In this document: piece by piece, positions 1 to 64,000 of the stretch
Layout of the letters: every line of letters begins with the position of its first letter
Position numbering within the stretch: the stretch's first letter is position 1
Assembly (NCBI GenBank): GCA_965261735.1
Contig: OZ253470.1
Span: 4,512,001 to 4,576,000, forward strand
Direction: 5' to 3'
DNA from: Alphaproteobacteria bacterium
GTDB taxonomy: Bacteria; Pseudomonadota; Alphaproteobacteria; SHVV01
DNA: 64,000 nt
Program-made: the position numbers and the translations under genes
The notes under the pieces: model-generated
Told to the model about the DNA's origin: nothing
What the model saw: the letters and a program-made list of their open reading frames with translations, nothing else
Databases searched by the model: none

Positions 1-380
1 TCGCGTGCCAGCACGAAACTCGCCGTCAGGTGGATGTCCATCAGGCGCTGCCACATGTCGGTCGGATACTCCGTCACGGCCGAGTACTCGGCAGTCCCCG
101 CGTTGTTGACGAGCACGTCGAGGCGGCCGTGCTGGTCGATCACGCTCTTGACCCCGGCCACGCACGCCTCCGAGTCGGCGACGTCGAAGGCCAGCGCCGA
201 CGCTGCCAGGCCGGTAGCCGAAAGCTCGTTCGCCTTGGCCTCGACCGTCTGGCGCTGGCGGCCATTGAGGACGACGTGGGCGCCGTGCTCGGCCATCCCA
301 CGCGCCATGGCAAAACCGAGCCCGCGCGAGCCGCCGGTCATGAGCACGACTTTATCTTTCAGCGAAAAGAGATCGGCCAT
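1..380 (-). CDS. SDR family oxidoreductase (gluconate 5-dehydrogenase-like), runs off window edge
   Basis: Manual translation from ATG at 380: MADLFSLKDKVVLMTGGSRGLGFAMA...LDVLVNNAG; TGxxxGxG and NNAG SDR motifs. Confidence 0.85.
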   Translation of the reverse strand, partial: MADLFSLKDKVVLMTGGSRGLGFAMARGMAEHGAHVVLNGRQRQTVEAKANELSATGLAASALAFDVADSEACVAGVKSVIDQHGRLDVLVNNAGTAEYSAVTEYPTDMWQRLMDIHLTASFVLAR

Positions 381-448
381 GCGTGGCTTCCGGGCTCTGC
401 TGGTAAGGGTTCATGCAGGGGCGGCGCGGACTACGTGCGAAGGCTCTT

Positions 449-1315
449 CTACGGGGCCCGGTCTTCCCAGTTTGGGCCGAATCTGGGGAACACATGGTGG
501 TCGGGCGCATCGGGGAACGGATCGCCGTTGGCAATGCCGGGATCGACTGCGGGACCGAGGCTGAACGAGACGCCAGTGCGCACCGCGTAGGTCGACCCCT
601 CGCCGGCGAAGCGGACGCCCAAAGCGCGCCGGCGTTGGTCGGTAGCGTTGCCGGGGGCGCCGTGACAAATAAGCAGGTTCGAGACCAGGAAGTCGCCCGG
701 AAAGGTCTCGAAGCTGACGATGTCGTACTTGTCGCGATTGCCGGCGATGTCTGGCATCGCCTCGAGCGCCGGCTTGTCGCCGATATAACCGTAGCCCTCG
801 CGCTTCGTGCGCCCGTCGCCGACCGTATCGAAACGCTTGCCCCACTTGTGCGAACCGCGCACCCACTCCACCGCGCCACTTTCGGACGTCACATGATCGA
901 GCGAGAGCCACATGCCGCAGGAGTTGCCCTCGACCGGATTGCCCGGCGTGTCGTGGTGCCAGGTGGTCGGCGTCGGCGAGTGCGGCTCCTTGACCAGCAG
1001 GAAGTCGAAGATAAGGTTGACCACCTTCGAGCGTAGAATTTTCGCGGCTACTTCCGCCCTCGGCGATTCGTAGATGAAGGCTCTGAACTCGTCGCGGAAC
1101 AGCCACATGTTGTGGTCGAAGGCGTAGCGGCCGCCTTCGTCCGCTTCGTTCATGTCTTGGCCGAACTTTGTCGGATGATCGAGGATCTCGTCGGTCGCAC
1201 GCTGCATGCGGGCGACCCACTCCCCGTCCAGCACACCGCGCACGCAGACGACACCATCGTCCTCAAAGGTCCGAATCTCCTCTTCCGTGATCTCGCGCAG
1301 CGGTCGGCGGTTCAT
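449..1315 (-). CDS. Phytanoyl-CoA dioxygenase (PhyH) family Fe(II)/2-oxoglutarate dioxygenase
   Basis: FEDDGVVCVRGVL N-terminus, WHHD (HxD) motif, distal HGAPGN..RR. Confidence 0.85.
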   Translation of the reverse strand: MNRRPLREITEEEIRTFEDDGVVCVRGVLDGEWVARMQRATDEILDHPTKFGQDMNEADEGGRYAFDHNMWLFRDEFRAFIYESPRAEVAAKILRSKVVNLIFDFLLVKEPHSPTPTTWHHDTPGNPVEGNSCGMWLSLDHVTSESGAVEWVRGSHKWGKRFDTVGDGRTKREGYGYIGDKPALEAMPDIAGNRDKYDIVSFETFPGDFLVSNLLICHGAPGNATDQRRRALGVRFAGEGSTYAVRTGVSFSLGPAVDPGIANGDPFPDAPDHHVFPRFGPNWEDRAP

Positions 1316-1589
1316 GCTCGTCTCCCCGCGTGTCGTCGTGCGGCCGGTGTCACCGGCCTAGGCGCTACCCTTTTGGTCCACGATCATACGCGCAGGCGGC
1401 GCCCGGACCAAGCGATCCCTCCAAAAGAAAAACCGATCGACGCTGACGCCAACCTCGCCATGGCCTCAGCCAAGCTCGGCAGCGAGAACGGAAGCGGGGC
1501 GTCGAGGGCTTTGCTACAAACGGATTGGCGGATATTCTTCACCTCCATGGTGCCGTTCGTTGATAGCGCCGAATGGTTGAGCTGAAGGC

Positions 1590-2459
1590 ATGCAGATCCT
1601 GGCGAACGGGATATTGAACGGGTTGATCATCGCCCTCATGGCACTGGCGTTTCAGTTGGTGTACCTGCCGACTCGTGTATTTCATGTTGCGCTGGGCGGC
1701 ATCTACGTAGTGGCGCCCTATGTCGCCTGGATCTGCCTAAAGGGCGGTGTCCCGTGGTACGTATCGTTTGCCGCCTCGCTCGGCTTTTGCGCTTTGTTCG
1801 CGATCGCGATCGACGTTTTCAACCACGCGCCGCTCGCGCGCCGGCAAGCGGCCTTCATCTCGCATCTGATCGTCTCGCTCGGCGTCTACATCATCACCGT
1901 GCAGATCCTGGTCATCCTGTGGGGCAGCCACCCCAAGGCAATCAGGATTGCCAGGGATGAAGCGTTTTTCTTCGGTGAACTCATCTTCACTGCTACGCAA
2001 CTGTGGTCGGCGGCGGTTTCCGTCGTATTGCTCGGAGTCTTTTATCTGTGGCTGTCCTTCACCGACACAGGTTTGCAGTTCCGCGCGCTATCGGACAATC
2101 CGCACGAACTAGCCTTGCGCGGGTTCAACATTAGCAGGCTTAGGATGATCGCTTTCGGGATGTCGGGCGTGATTACTGCGGTCGGCGCGCTATTGGTGGC
2201 GCGCGAGATAGGCTTCCACCCCCACAACGGTCTCGACACGTTGCTGCTGGCCGTGGTTGCCGCGATCATCGGCGGCCGGGGCTCGTTCATCGGGCCGGTC
2301 ATTGGCGGTCTGCTGCTCGGCATCGTTCGCGCCGAGGTGATCTGGTACATTTCGGCAAGCTGGCAGGACGGGATAACTTTCGGGCTTCTCGCCCTGTTCC
2401 TGCTGCTCAGGCCGCAGGGCCTGGTCGTCAAACGCGCGCGCCTCGAGGCGGAAGCATGA
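1590..2459 (+). CDS. Branched-chain amino acid-type ABC permease (LivH-like)
   Basis: NGILNGLIIALMALAFQLVY start, GLQFRALSDN, AAIIGGRGS, LRPQGL. Confidence 0.88.
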   Translation: MQILANGILNGLIIALMALAFQLVYLPTRVFHVALGGIYVVAPYVAWICLKGGVPWYVSFAASLGFCALFAIAIDVFNHAPLARRQAAFISHLIVSLGVYIITVQILVILWGSHPKAIRIARDEAFFFGELIFTATQLWSAAVSVVLLGVFYLWLSFTDTGLQFRALSDNPHELALRGFNISRLRMIAFGMSGVITAVGALLVAREIGFHPHNGLDTLLLAVVAAIIGGRGSFIGPVIGGLLLGIVRAEVIWYISASWQDGITFGLLALFLLLRPQGLVVKRARLEAEA

Positions 2460-3358
2460 ACTACGCGCTTCACCTTCTGATCCTGTTCGACATCTACCTG
2501 ATCGTCGCGCTCAGCCTGAACATCATCGTCGGCTATTGCGGTCTGCTGACCCTATCGCACGCGGTATTTTTCGCCATCGGGACCTATGCCTACGCTATCT
2601 CGGTATTGGCCTGGGGTTGGGATTTCCTACCGGCCGCCGGCCTGGGCATCGGGCTGGCGGTGATCATGAGCTTCGCGTTGTCGCTCGCGGCGTGGCGGTT
2701 TCGCGGTGACTTCTTCGTGCTGATCTCGCTGTCGATCCAATTCGCGTTTTTCAGCGTCATCTACAACTGGTACTCGCGCGGTGACGAACCTGGCACGCTG
2801 GTTAACCTGACCAACGGTCCGTACGGGCTGCGCGGCATCCCCAAGCCGGAAATGTTCGGCTTCGAGTTCATCTCCATCGAATCGATTGCCGTCTTGTTCA
2901 CCGCCTTCGCGGCCTTGTCTCTGCTGTTCTGCCGCACGCTCCTGTCGTCGCCGTGGGGACGAATGCTTAAGGCGTTGCGCGACGACGAGTTAGCCGCGCG
3001 CGGTCTCGGAAAGTTTGTTCGCATCGCGAAGGTGCAGGCGATCGCCATCTCCTGCGCCATGGCCGCGTTCGGCGGCGTGCTCTACGCGTCCTACATCAGC
3101 TACATCGACCCGTCCACGGCATCGCTCGCCGATTCACTGCTGCTATTGACCATGATCATCGTCGGCGGCGTCGGCAATACGTTTCGCGGGCCTTTGGTCG
3201 GGGCTTTCGTTTTGCTCGCAATTCCCGAATCCCTGCGCTTCGCCGACCTTCCCGACGTGATGGCCGGCGAGTTGCGCCTATTGATTTACGGCCTGCTGCT
3301 GATCGCCATGATGCATTTCAGGCCGCAAGGGCTGGCCGGCGAATACCGCCTCGGCTGA
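2456..3358 (+). CDS. Branched-chain amino acid-type ABC permease (LivM-like)
   Basis: ALSLNIIVGYCGLLTLSHAVFFAIG, SPWGRMLKALRDDE, FRPQGL; ATGA overlap with upstream gene. Confidence 0.88.
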   Translation: MNYALHLLILFDIYLIVALSLNIIVGYCGLLTLSHAVFFAIGTYAYAISVLAWGWDFLPAAGLGIGLAVIMSFALSLAAWRFRGDFFVLISLSIQFAFFSVIYNWYSRGDEPGTLVNLTNGPYGLRGIPKPEMFGFEFISIESIAVLFTAFAALSLLFCRTLLSSPWGRMLKALRDDELAARGLGKFVRIAKVQAIAISCAMAAFGGVLYASYISYIDPSTASLADSLLLLTMIIVGGVGNTFRGPLVGAFVLLAIPESLRFADLPDVMAGELRLLIYGLLLIAMMHFRPQGLAGEYRLG

Positions 3359-3456
3359 TTGGCGCGCGGGTTTCGACTCGACGATCAAAATCAATCGCGA
3401 CTACGATAGCTTGAATCGCGAACAAATTTCGCTACACCGCGATATCGGAGGAAAAC

Positions 3457-4587
3457 ATGCTGGATCACAGGAAAACGTTACGGGGCGCAACGCTCGCCGC
3501 AGTGGCGGCGCTGCTTGTCGCTGCAACGCTGGTTGCGACGAGTTCGTTGGTTCAAGCCGCCGACAAGGTGCGCATTGCCGTCAACGGCCCGTTGACGGGA
3601 CCGATTTCCCTTGTTTTCAACGATTACACCAAGGGCCTGCAGATGGGGCTCGACGACGCGGCGAAAGAGCTTGGCGTATCGCGCGATATCTTTGAGCTCG
3701 ATTTGCAGGATAATGCCGGCAATCCGAGGGATGCGATCTCGGCGGCGAAGAAGCACCTGCTCGGCAAGGTTGATGTCTATCTCTCCGGCTACTCGGCTAT
3801 CTCAAAAGCGATCGCGCCGGAAATCGACAAAGCCGGGATCCCCCACTTCATGGTCGCGTTCGACGCGTTTCTAGCGGGCGAGGATCCGAACCGGCTGAGG
3901 ATCTTCCCCCATTACAAGCTCGAAGGGCCGGTCTATGTGGACTACATCAAGCAGCACGGGGCCAAAAAGGTTGCCATCCTTGCCTTGAACTTCGCGGCCA
4001 TCGACGAGGAATTCGCCATGTTAGTCGAGCCGGCGTTCAAAGGCACCGACGTGAAATTCATGCGCGAGATGTATGATTTCAACATCAAGGACTACAACAC
4101 GCTGGTCCTCAAGGCGGCCAAGTTCAAGCCCGACCTCACGATCATCAATGGATTCGCCCTCCACGTGTATCCGTTGCTCAAGGCGGTGCGGACCTACGTG
4201 AGGACCGGCTCGGTTTTGGCGACGATGTCTTTCATCACCATATTGTACGAGGACAAGCCCACCGAGGAGCTCGCGGGCACCATTTTTACGGCGCCGCACT
4301 ACACATTGCCTGGCGTGACGAAAGGAGCCGATGCGTGGAACAAGGCCTATAAAGCCCGTTTCAATACCACGCCGCACTATGTCCCGGCCTATGCCTACGA
4401 CACGGCACGAATGATCGTCGCGGCCTACAAGAAGTCGGGCAAGGTCACCACCCAAACTCTGCGCGGCGTGACGCCCTTCGCGGGTCTCGTCGGTTCGATA
4501 GAGTTGGATGCCGACGGCGACATCATTGGCTCACTCGGAATCGGTCAGGTCAATCCGGACCGCAGTGTCAAAGTTTTGCGGAAGTAA
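3457..4587 (+). CDS. ABC substrate-binding protein (LivJ/K-like)
   Basis: Signal peptide, VRIAVNGPLTGP, DNAGNP, AYAYD motifs; GGAGG RBS. Confidence 0.85.
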   Translation: MLDHRKTLRGATLAAVAALLVAATLVATSSLVQAADKVRIAVNGPLTGPISLVFNDYTKGLQMGLDDAAKELGVSRDIFELDLQDNAGNPRDAISAAKKHLLGKVDVYLSGYSAISKAIAPEIDKAGIPHFMVAFDAFLAGEDPNRLRIFPHYKLEGPVYVDYIKQHGAKKVAILALNFAAIDEEFAMLVEPAFKGTDVKFMREMYDFNIKDYNTLVLKAAKFKPDLTIINGFALHVYPLLKAVRTYVRTGSVLATMSFITILYEDKPTEELAGTIFTAPHYTLPGVTKGADAWNKAYKARFNTTPHYVPAYAYDTARMIVAAYKKSGKVTTQTLRGVTPFAGLVGSIELDADGDIIGSLGIGQVNPDRSVKVLRK

Positions 4588-4687
4588 TCGCTCGGAGTCG
4601 AGGTCCGGTGAGTGGTCGACGTTCGCCAACACATCGGATAGGAGCGGCCGCGCATATGCGCGGCCGCCAACAGAAGGCATCCGATCG

Positions 4688-4816
4688 ATGGCACTAAAAT
4701 ATGTTGCCTCAGGCGATTCGCACATTATCGAGCCATACGATCTATGGACCAAGGCGCTTGGCGACAAGCACGACCCGGAAAAACTCCCGTACCGTTTCCA
4801 GGGTGCGGCTGATTAG
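4688..4816 (+). pseudogene. N-terminal remnant of an amidohydrolase-family gene
   Basis: MALKYVASGDSHIIEPYDLWTKAL resembles the amidohydrolase_2 N-terminal 'SADSH..EP.DLW' motif; ends after ~42 codons. Confidence 0.55.
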
Positions 4817-4905
4817 GAAGCCGCTGCAGCACTGGCGAAAGGCGGGGAGTGCCGGGTGCCACGCTTATTTTTCGCGTGCCGGAGTTGTCGGCCCGGGCAG
4901 GCGGC

Positions 4906-6450
4906 CTATGACTGCGACGCCGCCGGCACGAGGATCAACGTGGCTCCCGATTTGTTGGCCGCGATCTCGTCCTGCAGCTTGGGGATCGACGCGGCGTCCA
5001 GCATGCCGAACGGCTCGTCGAGAATGACGATCGAGCCGTTCAACTTGGACAACGAGCAGGCCGCCGCGACCTTCTGGCGTTCGCCGCCGCTCAGATCCGA
5101 GATGCGCCGGCCGAGAAACGGGCGCACGTTCTCTGGCGCCTGATCGATGCCCGCGAGCTTGAGCGATTCATCGACGGACAGATTGGGAAACGCGTTGTCA
5201 CGGCTTTGCATCACCGCCAAACCATGGCCGACGCGCGACCAAGTCGGCAGCTTGTGGACCGCTTTCCCGTAGAGGCTCATCTCGCCGCCGGCAATGGGAA
5301 TGATGCCGGAAAGCGCTTCCAGGAAGGTTGTTTTGCCCCACCCGTTGGGCGCCTGCAGGACCGCCAGGCAGCCACGCGGCACGCTGAAGGACAATCCTTC
5401 GACTTTATCCTCGGCGCTGGTTCGGCCGATCACCCGGCGCCGTCCGCGGCGCACGATGAGGTCCTTGACCTCAAGCCCCGGCTGGCCGGCAAACCCGGGA
5501 TCGAGTCGGATCTGGGACAGCAGCCCGCCGCCGGGCAGGTCCTCGTCGACGATGGCGTCGGCTGAACCGGCGAGTTCGGTCAACCACGGCCGCAGCGCGC
5601 CGCCTTCGTCGTGGAAGGACTCCTTGCGGATGGCGGCCGGCGTTTCCACCCGAATGGCGCCGTTGTCGATCGTCCAGACCGTTGTCGCCAGGTCCAGCAC
5701 CTTGGGAATGTTGAATATGTGCTCGACGATGACGAGAGTCACGGCGTGCTGCTTCACGAGATCGCTCAGCAACCCCATGATGTCGCGGATGCCGTTGGCG
5801 TCGAGCGCGGCCAGCGGCTCGTCGAGAAACAGGATGCGCGCGCCGGCCTGGACGGTCCGCGCGATAGCGACGCGTTTCGATTGGCCGAGCGAGACCATGT
5901 CGGCCGACGAGGTTTCGCGCCCGTCGAGCCCGAAGCGGACCAGCAGTCCATCGGCTTGCTTGCCCCACACGGCCTCTTCCTGGCGGATGGCCGATCGGCG
6001 GAAGAACACCGCAACCGGGTTTTCGCCGGTCTGGTTCTTCATCGCCAGAACCACGTTGTCGCGAAGCGAATGCGTCGGAAACAGGCGAACGTACTGCCAG
6101 GTGCGGCCTATTCCCTGGTGGGCGATTCGTTCGGGCGTGAAATGATCGACCGGTAGGAGATCGCGCCACCACGGCCGGGGAAAATCGAAGTCTTTCTTGT
6201 CGAGCACATCGTCCGTGGCAATTTCGATACTGCCTTCGTCGGGCTCGATGTTGCCGGTGAGAATATTGAGGAGCGTGGTCTTACCCGAACCGTTCGGGCC
6301 CCGCAGCAGCACGACCTCCCCGCGGCGCAACTCGAACTCTGCCTCGTCGAGGATGACCTGCCCGCCGAAGCGCTTGTGGAGACCGCGTGCCCGCATGATC
6401 GCCGGCGCATCGCCTGCCAGGGCGGTCGGTTTGGCGTGTGGCTCGCTCAC
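4906..6450 (-). CDS. Fused double-domain ABC ATP-binding protein (LivG+LivF-like)
   Basis: GPNGSGKT, SLGQ, FLDEP, EH in domain 1; APNGWGKT, LSGGE, ILDEP in domain 2; GTG at 6450 with GGAG RBS (the ORF-track extension to 6855 is unlikely to be coding). Confidence 0.8.
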   Translation of the reverse strand: MSEPHAKPTALAGDAPAIMRARGLHKRFGGQVILDEAEFELRRGEVVLLRGPNGSGKTTLLNILTGNIEPDEGSIEIATDDVLDKKDFDFPRPWWRDLLPVDHFTPERIAHQGIGRTWQYVRLFPTHSLRDNVVLAMKNQTGENPVAVFFRRSAIRQEEAVWGKQADGLLVRFGLDGRETSSADMVSLGQSKRVAIARTVQAGARILFLDEPLAALDANGIRDIMGLLSDLVKQHAVTLVIVEHIFNIPKVLDLATTVWTIDNGAIRVETPAAIRKESFHDEGGALRPWLTELAGSADAIVDEDLPGGGLLSQIRLDPGFAGQPGLEVKDLIVRRGRRRVIGRTSAEDKVEGLSFSVPRGCLAVLQAPNGWGKTTFLEALSGIIPIAGGEMSLYGKAVHKLPTWSRVGHGLAVMQSRDNAFPNLSVDESLKLAGIDQAPENVRPFLGRRISDLSGGERQKVAAACSLSKLNGSIVILDEPFGMLDAASIPKLQDEIAANKSGATLILVPAASQS

Positions 6451-6707
6451 GGGCCTACTCCAAGCGACACTGGTATCACAGTAAGGACCGGAGAGCTGAT
6501 CAAGGTTCTGGATGACGGAGTCAACTGCCCAGCTTGCAGAGCTGCGGCTAGCGTGACATCGCCAAAAACAGCGAGCAGGATAGCCGCGACGTACAACTCT
6601 CTCGGGCGCATTGTTCAAGCCTGCGCCAACTCTAGCCGTGCTGCAAGGACGAGAGCACAGCGCCCGACGTCGAGTCTCACGGGCCCGAATATGGGATTCG
6701 ACACGGC

Positions 6708-6840
6708 ACGTCCGGTCAACCTTCAAGTGCTGACTCTCTAATGCCGACTTCCGCTTTCGTGGCGTTTCCTTCCGCTTCACCCACAGATCCAGACGTGCCG
6801 GGCGCCCTCGGTGCGAGGCAGCTGTGACCCAACGCCGACG
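6708..6840 (+). repeat. Copy A of ~180-bp multi-palindrome repeat element (modules 2-5; module 1 degenerate)
   Basis: Aligns by eye with the reverse complement of 35861-35994, about 16 differences in ~135 bp. Confidence 0.85.
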
Positions 6841-6878
6841 TCGGAGAAGGCACAAGACTTAGAGACTTGTGCGGTGGC

Positions 6879-9203
6879 TCATGAGGCCTTGGGACCGACC
6901 ATACGAGGTGGCGAGAAAACGCTAATCGGGGGCGCTTTGCCGTCGTACTTTTCGATTTGCACCAGCGCCGTCAGCGCGCTTGGGCCCTGCGCGAGTTTTG
7001 AAGTCCCCTTGTCTAGGGTGAGAACGTTGGCGTTGCCGTGGCGCTCAAGACTACCCATCGTGCCGGGTTCGACGGGGTCATACCAGGCTCCGTTGGAAAG
7101 TTGGACGACGCCGGGGCGCATGGCCTCCGTCACCACAGCGCCCGCGAGACAGGCGCCTCGATCGTTGAAGACACGCACGATATCACCGTCATTGATGTGG
7201 CGCGGCTTGGCATCGGCGGGGTTGATCCATATCGGCTCCCGCTGCCTGACCTTATGGCTTCGACTTACTGATCCGTCATCCATCTGGCTATGTAGCCGTT
7301 GCGTGGGTTGGCTTGAAAGGATGTGCAGCGGCCACCGCCGGGCAGACTCTCCACCCAGCCATTCCGCGGGTTCCAACCAGGCGGCATGGGGCGGGCAGTC
7401 GTCATATCCGAAAGCTGCAATCGTTTCCGAATAAATCTCTATTTTGCCCGACGGCGTGTTGAGAGGGTGAGCGTCTGGGTCGGCGCGGAAATCTGCCAGC
7501 ATCACGTAATCGTCCTCTGGCTCCGGTATCTCCACATGGCCTCGCTCCCAAAAGGCTTCAAATTCGACGAGTTCCACCTTGTGTTGGGCGGCCCCCTGCC
7601 GCGCCACGTCATAGAGATGCCTGAGCCACTCCATTTCGCCGCGCCCTTCGGTGAAGTCCTGGCGGAAACCCAGCCGTCCGGCGAGGTCGGCGAATATGTC
7701 GTAATCGTTGCGGGCCTGGCCAACGGGCTCGATCGCCTGCTGCATCGCGAAGAAGAAGCGATCGAACGGGGAGGCCCCGATATCGTTGCGCTCGAGGGTC
7801 GTCGTGGTCGGCAGAACGATATCAGCGTGGCGCGCCGTGGACGTCCACCACGGTTCGTGGACAATGATCGTTTTCGGCCGCCGCCATCCCCGCAGGAGCC
7901 GATTGAGATCCTGCTGATGATGGAACGGGTTGCCACCGGCCCAGTAGATGAGCTGGATGTCGGGGAACGTAAGCTTCATCCCGTTGAAATCGATCACCTC
8001 ACCTGGGTTGAGCAACATGTCGGTAATTCGGGCGACCGGGATGAAGCCGTCGATCGGGTTCTTACCGGCCGAAATAAGCCCTGGGACGCTGACGCGCCGG
8101 CGTGGGTTCCCTACTCCGTTCATCGAGCCGTAGCCGAAACCGAAACCGCCGCCCGGAAGACCGATTTGACCCAGCATGCTGGCTAGGACCGTGGTCATCC
8201 AGCAGACCTGCTCCCCGTGATCGGCCCGCTGCAACGACCAAGCAGTCATGATCATCGTGCGGCATCCCGCCATGCGGCGGGCCAGTGTGCGGATCTCGTC
8301 GACCTCGACGTCCGCAACTCCTGCCGCCCAAGCAGCGTCTTTGGGCTGCCCGTCCTTTTCTCCCAGGAGGTAGGACCTGAACCTATCGAAACCGACGCAA
8401 TAGCGGTCGAGGAAGGCCTGATCGTGGAGATTCTCCGTAACCAGCGTGTGGGCAAGCCCCAGCATCAGTGCGACATCCGTGGTGGGCCGTGGACTGATCC
8501 ACTGGGCATCCAGAAAATCCGGGGCATCGTCGTGAATCGGGCTGATATTGACGAACGCGACACCGGCCTCCTTGGCCCGACGCAGCCATTTCTCATAGGA
8601 CCTGTCGCCGGCCCCGCCGAACGTTACGCGCCCGTGCCTAAGGGCTGCGCCCCCGAACATGACCGCGAGCTTCGTGTGTTTGACGATGCTGGGCCAGGAG
8701 GTGAGGGCGCCAGCCACCGACTCGACGCTGCCTACTACGTGCGGCATGATCACCAGGGCGGCGCCGAAGCTGTAGTTCGTCACGTGGTCTGTGAAGCCGC
8801 CAAAGCCGTTGAGGAAACGGTGCAACAGGGTAGGCGCGTGATGCAGCCGGCCGGCGCTTGCCCAGCCAGAGGAACCGCCAAAGATCGCGGCGTTGCCGTG
8901 CTCTCTTTTGATCCGGGTGAGTTCGCGCGTAATGAGGCCGAGCGCTTCATCCCACGAAACATTGACGAAGGGCTCCGCGCCACGGCCCGACCCGCTACCT
9001 TGCGGCCCGCGTTCAAGATATCCGGCGCGCACCGCCGGTTGCTTCACCCGACTTTCGGCGTAGACGGCGCTAGGAACCGCGTCGATGAGCTCGTTCGGGA
9101 CGGGGTCTCCTTCAAAACGCTCGACCGAGACCAATCGGCCGTCCTCTACCTTCGCGGTGTAAGCCCCCCAATGGGCATGAGTGTGTCGAAAAGACGTACC
9201 CAT
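6879..9203 (-). CDS. Molybdopterin oxidoreductase, DMSO/TMAO/biotin-sulfoxide reductase (BisC-like) family, cytoplasmic
   Basis: AHWGAY, FVNVSWDEA, GWASAGRLHHA, NYSFGAA (Ser ligand), WAGGNPFHH, RLHSQ, GAWYDP; no Tat leader. Confidence 0.9.
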   Translation of the reverse strand: MGTSFRHTHAHWGAYTAKVEDGRLVSVERFEGDPVPNELIDAVPSAVYAESRVKQPAVRAGYLERGPQGSGSGRGAEPFVNVSWDEALGLITRELTRIKREHGNAAIFGGSSGWASAGRLHHAPTLLHRFLNGFGGFTDHVTNYSFGAALVIMPHVVGSVESVAGALTSWPSIVKHTKLAVMFGGAALRHGRVTFGGAGDRSYEKWLRRAKEAGVAFVNISPIHDDAPDFLDAQWISPRPTTDVALMLGLAHTLVTENLHDQAFLDRYCVGFDRFRSYLLGEKDGQPKDAAWAAGVADVEVDEIRTLARRMAGCRTMIMTAWSLQRADHGEQVCWMTTVLASMLGQIGLPGGGFGFGYGSMNGVGNPRRRVSVPGLISAGKNPIDGFIPVARITDMLLNPGEVIDFNGMKLTFPDIQLIYWAGGNPFHHQQDLNRLLRGWRRPKTIIVHEPWWTSTARHADIVLPTTTTLERNDIGASPFDRFFFAMQQAIEPVGQARNDYDIFADLAGRLGFRQDFTEGRGEMEWLRHLYDVARQGAAQHKVELVEFEAFWERGHVEIPEPEDDYVMLADFRADPDAHPLNTPSGKIEIYSETIAAFGYDDCPPHAAWLEPAEWLGGESARRWPLHILSSQPTQRLHSQMDDGSVSRSHKVRQREPIWINPADAKPRHINDGDIVRVFNDRGACLAGAVVTEAMRPGVVQLSNGAWYDPVEPGTMGSLERHGNANVLTLDKGTSKLAQGPSALTALVQIEKYDGKAPPISVFSPPRMVGPKAS

Positions 9204-9310
9204 ATCGGCACCTCGGTCTGGCGGTCGCACTAACCCGACACGTCCCAAATAGACCGATCGGCTGCGGGGGACGGCGTTACGCGGCGCGGGCGGCTCGTGT
9301 CTTTGGGACC

Positions 9311-10318
9311 TTAGTAGGCGCCCAGTTCCTTGATGATCGGCTCAATGATAGAGGCGTCGAGTATCTGTTCACGGGAAATGGCTTTCTTGATCACCCCGTA
9401 TTCGAGGTACGTTGCTGCCGTGAAATCGGTGATCTCGATGGGAATGCCGCCATTTACTCCCCAAACCCCATACGCACTGAGCTCACGAACGACCTTCTTG
9501 ATGAGGTCGAGCGAGATGTCGGGCGTGCGTTTGTGCATCGCCGCCGCCGCTTCGTCCGGATGTTCGATCGTGTAACGTGCACCCATGATCGAGCCCTTCA
9601 TGAACTTGCTTAAGGCTTCGCGCTTGGCGGGATCGTCCAAATCCTTCCCCTTGATCACGAGATAGTTGTAGCCCAGCTTGCCGAGTTCCTTGGTTACGGG
9701 CGTGATTAAGTTGATGTGGTCGCCGGCCTTGGTGGCAGTCAGGGTGTTGACCATCGAGTAGTCCACCTTGCCCGCAATCACCGCCGCCAGCCGGTCGGCA
9801 TGCCCGCCGATCGACACGTGTGTGATCTTGGAGTTCAGGCCATGCTTTTTCAAGATCATGGACGCCATGTGGTTGAGCATGCCGGGGCCGCCGGCACCGG
9901 CAAAATTCTTTCCGACCAAATCCTCGAGCTTGGTGTTTTTGCCCGCCGCGATGACCTGATAGTCCTGTCGCGGCTGCCACGAACCGACGGCCTTGACACC
10001 GCTACCGGCGAGGATGCTGAGCATCGTCGTCGACGGGCCGATGGTGGAGATATCGGCTTCGCCTGCAACCAACGCGCGCAGGGCGTTGCCACTACCGATC
10101 ATGCGAAGGATCTCGATCTCGAGGTCCAAATCCTTGAACCAGCCCTTGTCCTCGGCGATGTAGAAGGGAACGCCGTAGGTGGTATCCGCGGTCGGAAAGA
10201 TGACCTTGATCTTGGACTTGCCCGCAGCCGCCGGGCTCACATCGGCGAGCATGCCCGCCGCCGCGAAAACTGCCCCGACGATCAGCGCGCGGCGGGACGT
10301 CCTCAGCAACTTGTTCAT
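9311..10318 (-). CDS. ABC substrate-binding protein, NMT1/TauA/SsuA-like
   Basis: Possible Tat leader (SRRALI), PFYIAEDKGWF, HPDEAA; no cognate permease adjacent. Confidence 0.8.
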   Translation of the reverse strand: MNKLLRTSRRALIVGAVFAAAGMLADVSPAAAGKSKIKVIFPTADTTYGVPFYIAEDKGWFKDLDLEIEILRMIGSGNALRALVAGEADISTIGPSTTMLSILAGSGVKAVGSWQPRQDYQVIAAGKNTKLEDLVGKNFAGAGGPGMLNHMASMILKKHGLNSKITHVSIGGHADRLAAVIAGKVDYSMVNTLTATKAGDHINLITPVTKELGKLGYNYLVIKGKDLDDPAKREALSKFMKGSIMGARYTIEHPDEAAAAMHKRTPDISLDLIKKVVRELSAYGVWGVNGGIPIEITDFTAATYLEYGVIKKAISREQILDASIIEPIIKELGAY

Positions 10319-10754
10319 TAGTAGTCCTCCCAGTCGTTACGTGCCGGCCCGAGGCCGGCGCGCTGTGCGGTGGCCGATCGATGGTCTGCGAGCCGCCGAG
10401 TTTCGGTAGTCACAGCCTCAACAGCGTTGCCAGACGTCGTACTGACGGTAGACCAAAGCTGAGCGTGTTCAACCGCGAACCGCACCTGCTAATTTTAGCA
10501 AAGGCGTTGCCGCGTAACGCTCGATCACGAGCGGGCAGTGCGTCGCGTGTTCTTCCTCAACTATCCGAGGCACACGCGGGACAACAACGCCGAGCGCGGT
10601 TTGACCTTATCATATCCGACATTCTCTATTTGAATCAAATTCGAAAGTCGCGGATACCACCGATCCACATGCGTCCCTAGCGCCGCGTACCGATGCTTCT
10701 CATGGAGCGGGCACCTGCTATGGTTGGCGGACACCGCTCCGTGGAGGTTCCGTT

Positions 10755-11645
10755 ATGTCGTTCGACGACATGCCCGACCTCGGGCCGATGCTGTTCCCGG
10801 CGGGCGAGGATTATGCGCGGCGCATACTCACCGCCTCGAAGATCATACAGCCGCGCTGCCGGACGATCCTCGACGTTCCCTACGGTGCGGACTATTGGCA
10901 GAAGGTGGACTTTTATTTGCCCGACGATGCCGCACTCACTGGGCTTCCGGTGCTGTGCTTCCTCCACGGCGGCAGTTGGCGGCACGGCTACAAGGAATGG
11001 ATGGGCTTTATGGCGCCGCCGATCCTCGCGCTGCCGGCGATCTTCGTGTCGGTGTCCTATCGCCTGGCGCCGAGCACGAAATTTCCCGCCATTTTGGAGG
11101 ACTGTATCGACGCGCTAGCGCTGGTTCACCGCGCGGCCACCGAATACGGCGGCGATCCCGACCGCGTGTTCTATGGCGGCCATTCGGCCGGCGGCCATCT
11201 CGCTGCCCTCGTGGCGTTGAGCCGCGACCGGTTGCGGGCGCGCGGTTTGCCCGACGACGCGATAAAGGGCTGTCTACCCGTCAGCGGCATCTTCGACCTG
11301 CGGATGCAGAGCGCCGTTCCCGGCGGCGTTACCGAGCTCGTTCACCCGCTCGTGTTTGCGGACCCCGAGGACAGCGAGTCATACAGCCCCGTCACCTGCG
11401 CCGATGGTAACTCCACCCCGTTCTTCGTAGCTTACGGCGAGGCGGACCTGCCGGAGGTAGTCAGCACCTCACGCGCGTTTATCGCCTGTCTCGATCACGC
11501 GCCATGCGTGATCGAACACCACATGTGGCCCGGCTCAAACCACTACGAGACAAGTGAAGACCTCGCCGACCCAGACAATGCGTGGGTGCGCAAACTCGGT
11601 GCGTGGATGATGGCGCCGCCGCGCCGGGGTGACGCCCACCCGTAA
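10755..11645 (+). CDS. Alpha/beta hydrolase (arylformamidase/HSL-like)
   Basis: HGGSW, YRLAP, GHSAGG nucleophile motif. Confidence 0.85.
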   Translation: MSFDDMPDLGPMLFPAGEDYARRILTASKIIQPRCRTILDVPYGADYWQKVDFYLPDDAALTGLPVLCFLHGGSWRHGYKEWMGFMAPPILALPAIFVSVSYRLAPSTKFPAILEDCIDALALVHRAATEYGGDPDRVFYGGHSAGGHLAALVALSRDRLRARGLPDDAIKGCLPVSGIFDLRMQSAVPGGVTELVHPLVFADPEDSESYSPVTCADGNSTPFFVAYGEADLPEVVSTSRAFIACLDHAPCVIEHHMWPGSNHYETSEDLADPDNAWVRKLGAWMMAPPRRGDAHP

Positions 11646-11808
11646 CGCGTGCGTTCAGTAACCGCGCCCCAGGCATCTCTCGCGCGGGCCCTCTCCGCAA
11701 AAGAGGCGGGCGAACCAACCGTGGCGAAACGCGTGTGGCATGTCCTCGTGAGCGGCTTGGGACGCCAACGTTGCGCCGCCACCCACCGCAATAGAACGAG
11801 CGGTGCGC

Positions 11809-12204
11809 CTAAGGAACGTGGGCCTTGGCTTCGATCTCGATCAGCATGTCGGGGTGCAATAGCTCACCCTGGTAGCCGCTTTCGATGAATCCGCGCTTGG
11901 GAAGGTATTCGCGCACCATCGCATCGACGACGCCGAAGTCTTCGCGCCGCTTGATGAAAAAGCGGATGTCGAAGATGTCGTCGAGCGAGCAGCCCGCGGC
12001 TTTGCACACTTTGCTAATGTTCTCGAAGGTGAGGCGGGTCTGCTCCTCGATGGTCGGCGCAAGCTTGCGCTCCGCCATGGAGCCGGAAACGTTGGTCAGC
12101 GCAGAGGTTCCAGAAATATGGAGGGTGTTTCCAATCTTTACCGCGCGGTCGAAATGGCCGACTGGCTCGGCCAGGGTTGTCGGATTGATGACGATCTTCT
12201 CCAT
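11809..12204 (-). CDS. RidA/YjgF family protein
   Basis: LHISGT, EEQTRLTFENI, LLHPDMLIEIEAKA. Confidence 0.85.
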   Translation of the reverse strand: MEKIVINPTTLAEPVGHFDRAVKIGNTLHISGTSALTNVSGSMAERKLAPTIEEQTRLTFENISKVCKAAGCSLDDIFDIRFFIKRREDFGVVDAMVREYLPKRGFIESGYQGELLHPDMLIEIEAKAHVP

Positions 12205-12289
12205 CGGATGTCCTCCTCTCGTAAAGCATCGACACTATACAAGCGTGCCGCCGCACGAACCCAATCGGCAACGACAGGTCTCACCCAAC

Positions 12290-13444
12290 CTAGTGGATTG
12301 ATCGGAACGAAAGAGTCCGATTTGAGATTCCGTATTGTGCGGTGTCATGCGAGTCTGTGCTATGCGCACCGGCATCCATTTTACTGTCACGTCTGGCGAC
12401 CGTCAGCGATTGCAAGCTATCGTCGCGGACCCGAAGAGCTCGCAGAAACATGTCTGGCGGGCGCGGATCATCCTGAAGAGCGACGAGGGGCTCGGGAACT
12501 CGTCGATCATGGCCGAGACCGGCAAGTCCAAGACCTGTGTCTGGCGCTGGCAGGAGCGGTTCATGCACGAGGGTGTCAACGGCTTGCTTCGCGATAGGTC
12601 CCGTCCGCCTGGCAAAGCGCCGATCCCGCCGGAGCGCGTCGCCGAGATCGTCCGCCTGACCCAGCAAGCGCCGCCGCACGAGGCGACCCACTGGACGCTG
12701 CGCGCGATGGCGAAGGTTGCTGGCGTCGCGGCGTCGACGGTCCAAGCGATCTGGAAGGCCCATGGCCTCAGCCCGCACCGCTGGCGGCACTTCAAGCTCT
12801 CCAATGATCCCGCCTTCGCCGAGAAGCTCACAGATATCGTCGGCTTGTATGTCGATCCGCCGGCCCATGCCGTGGTGCTGTCGGTTGATGAGAAATCACA
12901 GATCCAGGCGCTCGACCGCACCCAACCCGGCTTGCCGATGAAGAAGGGCCGCGCCGGTACGATGACCTATGATTACAAACGGCATGGCACGACGACGCTG
13001 TTCGCCGCGCTCAACGTGCTGGACGGTACGGTCATCGCACAGAACATGCAGCGCCACCGCCATCAGGAGTTCATCCGCTTCCTCAACCGCATCGAGCGCG
13101 AGGTGCCGACGGACAAGGCCGTCCACGTCATCCTCGACAACTACGCCGCGCACAAGAAGGACAAGGTCCGCGCCTGGCTCGCCCGCCATCCACGCTGGAC
13201 CTTCCACTTCACGCCAACCTCGTGCTCGTGGCTCAATGCCGTCGAGGGCTTCTTCGCCAAACTAACGCGGCGCAGGCTCAAATACGGCGTCTTCCAATCC
13301 GTCGTCGACCTTCAGGACGCCATCAACCGATTTGTCCGCGAATACAATGACGCAAACCCAAAACCCTTCATCTGGAAAGCCGACCCCGATCATATCATCG
13401 CCGCACGAAACAGAGGGTTCCAAACGTTGGAATCAATCCACTAG
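12290..13444 (+). mobile_element. IS630-family insertion sequence
   Basis: Inverted ends CTAGTGGATTGAT / ATCAATCCACTAG, inserted at a (C)TA(G) site. Confidence 0.92.
12362..13444 (+). CDS. IS630 transposase
   Basis: VDEKSQIQAL, YKRHGTTTLFAAL, ILDNYAAHK, TPTSCSWLNAVE. Confidence 0.95.
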   Translation: MRTGIHFTVTSGDRQRLQAIVADPKSSQKHVWRARIILKSDEGLGNSSIMAETGKSKTCVWRWQERFMHEGVNGLLRDRSRPPGKAPIPPERVAEIVRLTQQAPPHEATHWTLRAMAKVAGVAASTVQAIWKAHGLSPHRWRHFKLSNDPAFAEKLTDIVGLYVDPPAHAVVLSVDEKSQIQALDRTQPGLPMKKGRAGTMTYDYKRHGTTTLFAALNVLDGTVIAQNMQRHRHQEFIRFLNRIEREVPTDKAVHVILDNYAAHKKDKVRAWLARHPRWTFHFTPTSCSWLNAVEGFFAKLTRRRLKYGVFQSVVDLQDAINRFVREYNDANPKPFIWKADPDHIIAARNRGFQTLESIH

Positions 13445-13772
13445 CACGTTGCCACACGGACCCACTACGACACCCTGGAAGCAACCGACGCGTAAGCATG
13501 GCGCCATTGAAGCACGCTCAGAAGGTGTGGCGTCACACCAAGCAGCACGATCACGTTTGCGGACCCCTTCGAAATCGGCCGCCAATTCGTACGATGAGGG
13601 CGAGCTACTCCAACAGACTCAGCGCACTTCGCCACGTCCGCTAGTGGCTAGGAGGCGAAGTTCGCACCAGGTCGCCTGTACGACCGCTCTACCCCCGAAA
13701 GCCGACTTTCAGCGGCAACGTCCGCGTTGCCCCCGGGTTTCGTCTGCTTCACCTGAGAGAGCAGGCCGTCCT

Positions 13773-15206
13773 GGTCGTGTCCCAGGACGTGGTGTAGGAG
13801 TTGTTGGAGCCTCTGTTAGCTGTGGGTAGGCGGCTTGCCGTAGCGACCGCCGAGAGTCTGGCGTAGGCAAGCCGGCTATCCACAGCGGAGGCCATCGCGG
13901 TTCCGGTTTAGGGTTGGGCTAGTGCAAACCAACCTGACCCGAAGGAGAACCACGATGACCCAGGACATGATGACCCTGCGCGCGCTTTTGGAGAAGAGCT
14001 CCGATGCCGATCTGCTTTGCGAGATGATCGGCTTCACGGCCGAGTGGCTGATGGCACTGGAGGTTGAGGGCCTGACCGGCGCCGGGCACGGCGAGCGCTC
14101 GGCGGATCGTATCACCCATCGCAACGGCTACCGCGACCGGTCCTGGGAGACGCGGGCCGGCACGGTCGAGCTGAAGATCCCGAAGCTGAGGAAGGGAAGC
14201 TACTTCCCGGGCTTCCTGGAGCCGCGGCGGATGGCCGAGAAGGCGCTGGCTGCGGTGATCCAGGAGGCCTACATCCAGGGGGTGTCGACCCGCTCGGTCG
14301 ACGATCTGGTTCAGGCGATGGGGATGTCGGGCGCCTCCAAGAGCCAGGTCTCCAGGCTGTGCGGCGAGATCGACGATAAGGTCACCGGCTTCCTCGATCG
14401 ACCGCTGGAGGGCGACTGGCCCTATCTGTGGCTCGACGCCACCTACGTGAAGGTGCGCCAGACCGGACGCATCGTCTCGGTCGCGGTGACCGTGGCTGTG
14501 GCCGTCAACGACCAAGGCCGCCGCGAGGTCCTGGGCGTGGCGATCGGCGCGTCGGAGGCCGAGACCTTCTGGACCGAGTTCCTGCGCTCGCTGGCCCGGC
14601 GCGGGCTGCGCGGCGTGAAGCTGGTGATCTCCGACGACCACAAGGGCCTGAAGGCCGCCGCGACCCGGATCCTCGGCGCCACATGGCAGCGCTGCCGCGT
14701 GCACTTCGCCCGCAACCTGCTGGCCCATGCCGGCCGCCAGGGCCGGCGCGTCGTCTCCGCCTTCGCCCAGGAGGACGCCGACAGCGCGAAGGTCCAGTGG
14801 CGCCAGGTCGCCGACCAGCTCAGGCCCAAGGTGCCCAAGCTGGCAGTTCTCATGGACGAAGCCGAGCACGACGTCCTCGCCTACATGAGCTTCCCCAGGG
14901 AGCACCGCCAGAAATTGCACTCCACAAACCCGATCGAACGGCTCCATGCCGAGGTCAAGCGTCGCACCAACGTCGTCGGTATCTTTCCCAACGAAGCCGC
15001 CATCACACGGCTCGTCGGCGCCATCCTTCTCGAGCAGAACGACGAGTGGGCCGTCTCAAGGAGATACATGACGCTGGAATCCATCGCTCCGCTGAGCGAT
15101 GGTGTCCCCATCACGCTGCCCACCGTGGCAGCCTGAACGTCCCGGCCCTACCCGCCGGGAGCCGCGTAGAGCGCAACGCTCTTACACCACTCCGCGGGAC
15201 ACGATC
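13773..15206 (+). mobile_element. IS256-family element, copy 1, with 8-bp target duplication GCCGTCCT
   Basis: Ends GGTCGTGTCCC / GGGACACGATC; GCCGTCCT at 13765-13772 and 15207-15214. Confidence 0.95.
13955..15136 (+). CDS. IS256 transposase (variant with 5-aa deletion)
   Basis: [36 protein letters not shown]. Confidence 0.93.
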
Positions 15207-15421
15207 GCCGTCCTGTCGATCCAGCCGTTCGTCTGGTCCTGACCCAGAGCTGACGTCGACGAATCCGGCCTCGGCGAGGACCGCCGTGTCAAGCAAGGAG
15301 CGCCGGCACCGAGCAACGGTTAAGACCGCACCAACGTCGATGCTCGGGCGCTATGATTGCACCGGCCGGTCGGCTATGATTGGGCCAACAAGAGCCGCTA
15401 GAAAAACCGGCGAGGGAGGGG

Positions 15422-16123
15422 ATGCACGACATCGCCATTCGGCAGGAGATCATCGACCGGGTGATCGCCAAGCGCAGTCGGCTGCACCTCTTCGACAGTC
15501 TCGATCCCGCCAAGACCGCATTCGTTGTGGTCGACATGCAGAACGCATTCTGCGAGCCGGGAGCGCCCGTCGAGGTGCCGCCCTCGCGCGCGATCGTGGC
15601 CGACATAAACCAGCTTGCCGGAGAGGTTCGGGAAACGGGTGGCGTGGTTATATGGGTTGTCGCGGTGGTCAGGGACCGTGCCGGCATGGAGAATTGGGGG
15701 AGCTATTTCCGGGTGGTTCTCGGCGAACCCGAGAAAATAGATGGCTTCCTCGACTATGTCGGGCCGGGCGGACACGGGACCAAGCTGTGGCGCGAGCTCG
15801 AGGTCAAACCCGACGACCTCATCATCAACAAAACCCGCTACAGCGCGCTTGCGCCGGGCACATCGGACCTGCTGCGCGCGCTGCGCCTGCGCCGCATCGA
15901 CAATCTCCTGATCGGCGGCACCAAGACCAACGTGTGCTGCGAATCGACCGGCCGCGACGCCCACGAACTCGACTTCAACGTCGCCATGGTCTCGGACTGC
16001 CTCGCGGCCCTCACCGACGAGGAGCATCGGGCGACGCTCGAGACCTTCATCCAGCAGTTCGGCGACGTCGTCACCAGCGACGAGGTCATCACCGCTCTGC
16101 ACAACCATCCCAATGAACCGTGA
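15422..16123 (+). CDS. Cysteine hydrolase (isochorismatase/RutB-like)
   Basis: VVVDMQNAF, KTRYSA, GTKTNVCCESTGRDA. Confidence 0.88.
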   Translation: MHDIAIRQEIIDRVIAKRSRLHLFDSLDPAKTAFVVVDMQNAFCEPGAPVEVPPSRAIVADINQLAGEVRETGGVVIWVVAVVRDRAGMENWGSYFRVVLGEPEKIDGFLDYVGPGGHGTKLWRELEVKPDDLIINKTRYSALAPGTSDLLRALRLRRIDNLLIGGTKTNVCCESTGRDAHELDFNVAMVSDCLAALTDEEHRATLETFIQQFGDVVTSDEVITALHNHPNEP

Positions 16124-16135
16124 GAAGGACCGACC

Positions 16136-17083
16136 ATGAAACGTTTGTTTGCCGCCCTCATTGCCCTCTTACTGGTCGCCCCCATCGCCGCTGAGAGCAA
16201 GATCAGGGTCGCGATGCTGCTGCCGGGCTCGATCTCGGACCAGTCTTACAACGCCGCCGCCTATGAAGGCATTCAGCTCGCCGCCAAGAAGTACGATCTC
16301 GAATTCCAGATCAGCGAAAGCATCCCCTTCGCCGGCATCGAGGAAGCGATGCTGAACTATGCGCGCGAGGGCTATGACGTCATCTATGGCCACGGCTTCC
16401 AGTTCGCCGAACCTGCCTTCAAGCTGCACAAGCAGTTTCCCAAATCCTGGTTCGTGGTGCACGGCATCGACGACGGCGCGCCACCGAATCTGGTTTCGAT
16501 TCAGAATCGCTATGGCGAACTCGGCTACGTGGCCGGCGTGCTCGCCGGGGCGACCACCAAGACCGGCGTGATCAGCAACGTCTCGAGTATGGTCGTGCCG
16601 ATTATCGAAAAGCTCAACCAGGGCTTCGCTGACGGTGCCAAGAGCGTGCGCCCTGACGTTAAGGTGCTCACGGGCGTCGTCGGCTCGTGGTCGGACGCGG
16701 CGAAGGCCAAGGAAATCACCGCCACCCACATCGAAAGCGGCGCCGACGTGATTTTTGCGATCGGAAACGAAAGCGCCGTTGGCAACTATCAGGCAGCAAA
16801 AGAGGCGGGAAAGATGGCGATCGCCTCTTCGTTCGATTCGGCATCGGTCGCGCCAGACACGATCATGACGACCGCGCTCATCAAGATCCAGACGAACCTC
16901 GACCTCATCCTTGGAAAGATCGTCGACGGTACGATCGAGGCCAAGAATTACTCGCTCGGATTTGCCGAGGACACACTCGGACTGGCGCCCTATCGGCGCT
17001 TCGATTCGAAATTGTCGGCCGAAGTCAAACAGAAGGTGGCGAACGCCATCGCAGACATAAAGTCCGGTAAGATCAAGCGCTAG
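16136..17083 (+). CDS. BMP/PnrA-family ABC substrate-binding protein (nucleoside/purine-type)
   Basis: LLPGSISDQSYNAAAYEG, GHGFQF, GSWSDAAKAKE. Confidence 0.88.
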   Translation: MKRLFAALIALLLVAPIAAESKIRVAMLLPGSISDQSYNAAAYEGIQLAAKKYDLEFQISESIPFAGIEEAMLNYAREGYDVIYGHGFQFAEPAFKLHKQFPKSWFVVHGIDDGAPPNLVSIQNRYGELGYVAGVLAGATTKTGVISNVSSMVVPIIEKLNQGFADGAKSVRPDVKVLTGVVGSWSDAAKAKEITATHIESGADVIFAIGNESAVGNYQAAKEAGKMAIASSFDSASVAPDTIMTTALIKIQTNLDLILGKIVDGTIEAKNYSLGFAEDTLGLAPYRRFDSKLSAEVKQKVANAIADIKSGKIKR

Positions 17084-17238
17084 CGGCGCGTTCCGCTGTC
17101 GACATCGCAAGGCTCTTGGGCTGACTGCGGGCCCTGAGCCTTGTGATGCGGGTCGGATTCCAGGACGGATCGAATGTGGTCCGGGCTCGTGCCGGACGGC
17201 AGAACGCCGGGGCGAAGCGTAGCGGGGAGGAGGGCCAG

Positions 17239-18762
17239 GTGGACGCCGCTTCGGAGGCGATACTCGAACTCCGCGATATCACGAAGAGCTACCCCGGCGT
17301 CCTGGCGAACGACCGCGTCAACCTGTCGCTCCGCCGCGGACAAGTCCTCGGCATTCTCGGCGAGAACGGCGCCGGTAAATCGACACTGATGAACGTCGTG
17401 TCGGGGCTGATCGCCCCCGACTCCGGCGAGATATCGGTCGAAGGCGAGCGCGTCGCATTCAAATCACCGCGCGATGCCCTCGATCGCGGTATCGGCATGG
17501 TGCATCAGCACTTCATGCTGGTCGGCACGTTGAGCGTCATCGAGAACATCGTCCTCGGCGACAACCGTATTGGCGCCGGGCGGATCTCGCTCGAGGGGCC
17601 GGCGGCCGAGGTCAAGGAGCTTGGCGAGCGCATCGGCCTGCCGGTCGAGCCGCACGCCGAGGTGGGCGCCCTCGATATCGGCGGCCAGCAGCGCGTCGAG
17701 ATACTGAAGGCCCTCTATCGGGACGCGCGAATTCTCATCCTCGACGAGCCGACATCAGTGCTCTCGCGCGTCGACAGCACCGGCCTGTTTCAGATGATCA
17801 GGTCGCTCGCCGGTGAGGGCGTTTCGGTGATCCTCATCAGCCACAAGCTCGACGACATCTTCGCCGCCTGCGATCATGTGGTCGCTATGCGGCAGGGTCG
17901 AGTCGTCGGCGAAACGGCAGTATCCGACACCTCCCACGAAGCGTTGATTCGAATGATGGTCGGCGAGGATCTCGAGGCGCCGCGACGGGACGAGGGATTG
18001 ACCGCCGGAGAGGCTCTCGTCGAGGTTCGCGACGTCACGCTCGACCGCGACAACGGCTCGCTCGCCATCGCCGACGTTTCCTTCGACCTCCGCGCCGGCG
18101 AGATCCTCGGCCTGGCCGGCGTGGAAGGCAACGGGCAAAGGGAGCTGGTCGAGGCGCTCTGCGGCCTCCGGCAGCCGCGGGCCGGGCGCATCATTCACAG
18201 CGAGGCGAAAAAACATGGCGTGAATTCCGTACGCGGCCTGCGCGAGCGCGGCCTGCGCCACGTGCCGGAGAATCGCCATGAGACGGGAATCGTCGCCGGT
18301 CTGTCGCTCGCCGAAAACGTCATGCTGTCGCACTTTTTCGCGGCTCCCTTTAGCCGCTTCGGATGGCTCGACCGAAACGCCGCGCGTGACCGCACGAGGG
18401 AGCTGATCGAGACGTTCGACATTAAGGCCCGCGGCCCCGGTGCACCGATCGAAACACTGTCGGGCGGTAACCAGCAGAAGCTCGTTCTCGCCCGTGAGCT
18501 CGACTGCAACCCTTCGGTGCTGATTGCCGCGCACCCGACCCGCGGCCTCGACGTACGCACGATCGTGTTCGTGCACAATCTGCTTCTCGAGCGCCGCCGC
18601 GCGGGAATGGCGATCCTGCTCGTCTCCTCCGACCTCGCCGAGATCTGGCAGTTGGCCGATCGTGTCATGGTTGCGGCGGGCGGAAGCGTGCGCGGCCCGG
18701 TCGCTGTCGCAGACACGGACGTCCAGCAGGTCGGCACATGGATGGCGGCCGCCCGGCGTTGA
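17239..18762 (+). CDS. Nucleoside/sugar ABC ATP-binding protein (two domains)
   Basis: GENGAGKST, GMVHQHFMLV, LSGGNQQK, HPTRGLD; GGAGGAGG RBS before GTG 17239. Confidence 0.9.
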   Translation: MDAASEAILELRDITKSYPGVLANDRVNLSLRRGQVLGILGENGAGKSTLMNVVSGLIAPDSGEISVEGERVAFKSPRDALDRGIGMVHQHFMLVGTLSVIENIVLGDNRIGAGRISLEGPAAEVKELGERIGLPVEPHAEVGALDIGGQQRVEILKALYRDARILILDEPTSVLSRVDSTGLFQMIRSLAGEGVSVILISHKLDDIFAACDHVVAMRQGRVVGETAVSDTSHEALIRMMVGEDLEAPRRDEGLTAGEALVEVRDVTLDRDNGSLAIADVSFDLRAGEILGLAGVEGNGQRELVEALCGLRQPRAGRIIHSEAKKHGVNSVRGLRERGLRHVPENRHETGIVAGLSLAENVMLSHFFAAPFSRFGWLDRNAARDRTRELIETFDIKARGPGAPIETLSGGNQQKLVLARELDCNPSVLIAAHPTRGLDVRTIVFVHNLLLERRRAGMAILLVSSDLAEIWQLADRVMVAAGGSVRGPVAVADTDVQQVGTWMAAARR

Positions 18763-19793
18763 TCCTGGGTTCGCTCAATCTGCGCGCCCTGGGCGAATAT
18801 GCCTCCGTCCTCGTCATCGCGTTCGCGGCCGCTGCACTCGTCATCCTCAGTGCGGGAAAGAACCCGATCGATGCCTTCGTCGTGCTCGTTTCGCACGCGC
18901 TCGGCACATCCTTCGGATTCCACGAGGTCGTGGTGCGGGCGATCCCACTTACCCTCGCGGGCCTCGGCGTTGCCATCGCGTTCCGCGCCAACGTCTGGAA
19001 CATCGGCGCCGACGGCCAGATCATCATCGGCGCCGTTAGCGGCATGTGGTTCGTGCACGCGTTTCCTGGCACGCCGTCCTGGTTGATCGGCCCCCTGTAT
19101 CTGCTTGCCGCCATCATCGGCGGCGGCGCCTACGGCGGTCTCGCGGGCTACCTGAGGGCCAAGTACAACGCGAGCGAGATCATCGTCACCATCATGCTGA
19201 ACTACATTGCGCTCCACCTCCTGGGGTGGGTCATTCGCGGCCCCTTACAGGAGTCCGGGGACATCTTTCCGCGATCGGCCCGAATTCCGGAAGCGGCCAT
19301 GCTCGATGCACTCGCCTCGGGGAGCCGGGTTCACATGGGGCTCTTCATCGCCGCCGGAGCGACCGTTCTGGTCTTCGTCCTGCTTCGCTATTCATCCTTC
19401 GGCTACCAGGTCCGAGTGGTCGGGGCCAGCCCTGCGGCCGCTCGATATGGCGGCATCAATGACCGCATGATCATCCTGCTGACGATGGCGCTAAGCGGCG
19501 GGCTCGCGGGCCTTGCTGGCGCCGGTGAAATTGCGGCGCTACATCATCGCCTGATGGATGATTTCGCCCCCGGCTTCGGCATCGCTGCGATCGCCATCGC
19601 CCTTATGGCGCGCCTCCAGCCGCTGGCGATTCCGTTCACCGCCCTCCTGTTCGGCATCCTGCACGTAGGCTCCGGGGCGCTGCAGCGCAAGCTCGGCATT
19701 CCCTTTCCCATCGTGTGGATCATCGAAGGGATCGTGATTGTCACGTTTCTTCTAGCCGGCTACCTTCGTAGCCGCCACCAGACGGCGAGGTAA
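18738..19793 (+). CDS. Nucleoside ABC permease
   Basis: AFRANVWNIGADGQ, EIIVTIMLNY. Confidence 0.88.
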   Translation: MDGGRPALILGSLNLRALGEYASVLVIAFAAAALVILSAGKNPIDAFVVLVSHALGTSFGFHEVVVRAIPLTLAGLGVAIAFRANVWNIGADGQIIIGAVSGMWFVHAFPGTPSWLIGPLYLLAAIIGGGAYGGLAGYLRAKYNASEIIVTIMLNYIALHLLGWVIRGPLQESGDIFPRSARIPEAAMLDALASGSRVHMGLFIAAGATVLVFVLLRYSSFGYQVRVVGASPAAARYGGINDRMIILLTMALSGGLAGLAGAGEIAALHHRLMDDFAPGFGIAAIAIALMARLQPLAIPFTALLFGILHVGSGALQRKLGIPFPIVWIIEGIVIVTFLLAGYLRSRHQTAR

Positions 19794-19796
19794 GCC

Positions 19797-20744
19797 GTGG
19801 AAACCATAGCGGTCGTCGGGCTGCTCGCGGCGACCCTCCGCTTCGCCACACCGATCCTGCTCGCGGCGCTCGGCGAGGCGGTCTCCCAGCGCTCCGGAAT
19901 CCTCAATGTGGGCGTCGAGGGCATGATGCTGGCTGGCGCCTTCTTCGGCGCCTGGGCGGCCGTGGCGACCGGCTCTCCATGGGGCGGGCTCGCTGCCGCC
20001 ATTCTTGCAGGCACGGCGCTGGCGCTCGTCCACGCCGTGCTGTCGATCACGTTCCGGGTCGATCAGATCGTCTCGGGCATCGCAATCATCGTGCTCGGCT
20101 TCGGTTTCTCGAGCTATGGTTATCGCATCACGGTGGGCCAGGCGTTTCCGTCGCCGAGTATCCCGCTGTTCACGCGCATTGATTTCGGTCTTCTGGGAGA
20201 CATCCCTTTTGTCGGACGCGTTTTTTTCAGCCATCACCTGCTGGTCTACGCCACGTTCGCGATGGTGCTCGTCGTCGCGTGGTTTCTTTACCGCACGACA
20301 TGGGGCCTCGAGGTCCGTGCCATTGGCGAAAACCCGGCCGCAGCCGAAGCCGTGGGTATCAGCGTACAGAGAGTGCGCTTTGGGGCGTGCCTCTTCAGTG
20401 GCGCCATGGCCGGCGCCGCCGGCGCGTACTTGGTCCTCGCCCACGTCGGATTCTTCGTGGAGAACATGGTATCGGGGCGCGGCTTCATCGCCGTCGTTTG
20501 CGTCGTGTTCGGCCGCTGGACACCGCTCGGCGTCCTGTTCGCGGCACTCCTGTTCGGCTTTGCCGATGCGCTGCAGATCCGCCTGCAAGCGCTCTATCAG
20601 GATGTCCCACACCAGTTCTTCATCATCCTGCCCCACGTCCTGGCGATCGCGTCGCTCGTCGTATTCGCCGGGCGCTCGCGATTCCCGAGCGCGCTTGCTA
20701 TCCCCTTCTATGGCAGTGGCGCGAGCCGCGGCGCCGACGACTAG
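19797..20744 (+). CDS. Nucleoside ABC permease
   Basis: SQRSGILNVGVEGMML, GENPAAA, GRGFIA..FGRW. Confidence 0.88.
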   Translation: METIAVVGLLAATLRFATPILLAALGEAVSQRSGILNVGVEGMMLAGAFFGAWAAVATGSPWGGLAAAILAGTALALVHAVLSITFRVDQIVSGIAIIVLGFGFSSYGYRITVGQAFPSPSIPLFTRIDFGLLGDIPFVGRVFFSHHLLVYATFAMVLVVAWFLYRTTWGLEVRAIGENPAAAEAVGISVQRVRFGACLFSGAMAGAAGAYLVLAHVGFFVENMVSGRGFIAVVCVVFGRWTPLGVLFAALLFGFADALQIRLQALYQDVPHQFFIILPHVLAIASLVVFAGRSRFPSALAIPFYGSGASRGADD

Positions 20745-20833
20745 ATGTCTGCCCTGACTTCACGAAATCATCGTGTCTGCTATTTTTGCCGCGTGGACCG
20801 GCATATGCCGGGGGCGTTTGGAGGAGTGGCCTG

Positions 20834-22948
20834 ATGTATATCGTGTCGACCGATGTTGGCGGGACCTGCACCGACACCGTTATCTTCGCCAACGATGAGC
20901 CCATCCACATCGGCAAGGCGCTCTCGACCCCGCCCGATTTCGGCCGCGGCGTTATCGATTCGATCGAGAACGCCGTGTCGGCGATGGGCACCACGATCGA
21001 AGACCTGTTTCGCAAGACGTCGCTGTTTATGCACGGCACCACGGTTGTCGACAACACGATCCTGACTCGCGCCGGCGCCAAAACGGGGCTCATCACCACC
21101 AAGGGCTTCGAGGACGTGTTGCTGGTTACGCGGGGCGGTTACGGCCGCTGGGGCGGGCTGTCGGAAGACCAGATCAAGAATCCAGTCAACACGGACCGCG
21201 GCACGCCGCTGATCCCTTTCGAGCGCATTCGCGGCGTTCAGGAGCGGGTCGACTACAAGGGTGCCGAGATCGTCGAACTCGATGAGGCGGAGGCCGAGGC
21301 GGCCACGCGCGATCTGATCGAGCGCGTCGGCGTCGAGGCCATCGCAGTCTGCTTCTTGTGGTCATTCAACAATCCGAGCCATGAGCGCAAGGTACGTAAC
21401 GTCATTCGCCGCATCGCCCCCGACACCTATGTCACCCTGTCCAGCGACATCGCTCCCGTACTCGGCGAGTACGAGCGCACCTCGACGAGCGTCATCAACG
21501 CCTATGTCGGCCGCATCACCTCGGGCTACCTGGCCGGCATGCAGACCATGCTCGAGGATTTGGGCTACCACGGGCCGATGATGGTTATGCAGGGCTATGG
21601 CGGGCTGTTGCCGGCGGCGGAGGCCGGCGACCGCTCGGTCGGTATGATCGAGTGCGGGCCGGCGGCCGGCGTCATCGGCAGCAAGTTCCTCGGCGATCTC
21701 ATGGGCGACCACGACGTGATCGCCGCCGACATGGGTGGAACGACGTTCAAGGTTGGCGTGATCCAGGGCGGCCAGATCGAATACGCGCGCGAGCCGATGG
21801 TCGATCGCTACCACTACGTGGCGCCGAAGATCGACGTCGTCTCGATCGGCAACGGCGGCGGCAGCATCGTCTGGCTCGAGGAGGCGACCCATATTCCCAA
21901 GGTCGGGCCGCGCAGCGCGGGCGCCGATCCGGGACCGGTGTGTTACGGTCGTGGTGGCACCGAACCGACGCTCACCGACATCATGACCCTCATCGGGTAC
22001 ATGGACCCAACGACCTTTCTCGGCGGTTCCATGACCCTCGACGTGGAGGCTGCGCGCAGCGTGTTCGCCGAACGGATCGCCCGGCCGCTCGGGCTCGACG
22101 TGGTCGAGGCGGCGATGGGTATCTATCGCATCGCGGCCGCCCAGATCACCGACCTCATCCACGAGGTGACCGTCGAGCGCGGCCTCGACCCGCGCGATTT
22201 CGTGCTCCACGCCTTCGGTGGAACGGGTCCCATGCTTGCCGGCGTGTTCGGGCGCGAGCTCAGCGTCAAGCGTGTCCTCATCCCCTACACGGCCGCGGTG
22301 AACTGCGCCTTCGGCTTGGTATCGGCCGACATCGTCCACGAATACACGACGACGAAGACTCTGCCGGTGCCCTCCGACCCGGCCGAGATCAATGCGATCT
22401 TTGAGCCGATGCTCGAGCGCGGGCTGGCCCAGCTCAAGGACGAGGGTTTCGAGGGCGATCGCGTGCAAACCCAAGGGGCCGTCGATCTACGTTATTCGCG
22501 GCAGACTCACGAAATGACGACGCCGCTCCGCGAAGGCGGCCCGGTGACGCAAGCCACCGCCGAGCGCCTGATCGATGATTTCGAGATGCTCTACGAGCGG
22601 CGCTACGGCAAGGGTTCAGCCTACCGCGAAGCGGGCATGGAAATGACCGTGTTCCGCCTCACCGCGCGCGGATTGCTCGAGCGGCCGACCATGGAAAAAG
22701 AGACGCTCGGGAAGGCCGATCCTTCGCCGGCCGAGGTCGGCAGCCGCGACATCTTTATCGAGTCAAAGGGTGCGCTCGCGCCCGGAAAGATCTACGATTT
22801 CGAACGGATGGGGCCGGGCAACGTGGTCGCGGGGCCGGCCGTCATCCACACGCCGATCACGACGATCGTGCTACAGGACGCGCAAACCGGAGCCATGGAC
22901 GAATACCGCAACGTCGTCATCGAGTTCACTGAGGAGAGTGGGTCATGA
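20834..22948 (+). CDS. Hydantoinase A / oxoprolinase / acetone carboxylase beta-like subunit
   Basis: DVGGTCTD, HGTT, EYER, DMGGTT, SAGADPGPVCY; GAGGAG RBS before ATG 20834. Confidence 0.92.
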   Translation: MYIVSTDVGGTCTDTVIFANDEPIHIGKALSTPPDFGRGVIDSIENAVSAMGTTIEDLFRKTSLFMHGTTVVDNTILTRAGAKTGLITTKGFEDVLLVTRGGYGRWGGLSEDQIKNPVNTDRGTPLIPFERIRGVQERVDYKGAEIVELDEAEAEAATRDLIERVGVEAIAVCFLWSFNNPSHERKVRNVIRRIAPDTYVTLSSDIAPVLGEYERTSTSVINAYVGRITSGYLAGMQTMLEDLGYHGPMMVMQGYGGLLPAAEAGDRSVGMIECGPAAGVIGSKFLGDLMGDHDVIAADMGGTTFKVGVIQGGQIEYAREPMVDRYHYVAPKIDVVSIGNGGGSIVWLEEATHIPKVGPRSAGADPGPVCYGRGGTEPTLTDIMTLIGYMDPTTFLGGSMTLDVEAARSVFAERIARPLGLDVVEAAMGIYRIAAAQITDLIHEVTVERGLDPRDFVLHAFGGTGPMLAGVFGRELSVKRVLIPYTAAVNCAFGLVSADIVHEYTTTKTLPVPSDPAEINAIFEPMLERGLAQLKDEGFEGDRVQTQGAVDLRYSRQTHEMTTPLREGGPVTQATAERLIDDFEMLYERRYGKGSAYREAGMEMTVFRLTARGLLERPTMEKETLGKADPSPAEVGSRDIFIESKGALAPGKIYDFERMGPGNVVAGPAVIHTPITTIVLQDAQTGAMDEYRNVVIEFTEESGS

Positions 22949-24774
22949 TTGACGCGATTACGTTTGAGATCATCCGCCACCGTCTGTTTCGAGTGATCGA
23001 GGAGGGGGTTATCACGCTCAAGCACGTGTCGGGGAGCGAGATCACGTGCGAGGGTCACGACCTGATGGTGGCGCTGCACCGGGCCGACGGCTCGCTGCTG
23101 CTGGCCGGGATCGGCTATCTGCACCATACGCCGAGCGCGGCCGAGGCGTGCAAGCACATCGTGCGCCGCTTCGAGGGCGAGATCTACGAGGACGATGTGT
23201 TCCTGCTCAACGATCCCTACACGGCGGCGCACCACACCTCGGACATCTACCTGATCTCGCCCATTCATTACGAGGGCCGGCTGGTGGCGTGGAGCAGCTC
23301 GTTCGTGCACGTCAACGACATCGGGGCGATGAACCCGGGCGGCTTTTGCCCGGACGCGCGCGAGATCTATGTCGAGGGCTTCTCTTCGCCGGGCATCAAG
23401 CTGATCGAGCGCGGCCGGCTGCGCCAGGACCTGATGGACACGATCTGCAACATGGTGCGCAGCCCGGCGCTTGTGACGCTCGACATCAAGTCGATGATCG
23501 CCTGCCACAACGTGGCCAAGGAGCGCATGCACGCGCTCTACGACAAGTACGGGGCGGCGACGGTAGACGAGGCGTGCGCGGCGCTGATCGAGCAGTCGGA
23601 CCGGCTCTTCGGGCAGCGCCTGGACGAGCTTCCAGACGGGCGCTGGCAGTCGCGCCAGCGCTTGCGTTGCCGCGGTGAGGACTACTGCGTGGCGCTGACG
23701 ATGACCAAGCGGGCGGGCCACCTGAGCTTCGACTTCACGGGTACGAGCGCGCAGTCGCAGTACGCGATCAACGCGCCCTACTGGGCGACGTGGGGGGCGA
23801 TCTTCTCGCCCATCTTTTCGGTGCTGTGCCCGGACATGGTGTGGAACGAAGGGCTGACGCGGCGGGTGTCGATGATCGCGCCCGAGGGCAGCATCCTCAA
23901 CGCCAAACGGCCGGCGCCGATCTCGGTATCGACGACCGCCGCGGTGCCGATGGTCAACGGGTCGGCGCTGCACTGCATCTCGAAAATGCTGGCGACCAGC
24001 GAACGGCACGAGCGCTATGCCACCGCCGTGTGGGACGGCGGCTACAACGCGGTATTCATGTTCGGCCGCGACCAGCGCGGGCAGTTCACCATCGGCTACA
24101 TGACCGACGTGTTCGGCGGCGCCGGCGGCGCCCGCAACTATGCCGACGGCGTCGACGTCGGCGGTGACATCCCCAACCCGATCACGCGAACGGCCAACGT
24201 CGAGACGACGGAAGCGCGGTTGCCCTTGCGCTACCTGTTCCGCCGTCGGGTCAAGGACGCGGGCGGCGCCGGGCTGTACCGCGGCGGCTCCTGCCTCGAG
24301 TACGCGGTGACGCCGCACGATGCACCCGACGGCGGCGTGCACTTCGTCATGACCGGCAAGGGCACCGGCTTTCCCACGAGCGAGGGCATCGCGGGCGGTT
24401 ATGTCGGCTCGCCGCCGCACTGCTATCTCGTGCACGTGCCCGAGGGCAAGAACGATCCGCGGTCTTCCACCGGATGCGGCCTGGATGAGCTTCCCGGCGA
24501 CAAGGAGGCGATCGCCTGGGGCGAGTATCCGCTGATGGGCGACGACATCCTCTATGTCGGCAGCAGCGGCGGCGGCGGCTACGGCGACCCGCTCGACCGC
24601 GATCCTCAGGCGGTACTCCACGACGTGTGCGAGAACCTAACGTCAGTGCATGACGCCGGTGAGCTGTACGGCGTCGTTCTCAGCCAGGCCAATGATGCCG
24701 TCGACAGTGCCGCCACCGAGGCGCGGCGCACCGCGATTCGCGAGGCGCGCTCCTTACAGATCGCCGCCGAGTAA
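22945..24774 (+). CDS. Hydantoinase B / oxoprolinase / acetone carboxylase alpha-like subunit
   Basis: FEIIRHRL, NDPY..HTSD, GGAGLYRGG, GGGGYGDPLDRDP. Confidence 0.92.
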   Translation: MIDAITFEIIRHRLFRVIEEGVITLKHVSGSEITCEGHDLMVALHRADGSLLLAGIGYLHHTPSAAEACKHIVRRFEGEIYEDDVFLLNDPYTAAHHTSDIYLISPIHYEGRLVAWSSSFVHVNDIGAMNPGGFCPDAREIYVEGFSSPGIKLIERGRLRQDLMDTICNMVRSPALVTLDIKSMIACHNVAKERMHALYDKYGAATVDEACAALIEQSDRLFGQRLDELPDGRWQSRQRLRCRGEDYCVALTMTKRAGHLSFDFTGTSAQSQYAINAPYWATWGAIFSPIFSVLCPDMVWNEGLTRRVSMIAPEGSILNAKRPAPISVSTTAAVPMVNGSALHCISKMLATSERHERYATAVWDGGYNAVFMFGRDQRGQFTIGYMTDVFGGAGGARNYADGVDVGGDIPNPITRTANVETTEARLPLRYLFRRRVKDAGGAGLYRGGSCLEYAVTPHDAPDGGVHFVMTGKGTGFPTSEGIAGGYVGSPPHCYLVHVPEGKNDPRSSTGCGLDELPGDKEAIAWGEYPLMGDDILYVGSSGGGGYGDPLDRDPQAVLHDVCENLTSVHDAGELYGVVLSQANDAVDSAATEARRTAIREARSLQIAAE

Positions 24775-24777
24775 GCC

Positions 24778-25050
24778 ATGCGTCTGTCGCCGACCCTCAC
24801 GATCGATGATGGCGCGGCCAGCGGAACCGTCAGCTGCGCGAAGTGCGGCCACCAGCTCGGGCCCGCCAACGAGCCGTGGAAGCCCAAGGCGGCGTTGCGC
24901 GAGCGCCTGATGGAGGAGATGGGAGCGGTCCACTTCTCGGGCGGCCCGGTTCTTCTGCGCGAGTTCTCGTGCCCCGAATGCGCCACCCTCCTAGATACGG
25001 AGACGGCGCTCGAAGGCGATCCCTTCCTCGACGACTTCCTGCTCGATTGA
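24778..25050 (+). CDS. Acetone carboxylase gamma subunit-like Zn-binding protein
   Basis: CAKCGH..NEPWK and REFSCPECATLLDTE. Confidence 0.8.
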   Translation: MRLSPTLTIDDGAASGTVSCAKCGHQLGPANEPWKPKAALRERLMEEMGAVHFSGGPVLLREFSCPECATLLDTETALEGDPFLDDFLLD

Positions 25051-25070
25051 GGGCGCGCCCGCGCGGCGCG

Positions 25071-26012
25071 TCACTCGCCGGGCGGCGGCCCCTCGATGCC
25101 GACCTGCTCGACGATCGGGCCATAGGCCTGCGGCTGGCGATGGACGGCCATGTTGAAGGTGTGCTCGCGCCCGGTCGTCGCGCGGTCGAGGTCAAGGGTG
25201 GCGACGGCAAGCGCATCTTCGCCGCGGACCTCGCACACGGCGATGATCTCGCCGCTCGGTGAGACGATCGAGGTGCCGCCGATCAGATAGTCGATGTCCT
25301 CGCGCCCGGTCTTGCCGACGCCGACGACGTAGTAGCCGTTCTGGTACGCGCCCGCCTGCATACACAATTGGCTGTGAAACTCGGTCAACGGGTTCTTGAT
25401 CCAGGGCACATCGAGCGGCGTGTTGAAGCCGAGCATGACGAGTTCCGCGCCGCGCAGGCCGAGCACACGGAACGTCTCGGGAAAACGGCGGTCGTTGCAG
25501 ATGCACATGCCCATGACGCCGCCGAACCCGCGAAAGGTCGGAAATCCGAGATTGCCGTGACTGAACCAGCTCTTTTCCGAGTACTGGTACTCGTACTCGG
25601 GCAGCAGCTCCTTGTGGCCGGGTAGATGGACCTTTCGGAACTTGCCGATGATCCTCCCGCCGCCATCGACGAGGACGGTACTGTTGTAGTAGCGCCTCCC
25701 GCCCTCCTCCTCGGTTATCTCCGCGAACCCGAGGTTGAAGCCGATGTTGAGCTTGGCGGCCTCATCGAAAAGCGGCTGCGTTGCCGCGCTCGGCATCTCG
25801 CGCTCGAACCACTGCTCGGGATCGGCCTCCGCGCTGCGATGCTTGCGCGGGAAAAACGTCGTCAGCGCAAGCTCGGGATAGACTACCAGCTGGCAGCCCC
25901 GTGCGTGGGCTTCGCGCATGAGCTCGAGGAGGCGGGCAACGACGGTTTGACGGCTCTCGTCGGGCTGAACGGGCCCCATCTGGGCGGCGCCGACGGTGAG
26001 GAGTCGAGGCAT
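25071..26012 (-). CDS. N-carbamoyl-D-amino acid hydrolase-like (nitrilase superfamily)
   Basis: GAAQMGP, PELALTTFFPR, RKVHLPG, GMCICNDRRFPE. Confidence 0.88.
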   Translation of the reverse strand: MPRLLTVGAAQMGPVQPDESRQTVVARLLELMREAHARGCQLVVYPELALTTFFPRKHRSAEADPEQWFEREMPSAATQPLFDEAAKLNIGFNLGFAEITEEEGGRRYYNSTVLVDGGGRIIGKFRKVHLPGHKELLPEYEYQYSEKSWFSHGNLGFPTFRGFGGVMGMCICNDRRFPETFRVLGLRGAELVMLGFNTPLDVPWIKNPLTEFHSQLCMQAGAYQNGYYVVGVGKTGREDIDYLIGGTSIVSPSGEIIAVCEVRGEDALAVATLDLDRATTGREHTFNMAVHRQPQAYGPIVEQVGIEGPPPGE

Positions 26013-26342
26013 GGTGGGCTCCCGGTTTATGAGTTGCCACAATCGTAATTGAGCGCCGGATGATGTCAACCGAGCGCGCGGGAGCGTCCACGGCATAAAC
26101 CCCTGCCATCAACGGGCCTCGCTTCCATGCAGTCGCGTACGTTAACAATACAGCCGATGCCGTCATCGACGCCGACACCTTCCTCAAAATGCTGATCAAC
26201 AGAATCGACGCCCCGTCCAGAAGTCAATACGGTGATCCATTAGACGATGTATCCGACGCGGATTTCCTCAACTTCGATGCGGCTGCAACTCTAGTAAATC
26301 TGTTGGCGGATAGCGTAACGGACTGTAGCCTCCAGGCCCAGG

Positions 26343-27483
26343 GATCGTGTCCCGCGGAGTGGTGTAAGAGCGTTGCGCTCTACGCGGCTCCCGGCGTGTA
26401 GGGCCGGGACGTTCAGGCTGCCACGGTGGGCAGCGTGATGGGGACACCATCGCTCAGCGGAGCGATGGATTCCAGCGTCATGTATCTCCTTGAGACGGCC
26501 CACTCGTCGTTCTGCTCGAGAAGGATGGCGCCGACGAGCCGTGTGATGGCGGCTTCGTTGGGAAAGATACCGACGACGTTGGTGCGACGCTTGACCTCGG
26601 CATGGAGCCGTTCGATCGGGTTTGTGGAGTGCAATTTCTGGCGGTGCTCCCTGGGGAAGCTCATGTAGGCGAGGACGTCGTGCTCGGCTTCGTCCATGAG
26701 AACTGCCAGCTTGGGCACCTTGGGCCTGAGCTGGTCGGCGACCTGGCGCCACTGGACCTTCGCGCTGTCGGCGTCCTCCTGGGCGAAGGCGGAGACGACG
26801 CGCCGGCCCTGGCGGCCGGCATGGGCCAGCAGGTTGCGGGCGAAGTGCACGCGGCAGCGCTGCCATGTGGCGCCGAGGATCCGGGTCGCGGCGGCCTTCA
26901 GGCCCTTGTGGTCGTCGGAGATCACCAGCTTCACGCCGCGCAGCCCGCGCCGGGCCAGCGAGCGCAGGAACTCGGTCCAGAAGGTCTCGGCCTCCGACGC
27001 GCCGATCGCCACGCCCAGGACCTCGCGGCGGCCTTGGTCGTTGACGGCCACAGCCACGGTCACCGCGACCGAGACGATGCGTCCGGTCTGGCGCACCTTC
27101 ACGTAGGTGGCGTCGAGCCACAGATAGGGCCAGTCGCCCTCCAGCGGTCGATCGAGGAAGCCGGTGACCTTATCGTCGATCTCGCCGCACAGCCTGGAGA
27201 CCTGGCTCTTGGAGGCGCCCGACATCCCCATCGCCTGAACCAGATCGTCGACCGAGCGGGTCGACACCCCCTGGATGTAGGCCTCCTGGATCACCGCAGC
27301 CAGCGCCTTCTCGGCCATCCGCCGCGGCTCCAGGAAGCCCGGGAAGTAGCTTCCCTTCCTCAGCTTCGGGATCTTCAGCTCGACCGTGCCGGCCCGCGTC
27401 TCCCAGGACCGGTCGCGGTAGCCGTTGCGATGGGTGATACGATCCGCCGAGCGCTCGCCGTGCCCGGCGCCGGTCAGGCCCTC
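26343..27483 (-). mobile_element. IS256 copy 2, 5'-truncated
   Basis: Near-identical to copy 1 from the right end up to ...EGLTGAG; left ~290 bp missing; abuts IS1595. Confidence 0.9.
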
Positions 27484-27509
27484 GGCAAGAAGTAAGCTTG
27501 CCTATCCGG

Positions 27510-27538
27510 TTGACACCCACACCCACTAGGGCTAGAAT
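27510..27538 (+). promoter_or_regulatory. Near-consensus sigma70 promoter of the IS1595 transposase
   Basis: TTGACA-17 bp-TAGAAT, 30 bp upstream of ATG 27569. Confidence 0.7.
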
Positions 27539-27568
27539 GGGCGCAACCCGGATATAGGGGAGCGCGCC

Positions 27569-28588
27569 ATGGATGTTCTCGACCGCGCCGATCTCCCATT
27601 CCCGCATTCGCTACCCGAGTTCCAGCGACTTTTCCCCGATGATGCGGCCTGCGCCGCCTACCTGGAGAAAGCCCGCTGGGGAGACGGCTTTGCCTGCCCG
27701 CACTGCGGCACGGCGGGAGAGCCGTTCCACTTTGAAAACCGCCCTGGCGTCCTGCGCTGCCGCAAGTGCCGCCAGAACACCGGGCTGACGGTGGGAACAG
27801 TGATGGAGCGTAGCCACACTCCGCTGAACGTCTGGTTCTGGGCCGCTTATCTGGTCGCCAGTCAGACGCCCGGCATGTCCGCCGTGCAGTTTCAGCGGCA
27901 ACTTGGTCTTTCGCGCTACGAGACGGCCTTTCAAATTCTCCACAAGCTCCGCTCGGGCATGGTGCGGCCCAACCAAGACAGGATCGGTGGACAGCCCAAG
28001 AACCATGTTGAGGTGGACGAAACCTGGGTTGGCGGGCGAACGCGTGGGGAAGGCCGTGGTGTTCACCACAAGGTTCCCGTCTCCTGTGCCATCGAGGTGC
28101 GTCATCGAAAGCCGGGCACCAAGCTCGACAACCGGAAAGACGGACGCTATGCCGGACGCGTTCGGCTCGCCGTCGTGCTCGACCGTAGCGCCGAGTCGCT
28201 CTGTGGGTTCGTCGAGAGCACCGTCGCGCCGCGATCGCTGATCGTTACTGACGATTGGAGCGGCTATGCTGGCCTCGGTAAGCGCGGCTATGAGCACTTC
28301 GCTGTTGCCGAGTGTGGTGATCCAGAGGTTGCCGAGCAATACCTGCCGATCATCCATCTGGTTTTCGCCAACCTGAAGACGTGGCTGATCGGTATCCACC
28401 ACGGCGTTAGCCACCAGCACCTACAAGCCTACCTCAACGAGTTCACCTTCCGCTTCAACAGGCGGTTCTACCCGTTCAACGCCTTCCGCTCATTGCTCGG
28501 CATCGCGGGCGACACCTCTGCTCCAACCTATGCCGAGCTTTACTCGGGAGAGTGGTGGCACCCTACATGTAGCGGTCATGGGCGTTAA
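27569..28588 (+). CDS. IS1595 transposase
   Basis: CPHC...CRKC zinc ribbon, VEVDETWVGG, VTDDWSGY, YLNEFTFRFNRR. Confidence 0.93.
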   Translation: MDVLDRADLPFPHSLPEFQRLFPDDAACAAYLEKARWGDGFACPHCGTAGEPFHFENRPGVLRCRKCRQNTGLTVGTVMERSHTPLNVWFWAAYLVASQTPGMSAVQFQRQLGLSRYETAFQILHKLRSGMVRPNQDRIGGQPKNHVEVDETWVGGRTRGEGRGVHHKVPVSCAIEVRHRKPGTKLDNRKDGRYAGRVRLAVVLDRSAESLCGFVESTVAPRSLIVTDDWSGYAGLGKRGYEHFAVAECGDPEVAEQYLPIIHLVFANLKTWLIGIHHGVSHQHLQAYLNEFTFRFNRRFYPFNAFRSLLGIAGDTSAPTYAELYSGEWWHPTCSGHGR

Positions 28589-28616
28589 CCGGATAGGCAA
28601 GGAAGTAAGTATCGCT

Positions 28617-28650
28617 TGAATCGGCGGTCGCGACACCGGCCGCCGATTCA
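28617..28650. terminator. Strong hairpin, possible terminator
   Basis: TGAATCGGCGG...CCGCCGATTCA 11-bp perfect outer stem; no clear U-tract. Confidence 0.35.
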
Positions 28651-28991
28651 CACCACCTCGGGAGGCTAGCGAGGAGTAACGCTGCACCTTCTGCGGCGCG
28701 CAAAATGCGCCCCCGAGCTTTCCCATGCCGGCTAAGCCCGGCACTCGGCACCGAGGTCAGCGGCCTCGACTTGTCAGAGCCGCTTGATGACACGAATCCT
28801 GCGAACCCCGCCCCGACCCGGCCGATTTAGCCGCCATTCAACGAGATTGGCGGTCAGGCGTCCAGGCCGGGCCGCGCATCCGTCCGGAATCCGTCCGACG
28901 CCCTCGCGAAAAACAAGCGCCGCGGACCGACCATGTGGCCCGCGGCGCTGTGTGCCGGAGACCGGCCCAGCGGGGCCGGCCGGCAAGCGCC

Positions 28992-29930
28992 CTAGTTCAC
29001 GCGGAACTCCTCGGGCAGGAAGAACAAGGAATCCTGATCCTCGGCCACGGCGGCGTGGCATTCGACACAAAACTCGACGTTGGCCGAGCCCTGCCCCTTG
29101 GTGACACCGAAGACAGTGCCGTCGGGGTTGACCATGGTGTACGCCCAGTCGAACGAGTCGGCGTTGAACCCGGCGTTGCGCTTTTCCATGACGAACAGCG
29201 GGCCGGCCGCTGTGGTGCCGTTGGGATTGACCACGAAACTGTCCTTGGCCAGCACCGAACCGGCCGGCATCCGGCCCCCGTCTTCGAACTTCTTGTAGTT
29301 CGCTGCGGCGACCGGGTTCGCGTAATTGTTGACGTAGCGGCTGCCGTGCGTGGCCGACTGGTACGGCGACGAGGCGACAAGGGCCCAGAACCAATAGTTG
29401 GCGACCGGCTCGAGCCCGGCCCTGTGATAGCCGCTGATCATCTCGTCGATCAGGCAACCATAGGCCTTGTTCGCCTCGGCAGCCGTGACCTCGGCCCCGG
29501 CCGACGCGCCGCACGGACTGCAAGGATTGCATGCCTTGGCTGCCGCGCAGGGGTTGCGGGGGTTCTTGGCCGCGCACGGGTTGCACGCACTGGCAGCGGC
29601 GCACGGGTTCTTGGCCGCGCACGGATTACACGCGCCGAGCGCCGCCGCTTGCAGGCGCGGGATCATGCACCTCGACGCCGTCGCTCCAGCGCCACAGGGA
29701 CTACACGGATTGCACGGGTTCTTCTTTGCCGCACACGGGTTGCACGCCGCGGCCAGCCGGATGACGCCCGGCTTGGGCTTTGCGGCAGGCAGGGCACCGG
29801 AGAACTGTTGGGCGAGCCCGGAAGCGTATCCGGGCGCAACGACCACGATAGCGCCGCCAGCTGCTATGCCGGCACCGACCAGGGCTGGAATAACGGTGGT
29901 GGAAAGGAGCTTGGACTTGGGCAGTTTCAC
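28992..29930 (-). CDS. Cytochrome P460-family c-type cytochrome with N-terminal Cys-rich NPC repeats
   Basis: GGAGG RBS + GTG 29930, signal-like N-terminus, (AC)NPCAAK repeats, MPAGSVLAKDSF, LFVMEK, C-terminal CVECH heme motif. Confidence 0.8.
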   Translation of the reverse strand: MKLPKSKLLSTTVIPALVGAGIAAGGAIVVVAPGYASGLAQQFSGALPAAKPKPGVIRLAAACNPCAAKKNPCNPCSPCGAGATASRCMIPRLQAAALGACNPCAAKNPCAAASACNPCAAKNPRNPCAAAKACNPCSPCGASAGAEVTAAEANKAYGCLIDEMISGYHRAGLEPVANYWFWALVASSPYQSATHGSRYVNNYANPVAAANYKKFEDGGRMPAGSVLAKDSFVVNPNGTTAAGPLFVMEKRNAGFNADSFDWAYTMVNPDGTVFGVTKGQGSANVEFCVECHAAVAEDQDSLFFLPEEFRVN

Positions 29931-30083
29931 GGTATCGCCTCCTGCTGGTTCAGGTAGCGGATGGATCATGCGGACCGGGCTTGGGCGCCGCTTCATCCTC
30001 GCAGTGTGCGCCGCTTCGCCAAGGTTGGCTAGGCGGTTGCTCCGGGAGTTCGAACGGCATGACGCGAACCGTGCGGAGCCCAA

Positions 30084-30176
30084 CGTCCGCTATGGGTCAC
30101 CAGCAGACCTCCGGCCACATTGCTGTGTAGTTCCGCTTACGGCCCAGAAGCGGGCATGATCGCCCGGAAAGCGGAC
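30084..30176 (-). repeat. Half copy C of the multi-palindrome element (modules 5, 4, 3)
   Basis: CGTCCGCTATGGGTCACCAGCAGAC-22 bp-TTCCGCTTACGGCCCAGAAGCGGGC-11 bp-GAAAGCGGAC; spacer lengths equal those of copy E. Confidence 0.7.
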
Positions 30177-30182
30177 ATCACG

Positions 30183-31355
30183 TCACCGATGTTGAGTTAG
30201 CGCCCCGATACCGAAGTCCCTCGACTCGCCGAATCCCTGGGCACTACCTACGGCGCTCTTACGTTTGTCGCGCATGATGCGCCTGAACCGCTCGGCCGCG
30301 CCCGAGGTTTTCGGCAACGGCGGCATGAGTACTGCTTTCTTCGGCGATGGCACCTCAGCCAATTGCGCTCGGCGCACGCACTTGAACGATATCAGGCGCT
30401 GCGCACTTTCGTCCCAGAGCGCGAGACGGAGGCAGGAAAGGCTGTCACGAAGACCGATGCGGTTGAGGGTTTGGAGCGCGGGGATATCGGACAGACAGGC
30501 CCGGAGACGATAGTCGGGAATGCGGCAAGACAGGTGATGGATATGGTGGATGCCGATGTCGCCGGAAAACCAGCGTAGCGATTGCGGCAGGTCGTAGAAA
30601 CTGCTGGCCATCGCCGAGGCTTCATGAAGGTCCCAGCTGTCTTCCTTACGCCAGTAAGTGTATTCGAACTGGTGCTGGATATAGAACAACCAGACGCCAG
30701 CGATGCCGGAAAGAAGGACGATGGGGGCCAGGACCATCAGCACCTCGAGAATTCCGACGCTCAAGCCGAGGCCCGTCAGTACCCCTGCAATGCACAGGTT
30801 GGTGCCCAATACGCTGATCAACACCGTGGGATGGCGATGGATCATGTCCACGGGAAGGCGGTATTTGATGACGAATAGGTAGATCGGCCCAATCCCCAGC
30901 ATCACGGCGGGGTTGCGGTAAGTGCGGTAGGCGAGACGTTTCCAACCTGACAAGGCGGTGTATTCGGCCACGGTGAGGAGCCTAACGTCGCCGATTCCCC
31001 GTTTCTGCAGATTGCCACTGGTGGCGTGATGGATGTTGTGGGCCCGGCGCCAGTAGTCGTACGGGATCAGGGTGATGATCCCGATCAGGGTGCCCAACAC
31101 GTCGTTAAGACGGGGGAAATGAAAGAACGAGCGGTGGCCGCAATCGTGCTGGATGATGAAGATGCGCACCAGGAAGCCGGCGGCCAGCGGCGCGAGCGCA
31201 AGCGCCATCCAGTAGGACACGTCGATGACAACGTGTATCGTCGCGCAGGTGGCTAAGAAACCGCCGAGCGAGGTCGTGAGCTGGGACAGGCTCTCGCGCA
31301 GTATGGGTGCCTGAAAGTGCGCCACCTCGCGGCGGAGGCTCGTTTGCCCGGTCAT
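30183..31355 (-). CDS. Fatty acid desaturase (Des-like); C-terminal tail possibly extended
   Basis: His boxes QHDCGH, HNIHH, HHIHH; WLFYIQHQFE; LWDE. Confidence 0.88.
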   Translation of the reverse strand: MTGQTSLRREVAHFQAPILRESLSQLTTSLGGFLATCATIHVVIDVSYWMALALAPLAAGFLVRIFIIQHDCGHRSFFHFPRLNDVLGTLIGIITLIPYDYWRRAHNIHHATSGNLQKRGIGDVRLLTVAEYTALSGWKRLAYRTYRNPAVMLGIGPIYLFVIKYRLPVDMIHRHPTVLISVLGTNLCIAGVLTGLGLSVGILEVLMVLAPIVLLSGIAGVWLFYIQHQFEYTYWRKEDSWDLHEASAMASSFYDLPQSLRWFSGDIGIHHIHHLSCRIPDYRLRACLSDIPALQTLNRIGLRDSLSCLRLALWDESAQRLISFKCVRRAQLAEVPSPKKAVLMPPLPKTSGAAERFRRIMRDKRKSAVGSAQGFGESRDFGIGALTQHR

Positions 31356-31459
31356 GGGCACCCTCTCAAGTGCACAGACTCAGTCGAATGGTGCACCAGG
31401 ATACCTTGCGTACCAAGGCGTTGAGACCTGATCGGATGAATCGTCCGTCTGCATCACGT

Positions 31460-31615
31460 TCAAGTTTGTCGCACGGTAATCAGGCCGCAGCGCCGGCATT
31501 GGATCTCCTCGACGCTGCCTCTGGTGCCAAATCCGAAGGTCACTTTGACAATCCGAAAGTCATGAAAACCCAGCGGACAGAGGAGCCACCCAAGAAGCGT
31601 TTGAATGTTGCTCAC
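31460..31615 (-). CDS. Small Cys/His protein (LCPLGFHDF...CRRCG)
   Basis: GGAG RBS before GTG 31615; C-x4-H and CxxC pattern. Confidence 0.5.
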   Translation of the reverse strand: MSNIQTLLGWLLCPLGFHDFRIVKVTFGFGTRGSVEEIQCRRCGLITVRQT

Positions 31616-31658
31616 GATCTCCGCTAGCAAGGGCGTCGACCCGCTCGTAAGTGGGCGG

Positions 31659-31856
31659 TCAACTCCACTTGGAGCCATTCCTGGCTACGACCTCTTGGCA
31701 GCGTTTGCATAAACGATTGCCCATGTGCGAACTCCAGAATTTCCTATGGCCGCGGCATATTGGCCCCAGGCAAGGACGGAGTTTGAGGTCTTCAACCACG
31801 GCGGGTTTTGAGCGTTCGGACCCAGTGGCGCCTTTCAAGAGTCGCGCGTCCGCCAC
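31659..31856 (-). CDS. Small zinc-finger-like protein
   Basis: GAGGAGG RBS; RPCLGPIC...FWSSHMGNRLCKRC. Confidence 0.5.
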   Translation of the reverse strand: MADARLLKGATGSERSKPAVVEDLKLRPCLGPICRGHRKFWSSHMGNRLCKRCQEVVARNGSKWS

Positions 31857-32017
31857 TAACACCCTCCTCGGTAGATTCTGTTTTTTTACCGGCCGCGGTT
31901 GCACTAGCACACTAAGGCAAAACCGGTGCTACGGGGAGTTCTTCAGCGGGCCCTATGTCGAGTCTACTGAAGTTCTTGGGCGGAGCCGCGGTCTTTCTTT
32001 TTCATCAGGGGGTGCGG

Positions 32018-32197
32018 CTGGTCCGCCAAGCTGCTCATCGACCGGTACGGCGAGGATGCGCCGATCCACGCCGCCATGCTGGCGGACGAGCTGCTGGAGA
32101 AGGGCGATCTAGATGGCCGCACCGTCTGGCTCAGAGTGCTAAGGGCGATCAAGAGCTGCAGCGGATAGAGCCGAAGAGCGATGCCGAAGTGCACTGA
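32018..32197 (+). pseudogene. Remnant of a small conserved alphaproteobacterial hypothetical gene
   Basis: Manual translation WSAKLLIDRYGEDAPIHAAMLADELLEKGDLDGRTVWLRVLRAI, then frameshift into ELQRIEP; no start codon seen. Confidence 0.45.
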
Positions 32198-32306
32198 GGG
32201 CTTGCTGGCGGATCGTCTTAGCCGCGAGTAGATTTCGGGGTCGGGCTGACCCTAGACCCACCCGACCTGGCGTGCAGAGCACAAATCAACCGCCGGAGGC
32301 AACACG

Positions 32307-32675
32307 ATGACCGATACACCGAACCCGACCGAGGTCGTCGAGGCTTATGTCAAGGCAGTGCGCGCGAGCGACCTCAAGGGCCTGCGCGCCGTGTTAGCGG
32401 ACGATGCCGAACTGCTCGGCGTGCCGACGGAGGGGATGGAGAGCGGCCACCTAAAAGGCGCCGACGCCATCGTTGCCTTTTACGACAAGCTGCTCGAAGA
32501 CCGTGGCGGCGCCGATCCCCATCCTGGCCCCCTAATGGTGGTCGGCGATCACGTCGCTGTCGAAATCGACGCGCATCACCGCGACTATATTGCGGAGGTC
32601 TCCGATTTTTTCACGATCAAAAACGGCAAGATCATCCGCCTCGTGGTCTACGGCCGCCGCAAACGCCCGAAATAG
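32307..32675 (+). CDS. SnoaL/NTF2-like protein
   Basis: VVEAYVKAV..D, LADDA, GADAIVAFY, FTIKNGKI; GGAGG RBS. Confidence 0.8.
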   Translation: MTDTPNPTEVVEAYVKAVRASDLKGLRAVLADDAELLGVPTEGMESGHLKGADAIVAFYDKLLEDRGGADPHPGPLMVVGDHVAVEIDAHHRDYIAEVSDFFTIKNGKIIRLVVYGRRKRPK

Positions 32676-32818
32676 GACGACCCAGAACATCTCGCCTTGC
32701 CGTCAGCCCGCCCTTCCACTCGGCGTACACTTTCGCCTCGGCGATTCACCCTCGCGCGAGCTTGGAGGCGTACAACATCATCGAAGACGTGGGCAACTGC
32801 GCTGAGGTCCAAACAGAG

Positions 32819-33695
32819 ATGCCGATCATAGCTGACCCGTGCGACCTCACACTCAAGGGTCGGGTTTGCCTGGTCACCGGGGCGACCAATGGGATTGGGC
32901 GGGCGACGGCCACGGCGCTGGCGTCCAAAGGGGCGAGCCTGCTCGTGCACGGGCGCGACCGGCACAAGGCCGAAGCGACGGTGCGCGACATCGTTGAGGC
33001 CACGGGCAACCACGCCGTCGAGCCGATCGTCGCCGATTTCTCCGAACTCGACCAAGTGCGCGGCATGGCCGCCGAGTTCCGCGCCCACCACAAGTGCTTG
33101 CACCTACTGCTCAACAACGCGGGGCTTCTCGCGTTCGACCGCCGCACGACGGCTTCGAGGCCCATTTCGGCGTCAACCACCTGGCGCCGTTCCTGTTGAC
33201 GAACCTTCTGCTCGATACGCTCAAGAGCAGCGCGCCGGCGCGTATCGTCACGGTGGCCTCGGCCGTTCACAACCGCGGCCGCATCGACTTCAACGATCTG
33301 CAAGCCGGGCCGCGATATAGCGGTGTCGGCGCCTACGCAACCTCGAAGCTCGCCAACATCCTGTTCACGACCGAGCTCGCGCGCCGGCTGGACGGCACCG
33401 GCGTCACCGCCAACGTTCTGCATCCCGGGGGGGGGGGGGGGTGGCGACCGGCCTCGGCGGCGACGGCACCGGACTCATGGCGCTAGGCTGGCGATTCGCC
33501 AAGTATTTCATGATCAACCCCGAGAAGGGCGCACGCACCTCGATCTACCTTGCCGAATCGTCCGACGTCGAGGGCATCAGCGGGCGATACTTCCACAACT
33601 GCCGCGACGCCCCGACCGCCGCGGCGGCCCGGAACGCGTACACCGAAGCGCGGCTGTGGAAGGTGAGCGCGGGTCTCGCCGGACTAGAAGGTTGA
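32819..33695 (+). pseudogene. Retinol dehydrogenase-like SDR, frameshifted twice
   Basis: TGATNGIG and NNAG in one frame; FGVNHL and YATSK in a second; ATGL...RLWKVS in a third; breaks at ~33145 and at the G15 run 33427-33441. Confidence 0.85.
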
Positions 33696-33699
33696 GCCG

Positions 33700-33786
33700 C
33701 GTTGCCGCTTGAGGGTCGGCTCTCGGAGGTAGAGCGGTCGTACCGGCGACTTGGTCCGAACTTCGCCTCCTAGCCAAATGCGGACG
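33700..33786 (-). repeat. Half copy D of the multi-palindrome element (post-module-3 spacer, modules 2, 1)
   Basis: GTTGCCGCT..GTCGGCTCTCGGAGGTAGAGCGGTC..CTTCGCCTCCTAGCCAAATGCGGAC closely matches the reverse complement of 13635-13719. Confidence 0.85.
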
Positions 33787-33971
33787 TTAGGCGCACTCAT
33801 TTCGAGCTGCCGCCCCGCTCGGCATGAGCTGATCGGGACGAGCAGGCCCACCGCGACGCGCGCCATCAAGACGCTCTGGTGAACGAATCCGATGGTCGGT
33901 GAAAAATCAGGTACTGTCGGAGTCGATTTGACGGTTATCTGGGAAATGTCAGGCGAAAAGGACTCGAACAG

Positions 33972-34289
33972 GTGAAGATAATTCAGGAGTGGAGGCCGCG
34001 CATAATCTTCCTGGTGATTGGCTTGGTGGTGGGGCCATTCATCTCCAGCTGGATCGGCTGGCAAGTCACTACCAGGACGATGGAGAGTGCAATCAGCGAT
34101 GCGGTCGTTTCCTATCGAGCAGGGCTCTGCGCGGAGCGGGCTCGATCGGATCCGGAGGCGACATCCGACGTGCTCAACAATTTCGGTGATCGGCGCAAAC
34201 TTGCCGAGCAGTGGGCGGTCCTGCCCGGTGAGGAGGAAGCCGACAATGACGTGGTCAACGAGTGCAACTCGCTGCTCGCAAAAACATAG
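33972..34289 (+). CDS. Hypothetical membrane-anchored protein
   Basis: N-terminal TM segment, two Cys (LCAERA, ECNSLL). Confidence 0.6.
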   Translation: MKIIQEWRPRIIFLVIGLVVGPFISSWIGWQVTTRTMESAISDAVVSYRAGLCAERARSDPEATSDVLNNFGDRRKLAEQWAVLPGEEEADNDVVNECNSLLAKT

Positions 34290-34385
34290 TCCTGACGGTG
34301 GAGGCTCCTTACTCGCCATTTTCGAGCGGTGGCTTCGACAGGGCTTGCGCCCGGTTGAACTAGGCTAGTTATCGACTGTCAGTCG

Positions 34386-35818
34386 GATCGTGTCCCGCGG
34401 AGTGGTGTAAGAGCGTTGCGCTCTACGCGGCTCCCGGCGGGTAGGGCCGGGACGTTCAGGCTGCCACGGTGGGCAGCGTGATGGGGACACCATCGCTCAG
34501 CGGAGCGATGGATTCCAGCGTCATGTATCTCCTTGAGACGGCCCACTCGTCGTTCTGCTCGAGAAGGATGGCGCCGACGAGCCGTGTGATGGCGGCTTCG
34601 TTGGGAAAGATACCGACGACGTTGGTGCGACGCTTGACCTCGGCATGGAGCCGTTCGATCGGGTTTGTGGAGTGCAATTTCTGGCGGTGCTCCCTGGGGA
34701 AGCTCATGTAGGCGAGGACGTCGTGCTCGGCTTCGTCCATGAGAACTGCCAGCTTGGGCACCTTGGGCCTGAGCTGGTCGGCGACCTGGCGCCACTGGAC
34801 CTTCGCGCTGTCGGCGTCCTCCTGGGCGAAGGCGGAGACGACGCGCCGGCCCTGGCGGCCGGCATGGGCCAGCAGGTTGCGGGCGAAGTGCACGCGGCAG
34901 CGCTGCCATGTGGCGCCGAGGATCCGGGTCGCGGCGGCCTTCAGGCCCTTGTGGTCGTCGGAGATCACCAGCTTCACGCCGCGCAGCCCGCGCCGGGCCA
35001 GCGAGCGCAGGAACTCGGTCCAGAAGGTCTCGGCCTCCGACGCGCCGATCGCCACGCCCAGGACCTCGCGGCGGCCTTGGTCGTTGACGGCCACAGCCAC
35101 GGTCACCGCGACCGAGACGATGCGTCCGGTCTGGCGCACCTTCACGTAGGTGGCGTCGAGCCACAGATAGGGTCAGTCGCCCTCCAGCGGTCGATCGAGG
35201 AAGCCGGTGACCTTATCGTCGATCTCGCCGCACAGCCTGGAGACCTGGCTCTTGGAGGCGCCCGACATCCCCATCGCCTGAACCAGATCGTCGACCGAGC
35301 GGGTCGACACCCCCTGGATGTAGGCCTCCTGGATCACCGCAGCCAGCGCCTTCTCGGCCATCCGCCGCGGCTCCAGGAAGCCGGGAAGTAGCTTCCCTTC
35401 CTCAGCTTCGGGATCTTCAGCTCGACCGTGCCGGCCCGCGTCTCCCAGGACCGGTCGCGGTAGCCGTTGCGATGGGTGATACGATCCGCCGAGCGCTCGC
35501 CGTGCCCGGCGCCGGTCAGGCCCTCAACCTCCAGTGCCATCAGCCACTCGGCCGTGAAGCCGATCATCTCGCAAAGCAGATCGGCATCGGAGCTCTTCTC
35601 CAAAAGCGCGCGCAGGGTCATCATGTCCTGGGTCATCGTGGTTCTCCTTCGGGTCAGGTTGGTTTGCACTAGCCCAACCCTAAACCGGAACCGCGATGGC
35701 CTCCGCTGTGGATAGCCGGCTTGCCTACGCCAGACTCTCGGCGGTCGCTACGGCAAGCCGCCTACCCACAGCTAACAGAGGCTCCAACAACTCCTACACC
35801 ACGTCCTGGGACACGACC
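34386..35818 (-). mobile_element. IS256 copy 3, full length but inactivated; flanked by a 21-bp direct repeat
   Basis: Both ends present; 1-bp deletion near 35381 and TGG->TGA at 35173; CTAGTTATCGACTGTCAGTCG at 34365-34385 and 35819-35839. Confidence 0.92.
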
Positions 35819-35860
35819 CTAGTTATCGACTGTCAGTCGCCCCCATCGGTGCCAGCCGGA

Positions 35861-36040
35861 CGTCCGCTTTGGGTCACGAGCTGCCTTACACCGAGGGCGC
35901 CTGCCACGTCTGGATCTTTGGGTGAAGCGGACGGAAACGCCGCGAAAGCAGAAGTCGGCGTTAGAGAGTCAGCAGTTGAGGGTGGACCGGACGTACCGGC
36001 GACCTGTCCGAACTTCGCCTCCTAGCCAGAAGCGGACATT
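35861..36040 (-). repeat. Copy E of ~180-bp multi-palindrome element (complete, uninterrupted)
   Basis: On + strand: GTCCGCTTTGGGTCACGAGCTGCC / GTCTGGATCTTTGGGTGAAGCGGAC / GAAAGCAGAA / GTCAGCAGTTGAGGGTGGACCGGAC / CTTCGCCTCCTAGCCAGAAGCGGAC. Confidence 0.88.
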
Positions 36041-36211
36041 CGTCGGCGCCTTGGAGGCCGCTCACTAAAATCAGGCCATCTGATGGCTGCGGAAGAGATG
36101 CAGTTCCTTGACGGAGGACTACTGGTACGATTTCCACGAATCTGGATGTCATCTGGGGATGTCAGCTAATATCCAGTTCGCGGCGCGGCGGGGTGTGCAG
36201 GTAACGCAATC

Positions 36212-36991
36212 ATGTGCTGGAGCGGTGAAGCGTCGGCGGTGGTGGCCGCGGTCGGCTTCGCATCGACGGGGTATGCGGCATGGCGGAGAGAGCCGGCGCC
36301 TCTGTGGGCGGCGCTTGGCTATTTTTCACTCATGGAGGCGTTGCAGGCCTATTCCTATACGGTCATTGACGACTGTTCGAACCCGGCAAACCAGGTCGCG
36401 ACCCTCCTCGGCTATATACACATTGTGTTCCAACCGTTTTTTGCAAATGCGATGGCTCTGTATTTCGTCCCGGCGGCGATCCGGCAGCGTGTCGCCGTGC
36501 CGGTCTACGCCCTTTGTTTTTGTTCGACAGTTTTCATGCTGCTTTATGTGTATCCATTCGACTGGGCGGGCACCTGCGAGCTACAACGTACCCTATGCGC
36601 TGAGCAACTCTGCTCAGTGTCCGGAAACTGGCATATCGCTTGGAACATTCCCCTCAACGGGATCGGCAACTACTTTTTGACTTTGCCTATCTTCCTCCAA
36701 TCCAGCTTCTTGCCCTATCTCTTTACAATGTTTGCTTTGCCCGTGATCTACGGCTCATGGCGGATTCCACTGTATCACGTCATAATGGGGCCGGCCTTTG
36801 CCGCGATGTTGACGGACAACAAGAATGAATTGCCGGCCGTCTGGTGTTTGCTGACGATCGGCTTTCTTCTCATTGCCATCAAGACACCGGTGCGTGGCTA
36901 TCTCCACGTCCGCCATTGGCCGCTCTGGCCAATGGCGTGGGCAGCAGCGGCCGCTGCACCAGCCCAACCTGAATTGGCCAAGCCCCGTTGA
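36212..36991 (+). CDS. Multi-pass membrane protein, DUF5765-like
   Basis: MCWSGEAS start, YFSLMEALQA, HIVFQPFFAN, SGNWHIAW, AVWCLL; lower GC than flanks. Confidence 0.7.
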   Translation: MCWSGEASAVVAAVGFASTGYAAWRREPAPLWAALGYFSLMEALQAYSYTVIDDCSNPANQVATLLGYIHIVFQPFFANAMALYFVPAAIRQRVAVPVYALCFCSTVFMLLYVYPFDWAGTCELQRTLCAEQLCSVSGNWHIAWNIPLNGIGNYFLTLPIFLQSSFLPYLFTMFALPVIYGSWRIPLYHVIMGPAFAAMLTDNKNELPAVWCLLTIGFLLIAIKTPVRGYLHVRHWPLWPMAWAAAAAAPAQPELAKPR

Positions 36992-37152
36992 TCCGCCATA
37001 TCAATGAGCGGAGTATACCCGGACGCAACGTTGTCATTTATCCTTGCGTACTTGCGAGTGCTATCGGGCTTTACGAGTTAATATATTACGAACGATCGGC
37101 CCAGCGCTCACTGATACAGATCGATTTCCCAACATGTGCGCTCGTCGCGGTC

Positions 37153-38601
37153 GGTCGTGTCCCAGGACGTGGTGTAGGAGTTGTTGGAGCCTCTGGTAGC
37201 TGTGGGTAGGCGGCTTGCCGTAGCGACCGCCGAGAGTCTGGCGTAGGCAAGCCGGCTATCCACAGCGGAGGCCATCGCGGTTCCGGTTTAGGGTTGGGCT
37301 AGTGCAAACCAACCTAACCCGAAGGAGAACCACGATGACCCAGGACATGATGACCCTGCGCGCGCTTTTGGAGAAGAGCTCCGATGCCGATCTGCTTTGC
37401 GAGATGATCGGCTTCACGGCCGAGCGGCTGATGGCACTGGAGGTTGAGGGCCTGACCGGCGCCGGGCACGGCGAGCGCTCGGCGGATCGTATCACCCATC
37501 GCAACGGCTACCGCGACCGGTCCTGGGAGACGCGGGCCGGCACGGTCGAGCTGAAGATCCCGAAGCTGAGGAAGGGGAGCTACTTCCCGGGCTTCCTGGA
37601 GCCGCGGCGGATGGCCGAGAAGGCGCTGGCTGCGGTGATCCAGGAGGCCTACATCCAGGGCGTGTCGACCCGCTCGGTCGACGACCTGGTGCAGGCCATG
37701 GGCATGTCGGGCGTCTCCAAGAGCCAGGTCTCCAGGCTGTGCGGCGAGATCGACGATAAGGTCAACGGCTTCCTCGATCGATCGCTGGAGGGCGACTGGC
37801 CCTATCTGTGGCTCGACGCAACCTATGTGAAGGTGCGCGAGGCCGGGCGCATCGTCTCGGTCGCGGTGACCGTGGCTGTGGCCGTCAACGACCAGGGCCG
37901 CCGCGAGGTCCTGGGCATGGCGATCGGCGCGTCTGAGGCCGAGGCCTTCTGGACCGAGTTCCTGCGCTCGCTGGCCCGGCGCGGGCTGCGTGGCGTGAAG
38001 CTGTTGATCTCCGACGACCACAAGGGTCTGAAGGCCGCCGCGACCCGGATCCTCGGCGCCACCTGGCAAAGATGCCGCGTGCACTTCGCCCGCAACCTGC
38101 TGGCCCATGCCGGCCGCCAGGGCCGGCGCGTCGTCTCCGCCTTCGTCGCCACCGCCTTCGCCCAGGAGGACGCCGACAGCGCGAAGGCCCAGTGGCGTCA
38201 GGTCGCCGACCAGCTCAGGCCCAAGGTGCCCAAGCTGGCAGTTCTCATGGACGAAGCCGAGCACGACGTCCTCGCCTACATGACTTTCCCCAAGGAGCAC
38301 CGCCAGAAATTGCACTCCACAAACCCGATCGAACGGCTCCATGCCGAGGTCAAGCGCCGCACCAACGTCGTCGGCATCTTTCCCAACGAAGCCGCCATCA
38401 CACGGCTCGTCGGCGCCATCCTTCTCGAGCAGAACGACGAGTGGGCCGTCTCAAGGAGATACATGACGCTGGAATCCATCGCTCCGCTGAGCGATGGTGT
38501 CCCCATCACGCTGCCCACCGTGGCAGCCTGAACGTCCCGGCCCTACCCGCCGGGAGCCGCGTAGAGCGCAACGCTCTTACACCACTCCGCGGGACACGAT
38601 C
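37153..38601 (+). mobile_element. IS256 copy 4 (intact, diverged allele); no target duplication
   Basis: Same ends as copy 1; flanks TCGCGGTC / CGTCTGCT do not match. Confidence 0.92.
37335..38531 (+). CDS. IS256 transposase, full length
   Basis: Contains [13 protein letters not shown], which lacks five residues in copies 1-3. Confidence 0.93.
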
Positions 38602-38611
38602 CGTCTGCTTT

Positions 38612-39658
38612 TAGGGGAGCGCGCCATGGATGTTCTCGACCGCGCCGATCTCCCATTCCCGCATTCGCTACCCGAGTTCCAGCGACTTTTCCCCGATGAT
38701 GCGGCCTGCGCCGCCTACCTGGAGAAAGCCCGCTGGGGAGACGGCTTTGCCTGCCCGCACTGCGGCACGGCGGGAGAGCCGTTCCACTTTGAAAACCGCC
38801 CTGGCGTCCTGCGCTGCCGCAAGTGCCGCCAGAACACCGGGCTGACGGTGGGAACAGTGATGGAGCGTAGCCACACTCCGCTGAACGTCTGGTTCTGGGC
38901 CGCTTATCTGGTCGCCAGTCAGACGCCCGGCATGTCCGCCGTGCAGTTTCAGCGGCAACTTGGTCTTTCGCGCTACGAGACGGCCTTTCAAATTCTCCAC
39001 AAGCTCCGCTCGGGCATGGTGCGGCCCAACCAAGACAGGATCGGTGGACAGCCCAAGAACCATGTTGAGGTGGACGAAACCTGGGTTGGCGGGCGAACGC
39101 GTGGGGAAGGCCGTGGTGTTCACCACAAGGTTCCCGTCTCCTGTGCCATCGAGGTGCGTCATCGAAAGCCGGGCACCAAGCTCGACAACCGGAAAGACGG
39201 ACGCTATGCCGGACGCGTTCGGCTCGCCGTCGTGCTCGACCGTAGCGCCGAGTCGCTCTGTGGGTTCGTCGAGAGCACCGTCGCGCCGCGATCGCTGATC
39301 GTTACTGACGATTGGAGCGGCTACGCTGGCCTCGGTAAGCGCGGCTATGAGCACTTCGCTGTTGCCGAGTGTGGTGATCCAGAGGTTGCCGAGCAATACC
39401 TGCCGATCATCCATCTGGTTTTCGCCAACCTGAAGACGTGGCTGATCGGTATCCACCACGGCGTTAGCCACCAGCACCTACAAGCCTACCTCAACGAGTT
39501 CACCTTCCGCTTCAACAGGCGGTTCTACCCGTTCAACGCCTTCCGCTCATTGCTCGGCATCGCGGGCGACACCTCTGCTCCAACCTATGCCGAGCTTTAC
39601 TCGGGAGAGTGGTGGCACCCTACATGTAGCGGTCATGGGCGTTAACCGGATAGGCAAG
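38612..39658 (+). mobile_element. IS1595 copy 2, left IR and promoter missing
   Basis: Identity to copy 1 starts at TAGGGGAGCGCGCCATG; right IR AACCGGATAGGCAAG intact. Confidence 0.9.
38626..39645 (+). CDS. IS1595 transposase
   Basis: Same protein as 27569..28588. Confidence 0.92.
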   Translation: MDVLDRADLPFPHSLPEFQRLFPDDAACAAYLEKARWGDGFACPHCGTAGEPFHFENRPGVLRCRKCRQNTGLTVGTVMERSHTPLNVWFWAAYLVASQTPGMSAVQFQRQLGLSRYETAFQILHKLRSGMVRPNQDRIGGQPKNHVEVDETWVGGRTRGEGRGVHHKVPVSCAIEVRHRKPGTKLDNRKDGRYAGRVRLAVVLDRSAESLCGFVESTVAPRSLIVTDDWSGYAGLGKRGYEHFAVAECGDPEVAEQYLPIIHLVFANLKTWLIGIHHGVSHQHLQAYLNEFTFRFNRRFYPFNAFRSLLGIAGDTSAPTYAELYSGEWWHPTCSGHGR

Positions 39659-39685
39659 GATTAATCACCTGAAACGCATTGTACC

Positions 39686-40636
39686 CTATCCCGTGAAGTC
39701 GAGGCCCATTTCGCGGTAGCGTTCGGGGTCATCGGGCCACTTCTCGCGCACCTTGACGAACAGGAAGAGGTGGACCCTGCGCTCCAGCGCCTCCTCGAGC
39801 TCGGCCCGCGCGGCGGCGCCGATGGCCTTGATCTGGTGGCCGCCCTTGCCGAGCACGATCGCCTTTTGGCTCGGCCGCTGAACGTAGACGACCTGGTCGA
39901 TGCGCACGGCGCCGCCCTTCTGCTCGTCCCATGCCTCGGTCTCTACGGTGGCGGCATAGGGCAGCTCCTGGTGGAGTTGGAGGTAGAGCTTCTCGCGCGT
40001 GATCTCGGCTGCCAGCAGGCGCAGCGAGATGTCGGCGACCTGATCCTCGGGGTAGAGCCAGGGGCCCTCCGGCACCCGGCCCGCGAGGAACGCGGCGAGG
40101 TCGCCGACGCCGTCGCCGGTCAGCGCCGAGATCATGAAGGTGTCGGTATACAGGCGCTCGCGGTCGAGCGATTCGGCGAGCCCCAGCAACGAGGGGCGCT
40201 TCACGGCGTCGATCTTGTTGAGCGCGAGCACCGCCTTGCTGCCCGAGTCACGCAGCGCATCGACGATGCGGCGGCTGTTCTCGTCGACCTGGCCGCGATG
40301 CGTCGCGGCGGCATCGACCAGGTGAACCACGAGATCGGCGCTATGGGCGCCGGCCCAGGCCGCCGCCACCATCGCCCGGTCGAGCTGCCGGCGCGGCAGA
40401 AAGATGCCGGGCGTGTCGACGAAGATGAGCTGCGCCGGACCGTGCAACGCGATGCCGATAATGCGGGCCCGCGTGGTTTGCACCTTGGGCGTCACGATCG
40501 CGACCTTGCTGCCGACGAGGATGTTGAGCAGGGTCGACTTGCCGACGTTGGGCGCACCGATGAGCGCGACGAAGCCGCAGCGCGAGGGCTCCGCGGTATC
40601 CGCGTTGCCACCCATGGGCCGGTCGGGCTCAGTCAT
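39686..40636 (-). CDS. era: GTPase Era
   Basis: GAPNVGKST, KVQTTR, DTPG, NKID, ELPY, KH domain VLGKGG. Confidence 0.97.
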   Translation of the reverse strand: MTEPDRPMGGNADTAEPSRCGFVALIGAPNVGKSTLLNILVGSKVAIVTPKVQTTRARIIGIALHGPAQLIFVDTPGIFLPRRQLDRAMVAAAWAGAHSADLVVHLVDAAATHRGQVDENSRRIVDALRDSGSKAVLALNKIDAVKRPSLLGLAESLDRERLYTDTFMISALTGDGVGDLAAFLAGRVPEGPWLYPEDQVADISLRLLAAEITREKLYLQLHQELPYAATVETEAWDEQKGGAVRIDQVVYVQRPSQKAIVLGKGGHQIKAIGAAARAELEEALERRVHLFLFVKVREKWPDDPERYREMGLDFTG

Positions 40637-41333
40637 CCGCGCCCTCCCGCTCGCCGTGCGTGGAAAGCAGCGCCGCGGCAGCCGCCTGCTCGGCCTCGCG
40701 CTTGGAACGGCCCGTGGCGGCGGCGGGAAGGCCGCCCTCGAGGGCCACTTCGACGGTAAAGAGGGGGCGGTGGGGCGGCCCCTCGCGGGCCACAATGCTG
40801 TACGCCGGCGGCGCGCGGCCGTGCGCCTGGGCCCACTCCTGGAGCTGCGTCTTGGCGTCGGTCGGGGGCGTCGTCAGGCCCTCGGCCAGCGGCCGCCAGT
40901 AGCGCTCGATGAAGGCGCGCGCCGCCGCGAGCCCGCCGTCGTGGTACAGCGCCGCGATCACCGCCTCGCAGGCGTCGGCGAGGATGGCCGGGTTTTCCGC
41001 CCCGCCGGCGGCACGCTCGCTCGGCGCCAGCCGCAGGAACGTGCCGAGACCTATGTCGCGCGCGATACCGGCGAGGGCCTCGCGCCGCACCAGCGCGTTG
41101 TAGCGTGGCGCAAGCGCACCGGCCTCGGCGTCGGGAAAGTGCTCGAACAGGAGATCGGCGATGACCAACCCTAGAACCCGGTCACCGAGGAATTCGAGGC
41201 GCTGGTAATCGGCAACGGGTCGCCCCCCGCGTTTCGCGGCGCTCGGGTGAACGAGCGCCTGAGCCAGCCATTCGGGCCGCGCAAAACGGTGGCCCAGGAT
41301 ATCCGCGAGGGGCTCGATCTTGCGGCTCTGCAT
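40629..41333 (-). CDS. rnc: Ribonuclease III
   Basis: YQRLEFLGDRVLGL, ADACEAVIAA, DAKTQLQEW. Confidence 0.97.
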   Translation of the reverse strand: MQSRKIEPLADILGHRFARPEWLAQALVHPSAAKRGGRPVADYQRLEFLGDRVLGLVIADLLFEHFPDAEAGALAPRYNALVRREALAGIARDIGLGTFLRLAPSERAAGGAENPAILADACEAVIAALYHDGGLAAARAFIERYWRPLAEGLTTPPTDAKTQLQEWAQAHGRAPPAYSIVAREGPPHRPLFTVEVALEGGLPAAATGRSKREAEQAAAAALLSTHGEREGADD

Positions 41334-41341
41334 GTCCGACG

Positions 41342-42100
41342 TCAGCCGGAGACGCCGCGGAACAGGCGTGCATAGCGGATCGCGAACGGCCAATCCCATA
41401 CCGCCCACCAGGCGGGTCCCCGACGTTTCGAGAAGAACAGGAACTCGGCCCGGCCCACGAGATTCTCGGCCGGCACCATGCCGACGCCGCCGCGGCGCGC
41501 GCTGACGCGACTGTCCATCGAATTGTCACGGTTGTCGCCCATGGCGAAATAGAAGCCCGGCGGGACCGTGAAGATGTCCGTGTCGTCGAACTCGCCGCCC
41601 GTCCTCAGATCGAGCGTTCGGTGCGCCCGGCCGCCGGGGAGCGTCTCGCGGTATTGGGTGGTGCGCAGGGCGCGGGCGCCGGGACCGGGATGAACAAAGT
41701 CGTCGATCCGGCTGCGCATCGTGGCCTCGTCGTTAACGTGGAGCACGCCACCGCGCATCTGTATGCGGTCGCCGGGCAGGCCGACGATGCGCTTGATGTA
41801 GTCGGTCGAATTGTCGCTCGGCGTCTTGAACACGGCGACATCGCCGCGCTTGGGATCGCGCGCGAAGATGCGCCCGCGAAACAGGGACGGGCTGAAGGGC
41901 AACGAATGACGGCTGTAGCCATAGGAGAATTTGGAGACGAACAGATAGTCGCCGACCAGCAGCGTCGGCAGCATCGACTCGGAGGGGATATTGAAGGGCT
42001 CGTAGGCGAATGTGCGGATGACGACGGCGATGGCGACGGCATAGACGACCGTTCGCACCGTCTCGCCGAGACCGCCCTTCTTGCGCTCGCGCCTGCTCAC
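41342..42100 (-). CDS. lepB: Signal peptidase I
   Basis: EPFNIPSESMLPTL, DYIKRIVGLPGD, MGDNRDNSMDSR; start approximate. Confidence 0.95.
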   Translation of the reverse strand: MSRRERKKGGLGETVRTVVYAVAIAVVIRTFAYEPFNIPSESMLPTLLVGDYLFVSKFSYGYSRHSLPFSPSLFRGRIFARDPKRGDVAVFKTPSDNSTDYIKRIVGLPGDRIQMRGGVLHVNDEATMRSRIDDFVHPGPGARALRTTQYRETLPGGRAHRTLDLRTGGEFDDTDIFTVPPGFYFAMGDNRDNSMDSRVSARRGGVGMVPAENLVGRAEFLFFSKRRGPAWWAVWDWPFAIRYARLFRGVSG

Positions 42101-42176
42101 GGGTGGGCTCGGCCGATCGGGGCTGCCTCGGCCCGCCGCGCCCGCCGCGCCCTCGCAAGCGATGTTGACGACGAGC

Positions 42177-42587
42177 TCAGAGCTTTGAATCCGTCGGCTC
42201 GGCCGTGATGAGCACAATCGCCTGGGCGAGCGGATGGTCGTCGGTGATGGTGAGCTCGACGTAGGCGACCATACCCTCGGGCGTGATCTCATCGAGCCGG
42301 CGCAGGGCGCCGCCGGTGAGGCGCATGGTCGGCTTGCCCGACCGGTGATTGACGACGCCCAGGTCGCGCCAGAACACGCCCCGTCGGAAGCCGGTACCGA
42401 GCGCCTTGGCGCAGGCCTCCTTGGCGGCGAAGCGCCGGGCGTAGGAAGCCGCGCGGTTAGCGCGGCCGTCGGATTTCACGCGTTCCGTGGGCGTGAACAC
42501 GCGGTCGAGAAACCGGTCGCCGAAGCGCCCCAGGGTGCCCTCGATGCGCCGGATGTCGATGAGGTCGCTGCCGAGGCCCAGGATCAT
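42177..42587 (-). CDS. acpS: Holo-ACP synthase
   Basis: [27 protein letters not shown]. Confidence 0.96.
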
Positions 42588-42602
42588 GCGAGCCGCGCGC
42601 CC

Positions 42603-43358
42603 CTACGCACTGCGCGCGCCGGTGGCGTTGGCCCGGGCCTGGTCCATCAGCGCGCGCATCCGCTTGATGCTGCTCTCGAGCCCGCTGAAGATCGCCTCGC
42701 CGATCAGGAAATGCCCGATGTTGAGCTCGACGATCGGCGGCAAGGCCGCGATCGCGCCGACGCTCTCGAAGGTGATGCCGTGCCCGGCGTGGCACTCGAG
42801 GCCGATCCGCTCCGCGTGGAAGGCGGCCTCGCTGAGGCGATCGAGCTCGGAATCGCGGGTGCCACCGAGCGCCGCGCAATAGGCCCCCGTGTGGAGTTCG
42901 ACCACCGGGGCACCGATGCGGCGGGCGGCCTCGAGCTGCGCGGCTTCGGGATCGATGAACAGGGACACGCGGCAGCCGGCATCGGTGAGCCGCGCGACAA
43001 CAGGAGCGAGCGCGACCTCGCCCGCCACCGCGTCGAGCCCGCCTTCGGTCGTCACCTCGCGCCGCTCCTCCGGGACCACGCACACCGCGTGCGGGCGGCG
43101 GCGCACAGCGACCGCCACCATGTCGGTGGTTGCCGCCATTTCGAGATTGATCGGCGCATCGAGAGCCTCGATCAGGCGACTCAGATCGTCGTCCGAGATG
43201 TGGCGCCGGTCCTCGCGCAAATGCACGGTGAGGCCGTCGGCACCAGCGGCGGCGGCGAGGCGAGCCGCGCGCACCGGGTCGGGGTGGCGCCCGCCGCGGG
43301 CGTTGCGGATCGTGGCGACGTGGTCGATGTTGACGCCGAGGCGCAGGGTCCGGCTCAT
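42603..43358 (-). CDS. pdxJ: Pyridoxine 5'-phosphate synthase
   Basis: LGVNIDHVATIRNAR, HLREDRRHI, TTEGGLD, HAGHG, ELNIGH. Confidence 0.97.
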   Translation of the reverse strand: MSRTLRLGVNIDHVATIRNARGGRHPDPVRAARLAAAAGADGLTVHLREDRRHISDDDLSRLIEALDAPINLEMAATTDMVAVAVRRRPHAVCVVPEERREVTTEGGLDAVAGEVALAPVVARLTDAGCRVSLFIDPEAAQLEAARRIGAPVVELHTGAYCAALGGTRDSELDRLSEAAFHAERIGLECHAGHGITFESVGAIAALPPIVELNIGHFLIGEAIFSGLESSIKRMRALMDQARANATGARSA

Positions 43359-43428
43359 GGTTCGAGGATATCCAGCAGGTGAGCGCTCCCACAAGCCACA
43401 TTTGGGCGGCGCGCCGCCGTGCCCGCGC

Positions 43429-45579
43429 TCAGCCGCGCACCCGTTTGACCGAGCTGATCTCGGGGCTCGCACGCAGCGCGGTGATGATGTCGGTCAAATG
43501 CTTGGCGTCGCGCACCTGGATGTCGACCACCATCTCGAAGAAGTCGGGCGAGCGGTTGACGATGCGCAGGTTGCTGATATTGCCGAGGTTACGCGCGATC
43601 ACGGCGGACAGCGTGGCCAGGCTGCCGGGCTCGTTGGCGATGACGGTGGTGATGCGGCCGACGCGTACCTCGGCCTCCTCGGAGTCGTGCGTCCACGACA
43701 CGTCGAGCCAGCTCTCGGGCGAATCGGCGAGGTTCACCAACGTATCGCAGTCGATCGTATGAATCGTGACGCCCTTGCCGCGCGTGACGATGCCGACGAT
43801 GCGATCGCCCGGCAGCGGGTGGCAGCAGGTGGCGATGTGAACCGCCATGCCCGGGATGAGCCCGCGAATCGGCACCGCCGGATCGCCACCCTTCACGGGC
43901 TTGGCCCGCGGGCGCATGAAGGCGAGCATGCGACGGGCGCCGCTGCGTGCCTTGCGCTCGCCCGGATAGACCGCCTCGACCACGCGTTGGGCCGCGAGCA
44001 CACCCTCGCCGACGGCCGCGAGCAGGTCGCCATCGCTCTTGTACATGAACACCTTGCGCGCGCCCTCGAGCACCTTGTCGGAATAGTCGTAGTCGTCCTG
44101 GCGGAAGGTCTTCTCGAGAATAGCGCGGCCGAGGTTGACGTATTCGCTGCGGCGCTGGAGGCGGACGAAGCGGCGGATCGCGGCGCGCGCCTTGCCGGTG
44201 ACGACGAAGCTCTCCCAGGTCGGCTGCGGCGTCTGCGCGCTGGAGCGCAGGATCTCGACCTGATCGCCGTTGTCGAGGCGGGTGCGCAAGGGCGCGATGC
44301 GGCCGTTGATCTTGGCGCCCACGCACGAGTCGCCGACGCCGGTATGCACGGCGTAGGCAAAGTCGACCGGCGTCGCGCCGCGCGGCAGGGCGATCAGGTC
44401 TCCCTTGGGGCTGAAGCAGAACACCTGATCCTGGAACATTTCGAGCTTGGTGTGCTCGAAGAACTCGTCGGGGTCGGACGCCTGCTCGAGGATCTCCAGT
44501 AGCTCACGGATCCAGCGATACTGGCTCCCATCCTGAGGATCGGCCTGCTGCTTGTACTGCCAATGCGCGGCGACGCCGAGCTCGGCCTCGCGGTGCATTT
44601 CCCAGGTCCGGATCTGGAGCTCGATGCGCTGCTGCTCGGGACCGATGACGGCGGTATGGAGCGAGCGGTAGTTATTGCGCTTCGGCGTCGAGATGTAGTC
44701 CTTGAAGCGGTCCGGCACCATGGGATAGGCGCTGTGCAGCGCACCGAGCGCCCGGTAACTGTCGGCGACACTGTCGACCACCACGCGGAACGCCATGATG
44801 TCGGCGAGCTGCTCGAAGGCAACGTTCTTGCGCTCCATCTTGCGCCATACCGAATAGAGGCGCTTTTCGCGCCCCGAAACCCAGGCCTCGATCCCCGATT
44901 CGGCGAGCGTGTTTTCGAGCTGGTCGGTGATGCGGGTCACGAGATCGCCGCCCCTCTCCCGGAGAAACTGAAGGCGCGCCTGTACCGAGTCGCGCGCCTC
45001 GGCATTGAGCTCGGCGAACGCCAGGTCTTCGAGCTCCTCCTTCATGTCCTGCATGCCGATGCGCTCGGCGAGCGGCGCGTAGATGTCCATCGTTTCGTGG
45101 GCGATGCGCTGACGCTTGGCCGAGTCACGTATGAACCCGAGCGTGCGCATGTTGTGGAGCCGGTCGGCGAGCTTGACCAGGAGCACGCGGATATCGGCCG
45201 ACATGGCGACGAGGAATTTACGGAAGTTCTCGGCCTGCCGCGTCTTGTCGGACAGCAGCTCGATTTGCGACAGCTTGGTGACGCCGTCGACGAGGCGCGC
45301 GACTTCGGGCCCGAACATGTCCTCGATCTGGCCGAGTGTGGCCAGCGTATCCTCGACCGTGTCGTGCAACAGCGCGGTAATGACGGTCGCGCTGTCGAGC
45401 TTCAAGGCGGCGACGATGCTGGCGACTTCCTGGGGGTGGGAGTAGTAGGGGTCGCCGGACTCACGCTTCTGCGAGCCGTGCGCCGCCATCGAAAAGTCGT
45501 AGGCTTTCTTGACGAGCTCGGCCGCGGCGGGGCTGTCGTAGGCCCGCATGTTTTCGAGTAGGTCGAGCTGGGCGGTCAC
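43429..45579 (-). CDS. spoT: Bifunctional (p)ppGpp synthetase/hydrolase (Rsh)
   Basis: HGSQKRESG, LLHDTVED, KLADRLHNMRT, YRSLHT, AAHW; TGS and ACT domains. Confidence 0.96.
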   Translation of the reverse strand: MTAQLDLLENMRAYDSPAAAELVKKAYDFSMAAHGSQKRESGDPYYSHPQEVASIVAALKLDSATVITALLHDTVEDTLATLGQIEDMFGPEVARLVDGVTKLSQIELLSDKTRQAENFRKFLVAMSADIRVLLVKLADRLHNMRTLGFIRDSAKRQRIAHETMDIYAPLAERIGMQDMKEELEDLAFAELNAEARDSVQARLQFLRERGGDLVTRITDQLENTLAESGIEAWVSGREKRLYSVWRKMERKNVAFEQLADIMAFRVVVDSVADSYRALGALHSAYPMVPDRFKDYISTPKRNNYRSLHTAVIGPEQQRIELQIRTWEMHREAELGVAAHWQYKQQADPQDGSQYRWIRELLEILEQASDPDEFFEHTKLEMFQDQVFCFSPKGDLIALPRGATPVDFAYAVHTGVGDSCVGAKINGRIAPLRTRLDNGDQVEILRSSAQTPQPTWESFVVTGKARAAIRRFVRLQRRSEYVNLGRAILEKTFRQDDYDYSDKVLEGARKVFMYKSDGDLLAAVGEGVLAAQRVVEAVYPGERKARSGARRMLAFMRPRAKPVKGGDPAVPIRGLIPGMAVHIATCCHPLPGDRIVGIVTRGKGVTIHTIDCDTLVNLADSPESWLDVSWTHDSEEAEVRVGRITTVIANEPGSLATLSAVIARNLGNISNLRIVNRSPDFFEMVVDIQVRDAKHLTDIITALRASPEISSVKRVRG

Positions 45580-45660
45580 GGCTGGTGCGGAGGCCCGCCG
45601 CCGCGGGTCAGCAAATGGTCGTCGCTCCGGAAAAGCGCATCCCCATACGGAGGCAGGCGG

Positions 45661-46065
45661 TCAGGAGGCGTCGTCGGAGGCGCCATCGCTTTCATCGGCA
45701 CCCGGGGGCGACGCGACTTCTTCCCCTTCCGTTTCGGCGACCGCGCTTTCCTCGACGGGTTCGGCCGCTTCCGAAACGCCGACCCACTCCTCGCTCGACA
45801 TCAACAAGGCGATGTCGTCCTCCTCCGGCTCGTCGGCTTCGACGTGCTTTTGCAGGCCGCGCACGAGGGATTGCGCCAGGCCGTCGAGATCGACGGTCTC
45901 CTCCGCAATCTCGCGCAGGGCGACGACGGGGTTCTTATCGTTATCGCGTTCGACGGTGAGTGGCTCGCCGACGGAGATCTTGCGGGCGCGCTGGGCCGCC
46001 AGCACGACGAGCTCGAAACGGTTGGGTATCTTGGTGATGCAGTCTTCGACGGTAATGCGCGCCAT
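45661..46065 (-). CDS. rpoZ: RNA polymerase omega subunit
   Basis: [35 protein letters not shown] with acidic tail. Confidence 0.97.
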
Positions 46066-46141
46066 GCCTCGGCTCCCGGGCGATCCGCGGATGTTCCATA
46101 AATATTCGCTCGACGTCGCAAAGGCAAGGTAAACAACGGTA

Positions 46142-46663
46142 TTAGCGGGATTCGTCCTCGTTTATCGGCGTGATTGCCTGCTCGGGTCCGAGTTTATCGA
46201 TGAGCGTGCTCACGCTGTCCCCGGACACCGGGTGTCGCCACTCGGGCGCCACGTCGCGGAGCGGATGGAGCACGAACGCGCGCTCGTGCAGGCGCGGATG
46301 GGGCAGCGCGGGCGCCGCCTCGCCCGGCCGCGGTTCCTGCACGAGGTCGTCATAGGCGAGAAGATCGAGATCGACCGCGCGGGGCTCGTTGCGCGCGCGC
46401 CGCCGGCGGCCCAGGTTGCGCTCCACGGCGTGGAGAATCGCGAGCAGCTCAACGGGGGGCGGCGCCGTGCTCACCGCCGCGACGGCATTCACGAACCAGG
46501 GCTGATCGCCGGCCGGGACCGGTGCGCTGCGGTACCAGCGCGACCGCCTTAGGACAATGACGCCCGCGGCCACCAGATGCTCGAGGGCGGCCGCGAGCGT
46601 GGCCCGCGGCTCTCCGTGGCTCGGACTCGGCAGATTGGCGCCGAGGCCGACGAGAATCACCAT
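46142..46663 (-). CDS. folK: 2-amino-4-hydroxy-6-hydroxymethyldihydropteridine pyrophosphokinase
   Basis: [36 protein letters not shown]. Confidence 0.95.
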
Positions 46664-46739
46664 CTCAAACCGTTCACGAATGTTTGCACCGATTCCAGGG
46701 CCCTGCCCCTTGCGGTCGCGGCGGGTTGGGTTAGATTAA

Positions 46740-46911
46740 GGGGCTTACATACTTAGCTTGACGGGCAGGTTCGCCGGCTGCCGTGGCCCCCGTCTTAGCT
46801 GCAATGCGGTCGCCGAAGAGTGGTTTTTCCGGTCTTGGGCTGTTGTGTTACGTTCGTACCGACTGACGCGAGCGCGGGATTGCCGCCTGTCAAGTTAAGT
46901 ATGTAAGCCCC
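46740..46911. mobile_element. 172-bp MITE with 27-bp terminal inverted repeats and 8-bp target duplication
   Basis: GGGGCTTACATACTTAGCTTGACGGGC / GCCTGTCAAGTTAAGTATGTAAGCCCC (25/27); TAGATTAA at 46732-46739 and 46912-46919; no ORF. Confidence 0.85.
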
Positions 46912-47009
46912 TAGATTAAGGCCCCCCAGCGAGGACCGTTGCGCCGATCGTTGCAACACTAATCGGGCCCGAATTCTCTCTCCGGTTACTGACCAATTGA
47001 TTTACAGGT

Positions 47010-47618
47010 ATGTCAATGACCTTTTATCCGCAAGAACGCATCGCCTTGTTTATTGATGGGGCTAATCTATACGCTGCGGCGCGCGCGCTCGGCTTCGATA
47101 TCGACTACAAGCGCCTGCTCGAAGAGTTCTCGGCGAAGGGCCGACTGATCCGCGCCTTTTACTACACCGCGATGATGGACGATCAGGAGTATTCGCCCAT
47201 TCGCCCGCTGGTCGACTGGCTCGACTACAACGGCTACTCCATGGTGACCAAACCGACCAAGGAGTTCACCGACGCGGCGGGCCGACGCAAGATCAAGGGC
47301 AACATGGACATCGAGCTGGCGATCGACGTCATGGAAATGGTCCATCGGCTCGACCATGTGGTCCTGTTTTCGGGCGACGGCGACTTTCGCCGCCTCGTCG
47401 AGGCAGCCCAGCGCAAGGGCGCCCGCGTGACCGTCGTCTCGACCATGCGCTCGCAGCCGCCGATGGTGGCCGACGAGCTGCGGCGCCAAGCCGACAACTT
47501 CATCGAGCTGCAGGACCTTGCGCCTCTCATAAGCCGCGCCCAGGTGGCGCGGGCGCCGGCGGCGGCGCTCGACGAGGAAGCCGACCCCAACGACGATCGT
47601 TGGCGGCACACCGCGTGA
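47010..47618 (+). CDS. NYN domain protein (LabA/DUF88 family)
   Basis: LFIDGANL, KGNMDIELAID, FSGDGDF, LRRQADNF. Confidence 0.93.
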   Translation: MSMTFYPQERIALFIDGANLYAAARALGFDIDYKRLLEEFSAKGRLIRAFYYTAMMDDQEYSPIRPLVDWLDYNGYSMVTKPTKEFTDAAGRRKIKGNMDIELAIDVMEMVHRLDHVVLFSGDGDFRRLVEAAQRKGARVTVVSTMRSQPPMVADELRRQADNFIELQDLAPLISRAQVARAPAAALDEEADPNDDRWRHTA

Positions 47619-48274
47619 CGCCGGCACTGGCCGCGCCCACGCCGGGGCGCGACTGCCCGCTTTGTCCGCGATTGTCCGGGTATCGCGCCGCCAACCGGCG
47701 TGACCAGCCGGAGTGGCACAACGCACCGGTCGAGTCACTGACGCCGGCGGACGGGCCGGTTCGGCTGCTGATCGTGGGACTCGCGCCAGGCCTGCGCGGC
47801 GCCAACCGAACCGGCCGACCTTTCACCGGTGATTACGCCGGCGAACTCCTCTATCCGACCTTGCTCGCCTTCGGATTCGCGCGCGGGCGCTACGAAGCTC
47901 GGGTCGACGACGGCCTGGAGCTCGTCGGCTGCCGCATCACCAACGCGGTCCGCTGCGTTCCGCCGGCGAACCGGCCGACGACGCCCGAGATCGCCGCGTG
48001 CCGGCCCTTTCTCGTCGCAGAGACGGGCGCGCTGCCGGACTTGCAAGCCATCCTCGCGCTGGGGCGCATCGCTCACGAGTCGGTGCTTGTCGCGCTCGGC
48101 GCGCATCGGGCCGCGTACCCCTTCAGCCACGGCGCGATTCATGACCTGCCCGGGCCGGCGTTCCTCGCCGACAGCTACCACTGCTCGCGCTACAACGTGA
48201 ACACCCGCCGCCTCTCAGCCGCCATGTTCGAGGCGGTCATCGCCGACTTGCGGCGCCGCATCGACGCCGCTTGA
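47615..48274 (+). CDS. Uracil-DNA glycosylase (family 5-like, Fe-S)
   Basis: CPLCPRL, GLAPGLRGANRTGRPFTGD, NAVRCVPP, SYHCSRYN. Confidence 0.9.
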   Translation: MTPALAAPTPGRDCPLCPRLSGYRAANRRDQPEWHNAPVESLTPADGPVRLLIVGLAPGLRGANRTGRPFTGDYAGELLYPTLLAFGFARGRYEARVDDGLELVGCRITNAVRCVPPANRPTTPEIAACRPFLVAETGALPDLQAILALGRIAHESVLVALGAHRAAYPFSHGAIHDLPGPAFLADSYHCSRYNVNTRRLSAAMFEAVIADLRRRIDAA

Positions 48275-48304
48275 AAACGCCCGCCACGGGTTCGCGCTCA
48301 CGGC

Positions 48305-48775
48305 CTAGCCCTTTTCGCGCAGCAACCGGGCTTTGGCGCGCTGCCAGTCGCGCTCGCGCACGGTGTCGCGCTTGTCATGAATCTTCTTGCCGCGCGCGAG
48401 GGCGATTTCGACCTTGGCGATGCCGCGCTCGTTGAAGTAGATCGACAGCGGGACCAGCGTCATGCCGTGACGGTGCACGGCACTCAAGAGGCGCTCGCGC
48501 TCTCGCCGATGTACGAGCAGCTTGCGCGTGCGCCGGGCCTCGTGGCCGAAGCGACTCGACGGGCCATATTCGGGGATGTAGGCGTTGACGAGGAAGAATT
48601 CGCCGTCGCGCCCCGTGGCATAGGCCTCGGTGATGTCGGCCTGGCCCTGACGCAGGCTCTTGACTTCGCTGCCGGCGAGCATGACGCCGGCCTCGGTCAC
48701 TTCTTCGATGAAGTAGTTGCGGCGCGCTTTGCGGTTGACCGCGGCGCGGCGGCCCGGCGTTTCTTTTTGCGCCAT
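48305..48775 (-). CDS. smpB: SsrA-binding protein
   Basis: [36 protein letters not shown]. Confidence 0.97.
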
Positions 48776-48778
48776 GCC

Positions 48779-49654
48779 TCAGTTGAGGATGCCGGCCTGG
48801 CGCATTCCCGCGGCGACCCTCGCCTTCGAGGCCTCCGCCAGCGGCGCGAGCGGCAGCCGCACCGTATCGGCGCACAGGCCGAGCAGGCTGGCCGCATACT
48901 TCACCGGCGCCGGATTCGATTCGACGAACAACGCCTCGTGCAGCGGCATCAGCCGGTCCTGAAGCGCCACGGCCCTGTCGACGTCGCGCGCCGCCCAGGC
49001 GTCGTAGAACTCGACACAGACGCGCGGCGCCACGTTGGCGGTGACCGAAATGCAGCCGTGGCCGCCGTGAGCCATCAGGGCAAGCGCCGTGCCGTCCTCG
49101 CCCGAGAGCTGGTTGAAGTCGGGGCCGATGGCGACGCGCTGCCGGCTGACGCGTGCGAGGTCCGCCGTCGCGTCCTTCACGCCCACGATGTGGGGGAGTT
49201 CGGCGAGCCGCCTCATCGTCTCGACCGACATGTCGACGACGCTGCGCGGCGGTATGTTGTAGATGATGATGGGCAGCGCCACGGCATCGTTGATGGCGCG
49301 GAAGTGCTCGTACAGTCCCTCCTGGGTCGGCTTGTTGTAGTAGGGGGTGACGACGAGGGCCGCATCGGCGCCGGCCTCCTTGGCGTGGCGCGTCATTTCG
49401 ATCGCCTCTTGGGTCGAGTTGGAGCCGGTGCCGGCGATGATCGGCACCCGGCCGGCGGCCGCGTCGATGCACAGCTCGATCACCCGCTTGTGCTCCGCAT
49501 GGCTCAGCGTCGGCGATTCGCCGGTGGTGCCGCAGGGAACGAGGCCGTGAATCCCTTCGCCGATCTGCCACTCGACCAGCGAGCGAAATGCCGCCTCGTC
49601 GACGCCGCCGTTGGCGAACGGCGTGATGATGGCGCAGATATAGCCGGTGAACAT
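48779..49654 (-). CDS. dapA: 4-hydroxy-tetrahydrodipicolinate synthase
   Basis: [36 protein letters not shown]. Confidence 0.96.
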
Positions 49655-49794
49655 GGCTCCCTCCGTCCCGGTGCCGTTTCCCCGGAAACCATACTCCCGC
49701 GCACCCGCGCCCGGCAAGCCGGCTGCCGCCGTGCCCGGCCGAGCGTGCTATCCTCGCCGCCGGCTCGCCGGGAGCATTAGTCGGGGCACCTGTC

Positions 49795-50487
49795 ATGGAC
49801 GAAGCGGAGCGGCTCGCAGGGGTCCGTGCCTGCGTGTTCGATGCCTACGGCACGCTGTTCGATTTCGCGGCGGCGGCGCAGCGCTGCCGCGCGGATCTCG
49901 GCGATCACGCCGATGCGCTCGCCGAGACATGGCGCACCAAACAGCTCCAATACACCTGGCTGCGCAGCCTCATGGACCGGTACGCCGACTTCTGGCAGGT
50001 GACTGGGGAGGCGCTCGACTATGCGCTCGCGAGCCTCGGGCGCGACGACGCGCCGCTGCGCGAGCGCCTCATGCGGCTCTATTTCGAACTCGACTCCTAC
50101 CCCGAGGTCGGCGCCGTGCTCGGTCGACTGGAGGAGGCCGGAATGGCCTGCGCCATCCTCTCGAACGGGACGCCGGCGATGCTCGAGGCCGCGGTTACCC
50201 ACGCCGGCCTTACGGGCGCGCTCCAGGCCGTGTATTCGGCCGACTCCTTGCGCATCTACAAGCCGCACCCCAGCGTTTACCAGCTCGCGGTCGATGGCCT
50301 GAAGTGCCAGGCCGCCGACATCGCCTACCTGTCCGCCAACGCGTGGGACGCCGCCGCGGCCGCCGCATATGGCTATCAGGTCGTGTGGATCAACCGCTTT
50401 GGCCAGGCGCGTGAAAGGCTGCCCGAGGCGCCTAGGGCAGAGATCGCCACGCTGGAGGCGCTTCCCGCCCTCCTTGGGATCGCCTAG
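49795..50487 (+). CDS. Haloacid dehalogenase type II
   Basis: FDAYGTLFD, WRTKQLQYTW, LSNG, YKPHP, SANAWD. Confidence 0.92.
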   Translation: MDEAERLAGVRACVFDAYGTLFDFAAAAQRCRADLGDHADALAETWRTKQLQYTWLRSLMDRYADFWQVTGEALDYALASLGRDDAPLRERLMRLYFELDSYPEVGAVLGRLEEAGMACAILSNGTPAMLEAAVTHAGLTGALQAVYSADSLRIYKPHPSVYQLAVDGLKCQAADIAYLSANAWDAAAAAAYGYQVVWINRFGQARERLPEAPRAEIATLEALPALLGIA

Positions 50488-51354
50488 ATGGTGGTCAACC
50501 TGGGAGAGTTCCGCGAGCGCCGCTTCGCCGCTTTCGACGACGTTTCGATCTACTTTCGCGACTACGGCGACGCCAACGCCGCCGCCACGCCCGTCGTGTG
50601 CCTCGCCGGACTGGCGCGCAACTCGCACGATTTTCATAGCGTCGCAGCGCGGCTCGGCCGGCACCGTCGGGTGTTGTGCATGGACTATCGCGGCCGCGGG
50701 CGCTCGGCTGACGCCCGCGATCACCACAGCTACCGCCTCGAGACCTATGTGTTCGACACGCTCCACCTCCTGGCCGTAACCGACGTCCATCGCGCCGTCG
50801 TCATCGGCACATCGTTGGGCGGGCTCGTCGCGCTCGACCTGGCCGCAGCCCGGCCGGCAGCGTTGGCGGGCGTGGTCCTCAACGACATCGGGCCCGAGAT
50901 CGACGCCGCTGGGCTCAAACGCATCGCGGACTACGTCGGTGCGTCCACCCGATACGCCGATCGGGAGCAAGCGGTAGCGGCGCTCAGGGACCATTTCGGC
51001 GCGGCCTTTCCGGGCCTCTCCGACGAGCGCTGGCGCGACTTTGCCCGCGGCACCTTCCGCCAGCAGAGCGACGGAACGCTGCGCCCCGACTACGATCCGG
51101 CGATCGTCCGCTCGCTCAAGGCCGCGAGCGCAGCGCCGCCGGACCTGTGGCGGCAGTTCACAGCCCTGCGCCACATCCCCACACTGGCGATGCGGGGCGC
51201 TCATTCGGATATCCTGGGCGCGGCGACGTTCGACAAGATGGCGGCCATGAAGCCCGACCTCGTCCGCGTCACGGTGCCCGAGCGCGGCCACGCGCCGCTG
51301 CTCGACGAGCCCGCCGCCGTCACCGCCCTCGATGCCTTCTTCGCCGACCGATAA
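50488..51354 (+). CDS. Alpha/beta hydrolase
   Basis: GLARN, DYRGRGRS, GTSLGG, NDIGP, GHAPLL. Confidence 0.9.
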   Translation: MVVNLGEFRERRFAAFDDVSIYFRDYGDANAAATPVVCLAGLARNSHDFHSVAARLGRHRRVLCMDYRGRGRSADARDHHSYRLETYVFDTLHLLAVTDVHRAVVIGTSLGGLVALDLAAARPAALAGVVLNDIGPEIDAAGLKRIADYVGASTRYADREQAVAALRDHFGAAFPGLSDERWRDFARGTFRQQSDGTLRPDYDPAIVRSLKAASAAPPDLWRQFTALRHIPTLAMRGAHSDILGAATFDKMAAMKPDLVRVTVPERGHAPLLDEPAAVTALDAFFADR

Positions 51355-52345
51355 CGCGGGGCCGCCGGCGGCGGAGCCCGGCTACGGCTCGATCGTCGGC
51401 GCGGCGCAACGCCTCGACGGCGTCGCGGTCGTGACGCCGCTCCTCGAGTCGCCGGCCCTCAACGAGCTCTGCGGCGGCCGCGTCCTCGTCAAGGCGGAGA
51501 TGTTGCAGCGCACTGGCTCCTTCAAGTTCCGCGGCGCCTACAATCGCCTGTCGCAGCTCGACGCGACCGAGCGCGCACCCGGCGTCGTCGCCTACTCGTC
51601 CGGCAACCACGGCCAGGGGGTGGCGCTAGCCGCGCGGCTGCTCGGTCTCGCCGCAACCATCTTCATGCCAGCCTCGGCGCCCGCCATCAAGCAGGACGCG
51701 ACCCGCCGGCACGGTGCCGATGTCATCCTGGACGACGGCGGCCGGGCCGCGCTCGAGGCGGCGGCCGAGCGCCTCGCCGAGGAACGTGGCGCGACTCTCG
51801 TACGCCCGTTCGACGATCCCGAAATCATCGCCGGCCAGGGCACCGTGGGACGGGAAATCGCGGCCCAAGCCAAGGCCCTGGGCGTGGTCCCCGAAGTGGT
51901 CCTCGTCCCGTGCTCGGGCGGCGGCCTCGCCGCCGGCACGGCCGCCGCGCTCGCCCGCGAGTTGCCCGGCACCGGCGTCGTTGCGGTCGAGCCCGAGGGC
52001 TACGACGACACGCGGCGCTCGCTCGCCGCGGGCGAGCGCCTGAGCAACCCCCCAAGCGCGCGCTCGATGTGCGATGCGCTGCTGGTACCTATCCCCGGTG
52101 CGCTCACCTTTCCGATCAATGCGCGCCTGCTCGCGGGCGCCGTCGCGGTCGCCGAGGGCGACACGGCCGCGGCGATGGTGGCCCTCTTCCTTCACCTCAA
52201 GCTGGTCGCGGAGCCGAGTGGCGCGATCGCGCTGGGGGCCTGCCTCGACCCCGCCGAACACCACGGCGTGCGCGTCGTGGTGGCCTCGGGCGGCAACGTC
52301 GATGCGGCACTGTTCACCGAGGTGCTCGGGCGCGAGGGCCCTTGA
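51332..52345 (+). CDS. PLP-dependent threonine/serine dehydratase or racemase
   Basis: LQRTGSFKFRGA, SSGNHGQ, AGQGT, GGGL, EPSGA, SGGNVD. Confidence 0.9.
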   Translation: MPSSPTDNAGPPAAEPGYGSIVGAAQRLDGVAVVTPLLESPALNELCGGRVLVKAEMLQRTGSFKFRGAYNRLSQLDATERAPGVVAYSSGNHGQGVALAARLLGLAATIFMPASAPAIKQDATRRHGADVILDDGGRAALEAAAERLAEERGATLVRPFDDPEIIAGQGTVGREIAAQAKALGVVPEVVLVPCSGGGLAAGTAAALARELPGTGVVAVEPEGYDDTRRSLAAGERLSNPPSARSMCDALLVPIPGALTFPINARLLAGAVAVAEGDTAAAMVALFLHLKLVAEPSGAIALGACLDPAEHHGVRVVVASGGNVDAALFTEVLGREGP

Positions 52346-52413
52346 CGAGCGGCGGTTTCACGGCGGCGTGCGCGAGGCTATAGTGGGGCCCACAAGGAGA
52401 GGGGAAGATCATC

Positions 52414-52875
52414 ATGGCTGGTTTCAAGGTGGTGAAGACCGAGCACACCGGGATCACCGTTTCCAACCTCGAGCGCAGCGTGCGCATGTTCCGGGACGTT
52501 CTCGGCTTCAAGGTTCTCTCCCAGGAGAGCGAACCCGGCCACGCGGACCACGTACGCACGCTATCGAATCTCAAGAACGCGCCGGTGAAGCTCGCCTTCG
52601 TCAAGGCACCCGGCGGGCACGTGCTGGAACTGATCGAGTATCACGGCCCGAAGAGCAAATCGAAGGTCAAGGCGCGTCCATGCGATACCGGCTATTTGCA
52701 TCTCGCGCTCGGCGTCGACAATTTGACGGCCGCGATCAAGGCCGCGGACAAGGCCGGGCTCAAGGTCATGAACGAGGTCGTGCGCGTCAAAGAGGGTGCG
52801 GCCAAGGGCGCCAAGGCCGCGTACCTGCGCGATCGCGACGGCATCATCGTGGAGATGATCCAGCGCCCCAAGTGA
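52414..52875 (+). CDS. VOC (glyoxalase) family protein
   Basis: HTGITVSNLERS, LELIEY, HLAL.VD, RDRDGIIVE. Confidence 0.85.
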   Translation: MAGFKVVKTEHTGITVSNLERSVRMFRDVLGFKVLSQESEPGHADHVRTLSNLKNAPVKLAFVKAPGGHVLELIEYHGPKSKSKVKARPCDTGYLHLALGVDNLTAAIKAADKAGLKVMNEVVRVKEGAAKGAKAAYLRDRDGIIVEMIQRPK

Positions 52876-53148
52876 GCCGACCGGAAGCGAGGCTCGAGCC
52901 TCGCCGGAACGAGTTCGTAGCGCGATGAGCGGAGCCTCCCTCGCGAACGAGACGGCAGTTCGCCGGACCTGTCGTGGTGGGACGGCCTGCTCGGTACCCA
53001 CGGCGATCCGGCCGGGCGCCGACCACGAAGGCATGACCATCGGCATCGAAGGCTTCGGCGCACCGGCGGCGCTCCATCTCGGGCCGTCGCTCGTTCAGCC
53101 GTCCGCGGGCGCACGCGGAAACTATCCCCTGAACCGGCGCGACCCCTC

Positions 53149-53814
53149 ATGAGGCGGCCCGCGAACTGGCTGCGCCTCGCCATCGCGGTGGCCCTCGCCG
53201 GCGCGATCATCTGGGTGCTCACCGGCAACACCGAGATCGACCCCGCCGCCATCGAGCGCCGCGTCGAGGCTCTCGGTGTGTGGGCCCCGGTGGGCTTCGT
53301 CGCCTTCTACGGGGTAGCGGCGGTGCTGTTTCTGCCGGGCCTCGTCATGGCATTGGCCGGCGGCGCCCTGTTCGGCCCGGTGTGGGGCGTCGTCTACAAC
53401 GCCGCCGGCGCCATCGTGGGTGCCACGCTCGCCTTCCTCGTGGCGCGCTACCTCGCCGGCGACTGGGTGCGCCGCCTCACGCACGGCTGGCTGCGCCAGA
53501 TCATCAACGGGGTCGATGCGGAGGGTTGGCGCTTCGTCGCCTTCGTGCGCCTGGTGCCGCTGTTTCCCTTCAACCTGCTCAACTACGCGCTCGGCCTCAC
53601 CGGCATCCCCTTGCGCGCTTACGTGCTCGCGTCGCTCGTGTGCATGCTGCCCGGCACGATCGCCTTTACCTGGCTCGGCTACGCCGGGCGCGAGGCGGCA
53701 GTCGGCGGCAGAGACCTGGAAGACCTGATCTGGTACGGGCTGATCGCGCTCGGCCTCATCGCCCTCGTCGCCCTCCTGCCACGCCTGGTACGCCGCATCC
53801 GCACCCGCCGCTGA
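53149..53814 (+). CDS. TVP38/TMEM64 (DedA-like) membrane protein
   Basis: LFLPG..AGGALFG, RLVPLFPFNLLNYALG. Confidence 0.9.
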   Translation: MRRPANWLRLAIAVALAGAIIWVLTGNTEIDPAAIERRVEALGVWAPVGFVAFYGVAAVLFLPGLVMALAGGALFGPVWGVVYNAAGAIVGATLAFLVARYLAGDWVRRLTHGWLRQIINGVDAEGWRFVAFVRLVPLFPFNLLNYALGLTGIPLRAYVLASLVCMLPGTIAFTWLGYAGREAAVGGRDLEDLIWYGLIALGLIALVALLPRLVRRIRTRR

Positions 53815-53915
53815 GCCCGCGGGCGGGGCTTGAGGCCCCGGCCCGCACGGGAGCAACCTCCGGCAGCATCTCGCCACTCCCTTTTGCCTCTTTGCAATAC
53901 GAAACGAAGTATATC

Positions 53916-53945
53916 TTGACATATAACGATTCAAAAAAGTACCAC
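53916..53945 (+). promoter_or_regulatory. Possible sigma70 promoter in an AT-rich patch upstream of the lysozyme-like gene
   Basis: TTGACA at 53916-53921; only a weak -10 match. Confidence 0.3.
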
Positions 53946-53988
53946 TCCATACCATACGCACCACCCAGCAGGAAAGGCGATACGTCAG

Positions 53989-54666
53989 ATGAAAGAGGAA
54001 TCGGCCCCTCGCCTGGACGGTCGAGGACGACACGGTCTACCAGCACCTACACAAACATGAGGGCTGGGTGTCGCACATGTATCTCGACACCGAGGGCAAG
54101 GTCACCGTCGGCATGGGTCACCAGATTGCCGAGGAAGCGGATGTCGTGGCGCTGCCCTTCCATCGGCGCATCCCGATGGGCGAGATGAAGCCGCTGGTGT
54201 ACGCGGACGCCGACGACAAGCGGCGGGCCTGGCGCGCCGTTCGCGAGCGGCAGGACCTCAAGGGAAGTGACCACACCAAGTTCAAGGAACTGACGCGCCT
54301 CGACCTGTCGGACGGCGAGATTTGGACACTAGCGATGAACGATATCGAGGAGGTCGGCAAGCAGCTGCGACACTCCGGGCGTTTCGCCAAGATGTCCACC
54401 TACCCGCGTGCAGCCCAGCTTGGCCTGTACAACATGGGGTACAATCTGGGCGTGCACCAGCTTGTCGACGAGTTCGTGAAATTCACCCCCGCCGTGCAGC
54501 ACCGCGACTGGAAGGTGGCAGCGGCGGAATCACACCGCCTACAGCCGAGCGAGGAGCGCACCAGGCGGTGCGCGAGATGTTCGAGAAGGCGCTGAAGCAG
54601 GAGCCGTTCTTCGTCCACCCGACGTGCAAGAAGCCCCTGAAGACGCTGCACAGCCGCGGGCGCTAG
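53989..54666 (+). pseudogene. Phage-type lysozyme (T4/GH24-like) gene with two frameshifts
   Basis: HEGWVSHMYLDTEGKVTVGMGH (E-x8-D-x5-T), NMGYNLG; ATG 53989 is out of frame with the catalytic segment; second shift near 54560. Confidence 0.7.
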
Positions 54667-54902
54667 TAATAGCCCAGGACTTCGGCGTCCAGACACGACT
54701 TGCCGCTGTCGCCGCGATAGCCGTAAGCGTCGATGACGCGGAGCACCGCGCCCTCGACGAGCAGATGCGGGCCAAGACAACAAGCCTGCGCGCGGACCTC
54801 GATCTCGACCGGCTCGCCGGGTAGCCCGCCTCCGCTCCTCCGAAACGCGCCTCCGGACCGCGCGTTCCGCTATAGTTGGCGGGTTTCGAGGACTAGCTCG
54901 CC

Positions 54903-56360
<1,458 letters not shown>

Positions 56361-56369
56361 GCCCGCGCC

Positions 56370-58292
56370 ATGATCATCGCCACCGCCGGTCACATCGACC
56401 ACGGCAAGACGCTGTTGATCAAGGCCCTGACCGGGATCGATACCGATCGCCTGCCGGAGGAAAAACGGCGCGAGATGACGATCGATCTCGGCTTCGCCTA
56501 CCTCCCGCTCGCCGGCGATCGCTCGATCGCGTTTATCGACGTGCCCGGGCACGAGCGCTTCATCCGCAACATGCTGTGCGGCGTTGCGGCGATCGACTTC
56601 GTTCTGCTGGTGGTCGCCGCTGACGACGGGCCGATGCCACAGACCGAGGAGCATCTCGCCATCCTCGACCTGCTGGGGGTCGAGCGCGGCGCCGTCGCGC
56701 TGACCAAAACCGACCGCGTCGATCAGGCCCGCATCGCCGTCGTGAGCGACGCTATTCTCAACCGCCTCGGGCGCACCACCCTGGCGCAAGCCCCGGTGTT
56801 CGCCGTCTCGGCAGCCACCGGTGCCAGCGTCGAGGCGCTCAAGGCGCACCTCATGGCGATCGCCTCCGAGTGGCAGGCTCGGAAGGTCGAGGGCCGCTTC
56901 CGGCTCGCCGTCGATCGCTGCTTTCACGTTGTCGGTGCCGGCGTCGTGGCCACCGGCACCGCGTTCGCGGGCGCACTCACGGTCGGCGATGAGGTTCGCC
57001 TACTATCGAGCGAGCGCACGCTCCGCGTTCGCGGTATCCACGCCAACAACCGTCGGGCCGAGACGTGCCAAGCCGGGCAACGCTGCGCTCTCAACCTGTC
57101 GGGCCCGGGGTTGTCGAAGGACGCCGTCAGCAGGGGCGACTGGATCGTCGCCGGCGCCGCGGCGCCTCCGATGCGCAAGATCGACGCCACACTTCGGGTC
57201 ATCGCCGGGGAGCGTCGGCCCCTCGCCCATTGGACGCCGGTACACGTGCACCTCGCGGCCGCCGAGGCCACGGGCCGCATCGCCCTTCTCGAGGGCCGCG
57301 CCCTCGCGCCCGGCCAGTCCGGCCTCATTCAGCTCCGCCTCGACCGCGCCATCGGGGCCTGTCACGGCGACCGCCTGATCGTGCGCGATCAATCGGCGCG
57401 CCGGACGATTGGCGGCGGCAGGGTGGTGGACATCTTCCCGCCCGCGCGAGGACGCGCGAGGCCCGGCCGGCTGGCGGCGCTCGCGGTCATGGAGGCGGCG
57501 GACCCGGGGGCCGCGCTCGCCGGCCTGCTTGCACTGGAGGCGCAGGGCGTCGACCTGGCGTACTTCGAGGCCGCCCGCAACTTGACACCGGATGAGGCGG
57601 CGGCGCTCTACGTCCGTATCCCGTGCCACCGAATCGAAGCCGGGCGGGCGCACCGCGGCTTCGCGCCCGACCACTGGAAGCGATTGCGCCAGGGCGCCCT
57701 CGACCTGGTCGCGCGCCACCACAGCGAGTCGCCGGCCAGTCGGGGCCTCGCGCCCGTCCGCTTGGTGACGAAAGCGCTGCAGCGGCTCGCGCCGGAAACG
57801 GGCCCGGCCCTCGCGGACGAGCTTGTGGCGCAGGGCGAGCTCGTCCGCGAGGGCGCCCTACTGCGGCTTCCGACCCACCAGCAGGCGGTCGACCCGGCCG
57901 AAGCGGCCTTGTGGGAACGCGTCGCCTCGTGCCTCGATGCGGCGGGCCTCGGGCCGCCGACCGTGCACGACCTCGCGGCGGCGCTCGGCGAAGAACCGGC
58001 AAAACTCGAGCGCCTTCTCGGCCGCGGTGGGCGCAAGGCGGTCGCGATCCGCGTCGGTACCAACCGCTTCTTTCGACCTGCCGCGCTTCAACAGCTCGGC
58101 GTGATCGCGGAAACGCTGGCGGCCGAGGCACCGGACGGCCTCTTCACCGCGAGGGTCTTCCGCGACCGCGCCAAGATCGGGCGCAACCTGACGATCGAGG
58201 TGCTCGAATATTTCGATGGCAGGAGGTTTACGCGGCGCGTCGGCGACGCGCGCAAGGTCCTACGCCCCCTCGGCGACCTCTTTTCAGGATGA
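56370..58292 (+). CDS. selB: Selenocysteine-specific elongation factor
   Basis: [38 protein letters not shown]; C-terminal winged helix LEYFD..FTRR. Confidence 0.96.
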
Positions 58293-59509
58293 CCGAGGGA
58301 AAGGAACCGCCGCGCGCCGGCACGCGCTGGAGCGTCGTGGCGCTGGCGATATTCGCCGGTATTTTCGCCGCCATGCAGATCGGCAAGGTACCGCCGGCGA
58401 TGCCGGTGCTTGGCACGAGCCTAACCATGGGGCTGGCTGCGGTCGGATGGATCGCCTCCATCTTCAACGCCATCGGCGCGATCCTCGGGGTTCCGGCCGG
58501 CGCGCTGAGCGATGGACTGGGGCATCGCCGCGTACTCATGGCGAGCCTCGCGTTCATCGCGCTGGGAAGCCTGCTCGGCGGCCTGAGCGATGCCTTCGCG
58601 CCGCTGCTGTTGACCCGCCTGATCGAGGGTATCGGCTATCTCGGCATTATCGTGTCCGCACCCTCGCTGATTATCGAGGCCGCATTACCCAAGGATCACG
58701 CGCTCGCGCTGGGACTGTGGAGCACCTTCCTGCCGACGGGCTTCGCTCTCATGGTGGTGATCGCGCCGGCGTTCATCGAGACGGTGGGCTGGCCCGGCTT
58801 GTGGTTCCTGAACGCGGGCCTGATGGGCGCCTACCTGGTGCTCTTCTCGCTCGCCACGCGCAACGCGGCGGACCTACCCAATGCGCGCCCCGAGCCGCCG
58901 ACGGTCCGGCTCGGCCCCGCGTTCCGCGTCGCCACGCTGAAGGGGCCGCTGGTGCTGGCCCTGATCTTTGTCGCCTACGCGCTGCAGTGGTCCGGCCTCA
59001 GCAACTGGATGCCGACCTTTTTCGCGGCACAGGGCTATGGCCTCGGCCTCGCCGCGTTGCTCAGCGCGCTGGTCATCTTTATGAACGCGCCGGGAAACCT
59101 ACTGGGCGCCTGGCTGCTGCACCGTGGGGTATCGCGCTCGATCCTGGTCTCGGCGGGCACGCTGGCGATGGGAATCCTGGCCCTCGGGGTCTTTGGCGAT
59201 GCCGTGCCGGGCGTGGTCAAGTTTTGGCTCGCGCTCGCCTTCTCGCTGCTCGGCGGCGTCGTTCCGCCGGCCGTCGTCGGCGCCGTGCCGAGCCAAGCGC
59301 CGAGCCCGTCGCAGGTCGGCGCAGTCAATGGTCTGGTGATGCAGGGCAACAACATCGGCTTTCTGCTTGGGGCTCCGCTCGTCGGCGCCACGGTCACCCT
59401 CACGGGCGGCTGGCAGGCGACGGGATGGCTGGTGCTGCTGGTGGGCACCTGCGGGTTTCTCCTGGGGCTCGTGTTCAGGCGAATCGACAGGACGCTACCC
59501 ACGGCCTGA
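58289..59509 (+). CDS. MFS transporter (CynX/NimT-like)
   Basis: About 12 hydrophobic segments, GALSDGLGHRR loop motif; ATGA overlap with selB. Confidence 0.85.
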   Translation: MTEGKEPPRAGTRWSVVALAIFAGIFAAMQIGKVPPAMPVLGTSLTMGLAAVGWIASIFNAIGAILGVPAGALSDGLGHRRVLMASLAFIALGSLLGGLSDAFAPLLLTRLIEGIGYLGIIVSAPSLIIEAALPKDHALALGLWSTFLPTGFALMVVIAPAFIETVGWPGLWFLNAGLMGAYLVLFSLATRNAADLPNARPEPPTVRLGPAFRVATLKGPLVLALIFVAYALQWSGLSNWMPTFFAAQGYGLGLAALLSALVIFMNAPGNLLGAWLLHRGVSRSILVSAGTLAMGILALGVFGDAVPGVVKFWLALAFSLLGGVVPPAVVGAVPSQAPSPSQVGAVNGLVMQGNNIGFLLGAPLVGATVTLTGGWQATGWLVLLVGTCGFLLGLVFRRIDRTLPTA

Positions 59510-59535
59510 GCCGGACGGGGTTCCGCGCGGGTGCG

Positions 59536-60489
59536 ATGGTGGTGCAGGAAGTGAGAGCCGGCGCGGCTCCGGCCTATTTCAGGCCCCGGCGCCTGGGGCA
59601 TGCCAATCTGTGGGTCGACGACCTCAAGAAGTCCCAAGCCTTCTACAACAGAGTGTGCGGCTTCACGGTCGAGTTTTGGGAACCCGATCTGGTCGCGACC
59701 TTTCTTGGCACGGGCAACACGCCGCACGATATCGGCATGATCGAGACCACCGGCGGCAAGGCCCGCTACGGTCGCGACGGCCTATTGCAGATTCCCGAGG
59801 GCGTTGGGGTGAGCCGTGGGCTCGGCCATTTGGCGTGGGAGCTCGACAACGAGGCCGACCTCGTCGAGGCCTACAAGAGGGCCGAAGCGGACGGGATCGA
59901 GACTGACATGACGGTCGACCACCAGGTAGCCCACAGCGTCTACATGTTCGACCCCGACATGAACTACATCGAGTTCTACTGCGATACGGTGCGCGAGTGG
60001 CGCACGGTGATCCAGGGCGAGATGGCGCTCATCACCGGGCAGTGGACGCCCGGCGAAACCGAGCCTTTCACGGAGTCACGCTGCGAGACGGACCCCGAAC
60101 TCCGGGTCGTCGATGAGGCCCTTATCCACCCGCGGCGGATCACCCACACCGTACTCCTGACCGACGATGTCGAGCGGCTCGCGGCCTTCTACAGCAATGT
60201 CCACGCCGGCTATCGATACCACTTGGCGATCAGCAAGACGGGCGCCGGTGCGAGCGCGGGATACCACCACGCCGCCTTCGAGCTCGCCGAAGAGGTGGCG
60301 GTCGAGGCCGCGGAGCGGAGGTGCCGCGACGCCGGTATCGAGGTCGAGAAGACCATCGATCATCCCTCGAAGCGGAGCTTTTTTGTGATCGATCCGGACG
60401 GCCTGCGGAGCGAATACTACGTCCGCCGCAGCGACGCGTTCTCCGATCTCACCGAGGCGGCACCGGAGTTGCGCGCGTTTCTGGTCTAG
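59536..60489 (+). CDS. Two-domain VOC protein (extradiol dioxygenase-like)
   Basis: RRLGHANLWV, HDIG, GLGHLAWE, SVYMFDPDMNYIEFY; second domain looks shortened. Confidence 0.8.
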   Translation: MVVQEVRAGAAPAYFRPRRLGHANLWVDDLKKSQAFYNRVCGFTVEFWEPDLVATFLGTGNTPHDIGMIETTGGKARYGRDGLLQIPEGVGVSRGLGHLAWELDNEADLVEAYKRAEADGIETDMTVDHQVAHSVYMFDPDMNYIEFYCDTVREWRTVIQGEMALITGQWTPGETEPFTESRCETDPELRVVDEALIHPRRITHTVLLTDDVERLAAFYSNVHAGYRYHLAISKTGAGASAGYHHAAFELAEEVAVEAAERRCRDAGIEVEKTIDHPSKRSFFVIDPDGLRSEYYVRRSDAFSDLTEAAPELRAFLV

Positions 60490-61862
60490 CAGGCTGCTGA
60501 AAAAGTCATCATTGCCGGGCCTTGAACTCGGATTCATCGCCGAAATGAAATGAGATTTCGTGTCTTAGGGTGAAACCGTCTTCAATCTCGACCGATCCGA
60601 TGCCCTGGGCTTCGTCCAGTTCGATGATCTGCCACTTTGCGGTCAGCGGCGTGCCGGCATCGCCCGTCATGTTGGCGCCTCCGCCAGCAGTCTGGGTAGT
60701 CGGACGAGGTTGTAGGCGGCCAAGGCCAGGGTGAACGAAGCGTCGACCCGGTGGCGGCCCCGGAATTTGGTCTTGCTCAATCCCGCGCTCGTCTTGACCC
60801 AGCCGAAGACCTCCTCGATGCGCTTGCGGCAACGTTGGCTGACGCCGTAACCGGGATGGCGCGTCGTGCGCCCGTCTATCTTGGTCTTGCGCCGCTTGCC
60901 GGTCTTGGTGACGTGGTCCTGGACGGCGATATGGGGGGTCACCTTGCGGTGCCGCAGTTCCTCGACAAAATCCGCGACGTCAAAACCCTTGTCCCCGCCC
61001 ACCGTGATCCGACGCCGCCCGCCTCTACTCTCCACCGGGCGATGCCTGTCGATCAGATCAAGGGCGGCTTCGCGTTCCGCCGTGCCCGACGCAATGGTCA
61101 CGCCGCCGCCGACTGCCAGACCATGGCGGTTCTCCGTCAGCGCATGGCCCATGTAACACAGCTTGCTTTCCCGGCCATTACCCTTGCGATAAAGCCGGGC
61201 GTCCGGATCAGTGGTGCTTGCATGGGTCGCGTTCGAGCGTTTCTCGCCATGAAAATCCCGCGCGGCGTTGCGCCCCGATCCCCCGTCGCCATCGTCCTCA
61301 CCTTTGGGACGAAAGCTCTTCATCGACGCCCAGGCCTCGATCAATGTTCCGTCTACCGAAAAATGATCCCGGCTCAATAGTCCCCCTACCTTGTGGTGCT
61401 GGATAACCCCCGCAAGCAGCTGCCCCGAAACCTCCGCCTCCAGAAGACGGTCCCGGTTGTGGCAGAACGCGCTGGCGTCCCACACGCCATCGTCCAGCCC
61501 AAGCCCCACAAACCAGCAAAACAGCATGTTGAAGTTTAGCTGCTCCATCAGCTGACGCTCCGAGCGGATCGAATAAAACGCTTGCAACAGTAACGCTCGA
61601 AGAAGCCTCTCCGGCGGGATCGATGGGCGACCCATGTGGGAATAAAGCGTCTCGAACTCCGAAGATAGAGACCCCAATACGTCGTTCACGATCTCACGGA
61701 TCAGACGCAGCGGATGATCATCCGGAACACGCTCTTCCAAGTCTACGTAGCTGAATAAATTGCCACTGCTTTGATCTCGACCCCGCATGCCATCCTCCAT
61801 CACTCGAAGGAATCACAGAATCATGTCACAACTGCAAAGGCGAGGACTTTTTCAGCAGCCTG
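60490..61862 (-). mobile_element. IS5-family element with CTAG duplication
   Basis: 18-bp perfect IR CAGGCTGCTGAAAAAGTC / GACTTTTTCAGCAGCCTG; CTAG at 60486-60489 and 61863-61866. Confidence 0.93.
60667..61788 (-). CDS. IS5-family transposase
   Basis: GRPSIPPERLL, SVDGTLI, GDKGFD, RKRIEEVFGW. Confidence 0.93.
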   Translation of the reverse strand: MRGRDQSSGNLFSYVDLEERVPDDHPLRLIREIVNDVLGSLSSEFETLYSHMGRPSIPPERLLRALLLQAFYSIRSERQLMEQLNFNMLFCWFVGLGLDDGVWDASAFCHNRDRLLEAEVSGQLLAGVIQHHKVGGLLSRDHFSVDGTLIEAWASMKSFRPKGEDDGDGGSGRNAARDFHGEKRSNATHASTTDPDARLYRKGNGRESKLCYMGHALTENRHGLAVGGGVTIASGTAEREAALDLIDRHRPVESRGGRRRITVGGDKGFDVADFVEELRHRKVTPHIAVQDHVTKTGKRRKTKIDGRTTRHPGYGVSQRCRKRIEEVFGWVKTSAGLSKTKFRGRHRVDASFTLALAAYNLVRLPRLLAEAPT

Positions 61863-61886
61863 CTAGTCCATGTAAGAGGAGCCGGG

Positions 61887-62317
61887 ATGGGCAACATCAA
61901 TCTCACACGGGTGATTTTGGGAGGCCTCCTCGCGGGCCTCGTGCTCAACATCGGCGAGTAATCTCTTGAACGAGCTCGTTCTCGGTGAGCAGTGGGCTGC
62001 CTTCAACGCGGAAAACGGAATGGGCGAGTTCAGCGCCGGGCAAGCCGCATCGTTCGCCATCATCACGCTCCTGTTCGGAGTCGTTCTGATTTGGATCTAT
62101 GCGGCGATAAGACCGCGTTTCGGGGCAGGACCGAGAACGGCAGTCGTCGCCGGGCTCACTGTGAGCCATCGGCTGGCTGCTGGTCGGTACCTCTTTCATC
62201 GGCACCGGCATTTTTCCGATGAGAATGATGGTGGCTTCGATCGCCTGGGGGCTGATTGAAGTGCCGATGGCCGCCATTGCCGGCGCCTGGTTGTACCAGG
62301 AGGGCGAACCCGCCTAG
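61887..62317 (+). pseudogene. Small membrane protein gene with two frameshifts
   Basis: MGNINLTRVILGGLLAG..., YAAIRPRFGAGPRTA and ...AGAWLYQE fall in different frames; AGGAG RBS. Confidence 0.65.
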
Positions 62318-63964
62318 GAGCGTGCGCCGCAGAAAGGTCCGCGCGGCAAAGTTGATAGCGGACGGGTTGTGGGTGGATTTGCGCAGGGGGAAGTATGATC
62401 CGATACGCCAGTTGCGTGTGGGAACTCCCGATGCCGACCACGTTTCGTGCCTACCAGCCGGACCAACCCTTGCTTTTGCCGCCGGACTTGCAGGAGTGGG
62501 TTTCCCCAGGGCACCTGGCTCATCACGTCAGCGATGTGGTCGATGCACTGGACTTGACGGCGTTCTATGCGCCCTACGAGGGGGACGGTCGACGCAACGC
62601 CCCCTACGAGCCGTCGATGATGGTCAAGGTGCTGATCTATGCCTACGCGACGGGCACATTCTCCTCGCGCGCGGTGGCGAGGAAGCTGGAGGAGGATGTA
62701 GCGTTTAGGATGCTCGCGGCGGGCAACTTCCCGCAACATCGCACGGTATGTGAGTTCCGACGCCGACATCTGGCGGAGTTCAGCGAGCTGTTTGTGGGGG
62801 TGGTGCAGGTGGCGCGCGAGATGGGACTGGCGCGGTTCGGCAAGCTCTCGGTCGACGGGACGAAGGTGCGAGCGAACGCGAGCAAGCGCAAGGCGATGAG
62901 CTATGAGCGGATGGGCAAAGAGGCGGCTCGCTTGCAGGCGGAGATCGAGGCGCTGCTGACGACGGCGGGGATGGTGGACGCCGAAGAAGACGAGCGTTGG
63001 GGCGAGGATTTCCGGGGCGACGAGTTGCCCGAGGAGTTGCAACGCAGGGAGAAGCGCCTGGCGGCGATCCAGGCAGCCAAAGCGCGTTTGGAGGCGGCGC
63101 AACGCGGGCGCGACGATGAGCGCGGGCGCGAGCCGGGGCAGGACCGCAATCCCCGGGGCGGGCGGCCTTACAAGCGGGCCTACGGCGAGCCCGAGCCGAA
63201 GGCGCAGAGCAATTTCACCGATCCCGAGAGCCAGATCATGAAGACCAGCAGCGAGGGGTTCCAGCAGTGCTACAACGCGCAGATGGCGGTCGATGGGGAG
63301 CACCAGATCATCGTCGCGACTCAGGTGGGGCCACAGGCCAGCGACCAGGGTCAGCTGGTGGGGATGCTCGACGAGATCAACGAGACGTTTGGGGTCGAGC
63401 CTGCGGTGGTACTGGCCGATGCGGGCTACTGCAACGAGCCGGATCTGTTGGAGCTGGAAGATCGCGGCATCGACGCGCACGTAGCGCTGGGGCGTGAAGG
63501 CAAGTCCCAGGTGGCGGTCGACCCGGCCCGGCTCCCTGCCACGCACCGCATGGGTGAGAAACTGGCGAGCCCCGCGGGCAAAGCCCGGTACGCGCAACGC
63601 AAGTGGCTCTCGGAGGCGCCGAACGGGTGGATCAAGGAGGTGCTCGGATTCCGACGATTCAGCCTGCGAGGCTTGGCGAAGGTGCGCGGCGAGTGGGACC
63701 TCGTGTGCTTGGCGTTGAACATCAAGCGGATGGGGACGGTGGCCACGTGCTGAGGCAGGTGCTGGCCTGCCAACGCACTTGATCCGGGGCGCGCAGTGCC
63801 CATCGACCGCGTATGAAACGCGAATCTCTTCCCTTCCGGCCTTCCGGTCTGGGATTTCCATCCCAGAGTCGGGCGGGCCAGATATCCACACTCGGGCCAA
63901 AATCCCACCTCTCCGGCGGCCGCGCGCCAATCGCCCAACATCAAAACTTCTACGGCGCACGCTC
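62318..63964 (+). mobile_element. IS1182-family element with CTAG duplication
   Basis: IR GAGCGTGCGCCGCAGAA / TTCTACGGCGCACGCTC; CTAG at 62314-62317 and 63965-63968. Confidence 0.9.
62431..63753 (+). CDS. IS1182 transposase
   Basis: LLLPPDLQEW, YEPSMMVKVLIYAY, VDGTKVRANAS, NFTDPES, LADAGY, EAPNGWIK. Confidence 0.93.
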   Translation: MPTTFRAYQPDQPLLLPPDLQEWVSPGHLAHHVSDVVDALDLTAFYAPYEGDGRRNAPYEPSMMVKVLIYAYATGTFSSRAVARKLEEDVAFRMLAAGNFPQHRTVCEFRRRHLAEFSELFVGVVQVAREMGLARFGKLSVDGTKVRANASKRKAMSYERMGKEAARLQAEIEALLTTAGMVDAEEDERWGEDFRGDELPEELQRREKRLAAIQAAKARLEAAQRGRDDERGREPGQDRNPRGGRPYKRAYGEPEPKAQSNFTDPESQIMKTSSEGFQQCYNAQMAVDGEHQIIVATQVGPQASDQGQLVGMLDEINETFGVEPAVVLADAGYCNEPDLLELEDRGIDAHVALGREGKSQVAVDPARLPATHRMGEKLASPAGKARYAQRKWLSEAPNGWIKEVLGFRRFSLRGLAKVRGEWDLVCLALNIKRMGTVATC

Positions 63965-64000
63965 CTAGGAGGACAGCTCTTCTAAACGTCAGCCGTACAC

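Follow-up and report, generated by a model that had tools for sequence, protein, structure and literature searches.

A composite palindromic element from an alphaproteobacterium probably belongs to an apparently undescribed, integron- and pdif-like cassette system

REP, BIME and REPIN repeats are marked by a conserved hairpin with compensatory changes, a RAYT (Y1) transposase and a preference for gene 3′ ends, and integrase-less clusters of attC sites are arrays that persist without their enzyme. In integrons, the attC sites at the cassette joints carry a GTTRRRY core (PMC8876359). The pdif (dif) modules of Acinetobacter plasmids are recombined by XerC/XerD (PMC6449649), and dif has conserved inner ATAA and TTAT motifs in its XerC and XerD arms (PMC2731167). 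The tyrosine recombinases fall into simple and complex groups, and a core-binding domain is present in both (PMC8138268). In E. coli, there are defence islands with only an integrase or no mobility gene, and how these islands are mobilised is unclear (PMC10121019).

We analysed a stretch of 64,000 nucleotides (the window) from the genome of an alphaproteobacterium, a single contig of 5.03 Mb that is 98%-complete, in which five copies of an intergenic element of regularly spaced palindromes had been predicted from the letters alone. The element apparently belongs to a recombinase-site cassette system. A literature search, with most subscription papers outside its reach, found no description of these sites or of the recombinase family that we associate with them, and neither is accounted for in the available portions of PMC8138268, PMC9519451, PMC3414803, PMC2731167 and PMC10121019. 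We assign a probability of about 0.65 to the reading that the composite element is a joint at which gene blocks are exchanged between genomes, likely the double-stranded site of a tyrosine recombinase of about 200 residues. That its cores are cassette joints, whatever the enzyme, we hold with high confidence.

Each copy is assembled from units in which a spacer separates an 11-bp arm from its inverted counterpart (Table 1). The terminal cores have 6-bp spacers, GGGTCA in A and TAGCCA in E, each with a CA end on the same strand, and the internal sites have 7-bp spacers. In the copy at 35860-36039 the sites are separated by gaps of 18 bp (A-B), 10 bp (B-C), 10 bp (C-D) and 17 bp (D-E), with the centres of A, B, D and E spaced 46.5, 60 and 46.5 bp apart; this parse bears out the four palindromes around one half-site of the original prediction. 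All five copies are present where they had been placed, and the insertion sequence thought to interrupt the second is indeed there, an IS256-family element with its target duplication. They are not, however, five copies of one uniform element: copy 1 is without E, copy 4 consists of D and E, and copy 3 has only the core in common with the others, copies 3 and 4 being separate subtypes. The body of copy 3 also occurs at four further genome loci with unrelated left flanks, and one of the five bodies of this subtype is joined to a TAGCCA core instead of GGGTCA. Within the core arms the outer GTCYGCT is kept and the inner bases vary. The motif as first written, GTCNGC-N12-14-GCNGAC, has one match in the window versus 0-2 in 20 shuffles and is therefore not above chance; what makes the element significant is its similarity over the whole length (E 2e-45 for copy 1) and the result of an arm matrix.

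Table 1. Sites, element copies, insertion sequences and cargo in the window, in window coordinates.
Feature	Position	Strand	Remarks
Full composite element: core A, accessory B, half-site C, accessory D, core E	35860..36039	+	A to E 152 bp
Core site A, 11-6-11	35860..35887	+	arms 35860-70 and 35877-87; spacer GGGTCA 35871-35876
Accessory site B, 11-7-11	35906..35934	+	46.5 bp centre to centre from A
Half-site C, single arm	35945..35955	+	
Accessory site D, 11-7-11	35966..35994	+	
Core site E, 11-6-11	36012..36039	+	arms 36012-22 and 36029-39; spacer TAGCCA 36023-36028
Copy 1: A, B, C, D, without core E	6704..6841	-	core A spacer 6825-6830
Copy 2, E-side part	13634..13772	-	core E spacer 13645-13650
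Copy 2, A-side part	15207..15256	-	core A spacer 15240-15245
IS256-family element splitting copy 2	13773..15206	+	8-bp target duplication
Copy 3, different subtype: core A, 7-bp-spacer site (30129-30157), half-site	30083..30212	+	core A spacer 30094-30099
Copy 4: only accessory D (33713-33741) and core E	33701..33787	+	core E spacer 33771-33776
One-gene cargo cassette, core E to core A	33777..35876	+	646 bp without the insertion sequence
105-aa ORF of the 646-bp cassette	33972..34289	+	no Pfam match
IS256-family element inside the 33777-35876 cassette	34386..35818	-	absent from four other sequencing runs
Candidate multi-gene cargo, core E to core A	6831..13644	-	RidA-like, esterase, NMT1-type binding protein, molybdopterin oxidoreductase; IS630-type transposase inside

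With the arm matrix, which was built from the window copies themselves, we found 28 sites above 20 bits in the genome, compared with 0, 0 and 0 in three shuffles. The genome search that the original prediction had proposed, made with nhmmer and six window queries, gave 25 loci, and the family is genome-wide; the curated list holds 39 cores in 28 elements. These elements are clustered, 14 of the 27 gaps being shorter than 20 kb versus a random mean of 3.1 and a maximum of 9 in 2000 draws, and local GC near them is not significantly lower (p=0.11). That all copies are intergenic holds for almost all elements genome-wide, with 35/39 cores outside ORFs called by a crude picker, but not for the four cores inside such ORFs. 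As foreseen, no family match lies in the housekeeping part of the window. A search for tRNA and tmRNA genes found none. BLASTN of the element against plasmids and phages gave no match, and a second element subtype gave one of 27 bp, with an E of only 0.6. Two further elements, at genome positions 467521-468624 and 529524-532037, are interrupted by insertion sequences with related ends, which brings the insertion-hit elements to three together with the window copy.

Homology between loci of the genome begins or ends at the cores. Two pairs of left flanks share their sequence up to core A and differ beyond it; the left flank of core A at 35860-35887 is common to genome position 3748726 and its right side is different. 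Flank homology thus stops at terminal cores, in line with the synteny breaks expected at the copies. The segments between cores also recur as units. The 646-bp cassette has a second genome copy from 3748726 to about 3751960, which is 99.5-100% identical, has other neighbours and is split by two other insertions. The right end of the recurring cassette falls exactly at core A, next to which a different element subtype follows at the 3748726 locus; its left end, on weaker evidence, is an 18-base match that begins within the arm of a degenerate site. The A end of the cargo at 6831-13644 is 87% identical over 400 bp to another A-flank just upstream of the window, and further one-gene E-to-A segments lie at genome positions 1767058-1768235, 4007303-4008134 and 4645648-4646356. 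We claim no cassette for the stretch 30100-33770, which has the A-to-E order and lies between two different subtypes. Among the joints listed for four other sequencing runs, from four studies, there is no rearrangement at the window's cores; one read contig joins 30108 to 36022 through 30 other letters and probably derives from another locus or organism.

The direct duplication on either side of the IS256 copy at 34386-35818 measures 21 bp (34365-34385 and 35819-35839), far more than the 8 bp at 13773-15206. The IS630-type element at 12290-13444 has about 40 genome copies that are >99% identical and is a recent expansion. An IS110-type, site-targeting identity for the interrupting elements proved wrong in the window, where IS256 was found.

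Being dispersed, intergenic, palindromic, modular and hit by insertion sequences, the elements are reminiscent of REP, BIME and REPIN repeats. They could accordingly be REP/BIME- or MITE-like self-spreading repeats, where genes are swapped by homologous or illegitimate recombination and the small recombinase described below is a passenger. Their high copy numbers in some genomes, the position of sites near ordinary genes, the mosaic subtypes and a poor co-occurrence of sites with the enzyme agree with such an origin. We nevertheless consider it unlikely. The arms neither covary as a hairpin nor form a stable fold, no Y1 transposase (PF01797) was found in the 98%-complete source genome, and the elements have the geometry of recombinase sites, a strict A/E grammar with 10-bp spacing steps and breakpoints at their cores; moreover, oriented half-sites are found at recombinase genes and not at other ORFs. 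Convergent gene ends are not preferred: 25 of 80 gaps next to sites are convergent, 15 divergent and 40 tandem, versus 34, 31 and 84 of 149 other gaps, all on crude ORF calls. The flanks of the elements are site arms and not target duplications, and on these flanks a MITE identity, which calls for a target-site duplication and a partner transposase with the same ends, was rejected. That the original prediction could assign the element to no named family agrees with these observations and with the lack of an Rfam match.

Because the linkers diverge, BLASTN of the element found weak partial matches in only 2 of 60 relatives, and a degenerate core pattern was needed to follow the family through the Alphaproteobacteria. 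The pattern, which counts symmetric sites twice and gives 0-1 matches per genome in a reversed control, has matches in 32 of 301 genomes of the class: 156 in G094, 161 in G203 and 23 in one genome of the same family. Loci were fetched from five further genomes of the class, G094 contributing most of them; 46 of their 54 core pairs no more than 250 bp apart are ordered A then E, and seven inverted E-E joints occur. The spacing of these 54 pairs is quantised in steps of one helical turn, at 45-47 bp (35 pairs), 55-56 bp (8) and 91-93 bp (6), with 5 at other distances. The longer segments run E to A in 39 of 55 cases and hold one ORF in 38 of 55, and their genes are seen in both orientations, 19 to 7. 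Cargo, which is mostly one gene, begins at a TAGCCA core and extends to the following GGGTCA core; the short linkers have the reverse order, GGGTCA to TAGCCA. Of 75 alignments of paralogous cargo, made without a control, 11 end at a core in both copies. None of the alphaproteobacterial cassettes yielded an empty allele.

In viral contigs, core sites bound small alphaproteobacterial elements. Such elements (L011, L014, L022, L024 and L034) carry a large serine recombinase, DUF2924, DUF5681, a terminase-like protein and a methylase, and the one of L024 has inverted core-plus-accessory pairs at both ends. In G094 and G102 many cassettes (L218, L227, L274, L275 and L281) carry paralogues of one family of TPR-containing membrane proteins, suggesting that cassette arrays drive the expansion of this family.

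The same sites with other spacers are found in E. coli islands and enterobacterial prophages, where the cores are GTGCCA and a TCGCTC site lies 42 bp upstream. In viral contigs of enterobacterial prophages they bound a variable stretch located upstream of a dinI-like gene, and the two-site unit of these prophages is matched in 664 of 5426 E. coli genomes. Here an empty allele does exist: in L041 the left flank of L040:6938 is joined to the right flank of L040:12051, and L040 and L042 hold different inserts at that position. In prophages with common flanks, the sequences separate at the core and converge again at the site pair. Among 47 left-flank clusters of GTGCCA-type cores, nine have more than one right flank, and one prophage flank is joined to six. 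Of 22 enterobacterial cargo proteins picked by hand, 14 had matches to PADLOC models, Dsr1, PD-T7-1, HEC-08 and a defence reverse transcriptase among them, and much of the enterobacterial cargo is anti-phage defence.

Near the sites in five of six E. coli regions is a 'site-specific integrase' of about 200 aa (WP_001305361.1 and close relatives), one of them a fragment. Its gene lies between the TCGCTC half-site and the GTGCCA core, which is the position of the short linker, and the core at its 3′ end is joined to nine different right flanks. Flanks thus switch at the core, with the recombinase gene in the linker position and between the same half-sites. Members of this family occur in 406 plasmid records and at least 573 GTDB loci. 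The catalytic R, K, H, R, H and Y are invariant in 12 sequences, and the fold matches the catalytic domains of XerH, XerA and Cre; the model covers about 190 of the 270-350 residues of the Xer and Cre matches and has no core-binding domain. The family scores below every NCBIfam cut-off. FimB/FimE-type invertases (NF007370 and NF007371) resemble it in having about 200 aa and the catalytic domain only, but it reaches 18-26 bits against their cut-offs of about 221, and it is bracketed by its own sites in cassette arrays, not placed at a promoter switch. Most recombinase stop codons in L117-L196 are followed by a GC-rich inverted repeat, which varies by lineage, often ends at the core and may be a terminator or a binding site.

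The best 80 of the at least 573 GTDB loci were analysed with a half-site matrix trained on the source genome only. Of the recombinase genes, 21 of 77 have an inward-pointing half-site upstream, compared with 49 of 830 for the remaining ORFs in these loci (p 3e-8), and 24 of 78 have one downstream, compared with 36 of 881 (p 8e-13); in the opposite orientation there are 8 and 2. For the window's own class of recombinase, the upstream half-site is present in 10 of 18 versus 0 of 15, mostly with the window's spacers GGGTCA and TGGCTA. Overall, fewer than half of the genes show a half-site (34/75), and with a stricter cut-off none of 10 genes of the own class has one downstream. The other tyrosine recombinases of the source genome have a downstream half-site in 0 of 30 cases. 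With the full two-arm matrix there are 41 sites at recombinase genes versus 3-9 in shuffles, spread out without a sharp peak, because the inner arms at these genes are divergent; it was the half-site matrix that gave the signal.

The source genome has no intact recombinase of this kind, and no recombinase gene at all was seen among 60 ORFs scanned in the window. What it has is a remnant of 25 aa, 80% identical, a few bases past a GGGTCA half-site beside a core; G094 similarly has no intact member and a fragment adjoining a GGGTCA site. A direct search found no member in G023, G151, G056 and G002, which have many sites. By genome, the enzyme was found in 2 of 14 site-rich genomes (≥3 strict sites) versus 13 of 287 others, which is not significant (p=0.15) in a search that scored 10 candidates per genome in mostly fragmented genomes. 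From the enzyme's survival as a 25-codon remnant it follows that the sites of the source genome would be orphaned and decaying, or would be served in trans by incoming elements, as in integrase-less attC clusters.

True recombination sites might also be acted on by the host's XerC/XerD or by another tyrosine recombinase in trans. The 11-6-11 size of the cores is that of dif and pdif (PMC6449649), with which the system further shares two spacer classes, accessory genes between the 28-bp sites and arrays in accessory regions, and tyrosine recombinase matches are few in two site-rich genomes, 5 in G023 and 3 in G102. A FimB/FimE-like recombinase of 193-200 aa is encoded in two site-bearing loci (L016:1685-2287 and L262:2210-2791). 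We regard the action of another enzyme as quite improbable, given that the arms are symmetric and the inner ATAA/TTAT of dif is present in 0 of 92 cores, that the candidate dif site of the source genome is unlike the cores, and that half-sites bracket only the 200-aa family. The system also differs from pdif modules in that its cores come in pairs accompanied by phased accessory sites, that the sites flank a dedicated small recombinase, and that the family extends across alpha-, beta- and gammaproteobacteria. The candidate chromosomal dif site is at genome position 4873762.

Like GInt and Gamma-Mobile-Trio (GMT) islands, the system has tyrosine-recombinase-linked islands with variable defence cargo and inverted repeats at insertion sites (PMC5385486, bioRxiv 10.1101/2023.03.28.534373). 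GInt and GMT islands need an operon of three or four genes and have one att pair per island, whereas the sites described here are found repeatedly among the cargo genes and the candidate enzyme is one small protein, for which a comparison with GmtY gave no match. GMT/GInt, pipolin and Tn6022 XerC-like systems were set aside as candidates, as no matching site or enzyme appears in the available portions of bioRxiv 10.1101/2023.03.28.534373, PMC5385486, bioRxiv 10.1101/2024.05.22.595293 and PMC11014353.

The system also resembles integrons (PMC8876359): cassettes mostly of one gene, in tandem, are exchanged at sites with composite four-arm joints, arrays persist without the enzyme, and the cargo includes defence and metabolic genes. 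A cassette system that recombines folded single strands in the manner of attC, with two cores pairing into one hairpin, is an alternative to consider. Four arms with two non-complementary spacers do resemble the attC layout, a long hairpin is the fold predicted for the top strand in 26 of 37 cases and for the bottom strand in 27 of 37, the A/T-rich linkers are T-skewed, and pairing between the two end arms of one cassette is slightly stronger than with shuffled partners (p=0.049, one of nine tests). However, there is no compensatory pairing of the arms in four pairings (p 0.11-0.79; outer arms 0.37, inner arms 0.11), which by itself proves nothing, and no strand bias in folding, and the spacing proceeds in 10-bp steps. 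The GTTRRRY heptamer or its complement occurs in 1 of 92 cores, which agrees with the earlier remark that attC ends are lacking, and IntI (TIGR02249) is above its cut-off in none of five site-bearing genomes, with the small enzyme at 15.9 bits versus 265. Unlike in integrons, genes lie in both orientations, some joints are inverted, the enzyme of about 200 aa is encoded inside a joint and no attI/Pc platform was found. We therefore judge single-strand recombination very unlikely. A structured non-coding RNA or terminator, which the intergenic and palindromic nature of the element could suggest, seems hardly credible: Rfam has 0 matches in the window at the gathering score and 0 in six loci at E up to 0.5, and the copy at 35860-36039 folds no better than shuffles on both strands (z -1.25 and -1.35). 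That the arms do not covary as base pairs fits a DNA site better than an RNA structure.

From the 10-bp spacing steps and the A/T-rich linkers, we infer a double-stranded, phased protein-DNA complex. On that reading the cores would be crossover sites, the internal sites accessory binding sites and the window copies orphaned joints of an array in decay. The broader idea of the original prediction, a multi-subsite recombination or protein-binding site with conserved spacing, is supported by the flank breaks at cores, the helical-turn spacing and the non-covarying arms. Its two analogies were not: the 11-6-11 geometry is that of a tyrosine recombinase and not of a serine-resolvase res site as in Tn3, and the elements are joints of cassette arrays, not isolated phage att arms. 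The enzyme of about 200 aa is predicted to recognise the 11-bp arms, its missing core-binding domain counting against the model. We propose that the recombinase would bind the 11-bp arms, carry out strand exchange over the 6-bp spacer, whose homology need only be loose, and so excise, insert and sometimes invert gene blocks. The 7-bp-spacer sites and the A/T-phased linkers may help to assemble the synapse, and cassettes may travel as circles.

On balance we lean towards a wider view, in which this is a second widespread proteobacterial cassette system besides integrons and pdif. A recombinase consisting of a catalytic domain only, itself a mobile unit of about 700 bp, would use pairs of 28-bp cores in helical phase to shuffle genes. 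In E. coli islands and enterobacterial prophages it would supply hotspots of anti-phage defence, and in Alphaproteobacteria, in which no integrons were found, it would build up arrays that count many dozens of cassettes; the window would be an orphaned array. As a decayed, enzyme-less example, the window has its value as a pointer to the system. The proposed system offers a testable mechanism for the movement of E. coli defence islands that have only an integrase or no mobility gene. The sites provide a sequence handle with which cassettes can be delimited, and hence, as with attC, new defence and metabolic genes can be mined. A 200-aa recombinase with two spacer classes would be interesting both as a compact tool and for the question of how sites are chosen by a catalytic domain on its own.

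Other features of the window were recorded in passing. A cysteine-repeat protein with a cytochrome P460 domain is encoded at 28992-30083, and its number of repeats differs among sequencing runs. All four other runs have seven additional bases at 33142 and lack eight at 33427; the frameshift in the short-chain dehydrogenase region is thus confined to this assembly or strain. A 54-bp AT-rich inverted repeat (74%) at 46713-46938, between folK and an NYN gene, is unrelated to the element family, and an IS5-type element with 29-bp terminal inverted repeats lies at 60482-61870, inside the housekeeping block.
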